A DNA stretch of 24,000 bases, from contig NZ_JALOAA010000019.1 in assembly GCF_023229025.1 (NCBI RefSeq), positions 10,736 through 34,735 of the forward strand, read 5' to 3'. The notes beneath the pieces are model-generated. The model searched no databases. It was not told the origin of the DNA and worked only from the letters and a program-made list of their open reading frames with translations. The translations under genes and the position numbers were made by a program. How positions within the stretch are numbered: the first letter of the stretch is position 1; every line of letters starts with the position of its first letter. Below are positions 1 to 24,000 of this stretch, one piece after another. Source of the DNA: Sulfurimonas sp. Lineage in GTDB: Bacteria > Campylobacterota > Campylobacteria > Campylobacterales > Sulfurimonadaceae.

Positions 1-451
1 TTTTTCGCAGTGGTGAAGGTTCTAGCACTAGAGGTTTTGGAGTATAGGGAGTAGTAAGTATTACCAAATCTTGTTTTATCACTTTTTTTTCAAGGAAATT
101 GACATTGCTTGGGATTTTAATTACAGCAAGGGCTTCAATTTTATTGTTATGAAGTGCAACTTTTGTGTGAAACTTGAAATTTAACTTGATGAGTTGACCG
201 TGATACTGATTGAGCATAAATGACTCAAAATCTTTTTTTATATCCTCAACATCAAAAAATAAACTGTTATGACAACGGGGACATGAATACTCTTTATGGA
301 TAACATCACCAGCTACAATCTCATCAAAACCACATTTACATGAATAGACCCTCGTAAAATTTGCAGATGCTATCTCATCATCTACGAATAGACTCATATG
401 GTCGTTTTGATTTGTATTCAAAAGCCAAGATGGTGTAATATCTTCTCTCAT
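1..451 (-). CDS. hypothetical protein, partial (C-terminus lies beyond the left window edge), zinc-ribbon-like
   Basis: This ORF is not in the supplied track because it runs off the window. I checked the minus-strand frame from ATG at 451..449 codon by codon and it stays open to position 2 (150 codons): MREDITPSWLLNTNQNDHMSLFVDDEIASANFTRVYSCKCGFDEIVAGDVIHKEYSCPRCHNSLFFDV... The CxC and CxxC pairs suggest a zinc ribbon. I recognise no family. Confidence 0.45.
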   Translation of the reverse strand, partial: MREDITPSWLLNTNQNDHMSLFVDDEIASANFTRVYSCKCGFDEIVAGDVIHKEYSCPRCHNSLFFDVEDIKKDFESFMLNQYHGQLIKLNFKFHTKVALHNNKIEALAVIKIPSNVNFLEKKVIKQDLVILTTPYTPKPLVLEPSPLRK

Positions 452-615
452 AGTTCCATTGCTATATATTTATTTCTTTATCAATATTTTAGCAAAAACT
501 TCTTCATAGTGTTTGGCTTCATCTTACTTTAGAAGTATTGTCTATTGGTATTATTTAATAAATGTTACTCAACCTGTTCTTTTTGGAGCAATTCTTTGAA
601 TGATATATTTAATAA

Positions 616-825
616 CTATCTTTCAATTAATCTGATTACTTCACCAGAACACTTATTACATTTACCAGTAAGAACTAAATCGTTCCTATCTACTGTTGCT
701 ACAAAGTCAACAATTGTTGTAGTACCTTTGCAAGCAGAACAATATACATTTGAGAGTGTTTTTGATTTTATATCATCAGGAATCTGATTAAATTTTTGCA
801 TAGCTTTTTTATTAAATTTAATCAT
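616..825 (-). CDS. small zinc-ribbon protein (69 aa), function unknown
   Basis: The ORF track gives 69 aa. There are two CxxC pairs (C29/C32 CSAC and C56/C59 CNKC). It lies on the same strand as higA, 12 nt downstream, so it is plausibly co-transcribed. Confidence 0.5.
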   Translation of the reverse strand: MIKFNKKAMQKFNQIPDDIKSKTLSNVYCSACKGTTTIVDFVATVDRNDLVLTGKCNKCSGEVIRLIER

Positions 826-837
826 ATTTTCTTTAGC

Positions 838-1137
838 TTAAGAAGCCAGTGGCTTAATATTTTCAAGTTCTTCAGCTTCAGCTTTCTTAGAACGATAAAT
901 ATCCCAGCGTGTTTGAAGGTTTAGCCAAAAGTCTTCACTTACTCCAAAATATTTTGCAAGTCTTAGAGCTGTACTAGGAGTAACCCCACGTTTCATATTA
1001 ACGATTTCATTAATACGTTGGTAAGGAACATGTATCGCATCAGCAAGCATACGTTGTGTTAAGTTCATAGGCTCTAAAAACTCTTCTAAAAGCATTTCAC
1101 CTGGATGTGTTGGTTCTCTATGAGTTGGAATACGCAT
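838..1137 (-). CDS. higA: HigA-family antitoxin (XRE-type HTH)
   Basis: The 99-aa protein carries the characteristic HigA N-terminus HPGEMLLEEFLEPMNLTQRMLADAIHVPYQRINEIVNMKRGVTPSTALRLAKYFGVSEDFWLNLQ. It starts 12 nt downstream of the HigB-like toxin gene, the toxin-first order typical of higBA. Confidence 0.85.
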   Translation of the reverse strand: MRIPTHREPTHPGEMLLEEFLEPMNLTQRMLADAIHVPYQRINEIVNMKRGVTPSTALRLAKYFGVSEDFWLNLQTRWDIYRSKKAEAEELENIKPLAS

Positions 1138-1149
1138 CTTTTCTCCTTC

Positions 1150-1443
1150 TTAATGATAATCTATTATTTCAACTTTGTCTGGACCACCTTTAGTCCATAT
1201 AAAACAGATTCGATATTGTTGGTTAATACGAATACTGTATTGATCATTCCTGTCACCAATTAGTTTCTCTAAGTGGTTTCCAGGAGGAACTTTTAGTTCA
1301 TCTAATATTACTACAGAGTCAAGTTGATCAAGTTTTCTTGCAGCTATCTTCCATAGTTTATTTGGCAACCGTTTCATTGCCTGCTTACTGGTAATACCGT
1401 TAAAAATATCTTCTGTTACTACATCTTTAAAAGAAACAATCAT
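1150..1443 (-). CDS. higB: HigB-family toxin (plasmid maintenance system killer, RelE/ParE superfamily)
   Basis: The 97-aa protein contains the blocks PPGNHLEKLIGDRNDQYSIRINQQYRICF and VEIIDYH, which are hallmarks of HigB killer proteins. It is paired with higA. Confidence 0.85.
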   Translation of the reverse strand: MIVSFKDVVTEDIFNGITSKQAMKRLPNKLWKIAARKLDQLDSVVILDELKVPPGNHLEKLIGDRNDQYSIRINQQYRICFIWTKGGPDKVEIIDYH

Positions 1444-1510
1444 ATGACATTATATCATAATATCACGGATGTCATGCTAAATACATCTAAAATTATAAAA
1501 AGGATTTACT
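1444..1510. promoter_or_regulatory. divergent control region between higB and the recombinase gene, with a 7-bp inverted repeat (candidate HigA operator or recombinase site)
   Basis: This 67-bp AT-rich spacer separates divergent start codons. ATGACAT at 1444..1450 and ATGTCAT at 1469..1475 form an inverted repeat flanking TATATCATAATATCA. A Shine-Dalgarno-like AAAAGGA precedes the recombinase ATG. Confidence 0.35.
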
Positions 1511-2074
1511 ATGAACGTAGGATATGCAAGAGTTTCAACTTCAAGTCAAAGTCTTGAAAATCAGATAGAACAGCTTAAAGCTGCTGGGTGTGAAAAGATC
1601 TTCTCTGAAAAAAGATCAGGTAAAAATGCATCTGATCGTGAACAATTCAAAATAATGAAGAATTTTGTACGTGAAGGTGATGTACTATTTGTCACAAAAC
1701 TTGATCGTTTAGCTCGTTCTGTAATAGATTTACACGAGTTTGCAAAGTATTTGGAAAATAAAGATGTAAACCTTAAAGTTCTAAATCAAAATATAGATAC
1801 TACATCTCCAGCAGGAAGACTATTATTTACAATGCTAGGCGCTATTGCAGAGTTTGAACGAGATCTAATAAATGAACGCGTCAGAGAAGGTATTGCAGCC
1901 GCTAAACTCAAAGGAGTTAAATTTGGTAGAAAAGCGATACTTTCGTACAAAGAAAAAAAAGTCATATACAAACAACATGAGAAAGGAAAGTCAGTTATTT
2001 GGTTGTCAAACTTTTTCCATGTAGCTCGTAACACAATCTACAGAGCTATTAAAGATGTAGCTCAAAAAAAGTAG
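1511..2074 (+). CDS. small serine recombinase (resolvase/invertase family)
   Basis: The 187-aa protein has the N-terminal catalytic motif GYARVSTSSQ (Ser9), the conserved blocks VTKLDRLARS and AEFERDLINERVREG, and a C-terminal HTH (VARNTIYRAIK). Confidence 0.9.
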   Translation: MNVGYARVSTSSQSLENQIEQLKAAGCEKIFSEKRSGKNASDREQFKIMKNFVREGDVLFVTKLDRLARSVIDLHEFAKYLENKDVNLKVLNQNIDTTSPAGRLLFTMLGAIAEFERDLINERVREGIAAAKLKGVKFGRKAILSYKEKKVIYKQHEKGKSVIWLSNFFHVARNTIYRAIKDVAQKK

Positions 2075-2092
2075 CCTAAAAAGGCTACTTTT
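2064..2092 (+). terminator. rho-independent terminator after the recombinase gene (A-tract upstream makes it potentially bidirectional)
   Basis: The sequence is AAAAAAA-GTAGCC-taaaaa-GGCTAC-TTTT. The 6-bp G/C-containing stem (2071..2076 and 2083..2088) overlaps the TAG stop and is followed by a T-run. Confidence 0.6.
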
Positions 2093-2276
2093 GAACTGTT
2101 TAAAAATTCAAGTCTCTATGGAACAAGATTTTTGTTATAAAAAATTGCTCCAAAAATAAGAGGTTAAGGAATAGATTGAGTAGAGTTTTATGTCCTATTT
2201 TTTGTTGACAGATCAGTGGATCAGAACCGAAACCTAACCCAGTGTTTTGATTCCGTTTAAAGCTTTCGTTAGGCAA

Positions 2277-3746
2277 TTAATGAGGTGCAATCCAAGCACT
2301 CAAGGAACGTACTTCAGCTTTTATTCCACGGGCAAAACTAGCCTGTTTATATTGAGACCCCTGATATAATATATATTCATGATCAATTTCCAATTTTTTA
2401 TACAGTTTATTACTAGAAGCACAGGAAAATAAAAGCGCAACTTTTAGGATCTTTTCTTCTTTTCTAGCATGTACTGTTATATATTCGCCATCTTTTATAG
2501 GATCAGATATATAATCACAATCCCATCCATTTTCTCTTAACCGAGGAATAACTTCTTTGTCCATCTTTTCTGACAAGATCGAAGCTCTTATCAGCCATCC
2601 GTCACCAGAACTAGTAGGGTTAAATGGTAAGCCTTTCTCGCTCTTTTGCATCGTTAGGAGTTGTTGCTTTATTAGTTGATAGTTCATGCATGCAAAAACT
2701 TCTTGCCTAAGGGCTTCCGAGTTTTCATCATGCGCAGGACCAAATAAACTCACTTTGCTTTCCTCAACTGCAAAACACTCAACGAAAGCCATCGCTTGTA
2801 TAACGCCTAGAGCTCGAAAGAAATTAGTCTCGTTTTGCCATAGATCTGATTTTGCATGCGCAAAAATATGACGATTAAAACCAGAATGGTTGTCATATTC
2901 AGCCGTTGAACTATAGAAGCTTGTAAGTAACCAGTTTCTAATAGTCTCAAGAATAAAGACCCTTTCATTAGTAACCTTCAACACACTTGGTTCTAAATAT
3001 TCTTTTGGAGTCCATTGCGCATGATTAAAATGAATATTAATTACATTGTCTCTAGCTTTATCTACGCACTTGTTAACTTTATCAATGATTGTTAACTGAC
3101 CCGTATTTTCTCCGATTATGTTAGAGATAATATTTTCGACAATAGGTATTAAACCAGCTACAGCAACAATTTTCATACCACTATAAAAAGAAAGAATTGA
3201 CTCTCTAATTAAGGGAACGTGTTTAGAAACAGTCTTCGATTTTCTTAGCGTATCTTCCGTGATAGGTATTATATTACTGAAGTTGTATATTGAACTTAAA
3301 GCGCTATCAAAGCGTTTTTGAAGGATTTTCTTAGGATAATTTGAATGATTCAGAATTTCTATACCGCAGACTTTTATCGGCTCAAAGATTTGATTTCGAC
3401 TAATAAACGCAGGAAGGAACCAATCTACAGAGTGCCAAAAATTTTCTAAATTCTCGGTAGGCTCAATGTTTTTTTGATATAAGTCCAAATTTTCTAATTT
3501 TTCTCTTGGGTATAATGCAGTTCCTAAGTCGGTTTTGAGCAATACACCTTTCTGCCTCGGCATAAAACCAAACTCAACGTCCTCGACACTCTCCACTATC
3601 AACCCTTTACTAATAGCCAGCGCCTTAACTTCAGAAAGTTGAACTGTATCCCACTTATTTTGATTAGAATATATGTGCCAGATTGCAGTGATGTTTTTAT
3701 CAGCCTTACAACTTACCAATGTACTCTCCTTTTCTTGCCTAACCAA
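2277..3746 (-). CDS. hypothetical 489-aa protein with a HEPN-like R-x4-H motif
   Basis: This is a long open frame from the ORF track. The track start at 3746 is TTG with no RBS. An internal TTG at 3719 is preceded by AAGGAG with a 6-nt spacer and is the more likely start (480 aa). The motif NRHIFAH (R292..H297, nt 2856..2873) matches the R[NHQ]xxAH form of HEPN RNase active sites. I recognise no other family signature. Confidence 0.6.
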   Translation of the reverse strand: MVRQEKESTLVSCKADKNITAIWHIYSNQNKWDTVQLSEVKALAISKGLIVESVEDVEFGFMPRQKGVLLKTDLGTALYPREKLENLDLYQKNIEPTENLENFWHSVDWFLPAFISRNQIFEPIKVCGIEILNHSNYPKKILQKRFDSALSSIYNFSNIIPITEDTLRKSKTVSKHVPLIRESILSFYSGMKIVAVAGLIPIVENIISNIIGENTGQLTIIDKVNKCVDKARDNVINIHFNHAQWTPKEYLEPSVLKVTNERVFILETIRNWLLTSFYSSTAEYDNHSGFNRHIFAHAKSDLWQNETNFFRALGVIQAMAFVECFAVEESKVSLFGPAHDENSEALRQEVFACMNYQLIKQQLLTMQKSEKGLPFNPTSSGDGWLIRASILSEKMDKEVIPRLRENGWDCDYISDPIKDGEYITVHARKEEKILKVALLFSCASSNKLYKKLEIDHEYILYQGSQYKQASFARGIKAEVRSLSAWIAPH

Positions 3747-3871
3747 TTATTAAACATATCTTATATGCAAAATAGCTTGAAAATGAATAAATAACTTAAA
3801 TAAAAAAAGTTGTTTATTTGAAAGTGAAATGTGGCAAAAAATTGCTACAAAGAACATTAAGATATCATATT

Positions 3872-5701
3872 TTATTGTATTACTAATCCTTCAATAACAG
3901 CTTTATTTTGCCTTGTTTCAATAATTGTTTTATTGTTTAGTGTATAAACAGATCTTATTGGATCTTTTGATTTTATTGTTCCTATATGAATTCCTTCTTG
4001 GGTATACCATTGTAAAATTTTATCACTTAATAATCCAAATCCAGATTTTGTAACGATTAACTTACCTTGTTGAAATATATCTATAAACCCAACCAGTTTT
4101 TCCTTATCTTTAATTATGTATAATCTTGTACTATTTGATATATATAGATATTGTCCCGATTCAATAATCTGGTTAGGAACTGTACCAATATCAAAAACTT
4201 TCAATGGGTTACCCAAGCTATCTAATTCAATTATTTTTCCTGAGTATGTGCCGATAAAAATATTTTTAGATTCGGATGAAAAACAAGCTTCGTATATCCA
4301 GTCTTGTGCAAACCCTAAATTTGAATTTATTTGGTAGGAAACATCTTTTACTGTAAATTCAAAATCAGGTTTTGTTTTTTTATAGAAGACTTCATCAGAT
4401 TGGTCTTCTTCAATAGCTAATGTTTCTGGATTGATTCCAGTTAGCGTTTCAAATGCTCCGTTAATTTTTTGCATCATCTCATTAGCATTACTATTTTTAT
4501 TGACATCTGGATGATACTTTTGTGCATTAATTCTATATTGCTTCTTTATTTCTTTAGGCGATACAGGTAATTCTAACCCCAAGCACTTTAGTGCATTGGA
4601 AATATTTGAATCGATTTTACCAGTATCCCTTTTGCTTACAAATCGTTCCCAGCCTTCATTTAAAGGAGTTCTTACTCCCCAATAAGATGAATCTGAAAAA
4701 GTAGAACACCAAATCTCATCTGCAATTGTGAATAAAATTTTATTAGAAGTCATATTAACATCAATTGCTCGTATTTGGCTTTTAAAACCACCCCAGTAAT
4801 TACCCACATTTTCTTTTAAGTGCTGCGATATCCTCATATCACTTTGAAGGTCTTTTTTTAAAGATAAATTAATGTTCTTATCATAGATGTATAAAACACC
4901 CTCATCATCCATTATTGCGATATTTGATGATTTTGGATTATTGTTTTGTCTATATATATTATGACTAATTGGTTTCTTTGCTACAATATTTCCTTCAAGG
5001 TCATATTTCATTATTGCAGACTGATATGGATTTTTAATTATATCACTTTTTCCATTCTTATCTATATAGATGATTCCATCAGCAATAAAGTTTACCAATT
5101 TGAATGAAGGGTCAGGCTTTTCATTTTTTTTCATTTTTATTATACTTGAAATTCTCCACTTCTGATTATTCTCTATTTCGAATAATTTAACTTCTTCTTC
5201 TTTGATTTCAATGGTATTATATGGATGTTTAATATTATTTTTTTCTAAATCATTTATGATGTTGTTATGTCTTCTTTTATCTGTATTATTGCAGTGAAAT
5301 TCAATTCTACTCAGCATTTCAGAAGACCATTTTCCAGCAGCTTTAAATTGATTTGCTTTACGCTTATTGATAATAATTTGTCTATATGCCTTTAATACTT
5401 CTTCCCCAATATTTAGTTTTAATTGCTCTTCTGATAGGAGAAGTGATTTTTTTATAACGTTAGTATATTTTTTTTGGTAACTTTCATTATAGACTTCTCG
5501 TATTTCTGGTATGTTGTATTCTTGGTGAAATTCATTTCGACCATCAATATCCCAAGATTTTGGAGATGGGGGCAAAGGTATATATTTAATATTATTTAAA
5601 TTGATCTCTTTTGGAGTACAACTTTTTCGTTTTTTCTCAGAGTGCTCTTCTTTTGGTAAATTGTTCTTATTTTTTTGAAATATTTTTTTAAAAAAATCCA
5701 T
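3872..5701 (-). CDS. J-domain (DnaJ-like) protein with the J domain embedded between beta-rich repeat regions
   Basis: The protein is 609 aa. Residues ~368-420 (nt ~4442..4600) read LKCLGLELPVSPKEIKKQYRINAQKYHPDVNKNSNANEMMQKINGAFETL, with the invariant HPD at aa 397-399 (nt 4505..4513). No G/F region, zinc-finger or DnaJ C-terminal domain is recognisable. Confidence 0.8.
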   Translation of the reverse strand: MDFFKKIFQKNKNNLPKEEHSEKKRKSCTPKEINLNNIKYIPLPPSPKSWDIDGRNEFHQEYNIPEIREVYNESYQKKYTNVIKKSLLLSEEQLKLNIGEEVLKAYRQIIINKRKANQFKAAGKWSSEMLSRIEFHCNNTDKRRHNNIINDLEKNNIKHPYNTIEIKEEEVKLFEIENNQKWRISSIIKMKKNEKPDPSFKLVNFIADGIIYIDKNGKSDIIKNPYQSAIMKYDLEGNIVAKKPISHNIYRQNNNPKSSNIAIMDDEGVLYIYDKNINLSLKKDLQSDMRISQHLKENVGNYWGGFKSQIRAIDVNMTSNKILFTIADEIWCSTFSDSSYWGVRTPLNEGWERFVSKRDTGKIDSNISNALKCLGLELPVSPKEIKKQYRINAQKYHPDVNKNSNANEMMQKINGAFETLTGINPETLAIEEDQSDEVFYKKTKPDFEFTVKDVSYQINSNLGFAQDWIYEACFSSESKNIFIGTYSGKIIELDSLGNPLKVFDIGTVPNQIIESGQYLYISNSTRLYIIKDKEKLVGFIDIFQQGKLIVTKSGFGLLSDKILQWYTQEGIHIGTIKSKDPIRSVYTLNNKTIIETRQNKAVIEGLVIQ

Positions 5702-6385
5702 TCCTTAACCTTATGTACAAATGACTATTTATTCTACAAATATTATATATCTATTAGCTTTATATTATATAAACATGAAAAATCTTGATTTATCTGACAG
5801 TTTGACAAAGTATGTACTACTGTCAGATTTGTGAATAAGTACAATATTCCAAAATCTGTAGGTTTTGGAACTTTCTTAAAAGTATAGATGCCACTGCTAA
5901 GCTATGATATAACTTTAATGACTATCAGTTACTGACACAAAACTCTGAACAATCTCGCGAAGCCTTCGCACTTTTATTGTCTAGTTTTTTGGTAGCAGTA
6001 TTATTCTGTTTTTTATCTATTGATAGATTGTTGAATTAATACTAAATATTGAAAAGCTATTTTTAAAAAGTTGGTATTCCAATATTTTATTGGTAGTTTA
6101 ATATTAGTAATTTAATATTTTTCCATTATTTAAGTATATGTCCTCGGCTCAAATAATGGATACTACAAAGTTTATATTTGAAAACGCAATCCTTGAAAAA
6201 GAAAAGCACCCTGATGATAGGATTGATGAGTGAAAAATAGTGTATTACAAACTTTGCCAGTAGTGTTGTAGTGTTCAATATTCTGTGTCAGCATCGGATA
6301 ATTCCTAAAATTGTATCATAAACCTAAAGCCTTATCAAGTCGTCCCTCGAAGTGGATGGCTAGTTGAGAGATTGTCAAGTTCGTT

Positions 6386-7672
6386 TTAAAGCTGAGATTC
6401 TTCCTGTTTTTTCTTCGCTATTTTTTCATTATTCGTTGTTGTCGTAAATTCCGACATAAGTTTTTTATCAATGTATTGTAATGTCGTTTGAAATCCAATA
6501 TGCAGAGCTTTGAGTTCGATAATTGTATTGCCCTCTACAAATTTTGCGTATTTGTCTCCAACGAAAGGAATGTTTTTATCCACTAATGTATATTTGTGGG
6601 ACAAAGATGAATACAAATCATCAAATTTTTCTTTTGGAAGTGTAAGAAGTACCCCTTGAAGCTTTTCGCTTTGTGAGAAAATCAGTTTCGCTTCTTTGAG
6701 CCCATCAAAATGAAGCTGATCAACCTTTATAAAGATCATCTTTCCATTACTATATTTGTTAATCCCTGCATCTTCATATAAAGGGTATTTTTTTATGCTT
6801 TCCGAATAAGTAGCTTCGTCTATTTTCAGTCCAAATGGCGCTGGATTTACAGAAACTGTAGACATATTTTTTAAATTGTTTTGTGCAACAACACTCCCTT
6901 GAGCAATAGCTTTTTTGTACCAAAATTGTGCATTCTTTATATCACCTGTTTCTTCATAAAGTATCCCCAATGCAACTTCTGCATCAACAAAACCTTGCTC
7001 TGCTGCTCTTTTCCAATAATCCAATGACTTTCTATGGTCTTGTTTGATGCCAGCAGTGCCATTATAATACAGTAAGCCTATATTATACATTGAAATTACC
7101 GAGCCTTGTTCAGCAGCCTTTTGATACCATTTTAAAGCACTTTTCCTATCGACTGGTACACCTTTTCCTTTCTCATAAAATATTCCCATCGAATTTGACG
7201 CATTCGCATTACCATCTTTAGATCCACTTTTATAATATTTGATTGCTTTATTGTAATCTTGTTTAACTCCCTGACCGTATTCATATTGATATCCAACACT
7301 AAACGCTGATTCCCCATCGTTTTGTTTAGCTGCTCTTTTCCAATAATCCAATGACTTTCTATAATCTTGTGTTACTCCAACACCCTTGTAGTACATCAAT
7401 CCTAGATAATATAATGCATCGACATTGTTTTTTTCTGCTGCTTTTTCCCAATATTTTTTGGCATTAAGCACATCCTTCTTAACGCCCAATCCATTCACAT
7501 AAATGTGACCTAACTCTGTTTGTGCTTGGGCATCACCTTTGTCAGACAACTCATTGAATATTGACATAGCTTTTTTATACTCTTTATTCTTTAGCGCTTG
7601 CATAGCAGTGTTGTAATCATTTGCAAGCAAACCTATTGATAATAAGATACTTAAAATTAATACTTTGAACAT
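6386..7672 (-). CDS. secreted Sel1-like repeat (SLR) protein with a non-repeat C-terminal domain
   Basis: The protein is 428 aa. It has an N-terminal signal peptide MFKVLILSILLSIGLLA. It contains about 7 Sel1 repeats of the form A..LG..Y..G.GV.QD...A..WY.KAA.QG (for example RKSLDYWKRAAKQ and RKSLDYWKRAAEQ). The last ~150 aa are unrelated to the SLR repeats. Confidence 0.85.
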   Translation of the reverse strand: MFKVLILSILLSIGLLANDYNTAMQALKNKEYKKAMSIFNELSDKGDAQAQTELGHIYVNGLGVKKDVLNAKKYWEKAAEKNNVDALYYLGLMYYKGVGVTQDYRKSLDYWKRAAKQNDGESAFSVGYQYEYGQGVKQDYNKAIKYYKSGSKDGNANASNSMGIFYEKGKGVPVDRKSALKWYQKAAEQGSVISMYNIGLLYYNGTAGIKQDHRKSLDYWKRAAEQGFVDAEVALGILYEETGDIKNAQFWYKKAIAQGSVVAQNNLKNMSTVSVNPAPFGLKIDEATYSESIKKYPLYEDAGINKYSNGKMIFIKVDQLHFDGLKEAKLIFSQSEKLQGVLLTLPKEKFDDLYSSLSHKYTLVDKNIPFVGDKYAKFVEGNTIIELKALHIGFQTTLQYIDKKLMSEFTTTTNNEKIAKKKQEESQL

Positions 7673-7695
7673 TTAAACCCTCCACTTATATATAG

Positions 7696-7938
7696 CTATT
7701 TTTTTAAAATTAATTTGAATGCAGGATTGAGGGAGTGGCTAATCGAAATTAACTCCGTCTTAATAGCTTCCGCAGTAAGTTCAGCTTGCTCACGCATTTC
7801 TGCTTTTTTAGCATTAATCTCTTCAAGCTCTTCTTCTGTATAAGGGATAATGCCTCTTCTCTTTAGCTCACGCTCTTCTCTCTCAATCTTTTTTCTTTTT
7901 TCTTCAATCCACAATTTATCTTCTTCTGAAAGTGCCAT
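7696..7938 (-). CDS. hypothetical 80-aa charged coiled-coil protein
   Basis: The ORF comes from the track. It is a highly charged helical sequence (EEKRKKIEREERELKRRG...). It ends 23 nt upstream of the Sel1 gene on the same strand and is probably co-transcribed. Confidence 0.5.
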   Translation of the reverse strand: MALSEEDKLWIEEKRKKIEREERELKRRGIIPYTEEELEEINAKKAEMREQAELTAEAIKTELISISHSLNPAFKLILKK

Positions 7939-7982
7939 TTTGAACCCTTTGTTTTATTTTTATACAAAGCAATAGTCTGATT

Positions 7983-7998
7983 ATGTTCTATAGAACAT
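7983..7998. promoter_or_regulatory. 16-bp perfect palindrome, candidate operator in a divergent promoter region
   Basis: ATGTTCTATAGAACAT equals its own reverse complement. It lies between the divergent starts of the 80-aa/Sel1 operon (7938) and the XRE gene (8053). Confidence 0.5.
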
Positions 7999-8052
7999 TT
8001 CAAAACAATTCTAACAACTATAAACTTATACATACTTTACCTATAGGACATT

Positions 8053-8304
8053 ATGTATATTTTGAATGATTTAACTCCAGCAGAACTAGAAAATTTCTAT
8101 CGAGATATTGGGAAAAATGTCAAAAATGCAAGAAAAGAGAAAAAGATTTCTCAAATGCAGTTAGCCCTCGCTATAGGTCATAACTCTGTTGGACACATTG
8201 CAAAAGCCGAGCTTTACAAATATGACAAACATTTTAGTCTAGAGCAGCTTTTAAAAATTTCCCGTGTTTTAGATGTCTCTTTACATGATTTGATACCGAA
8301 GTAA
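8053..8304 (+). CDS. XRE-family helix-turn-helix transcriptional regulator
   Basis: The 83-aa protein shows the HTH_3 pattern IGKNVKNARKEKKISQMQLALAIGHNSVGHIAKAE...LEQLLKISRVLDVSLHDLI. Confidence 0.75.
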   Translation: MYILNDLTPAELENFYRDIGKNVKNARKEKKISQMQLALAIGHNSVGHIAKAELYKYDKHFSLEQLLKISRVLDVSLHDLIPK

Positions 8305-8331
8305 AAAACATTAAGACAACTCTTTTAACCT

Positions 8332-8625
8332 CTACTCGCTCTTATCCTCCACTCTACAAAGTCTAATCTCTAAGAGCAGATCATCTCTTTTAAAGTACTC
8401 CTTTTTATAGATCTCCCAGTTGCTGTTTTTACTCACAAGCATCTTTTGGTTATTGGCAATGCCAGTTGAGCAAAGGAGCGTCTTTTGATTTGCGAATGCC
8501 TCTACTTTTTCATCCATATCGAATGAGTTTATATGGTTCATGCCTAGTTTTAAAATATATATAAAGCTCATAAACAGTGCTGAAACCACAGCAATAACTA
8601 CTACGCTCTCTAAAATACTCTTCAT
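8332..8625 (-). CDS. small membrane-anchored two-cysteine protein, paralog 1 (97 aa, 1 TM)
   Basis: An N-terminal TM helix (ILESVVVIAVVSALFMSFIYIL) is followed by a conserved module AFANQKTLLC(52)...LVSKNSNWEIY..YFKRDDLLLEIRLC(90). This module is shared with ORFs 8815..9087, 9084..9476 and 10576..10935. Confidence 0.65.
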   Translation of the reverse strand: MKSILESVVVIAVVSALFMSFIYILKLGMNHINSFDMDEKVEAFANQKTLLCSTGIANNQKMLVSKNSNWEIYKKEYFKRDDLLLEIRLCRVEDKSE

Positions 8626-8641
8626 CTCTTTGTCTCCTTTG

Positions 8642-8812
8642 TTAAAACAGCTTCATAAAAAGCTCTCTGATCTTGCGGTATCGCTCATACTTTACTATTA
8701 CGACTACTACACCTATAAATATACCGATCCCTAGATACAGAAGCAGCGGCGGCTCATTTGAAGGCGGAAAAAACTCTCTTATAAGTATCAGTGTATCTTG
8801 ATTTAAAACCAT
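8642..8812 (-). CDS. small single-TM peptide (56 aa from the internal ATG; the track ORF extends to 8833)
   Basis: The sequence is MVLNQDTLILIREFFPPSNEPPLLLYLGIGIFIGVVVVIVKYERYRKIRELFMKLF. The ATG at 8812 lies 2 nt after the stop of the upstream gene (8815), which fits operon packing. No homology is recognised. Confidence 0.4.
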   Translation of the reverse strand: MVLNQDTLILIREFFPPSNEPPLLLYLGIGIFIGVVVVIVKYERYRKIRELFMKLF

Positions 8813-8814
8813 TG

Positions 8815-9087
8815 CTACTCCCTCTCCCTGCACTCTGATATAGAGACAAACTTATCCTCTTTGACAAACTCCTCTCCTTGAATCTTCCACCCTCCTCTTT
8901 TACTTACAAGAAACCTCTCAAACCCTCCTCTGCAAGCAAACTCTTGATTCTCTAAAAAAGCTTTTTTCTTCTCGTCATCATTTAAGCTTGTAATTTCTTT
9001 ATAACCCTCAAGAAGTGCTCCAAACATGAGAGCGAAGATACCGATAATTACAACTGCTACAACTATATTTTCTGCTATCTTTTTCAC
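8815..9087 (-). CDS. small membrane-anchored two-cysteine protein, paralog 2 (90 aa, 1 TM)
   Basis: The N-terminal TM helix is IVVAVVIIGIFALMFGALL. The module KAFLENQEFAC(52)...LVSKRGGWKI..FVKEDKFVSISEC(86) is collinear with paralog 1, including DEK at aa 38-40 and Cys52. The gene overlaps the upstream gene by 4 nt. Confidence 0.65.
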   Translation of the reverse strand: MKKIAENIVVAVVIIGIFALMFGALLEGYKEITSLNDDEKKKAFLENQEFACRGGFERFLVSKRGGWKIQGEEFVKEDKFVSISECRERE

Positions 9088-9476
9088 TCTTTAGGTTCCT
9101 TTAGTTCTTTTGTCTTCTCTGTTGGTTTGGTCTCTTTTAGGAGGATACAACCGCCGATGTAGAGTATATTTTGCTCATGGATAAAGTAGTCACTCTGAAG
9201 CGTAAATCCTTTTGCTTGAGAGATGATTAGTTTTTTCTCATCATCCTCTTTACATAAAAGCTCTTTGTTGTTGTAAAAACCCTCTATGAGGCTCTCTCGT
9301 GTATTTTTAAAATGCACAGAGCCGATGATAACTATAAGAATTGCAAAAAAGCTAAAGTTGAGTATGGAGTCTCTTTTTTTATCATCAAATGAGTAAGGAA
9401 TCGTTGCAAACACTGCAATAACAAGAGAGAGTGCGGCAAGTCCGATTATCTCTGTTAAAGTCAGATGTAAATCCAT
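9084..9476 (-). CDS. small membrane two-cysteine protein, paralog 3 (130 aa, 2 TM, divergent)
   Basis: It has two TM helices (IIGLAALSLVIAVFATI and FSFFAILIVIIGSV). The module follows: EGFYNNKELLC(75)...LIISQAKGF..YFIHEQNILYIGGC(110). A Lys/Glu-rich tail ends the protein. Confidence 0.6.
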   Translation of the reverse strand: MDLHLTLTEIIGLAALSLVIAVFATIPYSFDDKKRDSILNFSFFAILIVIIGSVHFKNTRESLIEGFYNNKELLCKEDDEKKLIISQAKGFTLQSDYFIHEQNILYIGGCILLKETKPTEKTKELKEPKE

Positions 9477-9493
9477 AGTAGTTCTCTTTTTTT

Positions 9494-9577
9494 TTAGAAT
9501 ATTTTGTATGGAAGCGTTGCTATAAACATCAAAGCGCTAAATACAAGAAGTGCAGTTTGGAGATGCTCAGGCATCAT
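9494..9577 (-). CDS. possible 27-aa hydrophobic mini-protein (speculative)
   Basis: I translated this by hand: ATGATGCCTGAG... gives MMPEHLQTALLVFSALMFIATLPYKIF. Its start overlaps the stop of the 142-aa gene (AATGATGCCTGA). It fills most of an otherwise empty 90-nt gap in the operon. No further support is available. Confidence 0.2.
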   Translation of the reverse strand: MMPEHLQTALLVFSALMFIATLPYKIF

Positions 9578-9995
9578 TTTTTAACTCACTTTTATCTTGA
9601 GCGAACTCTGACGAGAGAAACTTCTCTCTTTGGATGATGCAGTACTCCTTGTACCTGCAGATATATCTGCTTGATATTTCTCTCTTGTGCACTCCGCTTA
9701 CCCTATAAAGTCCAAACAGCCAAAAGAGCGAGCTTTTCTTTATAAGCTCTTTTGGGTGCTTGCAGAGAAGCTTTTCATAATCACTCCCCAAAGCGCTGTG
9801 TTCGTTGTAGAGAGTTTGTCTTCCCTCTATGGTATAGATGCCATTCTCATCCAAGGAGAGTGTTGCATCCAAAAATACGCTATGCATCTCTTCATGCCCT
9901 ACATGGTAAAAGCGCTCACCTGCCGGATTTACAAGTATCTCTCTGTTGTGCTCATCTATTAAGATATTTACATTGCTGTAGAGTATTTTTGACAT
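9567..9995 (-). CDS. hypothetical 142-aa protein
   Basis: The ORF comes from the track, within the same-strand operon. It contains HEEMH (aa 34-38), but I recognise no family. Confidence 0.55.
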   Translation of the reverse strand: MSKILYSNVNILIDEHNREILVNPAGERFYHVGHEEMHSVFLDATLSLDENGIYTIEGRQTLYNEHSALGSDYEKLLCKHPKELIKKSSLFWLFGLYRVSGVHKREISSRYICRYKEYCIIQREKFLSSEFAQDKSELKNDA

Positions 9996-10070
9996 TGGCT
10001 CTCCTTGTTTCTTTAGTAGAGTATAATTGTAAGATAGCAGAGTGCGGGCGTTGTTTCGCTCTTTTTATTT

Positions 10071-10568
10071 TTAAAGCTCAAACCTGCTAAGGGTGATGAG
10101 TTTTAGATTTTTATCGCACAGGTTCATCTTCATAGCTATGCGTTTTTTATTGGCGTCTTGCATGATCCAAGTGAGTTTTTTACGCTCAAAGAGTATCTTT
10201 TTGCCGATATCCACAAAGTCGCTGTCTGAGGAGATAAATATAAACTCGTCATACTCTTTAAGGATTCTATAGACGCTCTTTATCTTTGCATCACTATCGC
10301 TCTTATGTGCTACGAGCACTTCAAAGCCGTTCTTTTGCATAGAGATAAGCTTGGAGTGTTTTATGGGGTTGGTAGTTATGATAAATGAACGTTCCGGTGC
10401 GAACTTGAGTGATTGTTTTACTTGTGGAAGATGACTGTAAGGGATGTTCTCCAGATCCCAAAGCAGCACCGCCTTTTCTCTATAGTTGCCGCTTCCCCAT
10501 GTTACCTCTTTTATAACATCTTCATCAACGGCTTGAAAATAGCTCTCAAAACAAAAAAATGAAAACAT
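10071..10568 (-). CDS. NYN-domain (LabA/PIN-like) putative ribonuclease
   Basis: The 165-aa protein matches the NYN signature blocks in order. They are AVLLWDLENIP (D-x-E-N), GFEVLVAHKSDSDAKIK (acidic DA motif) and FIFISSDSDFVDIGKKI (S-x-D-S-D-F). Confidence 0.65.
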   Translation of the reverse strand: MFSFFCFESYFQAVDEDVIKEVTWGSGNYREKAVLLWDLENIPYSHLPQVKQSLKFAPERSFIITTNPIKHSKLISMQKNGFEVLVAHKSDSDAKIKSVYRILKEYDEFIFISSDSDFVDIGKKILFERKKLTWIMQDANKKRIAMKMNLCDKNLKLITLSRFEL

Positions 10569-10575
10569 CTACCCA

Positions 10576-10935
10576 TTACCTCTTTTGCTCGCAGTTTATT
10601 ATTTCTAAAAGCAGATCCTCTTTTTTAAAATAGCTATCCTCATAAACACTCCATCCCTCTTTTATAGAGACAAGATAGTGCTCCTTCTTTTTAAACGCTC
10701 CGGTTTTGCAAATAAAAGTGTTTTCGTCATAAAACGCTCCTCTTTTCTCTTTAATGGTGTTATTGTCATAGAGCGCAAAGAGGTAGGAGAGTATGGTTAC
10801 AAATACAAAGGAGCCCATAAAGATAAAAAGTACAGTCCGCAGTGAAGGTTTCTCGCTCTTTTTTAAAGCCGAGAAGTGTAGCAGCACCAATGCAAAGCCA
10901 AGGATGATTGAGAGTTTAAAGATTTCAAGAGCCAC
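10576..10935 (-). CDS. small membrane two-cysteine protein, paralog 4 (119 aa, 2 TM), first gene of the operon
   Basis: The start codon is GTG. It has two TM helices. The module GAFYDENTFIC(76)...YLVSIKEGWSVY..YFKKEDLLLEIINC(115) nearly duplicates the C-terminal block of paralog 1 (EDLLLEIINC versus DDLLLEIRLC). Confidence 0.65.
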   Translation of the reverse strand: MALEIFKLSIILGFALVLLHFSALKKSEKPSLRTVLFIFMGSFVFVTILSYLFALYDNNTIKEKRGAFYDENTFICKTGAFKKKEHYLVSIKEGWSVYEDSYFKKEDLLLEIINCEQKR

Positions 10936-11109
10936 GCTATCGCCTTCTTCTGTTTTTATAAAAAGTATAAGAAATGCGGGTGAAAGCGTGGTTTCGTTTT
11001 AGTGATACTGCATTATCATATATAAAATGTGGTACAAATAGCCAACTTATTCACACCATTTATGGTATGATTATAGAAAGCAATCACACTATTTACAGGA
11101 AAGAAGATT

Positions 11110-12240
11110 ATGAAACGCTGGATTTGGCAACAAAGTGAGTATCCAAACTTTACCTATGACCTAAAAAGATTAGAGAGTTTGATACAAAAGGTCTCTCTTG
11201 AACAGGGATACTTAATCGCTCTTGCACAAACCATAGATAAAGACAATATCATTCAAAGACGCTTTGAAGCCTTGATGAATGAAGCTATAAACACTTCTGC
11301 CATAGAGGGAGAGATTCTAAACCGCGATAGCGTAAAAGCCTCAATTCAAAAAAAGCTTGGATTCAAAGAGATAAACTATAAAAAAATAGACGAGGCGACA
11401 GATTACCTTATAGAGATACTTATAGATGCAAACAGTAACTATGACAAAGAGTTGAAGCTCGAGAGATTATTTGGTTGGCACAATGCTCTCTTTCCAAAAG
11501 GATACAGTGGATTACGCAAGGTAAATACAGCATCATTTAGAGGCGAAGAGACCATGGAAGTAGTAGGAATAGAGCGCGGCAGAGAGGTGGTTTTTTATGA
11601 AGCACCGCCTAGAGCTAACCTAGAGCATGAGATGCAGAAATTTTTAGATTGGTTCAATGCTGCCGAACCTAGTTTGATCAAAGCCTGCATAGCACATCTT
11701 TGGTTTGTTATAATCCACCCATTTGATGATGGAAACGGAAGACTAGCAAGGGCTATAACGGACTTGGTACTCTCAAAAATAGAAAACTCTAAGATCTCAA
11801 GACTCTACTCTATGTCAAGTGCCATAAACACAGACAGAAAAGGCTATTACAGAGCGCTTGAGCACACTACAGGATATATAAACAAAGAGAGTAATCCTCT
11901 TGATATAACCCATTGGTGCGAGTGGTTTTTATCTACCCTGCATAATGCTCTTATTGACACTAAAAAAAAGCTTGACTATATAGTACAAAAAACAAAGTTT
12001 TGGGATAAACATAAAAACGATGAGCTTAACGCAAGAGAGATAAAAGTACTCAATTTCGTACTCGACATGGGAGCAGAAAATTTCCAAGGAAACTTAAGCA
12101 AAAAGAAGTATATGAGCATTGCAGACACTGCATCGACAAATGCTTCAAGAGACATAGCACAGCTCTTAGAGCTTGGCTGTATAAGACAAAAAGAAGGGAC
12201 TAGCGGAAGAAATACTGCTTATGAGATAATCTTGGATTAG
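11110..12240 (+). CDS. Fic-family protein (AMPylase-type) with an N-terminal inhibitory motif and a C-terminal winged-helix-like region
   Basis: The 376-aa protein has the canonical Fic motif HPFDDGNGRLAR (aa 203-214, nt 11716..11751). The autoinhibitory (S/T)xxxE(G/N) motif TSAIEG lies at aa 62-67 (nt 11293..11310). The N-terminus MKRWIWQQSEYPNFTYD is typical of the DUF4172-type Fic N-terminal extension. Confidence 0.9.
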   Translation: MKRWIWQQSEYPNFTYDLKRLESLIQKVSLEQGYLIALAQTIDKDNIIQRRFEALMNEAINTSAIEGEILNRDSVKASIQKKLGFKEINYKKIDEATDYLIEILIDANSNYDKELKLERLFGWHNALFPKGYSGLRKVNTASFRGEETMEVVGIERGREVVFYEAPPRANLEHEMQKFLDWFNAAEPSLIKACIAHLWFVIIHPFDDGNGRLARAITDLVLSKIENSKISRLYSMSSAINTDRKGYYRALEHTTGYINKESNPLDITHWCEWFLSTLHNALIDTKKKLDYIVQKTKFWDKHKNDELNAREIKVLNFVLDMGAENFQGNLSKKKYMSIADTASTNASRDIAQLLELGCIRQKEGTSGRNTAYEIILD

Positions 12241-12473
12241 CCCTTAACACTCTCTATCTTTTGGCAGATCTCACGCATAACATACTCTAGTTTTTTTGCT
12301 TTATCGTAGTAGTCTAAAAACGGTTCTACCCAGTTTGGGATTACTAAAGGCTTGCCTTCTCTCATTACTCCCCAATTGTTGATTGTTGAATAGGGAACTC
12401 TGCATAATTCGGAGAAATCTTGTTTTGAGATTTCAAGCTCTTTCAACCTTAGAATAAATTGCTCTTTTGTCAT
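12237..12473 (-). CDS. small HTH DNA-binding protein (XRE/Cro-like)
   Basis: The 78-aa protein has an HTH segment ISKQDFSELCRVPYSTINNWG. It is convergent with the Fic gene, and the two 3' ends overlap by 4 nt. Confidence 0.6.
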   Translation of the reverse strand: MTKEQFILRLKELEISKQDFSELCRVPYSTINNWGVMREGKPLVIPNWVEPFLDYYDKAKKLEYVMREICQKIESVKG

Positions 12474-12539
12474 AAAACACCTTTTGTACTATATTTGGAT
12501 AATTTTACCATATAAAATACTAATATAGCAATTTACTTC

Positions 12540-12568
12540 TTGACATAATATGCATATTAGTATATAAT
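12540..12568 (+). promoter_or_regulatory. consensus sigma70-type promoter with a 14-bp palindromic operator in the spacer
   Basis: TTGACA (12540..12545), a 17-bp spacer and TATAAT (12563..12568) are all perfect. The spacer contains the perfect palindrome TAATATGCATATTA (12546..12559). Confidence 0.55.
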
Positions 12569-12608
12569 CTGTTTAATAAATACTATTATAGGATAAAAGG
12601 AGCAACAG

Positions 12609-12722
12609 ATGAGAAAAGCAAAACACTTAGCAAAAGAGTACAGATATACAATCTTTGTACTCACAATAGAGCTTTTGGTGAGTATTACTCAAGCACTGCC
12701 GCTTTTAAGCAGCGCTGCATAA
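12609..12722 (+). CDS. 37-aa mini-ORF: basic N-terminus plus hydrophobic helix (leader peptide or small toxin-like peptide)
   Basis: I translated this by hand: MRKAKHLAKEYRYTIFVLTIELLVSITQALPLLSSAA. It is preceded by AAAAGGAG with a 6-nt spacer and lies ~40 nt downstream of the consensus promoter. It is too short for the supplied ORF track. Confidence 0.35.
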   Translation: MRKAKHLAKEYRYTIFVLTIELLVSITQALPLLSSAA

Positions 12723-12738
12723 TGAAAGGAGTTTTACT

Positions 12739-12999
12739 ATGGCACAAAAATCATACGATAAAGCTCTTTTTAGACTTATCTCCATACTCTCTATGCTCAC
12801 TAAAGACGAAAGACCTACTATCTCATCTTTGGCAGAGGAGTTTAATGTTTCTAAAAGAACTATTCAGACAGATATTTATCAAAGACTCTGTGGCTGGGAT
12901 ATTACTAAAGATAAGCTTGGGAGGCTTGTTTTTAGGGATGGGGTTAATATTTTTGGGGTGACTCGGAAGTTAGGGAGAAAGGGGAAGGAGGTGGTGTGA
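12739..12999 (+). CDS. YafY/WYL-regulator-type N-terminal HTH domain protein, apparently truncated
   Basis: The 86-aa protein begins YDKALFRLISILSMLTKDERPTISSLAEEFNVSKRTIQTDI, matching the HTH_11 head of YafY-like regulators. No WYL domain follows. The last ~25 codons are an atypical G-rich stretch that ends 1 nt from a convergent gene relic. An RBS AAAGGAG lies upstream. Confidence 0.5.
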   Translation: MAQKSYDKALFRLISILSMLTKDERPTISSLAEEFNVSKRTIQTDIYQRLCGWDITKDKLGRLVFRDGVNIFGVTRKLGRKGKEVV

Positions 13000-13000
13000 G

Positions 13001-13140
13001 TCACTTGATTTTACTTTTAATACGCTTTTCTAAAATCTCTTTCCGTTTTTCCCAATACTCATATAAAGAGCTAAATAATCATAAAATTGCTTAGAATGAT
13101 TTGGATAAATAAAATGAACCAGTTCATGAAAAACAACATA
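13001..13140 (-). pseudogene. relic of a DUF45/YgjP-type (M48-like, COG1451) zinc metallopeptidase gene: C-terminal fragment only, frameshifted
   Basis: Manual translation gives YVVFHELVHFIYPNHSKQFYDYLALYM, containing the HExxH...NHS..F signature of the YgjP family. An in-frame TAA lies immediately upstream. The expected C-terminus EYWEKRKEILEKRIKSKIK* continues in a different frame. The fragment is therefore N-terminally truncated and frameshifted. Confidence 0.55.
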
Positions 13141-13208
13141 TTATATGCAAATTTTGGGCTTTTTTATAAGTTGATCTTGGTTCAGTTTAATAATAAATTA
13201 AACCTGAT

Positions 13209-14078
13209 TTAAAACTCATCTACTATGCTCTTTCTTATCTGCTCAAACTCTTCTGGAGTAATCTCCATATCTTCCATAAGCTCTCGGAGTTCTTCTTTGG
13301 CTTGTATATCCTCTTCGCTATCTTTGCTTATGGGGACAAACCCTTTTCCAATTATTCCCAATGATTTTTTATTGTGTTCAGGAACAAGACTTGGGTTATG
13401 TTTTAGACATAAGATATAGATAATGCCTTTTAGCAACTCAAAGGTCTCTTTGGTAGGTTTTATGTCAAAACACGACATGTATTTATACAATCTGTCGTAG
13501 TCTATCTTGTTCATAAAAACACCGGAATCCATATTTTGTTTGAACTCTTGAGCAGGAATTGTGTTCTTAAAAGTGTGATGTTTATTGCGAAGTTTTTTCA
13601 TAGCTTCTTTAACAATTGGTCTATATTTTTTTCTGAAATTGCTTGCGGTGGCATAGTTTGCTTTTTGATTATTTGTACTAAGATTGAACCATATATATGA
13701 ACGCATGAGAATATCTTTGTTGTTGTATTTGTCTGATTCTATTATTCCCATATTGACTCTTTTGTATTGATTTTTTGTAGCGGTCATGATGCCTTTTTCA
13801 AAAGCAGTCTTCCCTTCTTGTTCTGGATCTTTTTGGTTTAGATTGCAAACTTTCTTTTGAACTTTTTGATATGCTTTTTTTATGAAGTTGTCTTTTTTTT
13901 CAGGTGTGTTATCGTGAATAAGATTGATTATTTTTTTAAAAGCATAGTACTCACTTGGATTAAATTCTAAATCTAAAGCCTGCTCACTATGGTTAAGTAT
14001 ATCATCCCTTATTTCATCAAGAAACATTGCAAGATGCTCCTTGTTTAATATGAAACTTTCTCTTTTTTCTTTTATCAT
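13209..14078 (-). CDS. hypothetical 289-aa protein (possible replication/regulatory protein of a small mobile module)
   Basis: This is a long open frame from the track with an acidic C-terminal tail. I recognise no family. The role is suggested only by context: it lies downstream of an HTH_17-like gene and next to an iteron-like repeat field. Confidence 0.6.
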   Translation of the reverse strand: MIKEKRESFILNKEHLAMFLDEIRDDILNHSEQALDLEFNPSEYYAFKKIINLIHDNTPEKKDNFIKKAYQKVQKKVCNLNQKDPEQEGKTAFEKGIMTATKNQYKRVNMGIIESDKYNNKDILMRSYIWFNLSTNNQKANYATASNFRKKYRPIVKEAMKKLRNKHHTFKNTIPAQEFKQNMDSGVFMNKIDYDRLYKYMSCFDIKPTKETFELLKGIIYILCLKHNPSLVPEHNKKSLGIIGKGFVPISKDSEEDIQAKEELRELMEDMEITPEEFEQIRKSIVDEF

Positions 14079-14109
14079 TTTTCTCTCCCATTAAGTGTGT
14101 CAATGTTTT

Positions 14110-14400
14110 TCTGCGAAAACTGCGCCTTGGTTTCCGATACTTATACGAAGTATTTGGAGTGCGTTTCAAAGCGCAGTACTAAATTTTTATCTAATTTGTG
14201 CATTTTTGCGCCTAGCTTTTCGATTTACCTATTTAAAGAAATCCCTATTTTTAGGCAGATTTTGATTGGTAGAAAATGCCAGCGCACTTTTTACTAAATC
14301 TCACTCTACAAATATCCCTATTTTTAGGCACTTTTTATAAAAAGCGCACCAGTGTTTTCGAGTGTTGTATTTTCAAAATATCAAGCGCACTAATGATTAA
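14110..14400. repeat. iteron-like repeat field
   Basis: A 17-bp perfect direct repeat ATCCCTATTTTTAGGCA occurs at 14241..14257 and 14314..14330. The G/C core AGCGCA(C/G) occurs four times in direct orientation (~14171, 14281, 14343, 14385), and two of these copies are followed by TACTAAAT. There are 3-4 inverted copies (TGCGC or GTGCG near 14121, 14159, 14207). All of this sits in otherwise very AT-rich DNA. Confidence 0.45.
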
Positions 14401-14434
14401 TATTTTTACAATTTCCCATTCAAAATCCTTTTTT

Positions 14435-14668
14435 TTAAACAACTTTTTGATTGTTGTTCAATATATAATCTACAACTGTATCAATTGGATACTCCACAGA
14501 TGCATTCTTCGATTTGCCACGTTTTTTATATTCCAAGTACAGTCCTTGCTTCTTCCAGCGGTCAATTGTCGCAACCGACTTATTTAGAGCTTGTGCAGCT
14601 TGTTTCCGTGAAAGTAAAAGAGTGTCAAATTTCTGATAGATTAAACCCCTAGCTTCTTGTTTAGTCAT
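14435..14668 (-). CDS. HTH_17/excisionase-like (MerR-superfamily) small DNA-binding protein
   Basis: The 77-aa protein has the segment LLLSRKQAAQALNKSVATIDRWKKQG, which fits the Xis/AlpA-type helix-turn-helix. The size is typical of that family. Confidence 0.55.
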   Translation of the reverse strand: MTKQEARGLIYQKFDTLLLSRKQAAQALNKSVATIDRWKKQGLYLEYKKRGKSKNASVEYPIDTVVDYILNNNQKVV

Positions 14669-14885
14669 GTGTCTTCTCCAGTTTTTAAGTGTGTATTAGT
14701 AGCTACTTGAAGACATTATATTGCAGTAAAAAATAAAAGAAAAGTCCAAAAATGAAGGAGTAAACGGCAGATGTAGCTATATGTAATTATTTGAAATCAT
14801 ATGTATTTATATGTAAAATTTGGTGAATTTGTATAAATTTTCATAGTTGCTTCAGAAGGTAACAACTATGAAAAAAGTAGGTAAA

Positions 14886-17800
14886 TTATTTTGTATGTGT
14901 AAGCTCTTCGGCAATCATCTCAGCCTGCTTCAAAACAGTTTCCGTAGCCAACATTTGCATATCTGGTGGATAACCAAACTGTCTCAGAGTTCGTTTTACT
15001 ATTACTTTTAGTTTTGAGCGAACGCTCTCTTTAATGGTCCAGTCTATACTTGCATTTTCTCTTACTCTTTGTGTAAGTACGACTGCCAACTCTCGTAAGA
15101 TTTCTTTTTCCATAAGCTCTTTTGCACTGTCGTTATTAGCAACTGCGGTATAAAAAGCATACTCAAAATCAGATAAACCCATCTCTTTGGGCTCTTCATC
15201 CATCTGATGAATATCTTTTGCCAGTTTCATAAGCTCATCAATTACTTCAACAGCAGTGATGATTTTATTGTGATATTTTTTAATAGAGCTTTCCAACATC
15301 TCCATAAGAGATTTACTCTGAACTAGATTAGTTTTCATGCGAGTTTTTATCTCATCATTGAGTAGTTTTTTCAGCACTTCAAGAGCGATATTTTTATGTT
15401 TCATCCCTTGAACTTCCATTAGGAACTCTTCAGAAAGTATAGAAATATCAGGCTTTTTAATCCCAGAGGCATCAAATATATCTATAACTTGCTCTGTTAC
15501 AAGTGCTTTATCTATAACTTGTCTTATGGTGGTTTCCATCTCTTCATCTGTTTTGCCAGGACCACCGCCATCAAACTTAACAAGTCGTGCTTTTACAGCT
15601 TGAAAGAAAGAGATTTCATCTTTAACATCCATAGCTTCTTCATGGGGAACTGCTATTGCGAAAGCTTGTGATAATGCAGTCACTTCACCAATGTATCTTT
15701 TCTTACCATCTTCAAGCCCTAATATATGTTCTTCAGCTTCAAGTATAAGCGATAACTTTTGTCTCGTGTCTGCTTGAAAATAATCCTCATAAGCAAATCC
15801 ATGATACATTTGAGAAACTACTTCTAACTTTTCAAGCATAAGGGCTACGGCTTGCTCTTGAGCCAAAGCGGGATCACCTTTTCCGCCACTATCACTATAA
15901 AAAGAAAGAGCCTTTTTCAAGTCACTAGCAATCCCTAGATAATCAACAACAAGTCCGGCTGGTTTGTCTTTATAAACTCTATTTACCCTTGCTATGGCTT
16001 GCATAAGGTTATGACCTTTCATTGGTTTATCTATGTAGAGTGTGTGCATAGATGGTGCATCAAATCCAGTAAGCCACATATCTCTAACAATGACAAGTTT
16101 TAGCTCATCACTAGTATCTTTCATACGATTAGCTAAATCTCTTCTTTGTTGCTTGGTTGTATGATGTTTAGCCATATCTGGACCATCACTTGAACTCGCT
16201 GTCATGATAACTTTAATAACACCTTTGTCTAAGTCATCATTATGCCACTCAGGCTTAAGTGCAATTATCTCTTTGTAAAGCTCAGTTGCAATTCTTCTAC
16301 TCATAGAAACAATCATACCTTTACCATCAAATACTTCTTGTCTCTTTTCAAAGTGAGCGACTATATCATTTGCCACTTCTTTTATTCTATTTTTACTACC
16401 TATAAGAGCTTCAAGTTGAGTCCATTTTGCTTTTGCTTTTTGGGTATCGTTTAAGTCATCATTTTTTATCTCGCTATCTAGTTCTTTAACAAGCTCTTTA
16501 CCCTCATCACTAAGTTGTATCTTAGCAAGTCGGCTTTCATAGTAAATCTTAACAGTAGCACCATCTTCAACAGCTTGTGAAATATCATAAATATCTACAT
16601 AATCACCAAATACAGCAGGTGTATTGACATCACTACTCTCTATTGGTGTACCAGTAAATCCAAGATAGGTAGCATTTGGTAAGGCATCCCTTAGATACTT
16701 TGCAAAACCATAAACGATTCTTTTACCAATAACATTTCCGTCTTTATCTTTTTCATCAACAGTTTTTGGTTTAAATCCATACTGAGTACGGTGTGCTTCA
16801 TCGGCTAGAACTATGATGTTTCGTCTATCTGAAAGTTCATCATAGATATTTCCCTCTTCGGGTTGAAACTTTTGGATAGTGGCAAATATAACCCCACCCG
16901 AAGCTACTTTGAGAAGTTTCTTAAGATGATCTCTATCTTCTGCTTGAATAGGTTCTTGTCGCAGAAGTGAAGCAGAACTTGCAAAGGTATCAAATAGTTG
17001 GTCATCTAAATCATTTCTATCTGTGATAATAAGGATTGTAGGATTATTTAAACTCAATACTATCTTACCCGTATAGAAAACCATAGAAAGTGATTTACCA
17101 CTTCCTTGTGTATGCCAAACGACACCACCTTTTTTATCTCCATCTTCTGCACTTGCTTTTGTAGTTCTCTCAACAGCTTTATTTACTGCATAGTACTGAT
17201 GATAAGCAGCTAGTTTTTTAACAGTCTCTATAGTAGTTATACCAGTCTTACTATCTTCTTTTGTGCTTTTCTCATAAACGATAAAGTTACGGATTAAATC
17301 TAAAAGAGTGATTGGGTTTAACATACCAGTTATCATAGTTTCAACTTGAGATATTAACTTAGAAGCTTCACTTTTACCATCACTACTTTTCCAAGACATA
17401 AATCTTGTTAGACCAGCTGATATAGTTCCTGCTTTTGCTTCTAAGCCATCACTTATAATACAAAAAGCATTGTAAGTAAAAAGAGATGGGATAACACTTT
17501 TATAAGTCTGTATTTGCTTGTATGCAGAACCAACAGTTGCATTTTCATCTATTGGATTTTTAAGCTCAATTATTACAAGAGGTAAGCCATTTACAAAGAG
17601 GATTAAATCTGGTCGTTTATTGATACCATTTTCTATGATAGTAAATTGGTTTGATACTACAAAGTCATTTTTAGATATATCATCAAAATCTACAAGTTTA
17701 ACTATTTCACCACGAGTGACACCATCCTTTTGCACTTCAACAGTTATACCCTCTGTAAGCATTTTATGAAAAGTTTCATTATCTGTTAAAAGTTCTGTTG

Positions 17801-18035
17801 TTCTTAGTCTCTGGCATTGTTTTACAGCATATTCTATTTGGTTGTATTCTAAAGTAGCGTTTATAGCAGTAAGTGAGTTTGTGAGTTTTTCTTTGAGTAT
17901 CACATCTTCAAAAGATTCTCTGAGAGGAGTTTCACTATCAGGTGCTATATTTGGAGCATAGATATATTCAAAGCCTTGTTTTTCTAAAAGCTTTATAGCA
18001 AAAAGTTCTATTTCATTTTCTGTTATTTTAGTCAT
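14886..18035 (-). CDS. hsdR: type I restriction enzyme R subunit
   Basis: The protein is 1049 aa. It has a PD-(D/E)xK nuclease motif RPDLILFVNGLPLVIIELKNP. The SF2 helicase motifs are HTQGSGKS, DEAH (LADEAHRTQ, nt 16791..16802), FTGTP and QAIARVNR. The start ATG overlaps the stop of the upstream gene (ATGA). Confidence 0.95.
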   Translation of the reverse strand: MTKITENEIELFAIKLLEKQGFEYIYAPNIAPDSETPLRESFEDVILKEKLTNSLTAINATLEYNQIEYAVKQCQRLRTTELLTDNETFHKMLTEGITVEVQKDGVTRGEIVKLVDFDDISKNDFVVSNQFTIIENGINKRPDLILFVNGLPLVIIELKNPIDENATVGSAYKQIQTYKSVIPSLFTYNAFCIISDGLEAKAGTISAGLTRFMSWKSSDGKSEASKLISQVETMITGMLNPITLLDLIRNFIVYEKSTKEDSKTGITTIETVKKLAAYHQYYAVNKAVERTTKASAEDGDKKGGVVWHTQGSGKSLSMVFYTGKIVLSLNNPTILIITDRNDLDDQLFDTFASSASLLRQEPIQAEDRDHLKKLLKVASGGVIFATIQKFQPEEGNIYDELSDRRNIIVLADEAHRTQYGFKPKTVDEKDKDGNVIGKRIVYGFAKYLRDALPNATYLGFTGTPIESSDVNTPAVFGDYVDIYDISQAVEDGATVKIYYESRLAKIQLSDEGKELVKELDSEIKNDDLNDTQKAKAKWTQLEALIGSKNRIKEVANDIVAHFEKRQEVFDGKGMIVSMSRRIATELYKEIIALKPEWHNDDLDKGVIKVIMTASSSDGPDMAKHHTTKQQRRDLANRMKDTSDELKLVIVRDMWLTGFDAPSMHTLYIDKPMKGHNLMQAIARVNRVYKDKPAGLVVDYLGIASDLKKALSFYSDSGGKGDPALAQEQAVALMLEKLEVVSQMYHGFAYEDYFQADTRQKLSLILEAEEHILGLEDGKKRYIGEVTALSQAFAIAVPHEEAMDVKDEISFFQAVKARLVKFDGGGPGKTDEEMETTIRQVIDKALVTEQVIDIFDASGIKKPDISILSEEFLMEVQGMKHKNIALEVLKKLLNDEIKTRMKTNLVQSKSLMEMLESSIKKYHNKIITAVEVIDELMKLAKDIHQMDEEPKEMGLSDFEYAFYTAVANNDSAKELMEKEILRELAVVLTQRVRENASIDWTIKESVRSKLKVIVKRTLRQFGYPPDMQMLATETVLKQAEMIAEELTHTK

Positions 18036-18661
18036 TTTGAATCACTTAAAACTTGAACTAGTTCGATACAACAAAAATTATTTGTTAAAAAATAAAACAT
18101 TAACATCGAAATAACTACAATGACAAATAGGAAACTAAGAGGTAGTTTGTCTTTCCACAAAGTTAAATTTAATTGTTTTTCGACCCAATTTATATGTTTT
18201 CTCCACTGCCAAAAAAATTTATAATGTGCATACCAATCACTAAAAAGTATCTGTTTACTAATAGATTTTGAGTAAAACTGATCTTCAATGGTTTTCAATT
18301 TCTCTTTTGCTTCATCAAACTGATCATCATCTAACTTTGCTTTAACTTCATAATATAGTTCTTTCAAGGAATTAAAATGTTTTGTAATTTCACTCCCAGC
18401 TTCAGAATAATCTTTTTTAGTATCATTGTATGATGATATATAAATACCAACAATACCAAAAATAACTAATGTTGCAGAAATATTTTTTAATGTAAAAAAC
18501 TCGATATATAGCGATAAAATTCCAATTGCTATCGATGCAAAACTGATAATTCCTGGTAGTTTCTCAATCATATCGAATGTTGCAAAATGCTTTTTCGCTC
18601 CAAAACCGACATTATATGCACTTTCTGCAATCTGTTGCAATAAATTTTCTTTTGTCATCAA
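18032..18661 (-). CDS. SLATT-like membrane effector (2 central TM helices plus a C-terminal TM)
   Basis: The track ORF is 209 aa and starts at TTG 18661. An ATG at 18658 gives 208 aa. The N-terminal block AESAYNVGFGAKKHFATFDMIEKLPG is followed by two closely spaced TM helices (IISFASIAIGILSLYIEFF and ATLVIFGIVGIYISSY), as I recall for SLATT-family proteins. It sits immediately downstream of, and overlaps, a SMODS-type NTase gene. Confidence 0.65.
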   Translation of the reverse strand: MMTKENLLQQIAESAYNVGFGAKKHFATFDMIEKLPGIISFASIAIGILSLYIEFFTLKNISATLVIFGIVGIYISSYNDTKKDYSEAGSEITKHFNSLKELYYEVKAKLDDDQFDEAKEKLKTIEDQFYSKSISKQILFSDWYAHYKFFWQWRKHINWVEKQLNLTLWKDKLPLSFLFVIVVISMLMFYFLTNNFCCIELVQVLSDSK

Positions 18662-19956
18662 TATTTCCCCTTTTCATCAATTGGAACATGAACTCTATCT
18701 TTGGCAACAACTATATTGTTTTTAACGATATAACACTCTACTACATGATCACCTGAAAACTTTGTAGTTTCATTTTTAATTTTATATCCCTTGATAATTT
18801 GTCCTCTTATTTCATCTCTTTGTTTTGCTTCTTCCCCACGATTCAAAACTTTCCAATAAATATCATATTTACCGGGTGTTTCATTGTCAATAATTTTAAA
18901 AATTAAATTGTAATTTGGAGATAGAGTTTCTTTCTTTAGAAGCATATTTAATAAGTTCGTTAAAGGGACGGTATCAGATTTTACTTCTGAATCTATCGTT
19001 AAATCATATCTAATATCTACATTAAACATATCTTCTATGAATTCTTCAGTATTTCTCCAACTTAACATTGAAGTATCAGCAGATTCTGTTGTTACTTTCA
19101 TTGATGATGGAAAGTCTCTTCCAAATATTTTTTTCCATTTTTGATTTGCATTTTTATTTTCTTGCGCATCAATTGCTTCTAAAACAAGGTTATGTGCTTT
19201 TTTTGCCTTGGTTTGAAATTTTTTCTTTATATAAACTTTCTGATTACTTCCAGGAGCAAATACATGATTTGTATTTTGTAATTCAGACAAATACTTTAAG
19301 AAATCTCTTGTCATCCAATCATAATATGTATAGCTTTTATCATCATATTCTGTAGTTGAGTTTAAATAATTATAAGCTATACTATCTATCAATAAACCTC
19401 CCATTGCCACACCATGATAGTTTTTCCATGATCTAAGCATCTTGCATAATGGTCTTAAATTATTATTTTTACTTGAATGCAGTTCAGATATTGCTTTCTT
19501 TTCTTCTCTGGGTTTTGTAGTTTTCCAACTACCTCCATTGTTAGTGTCTGGATAATAAAAACTTCCATCCTCAAACTCAAATGCAGGTAAAACCTCAATT
19601 TGATAATTGGAGAAAGAAATCACTACAACTTGTCCATCTCCTCTCATATTAGTATTTTGGTATCTTGATTGAATAGTTTTTTTTACTTCTTGTAATAATG
19701 CAGATTGTCTACCATCTTTGAATCTTTCGTATTCAGCCCACGGTAAGATATAAATCATATCCAAATCAGATATACTTTTTATTGCAGTATATCTGCCATA
19801 TGAACCAACCTGCAAGCTGTTGGATGTTTTTGAGTCAGATGAACGATATTTTTGATTTAATACTCTTGTTATTTCCCCATATCTTTTGCTAATCTGTTCT
19901 TTATTATCTACTTCTAGATTATTAAGAAAATCTTGAAAAGTTTGAGATACATTCAT
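18658..19956 (-). CDS. SMODS-type (CD-NTase-like) nucleotidyltransferase with an AGS-C-like C-terminal domain
   Basis: The protein is 432 aa. It has an intact Pol-beta NTase signature: G51-S52 (VGSYGRYTAIKSIS), D64-L-D66 (nt 19759..19767) and a third acidic residue E121 (QIEVLPAF). The helical PAP/OAS-like core follows (GGSWKTTKP...LCKMLRSWKN). The C-terminal ~130 aa contain YWKVLNRGEEAKQRDEIRGQI...FSGDHVVECYIVKNNIVVAKDRVHVPI, which resembles the SMODS-associated AGS-C sensor domain. Confidence 0.75.
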   Translation of the reverse strand: MNVSQTFQDFLNNLEVDNKEQISKRYGEITRVLNQKYRSSDSKTSNSLQVGSYGRYTAIKSISDLDMIYILPWAEYERFKDGRQSALLQEVKKTIQSRYQNTNMRGDGQVVVISFSNYQIEVLPAFEFEDGSFYYPDTNNGGSWKTTKPREEKKAISELHSSKNNNLRPLCKMLRSWKNYHGVAMGGLLIDSIAYNYLNSTTEYDDKSYTYYDWMTRDFLKYLSELQNTNHVFAPGSNQKVYIKKKFQTKAKKAHNLVLEAIDAQENKNANQKWKKIFGRDFPSSMKVTTESADTSMLSWRNTEEFIEDMFNVDIRYDLTIDSEVKSDTVPLTNLLNMLLKKETLSPNYNLIFKIIDNETPGKYDIYWKVLNRGEEAKQRDEIRGQIIKGYKIKNETTKFSGDHVVECYIVKNNIVVAKDRVHVPIDEKGKY

Positions 19957-19986
19957 ACAATCATTCCTATGTTTTATAATTTTTTA

Positions 19987-20517
19987 CTAGTTGTTTTGAA
20001 ATTCATCTTCATAAAATATCTCTTGCCAATTTTTTTGTAAAATATCCCAAACTACACTATCAACATGAAAATGAGGGTCAACTCCCACATAACTTTTTTT
20101 GATGTATCCTCTTGCCATTAAAGTTTTTACAGGCTTTGGTGTTTGCAAACTTTCAAATTCTATTCCAAGATTTGAAGTTTGAGTTTTATTCCCTAAAAAA
20201 TGAGCTAAGATAAATTTTTCATCTAATGACAAATTACTCAATACTTCAATAAAATCATTAGTCGCCTGATCTAAACCTCTTTTATTCTTAAACCAATTAA
20301 ATAGCCTTGAAATAAGATTTAGTATTGTTATGACACCTGAAATAAGTGTTACAATACCAATATAAGTTCCATATTGAGTAATAAACTCTTGCAGATAAAA
20401 AAGTTCTCTTATTTTATTTCCTGATAATATTAAAAACAACCCACTAATAAATAAAATCCAAGCTATTTTATACACAGAACCAAATAGCTTCAAAAAATCA
20501 GTTATATTAAAGTTCAT
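19987..20517 (-). CDS. 2-TM membrane protein, SieB-like (superinfection exclusion B family) by architecture
   Basis: The 176-aa protein has two N-terminal TM helices (IAWILFISGLFLILS and YIGIVTLISGVITILNLI). The soluble tail has the LSNLSLDEKFILAHFL...VKTLMARGYIKK pattern that I associate with SieB-family proteins. The family call is from memory only. The start ATG overlaps the hsdS stop (ATGA). Confidence 0.5.
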   Translation of the reverse strand: MNFNITDFLKLFGSVYKIAWILFISGLFLILSGNKIRELFYLQEFITQYGTYIGIVTLISGVITILNLISRLFNWFKNKRGLDQATNDFIEVLSNLSLDEKFILAHFLGNKTQTSNLGIEFESLQTPKPVKTLMARGYIKKSYVGVDPHFHVDSVVWDILQKNWQEIFYEDEFQNN

Positions 20518-21692
20518 ATTTTCACCCTCACTTCCCCACTCATAAGCTTAGGTAAAAGTGTATCTCTTATATTTTCAAGGGTTTCTATCTGTTTTTGATT
20601 TTGTACTGTTTTCAAATAGTTGGGTTCTAATAATTTTGAGAATTCTTTTATCTTATCAACTGATGGAGTTAAAAAATTTATATTTAATATATCTTCAGGC
20701 TTTACTCTTTGATGGCTTCCACTTGTACCAGAGGCAGACATTGTCAAATCACCAATAACTTTATCTGATTTTAAAAGTGTTGATATGAAAGGGAAAAGCT
20801 CTTTTTCATTTGGTTGTATTACTTGAAACTCAGTAGAACAAATTGAATTTACTTTAGGTTCAAAGTAAATATCCCATACTCTTGGAGTTTTTGGATTTAG
20901 TTTTGACATTAAAATTGAAAAAGGTTCTACTTGATATTTATTACTTTTAATATCTGAACCTAACTCAACATTAGGTTCTTTATTTGTATCAAAAGCAGGT
21001 AAACTAAAATGTAAAAACTCTTCATTAGGATTTTGTGCAGGTTTAATGCTCACTTTTTGATGGGTAGCAAAATCACTTACTGTATATTCTTCCCACTTAT
21101 CCTCAGCTTCTTCAATAAACCATTGTCTAAAAAGTGTTTGTGCTAACTCTTCAAGGGTTTTGTTTTGGCGGTGGAGGAGGTCGATTTTATCATCAAGTGA
21201 GCTTAGAGCTTCTGCTATTGCTTTTTGTTCTTCAATTGTCGGAAGTAATAAATCAAAACTAGCAAATTGTTTTGCATTTGCTCCTGGTTGTGCTGAACCA
21301 CCAATAATTCCTTCAACAAAACCATCCCATTCATAAGATTGTAGACAATATGCTACAAAATATGGATTGGCTATTTTTGAATTTATTCTATATCTTATTA
21401 AGTATGAAGCAAAAACTGCATTTTCATTTTTTGTAATTAATTTATTATATCCCGTTGTTGCACCAGTTCTAGCGATTACAATATCACCAAACGAAAGCAT
21501 ATACTTATCTTTTTTACCATCATCAATCAAACAATAAGGCACAGTATCCCAATTAATTCTATCTGGAACAATATCAGTTATTCTTAAAAATTTTGGTCCG
21601 CATTCTTCTTGACTTGCACTAGCAGTATATCCATAAGAAATATCTGTACTAATTTCACCTAATGTAGTATTTAACCACTCACTCATCAACAA
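20514..21692 (-). CDS. hsdS: type I restriction-modification specificity subunit
   Basis: The protein is 392 aa. Two target-recognition domains (the first beginning LGEISTDISYGYTASAS...FLRITDI) are separated by the conserved helical spacer LDDKIDLLHRQNKTLEELAQTLFRQWF. The protein ends with the matching C-terminal helix QKQIETLENIRDTLLPKLMSGEV. The gene overlaps hsdM by 14 nt. Confidence 0.9.
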   Translation of the reverse strand: MLMSEWLNTTLGEISTDISYGYTASASQEECGPKFLRITDIVPDRINWDTVPYCLIDDGKKDKYMLSFGDIVIARTGATTGYNKLITKNENAVFASYLIRYRINSKIANPYFVAYCLQSYEWDGFVEGIIGGSAQPGANAKQFASFDLLLPTIEEQKAIAEALSSLDDKIDLLHRQNKTLEELAQTLFRQWFIEEAEDKWEEYTVSDFATHQKVSIKPAQNPNEEFLHFSLPAFDTNKEPNVELGSDIKSNKYQVEPFSILMSKLNPKTPRVWDIYFEPKVNSICSTEFQVIQPNEKELFPFISTLLKSDKVIGDLTMSASGTSGSHQRVKPEDILNINFLTPSVDKIKEFSKLLEPNYLKTVQNQKQIETLENIRDTLLPKLMSGEVRVKI

Positions 21693-23250
21693 CTACCTTT
21701 GCCAAGTTCTCATTGATTCTCTGATTGAGTGCTTGTTCCTCTTCCATCTGCTCTTTTAGTTCTTGTTGTAGAGTTGCAAATCTCTCTCTAAAATCAAACT
21801 CATCATCTACCTCTTCAAGCCCTACATATCGCCCAGGGGTTAGTACATAGTTTAACTCTTTTACCGTGTCTTGCGAGGCTGATTTACAAAACCCTTTTAT
21901 ATCTTCATATTGTGGGACTGAAGTCCCACTTCCGATAGAGGGATTTGGAGGTGGGACTTTAGTCCCACTTTTGGAAACTTTCCAGTTGTGATAAACCTTA
22001 GCTATATAGTCTGTATCTTCGTGACTAAACTCTTTTGTTCGTCTGTTTATAAGTTGCCCCATATTTCGAGCGTCTATAAAAAGTATATCTTTGGTGCTTC
22101 TTCCCCTTTTCATAAACCAGATAGTTGCTGGGATTTGCGTATTTAAAAACAGTTTTGCAGGGAGATTCACTATACAGTCAACTAAGTTAGCTTCTATAAG
22201 CGCTTTTCTTATCTCTCCCTCATTTGATGTGTTAGAGGTAAGGCTTCCTTTTGCTAGTACAAATCCGGCACGACCTGTTGGGGCTAAGTGATATAAAAAG
22301 TGTTGTATCCAAGCATAGTTTGCATTGCCCTCTGGTGGTGTTCCATATTTCCATCTTCCATCATTTCGTAGTAGGTCACCGCTCCAGTCACTGACATTAA
22401 AAGGTGGATTTGCGATGATAAAGTCTGCTTTGAGATCTTTGTGGGCATCATTTAGAAATGAACCTTCATTGTTCCACTTTACTTGTGAGCTATCTATTCC
22501 TCTAATGGCAAGATTCATTTTAGCCAGTCGCCATGTAGTTTGGTTTGACTCTTGTCCGTAGATAGATATATCGTTTATCTTCCCTTGGTGCTCTGTCACA
22601 AACTTTTCAGATTGTACAAACATACCACCACTACCACAACAAGGATCAAAGACTCTCCCTTTATATGGCTCTAACATCTTTACAAGAAGTTCAACTACAC
22701 TTTTTGGAGTATAGAACTGCCCACCTTGTTTACCCTCAGCAAGTGCAAACTCACCTAAGAAATACTCAAACACATGACCAAGCACATCAGCACTTCTAGC
22801 TTTTGCATCGCCAAAGGCAATGTTACCTATAAGGTCGATTAGACCTCCTAGAGATTTACTATCAAGATTATCTTTTGCAAATACTTTAGGTAGCACACCT
22901 TTTAAAGAGCTATTTTCTTTTTCTATAGCATCCATAGCCTCATCAACAATCTTTCCTATGCTTGGTAACTTAGCATTTGAAAGAAGAAATGACCATCTAG
23001 CAGTAGGAGGAACAAAAAATACATTCTCTGCTTTGTACTCATCCATATCTTCAGGGTCAGCCCCTGCATATTCACCTTCACCAGCTTCAAGCTTATTATA
23101 AAGTTCAAGAAAACTATCAGAAATATACTTTAAAAATACAAGCCCCATCACCACATGCTTATACTCTGCGGCATCTATATTTTTTCGTAGTTTATCGGCT
23201 GCTTTCCATAGTTGTTTTTCTATTGATTCTTCTTGTTTTGCTTTTGCCAT
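21679..23250 (-). CDS. hsdM: type I restriction-modification N6-adenine DNA methyltransferase subunit
   Basis: The protein is 523 aa. It has the HsdM N-terminal helix domain (LWKAADKLRKNIDAAEYKHVVMGLVFLKYISD). SAM-binding motif I is FDPCCGSGGMF and catalytic motif IV is NPPF (nt 22399..22410). The C-terminal block is YEDIKGFCKSA...YVLTPGRYVG. Confidence 0.95.
   Translation of the reverse strand: MAKAKQEESIEKQLWKAADKLRKNIDAAEYKHVVMGLVFLKYISDSFLELYNKLEAGEGEYAGADPEDMDEYKAENVFFVPPTARWSFLLSNAKLPSIGKIVDEAMDAIEKENSSLKGVLPKVFAKDNLDSKSLGGLIDLIGNIAFGDAKARSADVLGHVFEYFLGEFALAEGKQGGQFYTPKSVVELLVKMLEPYKGRVFDPCCGSGGMFVQSEKFVTEHQGKINDISIYGQESNQTTWRLAKMNLAIRGIDSSQVKWNNEGSFLNDAHKDLKADFIIANPPFNVSDWSGDLLRNDGRWKYGTPPEGNANYAWIQHFLYHLAPTGRAGFVLAKGSLTSNTSNEGEIRKALIEANLVDCIVNLPAKLFLNTQIPATIWFMKRGRSTKDILFIDARNMGQLINRRTKEFSHEDTDYIAKVYHNWKVSKSGTKVPPPNPSIGSGTSVPQYEDIKGFCKSASQDTVKELNYVLTPGRYVGLEEVDDEFDFRERFATLQQELKEQMEEEQALNQRINENLAKVVVDE
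21912..21968. repeat. twin perfect hairpins GTGGGAC-N4-GTCCCAC inside the hsdM coding sequence
   Basis: The first hairpin is GTGGGAC tgaa GTCCCAC at 21912..21929. The second is GTGGGAC ttta GTCCCAC at 21951..21968. The segment is locally G/C-rich and is translated in frame as SGTKVPPPNPSIGSGTSVP. Confidence 0.7.
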
Positions 23251-23652
23251 ATTTTGTATACTCTTATCATTAAAATTTATTTCTTTTTATTTTAGCGAAA
23301 CTTGATGACATTTGACTTTATTTACTAAGCATTTAAGATTTGAGTATAAAGTTCTCTTATGGGTGATAAAAAATATCTTGCATTGGAACCGTAAGATAAA
23401 ATGCAAGAGGTTACTAACATTTACACATAGTGACCTGAAATAGATAATGGGCTTTTAATTCTTTAGCTTGTTACACAAGTTGAGTATTATAGTCAAGTAG
23501 TGTAGCTAAGTACTTTTAGCATTTAGCGAATAGATGTTGCGCAACAGAACTGAATAAACGATTAATGTTGATTTAGACGAAATGAAATAAATGCATAATC
23601 AGTTAATAATAATTGATTCATAAACAATAGAAGAGACAACTAGCACTTTTAA

Positions 23653-24000
23653 GTGTTTATAAACAAGCAAATAGGCCATTTGAATGTTTTGCGACCAAAA
23701 AGTGACTCTCAAATTTGGACTTTTCTCTTTATGAGAAAACTCTCTAGTCACATCGTAGATTTTTTTCAAGTTATAACGAAATATTTGGTGAGACCTCAGA
23801 TAATTGAGATTTCGAACAAAAGACTTTTAACGAGACAAGAGTTTGCAGTTTTTTTTGGTAGATCCACTGGCTGGGTTTATACAAACGTAGAAAAAGGAGG
23901 TACTTTGGTAAAAGGAGTACATGTTTTTGAATTCTGCGGTGTGACACTCTATGATAGAGAACAAATAGAAACTGATATAATATCAGGCTTAATTAAGTAA
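23653..24000 (+). CDS. HTH_17/excisionase-like DNA-binding protein (start uncertain)
   Basis: The track ORF is 115 aa from a GTG at 23653. An in-frame ATG at 23731 would give 89 aa. The C-terminal part LLTRQEFAVFFGRSTGWVYTNVEKGG...LYDREQIE fits the Xis/AlpA-type HTH. The stop codon occupies the last 3 nt of the window. Confidence 0.5.
   Translation: MFINKQIGHLNVLRPKSDSQIWTFLFMRKLSSHIVDFFQVITKYLVRPQIIEISNKRLLTRQEFAVFFGRSTGWVYTNVEKGGTLVKGVHVFEFCGVTLYDREQIETDIISGLIK

Follow-up and report, generated by a model that had tools for sequence, protein, structure and literature searches.

The known exclusion proteins of the membrane (SieB, TraS and T4 Imm/Sp) are each encoded by a single gene. Small membrane proteins also occur in type V toxin-antitoxin systems, where GhoS/GhoT pairs one of them with a protein of RNase fold, and islands that integrate at tmRNA or tRNA genes with P4-type integrases carry hotspots of defence genes. 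The operon analysed here lies in a 24,000-nt stretch of Sulfurimonas DNA (the window) and, like the exclusion genes, encodes small inner-membrane or periplasm-facing proteins on a mobile element and amid defence genes. Unlike those genes, it combines four conserved paralogs, each with a pair of cysteines, with small peptide partners, and its products bear no sequence relationship to SieB, TraS, Imm or Sp: the two-cysteine proteins match neither SieB (PF14163) nor TraS (PF10624), and a weak TraS label belongs to a neighbouring 80/107/119-aa protein instead. The best explanation that we can offer, with a probability of roughly 0.35, is that the products form a hetero-oligomeric envelope complex which serves its island against phages or other mobile elements.

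Eight minus-strand genes between positions 8332 and 10935 form a single tightly packed operon (Table 1). An earlier, sequence-only reading of this DNA had described such packing, and all of the ORFs do lie on the minus strand where it placed them, with matching junctions of +7, +75, -11, +17, -4, +2 and +16 nt from the 119-aa gene to the 97-aa gene. Compared with copies in other loci, all eight ORFs, including that for the 27-aa peptide, gave dN/dS values that were mostly 0.07-0.25; the higher exceptions are the 56-aa protein against L001 (0.43) and the 27-aa peptide against L022 (0.63, compared with about 0.2 in the other two of its three pairs). Purifying selection acts on all eight, the 27-aa and 56-aa peptides included, and because the junctions are tight and selection extends to eight of eight ORFs, we regard the cluster as a single operon of genuine genes. 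Gene order is fixed across loci and the four paralogs fall into four orthologous groups; the 119-type group, for example, has members in L001, L018, L019, L024, L026, L029, L032 and L033 (dN/dS 0.09-0.23). The operon block is 74-97% identical in amino acid sequence between species, with dissimilar flanks. The same reading had remarked that the region looked more G/C-rich than its left flank, and there is a modest excess (0.382 against 0.307-0.319). The minus strand of the presumed promoter region yielded no convincing sigma-70 consensus.

Table 1. Features of the operon and its flanks, in window coordinates
Feature	Position	Strand	Remarks
80-aa coiled-coil protein	7696..7938	-	conserved island gene downstream of XRE
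XRE/HTH_3 regulator	8053..8304	+	Pfam HTH_3, E=1.8e-7; divergent from 80-aa gene
97-type two-Cys protein	8332..8625	-	1 predicted TM, C52/C90; operon ends with this gene here; Suden_0231 ortholog
56-aa single-TM protein	8642..8812	-	63 aa if read from an upstream GTG; dN/dS 0.20-0.43
90-type two-Cys protein	8815..9087	-	1 predicted TM, C52/C86; optional cassette gene; overlaps 130-type gene by 4 nt
130-type two-Cys protein	9084..9476	-	2 predicted TM, C75/C110, K/E/P-rich tail; optional cassette gene
27-aa single-TM peptide	9494..9577	-	genuine gene; start overlaps stop of 142-aa gene, 11 nt
142-aa all-beta protein, predicted soluble	9567..9995	-	dN/dS 0.08-0.12
165-aa NYN-like (PIN-like nuclease fold) protein	10071..10568	-	Pfam PF01936; dN/dS 0.07-0.11
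119-type two-Cys protein	10576..10935	-	2 predicted TM and putative periplasmic domain, C76/C115; operon begins with this gene here
Intergenic region, operon/Fic gene	10936..11109		174 nt; presumed promoter region
DUF4172-Fic protein	11110..12240	+	Pfam; opposite orientation, between 78-aa HTH gene and operon
78-aa protein	12237..12473	-	matches phage families phrog_8898 and phrog_25249 (no function assigned to either)
86-aa HTH_11 regulator	12739..12999	+	Pfam HTH_11, E=1.7e-7; divergent from 78-aa gene

Four of the products (97, 90, 130 and 119 aa) had been proposed to be paralogs sharing a ~50-aa two-cysteine module, and they are indeed one family: pairwise BLASTP is significant throughout (97 vs 119, E=3e-14; 97 vs 90, E=2e-11; 90 vs 119, E=3e-8; the 130-aa protein vs the other three, E=5e-5 to 5e-4) and the cysteine positions first read from the sequence are exact (Table 1). 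One or two TM helices lead into a ~50-aa domain, whose two near-invariant cysteines span its entire length (33-39 residues), and the conserved signature is YLVSKxxGW...YFKKDDLL...C, preceded by a spacer from the first cysteine to the LVSK motif whose length differs among the paralogs. At a membership cut-off of E<=1e-3 the family comprises 315 representative clusters at 50% identity, and all named sources are Sulfurimonas or unclassified Campylobacterota. Searches of Pfam, NCBIfam, PADLOC and PHROGs gave no match to it. The PADLOC-DB 2.0 HMMs returned for the operon proteins only a 17-bit PycTM match to the 119-aa protein, which fits its TM composition, and the PHROGs v4 HMMs matched none of the five operon proteins scanned (97, 56, 119, 142 and 165 aa). 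Viral contigs, phage genomes and plasmids were searched for the family and it was not found, and a fold search against the PDB and BFVD gave no match, the best resemblances having E values of 2-10, probabilities of <=0.2 and target-normalised TM-scores of 0.47-0.54. Since there are 315 clusters yet no match in any of these profile or fold searches, the two-cysteine proteins are a previously undescribed family of small inner-membrane proteins, in keeping with the initial impression that the operon corresponds to no system that can be named. An AF2 model of the 97-type protein (pLDDT 86.2) combines a long helix with a small beta-domain. Small SH3/Sm-type beta-barrels such as Hfq and the designed SH3 barrel 7ur7 likewise have a helix followed by five or six short strands; the two-cysteine domain differs from them in being membrane-anchored and, by prediction, periplasmic and Cys-bridged, and the similarity is non-significant and implies no homology.

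Two TM helices are predicted in 122 of 248 family members, and in these the K/R count is 3.6 for the loop between the helices against 0.29 for the N-terminal flank. This charge bias puts the two-cysteine domain on the periplasmic side, in agreement with the topology proposed by the sequence-only reading. Beyond the last TM helix, 226 of 242 members carry two cysteines and no more. An extracytoplasmic module in turn makes one disulfide between the two near-invariant cysteines plausible. In three of the four paralogs omega is about 0.08-0.21 for the putative periplasmic domain compared with 0.15-0.46 for the TM anchor, the 130-type protein showing the reverse, and the stronger constraint on the domain fits a conserved partner or fold. 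None of the 248 members has the lipobox of a lipoprotein ([LVI][ASTVI][GAS]C) near its N-terminus.

A hydrophobic N-terminal helix that extends as a long alpha-helix, a small head of beta-sheet, a cysteine pair and several paralogs per operon give these proteins a superficial likeness to type IV pilins and T2SS pseudopilins, and a match to a known pilin or secretion-component family had been named from the outset as a refuting result. An identity as minor pilins, pseudopilins or some other known secretion accessory set is effectively refuted: the class III signal G-[FM]-[ST]-L-[ILV]-E occurs in 0 of 248 members (eight contain a loose G-x4-E), Glu5 and the prepilin-peptidase motif are missing, and half of the members have two TM helices where a pilin has one. 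Moreover, the cysteine pair is domain-wide, genes for a prepilin peptidase, assembly ATPase, platform protein or secretin are absent from the window and the Pfam-annotated fetched loci, and no pilin appeared among the fold-search or Pfam matches.

Copy number of the two-cysteine proteins varies from one to four among islands, and distant relatives are also multi-copy, with two or three members per cluster in L011, L016, L017 and L035. Solo members occur in housekeeping neighbourhoods, by nif genes in L008 and by rpoN in L036, which suggests a possible function of the domain in the envelope more generally. Coupled with the strong constraint on the family signature, such core-gene settings would suit Campylobacterota housekeeping proteins of the envelope, for example periplasmic or peptidoglycan-associated scaffolding, that were later amplified on islands. 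We give this little credence: islands or plasmid-like regions make up most of the contexts examined, and presence is patchy and copy number variable, with two cluster copies in one MAG.

The 142-aa protein appears from its model (pLDDT 84.8), for which a fold search gave no match, to represent a new all-beta family, predicted to be soluble and cytoplasmic, that is confined to Sulfurimonas and Sulfuricurvum; in L016/P0291 its domain is fused to a Phd/YefM-like N-terminal domain. The 56-aa protein, with a single predicted TM helix and a basic C-terminal tail (...KYERYRKIRELFMKLF), is the constant partner of the 97-type gene and has orthologs in 15 loci. Orthologs of the 27-aa peptide (MMPEHLQTALL...) are present in L018, L022, L024, L025, L026, L028-L031 and L033, and the gene occurs only ahead of a 130-type or a 90-type gene.

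The sequence-only reading had further coupled the membrane proteins to a nuclease-fold protein. The 165-aa protein matches the Pfam NYN family (PF01936) marginally, at 25.5 bits against a gathering cutoff of 24.2 (E=2.1e-5), with residues 33-136 aligned to positions 2-123 of the 145-position model. In common with NYN/LabA-like proteins it keeps the acidic motifs (D-x-E-N, SDSD and SDSDF) and matches most of the model, and D38, E40, N41, D91, D93, D115 and D117 are invariant in five orthologs that are themselves 79-92% identical. It differs in that it scores only 1.3 bits over the cutoff, has a 35-aa N-terminal extension and is encoded by a replaceable gene; precomputed NYN matches of its orthologs are flagged 'faint' or 'weak', and a sequence search for a related solved structure detected none. 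The protein may act as a nuclease effector, as had been proposed. Part of the proposed coupling holds, in that the NYN gene is present in five non-redundant Sulfurimonas clusters (the window, L001, L019, L026 and L032). The remainder does not: the slot holds a Phd/YefM-like gene instead in at least five others (L018, L024, L028/L031, L029 and L033), a replacement seen in about half of the Sulfurimonas clusters, and NYN is absent from all of the distant family clusters L011, L014, L016, L017, L034 and L035. The two-cysteine module is conserved and its linkage to NYN only partly so; the nuclease-like gene is an optional rather than a fixed partner of the operon.

Phd/YefM-like genes recur more widely (L011, L016, L017, L018, L024 and L028-L033), the 119-type gene overlaps the start of the Phd gene by 1-4 nt, and the L018 119-aa Phd/YefM-like protein has an unflagged precomputed PF02604 match. 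The recurrent Phd/YefM-like genes, and an RNase-fold gene beside small membrane proteins as in GhoS/GhoT, recall type II and type V systems, and the operon might encode a toxin-antitoxin or abortive infection system in which the two-cysteine paralogs and the 56- and 27-aa peptides are membrane-damaging toxins or effectors, restrained by the swappable Phd/YefM-like antitoxin or by the NYN RNase, through protein binding or through mRNA cutting as in GhoS/GhoT. The domain fusion in L016, the holin- or type-I-toxin-like shape of the 56-aa protein, the adjacent XRE regulators and the abundance of toxin-antitoxin and Abi genes on the islands all accord with this. We nevertheless consider it unlikely, because a folded extracytoplasmic domain under strong conservation, here the most constrained part of three of the four paralogs, is usually missing from small membrane toxins, and because four paralogs in fixed order within an eight-gene operon are unlike a toxin-antitoxin pair. 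Furthermore, no recognised toxin family is represented, solo two-cysteine copies have no antitoxin-like neighbour, and most of the Phd matches from our scans are below cutoff (20-24 bits against 29.8 for PF02604 in the L016 and L017 proteins).

The operon belongs to the backbone shared by a family of Sulfurimonas genomic islands with anti-phage cargo. A P4-type tyrosine integrase adjoins the cluster in L018 and L025, with a tmRNA gene beyond, and in L001 and L026 a tRNA cluster is no more than about 3.5-4 kb from it. Because the region is part of an integrative island it was horizontally acquired, as the suggestion of separate acquisition had anticipated. Known tmRNA/tRNA islands similarly combine an Arm-DNA-bind_3 integrase, located by ssrA or a tRNA cluster, with small HTH regulators and with anti-phage cargo that varies. 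The cargo here includes type I R-M, SMODS/SLATT and a SieB-family gene in the window and, in other loci, SIR2/HerA, RmuC, GmrSD, MmeI, nSTAND3, AbiE, Hachiman and KwaA. Unlike the known islands, these have a membrane-protein operon as their conserved backbone. The HTH_3 gene is outside the operon, convergent and tail to tail at 27 nt from its end, and has homologs at the same cluster end in L001, L019, L022, L026, L032, L011 and L014. The 80-aa protein, which had no match above cutoff in family searches, has homologs in L001, L019, L021, L022, L026 and L032. At the other end, the Fic gene is cargo, not a constant partner of the operon; it occupies this position in the window and L001 only, its L032 homolog lies ~5 kb upstream, and it is absent from L018, L019, L024, L029 and L033. 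In islands without Fic the 78-aa gene stands at the operon head. The position of the HTH_11 gene is conserved in L001, L017, L018, L019, L024, L026, L029, L032 and L033, and it is possible that the HTH_11 and 78-aa proteins act as a repressor/anti-repressor pair; among the proteins scanned, PHROGs matches were limited to these two.

With its place behind the phrog_8898/phrog_25249-matching gene and the divergent HTH_11 regulator, beside an integrase in L018 and L025, and its conservation across species where the flanks differ, the operon could also serve the life cycle of the island after a repressor switch, by timing lysis in a holin/antiholin-like manner, remodelling the envelope for transfer or blocking competence, and so help the island to move or to exploit a helper. 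This seems rather improbable: endolysin, replication, packaging and transfer genes were not recognised near the two-cysteine module, the search of viral contigs and phage genomes did not find the family, and solo copies exist outside islands.

The envelope complex that we favour would assemble as a hetero-oligomer from the paralogs and the small TM peptides, a proposal that draws on the paralogs forming separate orthologous groups whose order is fixed. Its role for the island may lie in conflict with incoming phages or with competing mobile DNA, through either exclusion at a periplasmic or inner-membrane step or the sensing of envelope perturbation, with the 142-aa protein and the NYN or Phd/YefM module as putative cytoplasmic regulator or effector. 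The integrase/tmRNA/tRNA island setting and the defence-gene neighbours favour a role in conflict, the latter through guilt by association; no homology links any operon component to exclusion or defence. Several observations count against the explanation: the strong constraint on the predicted periplasmic domain, which is unlike many exclusion and immunity proteins that co-evolve with invaders, the solo family members in housekeeping neighbourhoods, the absence of the family from the viral contigs, phage genomes and plasmids searched, and the marginal NYN assignment, with no solved relative by sequence. We hold more tentatively still that the two-cysteine family, the 56-aa-like and 27-aa peptides and the 142-aa protein constitute a new Campylobacterota-specific envelope machine of mobile elements, namely an anti-phage or anti-mobile-DNA hetero-oligomer of disulfide-locked periplasmic beta-domains with an interchangeable NYN RNase or Phd/YefM-like module.

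Tandem small periplasm-facing paralogs beside an integrase on mobile islands, differing between islands in copy number and in the loop after the first cysteine, also recall recombinase-associated acquired interbacterial defence gene arrays, and each paralog might then counteract its own periplasm-acting toxin or bacteriocin. The probability of such a periplasmic immunity array is low in our view, as the paralogs are conserved orthologous groups whose exposed domain is under strong purifying selection, no cognate toxin or secretion-system genes were found in any locus examined, and the fixed order and partners (the 56-, 142- and 27-aa proteins) point to one machine and not a collection.

These results would add a new protein family of hundreds of sequence clusters, and a new multi-gene membrane module of island backbones, in the Sulfurimonas group, whose members are abundant sulfur oxidisers of vents, sediments and aquifers with almost unstudied mobile elements and phage defences. 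If the envelope complex does act in defence or exclusion, it would represent a mechanism at the level of the envelope, made up of paralogous periplasmic domains, whereas the systems catalogued so far are mostly cytoplasmic; if it does not, the conserved backbone is still a marker for finding islands and their defence cargo. A simpler version of the operon, including Suden_0231, is carried by a cultured organism, S. denitrificans DSM 1251, which permits testing. Tails like that of the 56-aa protein, by a pattern picked post hoc, also occur on small TM proteins of five distant clusters.

All eight minus-strand ORFs that a sequence-only reading had placed in the operon at 8332-10935 of the window were recovered there, with junctions of +7, +75, -11, +17, -4, +2 and +16 nt and with purine-rich ribosome-binding sites preceding most genes. 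Four of the products (97, 90, 130 and 119 aa) had been described as paralogs; their relationship is borne out by BLASTP (E 3e-14 to 5e-4), and the two cysteines of each lie exactly where they had been named. Orthologs of all eight ORFs are found in other loci (L numbers below denote loci with family members in other genomes), and dN/dS is mostly 0.07-0.25, the highest values being 0.63 for the 27-aa transmembrane (TM) peptide against L022 and 0.43 for the 56-aa TM protein against L001 (Sulfurimonas denitrificans DSM 1251). The 27-aa peptide keeps precisely this length in its orthologs (MMPEHLQTALL...LPYKIF), and ENA/NCBI Sulfurimonas assemblies contain an identical 97-aa protein in an identical gene order. 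Judged from sequence, the eight ORFs, including those for the 27- and 56-aa peptides, are real genes.

A profile built from the four paralogs retrieved 93 proteins, of which all those with a named source are from Sulfurimonas, and a second, word-indexed search with a diverse alignment returned mostly the same set. When 1.84 billion representatives were searched exhaustively with HMMER, 315 clusters passed E<=1e-3 and 35 passed E<=1e-10; where the source of a distant member is named, it is Sulfurimonas, 'Campylobacterota bacterium' or 'Epsilonproteobacteria bacterium'. The 97/94-, 90-, 119- and 130/122-aa types each constitute a separate conserved orthologous group, and the family signature reads AF-x-N-x-x-L-x-C ... 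YLVSK-x-x-GW-x-[IV]-Y ... YFKKDDLL-x-I-x-x-C, with both Cys conserved at 99-100%, two Phe at 94-97% and Trp at 78%. Of 248 members, 120 have a single TM helix and 122 have a pair. The inter-TM loop of the latter carries 3.6 K/R residues versus 0.29 in the N-terminal flank, an excess which indicates that the loop is cytoplasmic and the C-terminal domain periplasmic. Exactly two Cys follow the last TM helix in 226 of 242 members, mostly 33-39 residues apart. An AlphaFold2 model from a 20-sequence alignment is confident (pLDDT 86.2, pTM 0.63): a helix spanning residues 2-45 leads into six short strands, the first of which bears C52 and the last C90. Foldseek found nothing significant for this model in the PDB and BFVD; the closest shapes were SH3/Sm-like small barrels, at E>=2. 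We rejected a pilin or pseudopilin identity, since no member has a prepilin signal and pilus and secretion genes are absent nearby, and likewise a lipoprotein identity, as no member has a lipobox.

Sequence libraries were similarly silent. Pfam offered no consistent family for 47 diverse two-Cys members (nine families, one member each, E>=1.8e-4), NCBIfam, PADLOC and PHROGs had no match for the two-Cys proteins, and the family consensus domain, as a back-translated query, matched nothing in reference genomes. More broadly, the two-Cys family, the family of the 142-aa protein and the operon architecture were without a match in the curated families, defence catalogues and solved or predicted structure libraries searched, and we found nothing relevant in literature on the Suden locus tags and Sulfurimonas islands. 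The central claim of the sequence-only reading, namely that a set of paralogous membrane proteins with two Cys each has a periplasmic disulfide domain and belongs to no nameable system, holds, and the operon is new at both the family and the gene-cluster level. This new membrane module, carried on islands of a clade that is ecologically important but has been little studied, is well supported. It can be studied in culture, as S. denitrificans DSM 1251 has the 119-type, NYN, 142-aa, 56-aa, 94-aa, 59-aa and 81-aa genes.

Our data show a near-invariant Cys pair, a domain facing the periplasm, four orthologous groups in fixed order, tight packing, a swappable slot and carriage on islands. We propose, with a probability of roughly one in three for the proposal as a whole, that the paralogs and TM peptides would assemble into a hetero-oligomeric envelope complex, that the island may use this complex in its conflicts with phages or competing mobile DNA, and that the 142-aa protein together with the NYN or Phd protein could act as its regulator or effector. 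An immunity array is kept as an alternative. Omega in the 97, 90 and 119 types is ~0.08-0.21 for the periplasmic domain versus 0.15-0.46 for the TM anchor, the 130 type being the exception (0.25-0.50 versus 0.18-0.27). Stronger constraint on the domain than on its anchor speaks for a partner or fold that is conserved, and against an arms race as the source of diversification in most paralogs; arms-race diversification of the periplasmic domain was rejected for three of the four.

Mapping of components across more than 20 loci gave a consensus order for Sulfurimonas: a divergent HTH_11 gene, then the 78-aa gene, an inverted Fic gene in some cases, the 119 type, a slot for NYN or a Phd/YefM-like gene, the 142-aa gene, the 27-aa gene with the 130 type and/or the 90 type, the 56-aa gene, the 97 type, optional 59- and 81-aa genes, and finally a convergent XRE gene and the 80-aa gene. 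The slot holds NYN in the window, L001, L019, L026 and L032. In L018, L024, L028/L031, L029 and L033 it holds a Phd/YefM-like gene that overlaps the stop of the 119-type gene by 1-4 nt. Distant clusters (L011, L014, L016, L017 and L035) have 1-3 family members each, often with Phd-like, XRE, HTH_11 or 78-aa genes, and none of the five contains NYN. The obligate coupling to a NYN nuclease that had been proposed therefore does not stand, given the swap with Phd/YefM-like genes and the absence from distant clusters. A toxin-antitoxin or abortive-infection module is retained as a further explanation of the cluster. The 165-aa protein itself passes the Pfam NYN threshold narrowly, and D-x-E-N, SDSD and SDSDF are kept in all five orthologs. 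The 142-aa protein is another new family, limited to Sulfurimonas and Sulfuricurvum, whose model is a confident all-beta fold (pLDDT 84.8) with no fold match; in L016 its domain carries an N-terminal Phd/YefM-like fusion. Sequence searches of solved structures found no relative of the NYN or 142-aa protein, and the 56- and 142-aa proteins had no match in Pfam, NCBIfam, PADLOC or PHROGs. Orthologs of the 56-aa protein occur in 15 Sulfurimonas-type loci, and an iterative (jackhmmer) search for distant relatives gave close orthologs only. In the five distant clusters, small TM proteins with a basic stretch and a ...F-x-D-x-x-F end adjoin two-Cys members and recall the 56-aa protein (...KYERYRKIRELFMKLF); 5 of 3,209 ORFs match this tail pattern, which was defined post hoc, after viewing those sequences, and has no jackhmmer link.

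Several observations concern mobility. A P4-type tyrosine integrase (Arm-DNA-bind_3 + Phage_integrase) adjoins the cluster in L018 and L025 with a tmRNA gene (tag ANNTNYRPAYAVA) just beyond, placing an island end at ssrA. The conserved block of L001 and L026 has a tRNA Pro-His-Arg-Arg-Leu cluster within ~3.5-4 kb. The MAG Sulfurimonas sp. RIFOXYB12_FULL_35_9 has two cluster copies on separate contigs (L024, L025), as would fit an element that is mobile or was duplicated. The block at ~7696-14078 shares 74-97% protein identity with DSM 1251 and the flanks differ. Cluster neighbours are overwhelmingly defence genes: in the window a type I R-M operon with SMODS/SLATT and SieB genes nested in it, and in other loci SIR2/HerA, RmuC, GmrSD, MmeI, nSTAND3, AbiE, Hachiman and KwaA. 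Taken together, the integration sites, copy number, defence neighbours and conserved block indicate that the operon is part of an integrative-island backbone, in agreement with the separate acquisition suggested earlier. The G+C difference noted then is also real (0.382 versus 0.307-0.319 in the left flank); the Sulfurimonas from which the window derives is low in G+C (33%), and all fetched loci with family members are 31-36%. Rfam, tRNA and repeat scans found no RNA genes or att-like repeats in the window. Searches of plasmids and phages (blastn/tblastn with the region, the 119-aa protein, the consensus domain and NYN) gave no match except the Fic flank in an Arcobacter plasmid, and a scan of viral contigs did not find the two-Cys family. 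A function in the life cycle of the island is kept as a rival to a role in conflict. So too is a housekeeping role in the envelope. One solo family member follows an integrase (L034). The non-island solo copies hint at a general envelope role of the domain; that of L008 is beside nif-related genes (NifB-like radical SAM, homocitrate synthase, NifU/Sel1), and that of L036 is close to rpoN among housekeeping genes.

Coordinates of features in the window and in loci from other genomes
Feature	Locus	Position	Strand	Remark
HigB-like toxin + HTH_3 antitoxin	window	838-1443	-	adjoins resolvase
Serine resolvase	window	1511-2074	+	
609-aa protein	window	3872-5701	-	internal DnaJ domain
428-aa Sel1-repeat protein	window	6386-7672	-	
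Direct repeat D1, 61 nt	window	6995/7322		inside 428-aa gene
80-aa protein	window	7696-7938	-	
80-aa protein homologs	L001; L019	11186-11545; 11703-12026		
DUF4172-Fic; 78-aa gene	window	11110-12473	+; -	tail-to-tail overlap of 4 nt
Type I R-M operon	window	14886-23250	-	
hsdR	window	14886-18035	-	
SLATT_6 two-TM effector	window	18032-18661	-	nested in R-M operon
SMODS+AGS_C nucleotidyltransferase	window	18658-19956	-	nested in R-M operon
SieB-family protein	window	19987-20517	-	nested in R-M operon
hsdS	window	20514-21692	-	
hsdM	window	21679-23250	-	
Phd/YefM-like domain	L011	5946-6329		
Phd/YefM-like domain	L016	10328-10999		P0291
Phd/YefM-like domain	L017	9669-9941		
Phd/YefM-like domain	L018	7909-8268		
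56-aa-like tail protein	L011	4957-5307		
56-aa-like tail protein	L014	10586-10759		
56-aa-like tail protein	L016	8937-9311		
56-aa-like tail protein	L017	10657-10818		
56-aa-like tail protein	L035	10017-10358		
Integrase + tmRNA	L018	10658-12418		
Integrase + tmRNA	L025	2184-3944		
Solo family member	L008	9337-9681		
Solo family member	L036	9001-9369		

Within the window, three genes are nested between hsdS and hsdR of the type I R-M operon, two of which, the SMODS and SLATT_6 genes, are a CBASS-like pair embedded inside it. Only the window and S. denitrificans DSM 1251 have the Fic gene between the 78-aa gene and the operon. Other islands lack it at this position, and it appears to be cargo whose insertion has cut the operon off from the gene that normally heads it. 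Alignment of the 80-aa protein with the homolog in DSM 1251 covers the first 65 residues only (80% identity); the homologs are 80, 107 and 119 aa long, and the longer ones have a precomputed but weak TraS (entry-exclusion) label. The Sel1-repeat and DnaJ-domain proteins are encoded between the cluster and the resolvase. The former resembles NCBIfam 'MerG' below threshold (102 versus 350 bits), which is probably repeat similarity only, and direct repeat D1 probably corresponds to its Sel1 repeats. At the left end of the window, the toxin-antitoxin pair and resolvase suggest a second mobile or plasmid-derived segment.

Follow-up and report, generated by a model that had tools for sequence, protein, structure and literature searches.

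The window, a 24,000-nucleotide stretch of a Sulfurimonas sp. contig, encodes a type I restriction-modification (R-M) system with three further genes between hsdS and hsdR. This raises the question of what these genes are and whether they form one system, possibly tied to the R-M enzyme whose operon they share. The most probable answer, with a probability of roughly 78% in our estimate, is a composite defence operon in which an intact type I R-M frame carries two independent passenger modules in the hsdS-hsdR cargo slot.

The operon and its junctions

According to the ORF listing of the window, six genes follow each other on the minus strand in the order hsdM-hsdS-ORF176-ORF432-ORF209-hsdR. 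Their features are:

21679..23250, minus: hsdM, methyltransferase subunit, 523 aa (Pfam N6_Mtase 3.7e-108, HsdM_N 8e-25)
hsdM/hsdS junction: 14-nt overlap with the TTG start, 8 nt with the ATG two codons later
20514..21692, minus: hsdS, specificity subunit, 392 aa (Pfam Methylase_S in two stretches, 1.2e-17)
hsdS/ORF176 junction: ATGA overlap
19987..20517, minus: ORF176, SieB-family gene, 176 aa (PF14163, E 2e-15)
19957-19986, minus: ORF176/ORF432 junction, 30-nt spacer with an AGGA ribosome-binding site before the CD-NTase ATG
18658..19956, minus: ORF432, CD-NTase, 432 aa (Pfam SMODS 7e-48, AGS_C 1.7e-41)
~19483-19956, minus: catalytic domain of ORF432, SMODS/CD-NTase (core aa 1-158)
~18679-19056, minus: Ig-like AGS-C domain of ORF432 (aa 301-426, Pfam AGS_C 1.7e-41)
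ORF432/ORF209 junction: TTGA, or a 1-nt TGATG overlap, with AAGGGG upstream
18032..18661, minus: ORF209, SLATT_6 membrane effector, 209 aa (Pfam SLATT_6 4e-65, 219 bits, cut-off 27)
ORF209/hsdR junction: ATGA overlap
14886..18035, minus: hsdR, restriction/translocase subunit, 1049 aa (Pfam HSDR_N, SWI2_SNF2/ResIII, T1R_D3-like, T1RH-like_C)

Direct reading of the sequence gives the same gene order and the same junctions as the original prediction. The domain sets of HsdM, HsdS (with two TRDs) and HsdR are complete and their ORFs are full length; hsdR is apparently intact. The DNA of hsdM is 82-87% identical to the hsdM genes of two related loci, L081 and L085. For hsdS the DNA match to relatives is limited to the central and 3' conserved regions, a pattern which is typical of TRD swapping.

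Co-transcription from an hsdM promoter and translational coupling via the gene overlaps are probable. A scan for promoters and terminators was uninformative (39 matches observed, 39.7 expected), so that the overlaps are the ground on which co-transcription is assumed. The original prediction regarded the passenger genes as hard-wired to hsdR by an obligatory coupling. This, like the stoichiometric expression with the restriction complex that was proposed along with it, is too strong, as stop/start overlaps are common in operons and the closest relative, L091, lacks the ATGA fusion to hsdR. No obvious Shine-Dalgarno sequence of its own was seen for hsdR in the window, so that its translation may here truly depend on ORF209.

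The passenger proteins

Profile searches bore out all predicted domains, namely SieB (PF14163), SMODS with AGS-C, and SLATT_6. ORF432 matches the PADLOC CBASS cyclase model PDLC00796 over its full length (1-428 of 432; 5.5e-182). Against the NCBIfam CBASS_cyclase_b model it scores 118, below the equivalog cut-off of 200, and it is therefore not an equivalog of that family. The catalytic elements noted earlier, G51, S52, D64, D66 and E121, are invariant across 58 aligned homologues. Fold searches returned CdnD (6p8u, 4.8e-9) as well as DncV, CdnE and cGAS. The C-terminus is modelled as all-beta over aa 319-426 and matches the AGS-C domain of EcPycC (9ard, E 1.9e-3, TMt 0.55); ORF432 thus has the arrangement that characterizes AGS-C proteins, a C-terminal Ig-like beta-sandwich of ~130 aa fused to a nucleotide cyclase.

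ORF209 belongs to SLATT_6 (NCBIfam 253 bits, cut-off 100), matches the PADLOC 2TM effector model almost end to end (4.4e-81; 2-193 of 195), and the SLATT_6-CD-NTase pairing is found in 55 other loci. Hydropathy indicates a TM hairpin (aa 31-49 and 53-71) and a C-terminal hydrophobic helix. The latter had been described as an extra TM segment, and it turned out to be a feature of the family, present in 54 of 55 homologues.

A CD-NTase with an intact GS...DxD...[DE] site is encoded next to an effector gene in the same operon, and every ORF between hsdM and hsdR is accounted for without genes for Cap2/Cap3 (E1-E2/JAB), HORMA or TRIP13. The absence of these genes makes it a Type I CBASS. Judged by their sequences, ORF432 and ORF209 are a standard system of this type, and ORF176 stands outside it.

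ORF176 is a member of PF14163 by sequence (57.1 bits, cut-off 26). By hydropathy, residues 13-31 and 51-69 form hydrophobic segments. The AF2 model (pLDDT 79.5) begins with a pair of TM helices, continues in a long helix and ends in a winged-helix-like C-terminal domain, for which a PDB fold search gave MarR/TubR-like wHTH matches. Among viral folds (BFVD) the top match is the P22 SieB-region protein Q38660, a weak one (E 1.4e-2, TMq 0.46). A profile of the ORF176 subfamily retrieved 301 representatives, and all 41 sampled of these, including lambda SieB, match PF14163. Neither PHROG nor tblastn searches of phage genomes gave a match to ORF176, and nothing convincing was found among the PADLOC v2.0.0 models (best PDC-S47, E 0.017). 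Its homologues lie 3' of hsdS or adjoin type III R-M genes, and in this Campylobacterota lineage the SieB-family gene moves together with the 3' end of hsdS.

ORF176 shares with the SieB proteins of lambda and P22, which are prophage-encoded abortive superinfection-exclusion proteins, the PF14163 membership, the N-terminal TM hairpin and an L(S/T)xxEKxIL motif, and it is of similar size (176 aa versus 184-195 aa). The profile and fold similarity is weak and collinear: identity to lambda SieB is only ~14-19%, and hhalign assigns the collinear alignment a probability of just 2.9%. Unlike the phage genes, which reside in prophages, ORF176 belongs to an R-M operon of the chromosome. To our knowledge no mechanism has been established for the SieB family, even in phages lambda and P22. 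The role of ORF176 is for this reason taken from family analogy alone, which suggests a membrane-level exclusion or abortive-infection factor.

By analogy with studied CBASS operons, the CD-NTase with its Ig-like AGS-C domain would stay inactive until infection and then produce a cyclic nucleotide signal. This signal would activate the SLATT_6 protein, which would permeabilise the inner membrane and thereby abort the infection. The SieB-family gene would form a separate one-gene module, whose product is predicted to place its winged-helix-like domain in the cytoplasm behind the two TM helices. The earlier idea of an abortive-infection layer within the type I R-M operon fits such a scheme. Both modules are most likely back-up layers which would need no input from the R-M enzyme. 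We propose that they occupy the hsdS-hsdR slot because this location is permissive for recombination and its cargo is co-inherited and co-expressed.

Relation of the passengers to the R-M enzyme and to each other

The CBASS could also be wired to the type I R-M system in the way PrrC is, and be triggered once restriction is blocked or overwhelmed, with anti-restriction proteins of the Ocr/ArdA type as one such cause. A failure of the R-M system would then be converted into abortive infection. The position between hsdS and hsdR is the same as that of prrC, and the Ig-like AGS-C domain is a candidate protein-binding surface according to the fold search and published work (10.1101/2023.05.21.541620). 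Within the CD-NTase clade, 21 of 47 scorable loci (~45%), from at least six phyla, lie between hsdS and hsdR, and in many of these the CD-NTase ATG overlaps the hsdS stop. Eleven further loci are flanked by hsd genes on a single side; ten of them are on truncated contigs, and the remaining one, L057, has adequate flanks and no hsdR downstream. Such a high embedding rate may point to a functional link with type I R-M and not just to a shared location.

However, 25 of the 47 scorable loci stand alone, and no hsd remnants were found beside them. PrrC-type guardians are essentially confined to type I R-M operons, and this clade is not. In the tree, embedded CD-NTases are intermingled with stand-alone ones, and sister proteins of up to 91.5% identity differ in embedding, which also speaks against the cross-talk with the R-M complex that had been considered for this locus. 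The host hsd operons are of divergent type I families, with E-values for HsdR from 0 to 1e-15, and unrelated cargo is found in the same slot. In E. coli ATCC 11775 the CD-NTase/SLATT pair adjoins Qat, and stand-alone E. coli relatives defend alone (10.1101/2023.05.21.541620). We therefore regard a guardian role as unlikely. The same low expectation applies to a broader partnership, in which AGS-C would read the R-M complex or the anti-restriction state and the SieB-family protein would be an unrecognised membrane-tethered accessory of type I and type III R-M operons.

According to the original prediction the three passengers form one module, in which case the SieB-like protein would serve the CBASS as sensor, anchor or second effector. 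The genes are indeed adjacent both in the window and in L091, and the two commonest cargos after SieB-like genes end in SLATT, which is SLATT_6 here and SLATT_1 in the loci L082-84 and L106-107. But none of the 80 other CD-NTase loci contains a SieB-like gene. At least five kinds of cargo other than CBASS follow SieB-like homologues; besides TIR-TIR-SLATT_1, the neighbours include the SLATT-free AbiE, RhuM, DUF2971 with type III R-M, UvrD and ORF6N.

The boundaries of DNA homology tell the same story, since between loci with different cargo the homology breaks precisely between the SieB-like gene and the cargo. For L082, L085 and L088 it stops ~10 nt upstream of the spacer, at the 3' end of the SieB-like gene, and for L082 and L088 it restarts exactly at the hsdR ATG. 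On this comparison, the 30-nt spacer (19957-19986) apparently delimits the CBASS cassette on its upstream side. L091, which keeps this spacer with one base differing just 5' of the CD-NTase ATG, shows 91.6% DNA identity over the genes hsdS to SLATT6. Its homology is lost 18 nt before the SLATT6 stop, resulting in a different SLATT6 3' end, and a spacer and a Schlafen/AlbA_2 gene follow where the window has the fusion to hsdR. A single three-gene system is thus very improbable.

The survey of homologous hsd loci that had been suggested as a check shows that the cargo of the slot is swapped between related strains. In L082 and L083 the 5' end of hsdR is present a second time, as a 94-bp duplicate, and L085 retains a TIR gene remnant of ~40 bp. 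Several relatives show decay, with a truncated ThsB_TIR (L103/104), a split AbiEii (L088), a shortened CD-NTase (L036) and a split SLATT6 (L015, L068); that the passengers of the present strain are likewise inactive, carried along or decaying in a recombination hotspot, and add nothing to defence, is hardly credible, as all three ORFs are full length, the profile matches run end to end and all catalytic residues are retained.

The locus is real and largely ordinary, and each of its parts is of a known kind. One operon nevertheless offers a clean natural case of layered immunity, combining DNA restriction, a membrane exclusion protein and a CBASS suicide system, and in the comparative data the hsdS-hsdR slot can be seen to exchange cassettes, which has left recognizable recombination scars. 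A free-standing system would be expected inside type I R-M operons far less often than is seen for the CD-NTase-AGS-C/SLATT6 clade, and the loci of this clade offer definite test cases for synergy between R-M and CBASS or for guardian behaviour. The Campylobacterota SieB subfamily is consistently linked to R-M genes and has no convincing match in PADLOC v2.0.0, which makes it an embedded defence candidate. Neither observation alters current concepts.

Comparison with known systems

The pairing of SMODS and SLATT had been taken to be known from comparative genomics only. AGS-C CD-NTase/SLATT6 operons are in fact reported to restrict phage in E. coli: EcCdnF04-SLATT6 and EcCdnF05-SLATT6 are Type I CBASS operons which by themselves suffice to defend E. 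coli, and clade F had until then yielded no product in vitro (Richmond-Buccola et al., bioRxiv 10.1101/2023.05.21.541620). The Sulfurimonas pair resembles them in consisting of two genes, in the fusion of SMODS/CD-NTase to an Ig-like AGS-C, in the SLATT_6 effector and in the lack of accessory Cap genes. This is a likeness of architecture, and the clade F label is not carried over to ORF432. ORF432 has 44% identity over the full length to a protein of E. coli ATCC 11775 whose gene adjoins a SLATT gene; this protein is not equated with the tested EcCdnF proteins. What sets the Sulfurimonas pair apart from EcCdnF04/05-SLATT6 is its location within a type I R-M operon, 3' of a SieB-like gene.

E. 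coli PM22 (NZ_CP074019) is closer in this respect. It has the order hsdM-hsdS-DUF2188-NTase-SLATT-hsdR-M48, with the CBASS pair (55% identity to ORF432) in the hsdS-hsdR slot, and there too hsdS and the CD-NTase are separated by a small additional gene. That gene is DUF2188 (PADLOC PDC-S16) and not SieB-like, and the hsd family differs as well.

Passenger genes in this slot have real precedents, as had been stated for Campylobacter: the slot holds PrrC (EcoprrI) and the rlo genes of Campylobacter jejuni, such as RloF. In V. cholerae VPI-2 the TgvAB defence is embedded between hsdS and hsdR (PMC11411939), and DarTG2 of EPEC occupies the same slot, which was suggested as a potential recombination hotspot and defence site (PMC12255303). 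The embedding of defence genes in type I R-M operons is an already published theme, termed guilt-by-embedding (10.1101/2024.01.29.577857). We found no published description of CBASS plus SieB-family cargo in the hsdS-hsdR slot. With PrrC, rlo, TgvAB and DarTG2 the Sulfurimonas locus shares the slot, the orientation, the tight operon junctions and the variable cargo; it differs from them in that this cargo is a CBASS together with a SieB-family gene.

Operon layout and surroundings

The six genes of the type I R-M operon lie on the minus strand of the window, and their reading frames and junctions are exactly those that had been claimed for them:

21679-23250, minus: hsdM
20514-21692, minus: hsdS (TTG start, or ATG two codons later)
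19987-20517, minus: ORF176, the SieB-family gene
18658-19956, minus: ORF432, the CD-NTase
18032-18661, minus: ORF209, the SLATT_6 effector
14886-18035, minus: hsdR

Read from the sequence, hsdM and hsdS overlap by 14 nt (TTG start) or 8 nt (ATG start), hsdS and ORF176 by ATGA, ORF432 and ORF209 by TTGA or TGATG, and ORF209 and hsdR again by ATGA; ORF176 and ORF432 are separated by a 30-nt spacer containing AGGA. The genes are probably co-transcribed and may be translationally coupled. In a promoter and terminator scan of 14300-23800 the match count did not exceed that of shuffled sequence. Profile searches found complete type I domain sets in HsdM, HsdS and HsdR and confirmed the SieB, SMODS, AGS-C and SLATT assignments of the passengers. 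Rfam and tRNA searches of the window gave no matches, and a repeat search around the insert gave no direct or inverted repeats bounding a cassette.

The GC content is 0.28-0.29 across the passengers and hsdS (17500-21000) compared to 0.35-0.39 in hsdR and hsdM, as would fit a horizontal exchange of the cargo and of the specificity regions. Within hsdM, in the stretch 21909-21979, two perfect 18-nt palindromes, GTGGGACTNNAGTCCCAC, are found at 21912-21929 and 21951-21968, with 0 expected by chance. They lie in frame and encode ...SGTKVPPPNPSIGSGTSVP...; the segment of about 60 nt is absent from the homologous hsdM of locus L085 and resembles a small insertion of hairpin repeats that the coding sequence tolerates.

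The operon appears to be part of a variable island (1-14700 and 23653-24000), which encodes:

1511-2074: resolvase
3872-5701: DnaJ-domain protein
6386-7672: Sel1-repeat protein
10071-10568: NYN-domain protein
11110-12240: DUF4172-Fic protein
14435-14668: small ORF flanking the operon, sub-threshold match to HTH_23
23653-24000: small ORF flanking the operon, without Pfam match, HTH-like by eye

The small HTH gene that comes after hsdR is followed downstream by a 30-nt direct repeat (14234-14263 and 14307-14336; 83% identity, spacing 73 nt), which may serve as a binding site for a regulator.

The SieB-family gene and its genomic partners

ORF176 matches the Pfam family SieB (PF14163, 2e-15) and has two hydrophobic helices at its N terminus. 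Its model (pLDDT 79.5) combines a TM hairpin and a long helix with a small alpha/beta domain, which resembles the winged helices of MarR, CodY and TubR in a PDB fold search (E about 0.03). Of the viral models, the P22 protein Q38660, named 'initial portion of N operon' and representing the SieB region, matches best (E 1.4e-2, TMq 0.46), and the ORF176 profile matches lambda SieB weakly but collinearly. A subfamily profile revealed 301 representatives among 1.84 billion proteins; since 41/41 sampled representatives, lambda SieB included, match PF14163, the membership of ORF176 in the SieB family is sound. No matches were obtained in PHROGs and phage genomes, and in contrast to phage SieB the ORF176 gene does not lie in a prophage. 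Close homologues form only 24 clusters (46-75% identity), and a metagenome scan with the SieB-like alignment yielded only 4 loci.

In the window as well as in the homologous loci L081-87, L089, L090, L091 and L092 the SieB-like gene directly follows hsdS with overlapping stop and start codons; the L088 contig starts just upstream of the SieB-like gene. The genes which accompany it differ.

Gene contexts of SieB-like genes in the window and in the compared loci
CBASS follows: window, L091
TIR_2, ThsB_TIR and SLATT_1 follow: L081-84, L090, L106-107 (decayed in L103-104)
493-aa protein and DUF6088/AbiEii follow: L088-89
RhuM follows: L085
Distant members, upstream of DUF2971 and a type III mod/res pair: L099-102
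Distant member, after an MmeI_C fragment: L105
Distant members, between RhuM and a UvrD-like helicase: L093, L097-98

In L099 (9001-16134) and L101 (1230-9038) the SieB-like gene stands directly upstream of DUF2971, which is the PADLOC candidate PDC-S31. The SieB-like gene is also upstream of genes for an N6_N4_Mtase, a methyltransferase of type III-like character, and for a ResIII/RE_endonuc protein, with RhuM or a Pol-beta NTase in between, and these contexts link the SieB subfamily to type III as well as to type I R-M operons. The differing cargo contexts indicate that the SieB-like gene belongs with R-M operons and not with CBASS.

Identity and distribution of the CBASS pair

ORF432 combines the Pfam domains SMODS (7e-48) and AGS_C (1.7e-41), matches PDLC00796, the PADLOC model of a CBASS cyclase, along its entire length (5.5e-182) and is 100% identical to a Sulfurimonas sp. 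database protein. Its AlphaFold model (pLDDT 70) has two domains. The N-terminal one matches solved CD-NTases, best CdnD 6p8u (E 4.8e-9), followed by DncV, CdnE and cGAS, and the all-beta C-terminal one matches the EcPycC AGS-C domain, which is Ig-like (9ard, E 1.9e-3). Searched by sequence, the PDB yielded CdnC/CdnD-type entries at best (1e-11) and no solved structure of this CD-NTase clade. The catalytic elements proposed for ORF432 are borne out by an alignment of 58 homologues, in which G51, S52, D64, D66 and E121 are all invariant. ORF209 is assigned to SLATT_6 by Pfam (4e-65) and NCBIfam (253 bits, cut-off 100) and matches the PADLOC CBASS '2TM' effector PDLC00695 (4.4e-81). Its C-terminal hydrophobic helix, earlier taken for an extra of this protein, is a family trait, as 54/55 homologues possess it. 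Neither Cap2/Cap3 nor HORMA/TRIP13 genes were found at the locus, and by this gene content the pair is predicted to be a Type I CBASS.

Pairs of this kind, which the original prediction described as predicted by comparative genomics, have already been tested against phage: the AGS-C-fused Type I CBASS operons EcCdnF04-SLATT6 and EcCdnF05-SLATT6 restrict diverse phages in E. coli unaided, and the Ig-like AGS-C domain occurs on about 40% of Type I CBASS cyclases (10.1101/2023.05.21.541620). E. coli ATCC 11775 encodes a protein with 44% identity to ORF432 over the full length, whose gene adjoins a SLATT gene, with a Qat system alongside.

When one genome was scanned per species, CD-NTases with 50-76% identity to ORF432 turned up at 80 loci. 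Their neighbours were scored with the window proteins as queries, and 47 loci had enough flanking DNA. The pair lies on the same strand between hsdM/hsdS upstream and hsdR downstream in 21 of the 47 (~45%), has hsdMS upstream only in one and stands alone, with no hsd genes nearby, in 25. Ten further loci on truncated contigs have hsd genes on the single visible side. Two-sided embedding occurs in Campylobacterota, Thermodesulfobacteriota, Pseudomonadota, Verrucomicrobiota, Cyanobacteriota and Lentisphaerota; Bacillota, Spirochaetota and Chlorobiaceae come in with the one-sided cases. In many loci the hsdS stop overlaps the cyclase ATG and the effector abuts or overlaps hsdR. An annotated example is E. 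coli PM22 (hsdM-hsdS-DUF2188-nucleotidyltransferase-SLATT-hsdR-M48), the cyclase of which is 55% identical to ORF432. A SieB-like gene is found beside the CD-NTase in none of the 80 loci; together with the other cargo that its own homologues precede, this speaks against the claimed SieB/CD-NTase/SLATT module.

The neighbour-joining tree of the cyclases indicates that embedded and stand-alone members are interleaved, with sisters of differing embedding at 64-91.5% identity, and the hosting hsd operons are divergent type I families. We also considered hsd fragments as mobility flanks of stand-alone copies, which was rejected as 0/25 have them. Interleaving, differing sisters, missing hsd fragments and divergent hosts together indicate that the pair often enters and leaves type I operons, on which it appears not to depend.

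The embedding rate of 45% makes it attractive to assume that CBASS guards the R-M system and senses its failure, however the stand-alone sister CD-NTases and the autonomous E. coli homologues render this improbable. The most likely mechanism, to which we assign a probability of nearly 0.8, is that the SieB-family protein and CBASS add independent back-up layers to R-M. The operon would be transcribed from upstream of hsdM and the type I enzyme would restrict unmodified DNA. The SieB-family membrane protein and CBASS, independent of each other, would act as back-up abortive or exclusion layers. Infection would activate the CD-NTase to form a cyclic nucleotide, upon which SLATT6 would permeabilise the membrane. 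What the original prediction observed at the locus stands; its interpretation does so only partly.

Cargo exchange between hsdS and hsdR

At the DNA level the window and L082 are homologous over the 3' end of hsdS and the SieB-like gene (79%); the homology ends at the SieB-like stop codon and returns exactly at the hsdR ATG (88%). In L082 (2742-2835) and L083 (3847-3940) the 5' end of hsdR is present in a second copy of 94 bp, with 89% identity to window 17942-18035. This copy directly follows the SLATT_1 stop and precedes RhuM and the real hsdR; it is a recombination scar and suggests the hsdR start as an anchor for the exchange of cargo cassettes. In L085 (~7390-7440) about 40 bp of the TIR_2 gene 5' end (GTGTCTAGTTTACAATTT...) lie between the SieB-like stop and RhuM, a deletion remnant of the TIR-TIR-SLATT_1 cargo. 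The closest relative, L091, shares 91.6% identity with the window across the 2.56 kb that reach from hsdS into SLATT6. It departs from the window 18 nt before the SLATT6 stop, so that the SLATT6 C-terminus differs, and continues with a spacer and a Schlafen-AlbA_2/HATPase_c_4 gene. In the window, the fusion of ORF209 to hsdR by ATGA thus represents a recent, variable state and is not hard-wired as had been proposed. These comparisons support the view that the slot between hsdS and hsdR acts as a cassette exchanger.

Other passengers in the slot of CBASS-bearing hsd operons are Schlafen-AlbA_2 ATPases, GmrSD, DUF1016/YhcG, RhuM, DprA-like and HerA-like proteins. In gammaproteobacterial embedded CBASS a small DUF2188 gene, PADLOC candidate PDC-S16 (3e-36), holds the position of the SieB-like gene between hsdS and the CD-NTase (E. 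coli PM22, L094 8689-8922; L049 9750-9989). TIR_2, ThsB_TIR and SLATT_1 form an alternative three-gene cassette (L082 793-2749; L083, L084, L106, L107), whose SLATT_1 protein has 0 PADLOC v2 matches; the cassette may constitute a TIR-signalling/SLATT system akin to the Thoeris-like ones. An unannotated embedded candidate is the 493-aa protein without Pfam or PADLOC match (L088 708-2189, L089 861-2342), whose gene lies between the SieB-like gene and a DUF6088/AbiEii pair (AbiEii split in two), followed by hsdR.

A CBASS or SieB-family gene in this slot was not found described in our literature search, though Burroughs et al. 2015 or Millman et al. 2020 may mention one; the Payne et al. supplements mention neither CBASS nor SieB nor SLATT. 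Defence genes between hsdS and hsdR are already well documented. PrrC and the Campylobacter jejuni RloF are reviewed or cited (PMC12707154, PMC11411939), TgvAB (PMC11411939) and DarTG2 are further examples, for the latter of which the slot was suggested as a potential recombination hotspot and defence-system site (PMC12255303), and embedded defences were surveyed systematically as 'guilt-by-embedding' (10.1101/2024.01.29.577857). Informative here are the recurrent R-M embedding of the ORF432 CD-NTase clade, the R-M linkage of the SieB subfamily and the visible cassette-swap scars in the slot. Both cargos that the type I R-M operon carries are of known kinds, one a Type I CBASS, the other a SieB-family gene.
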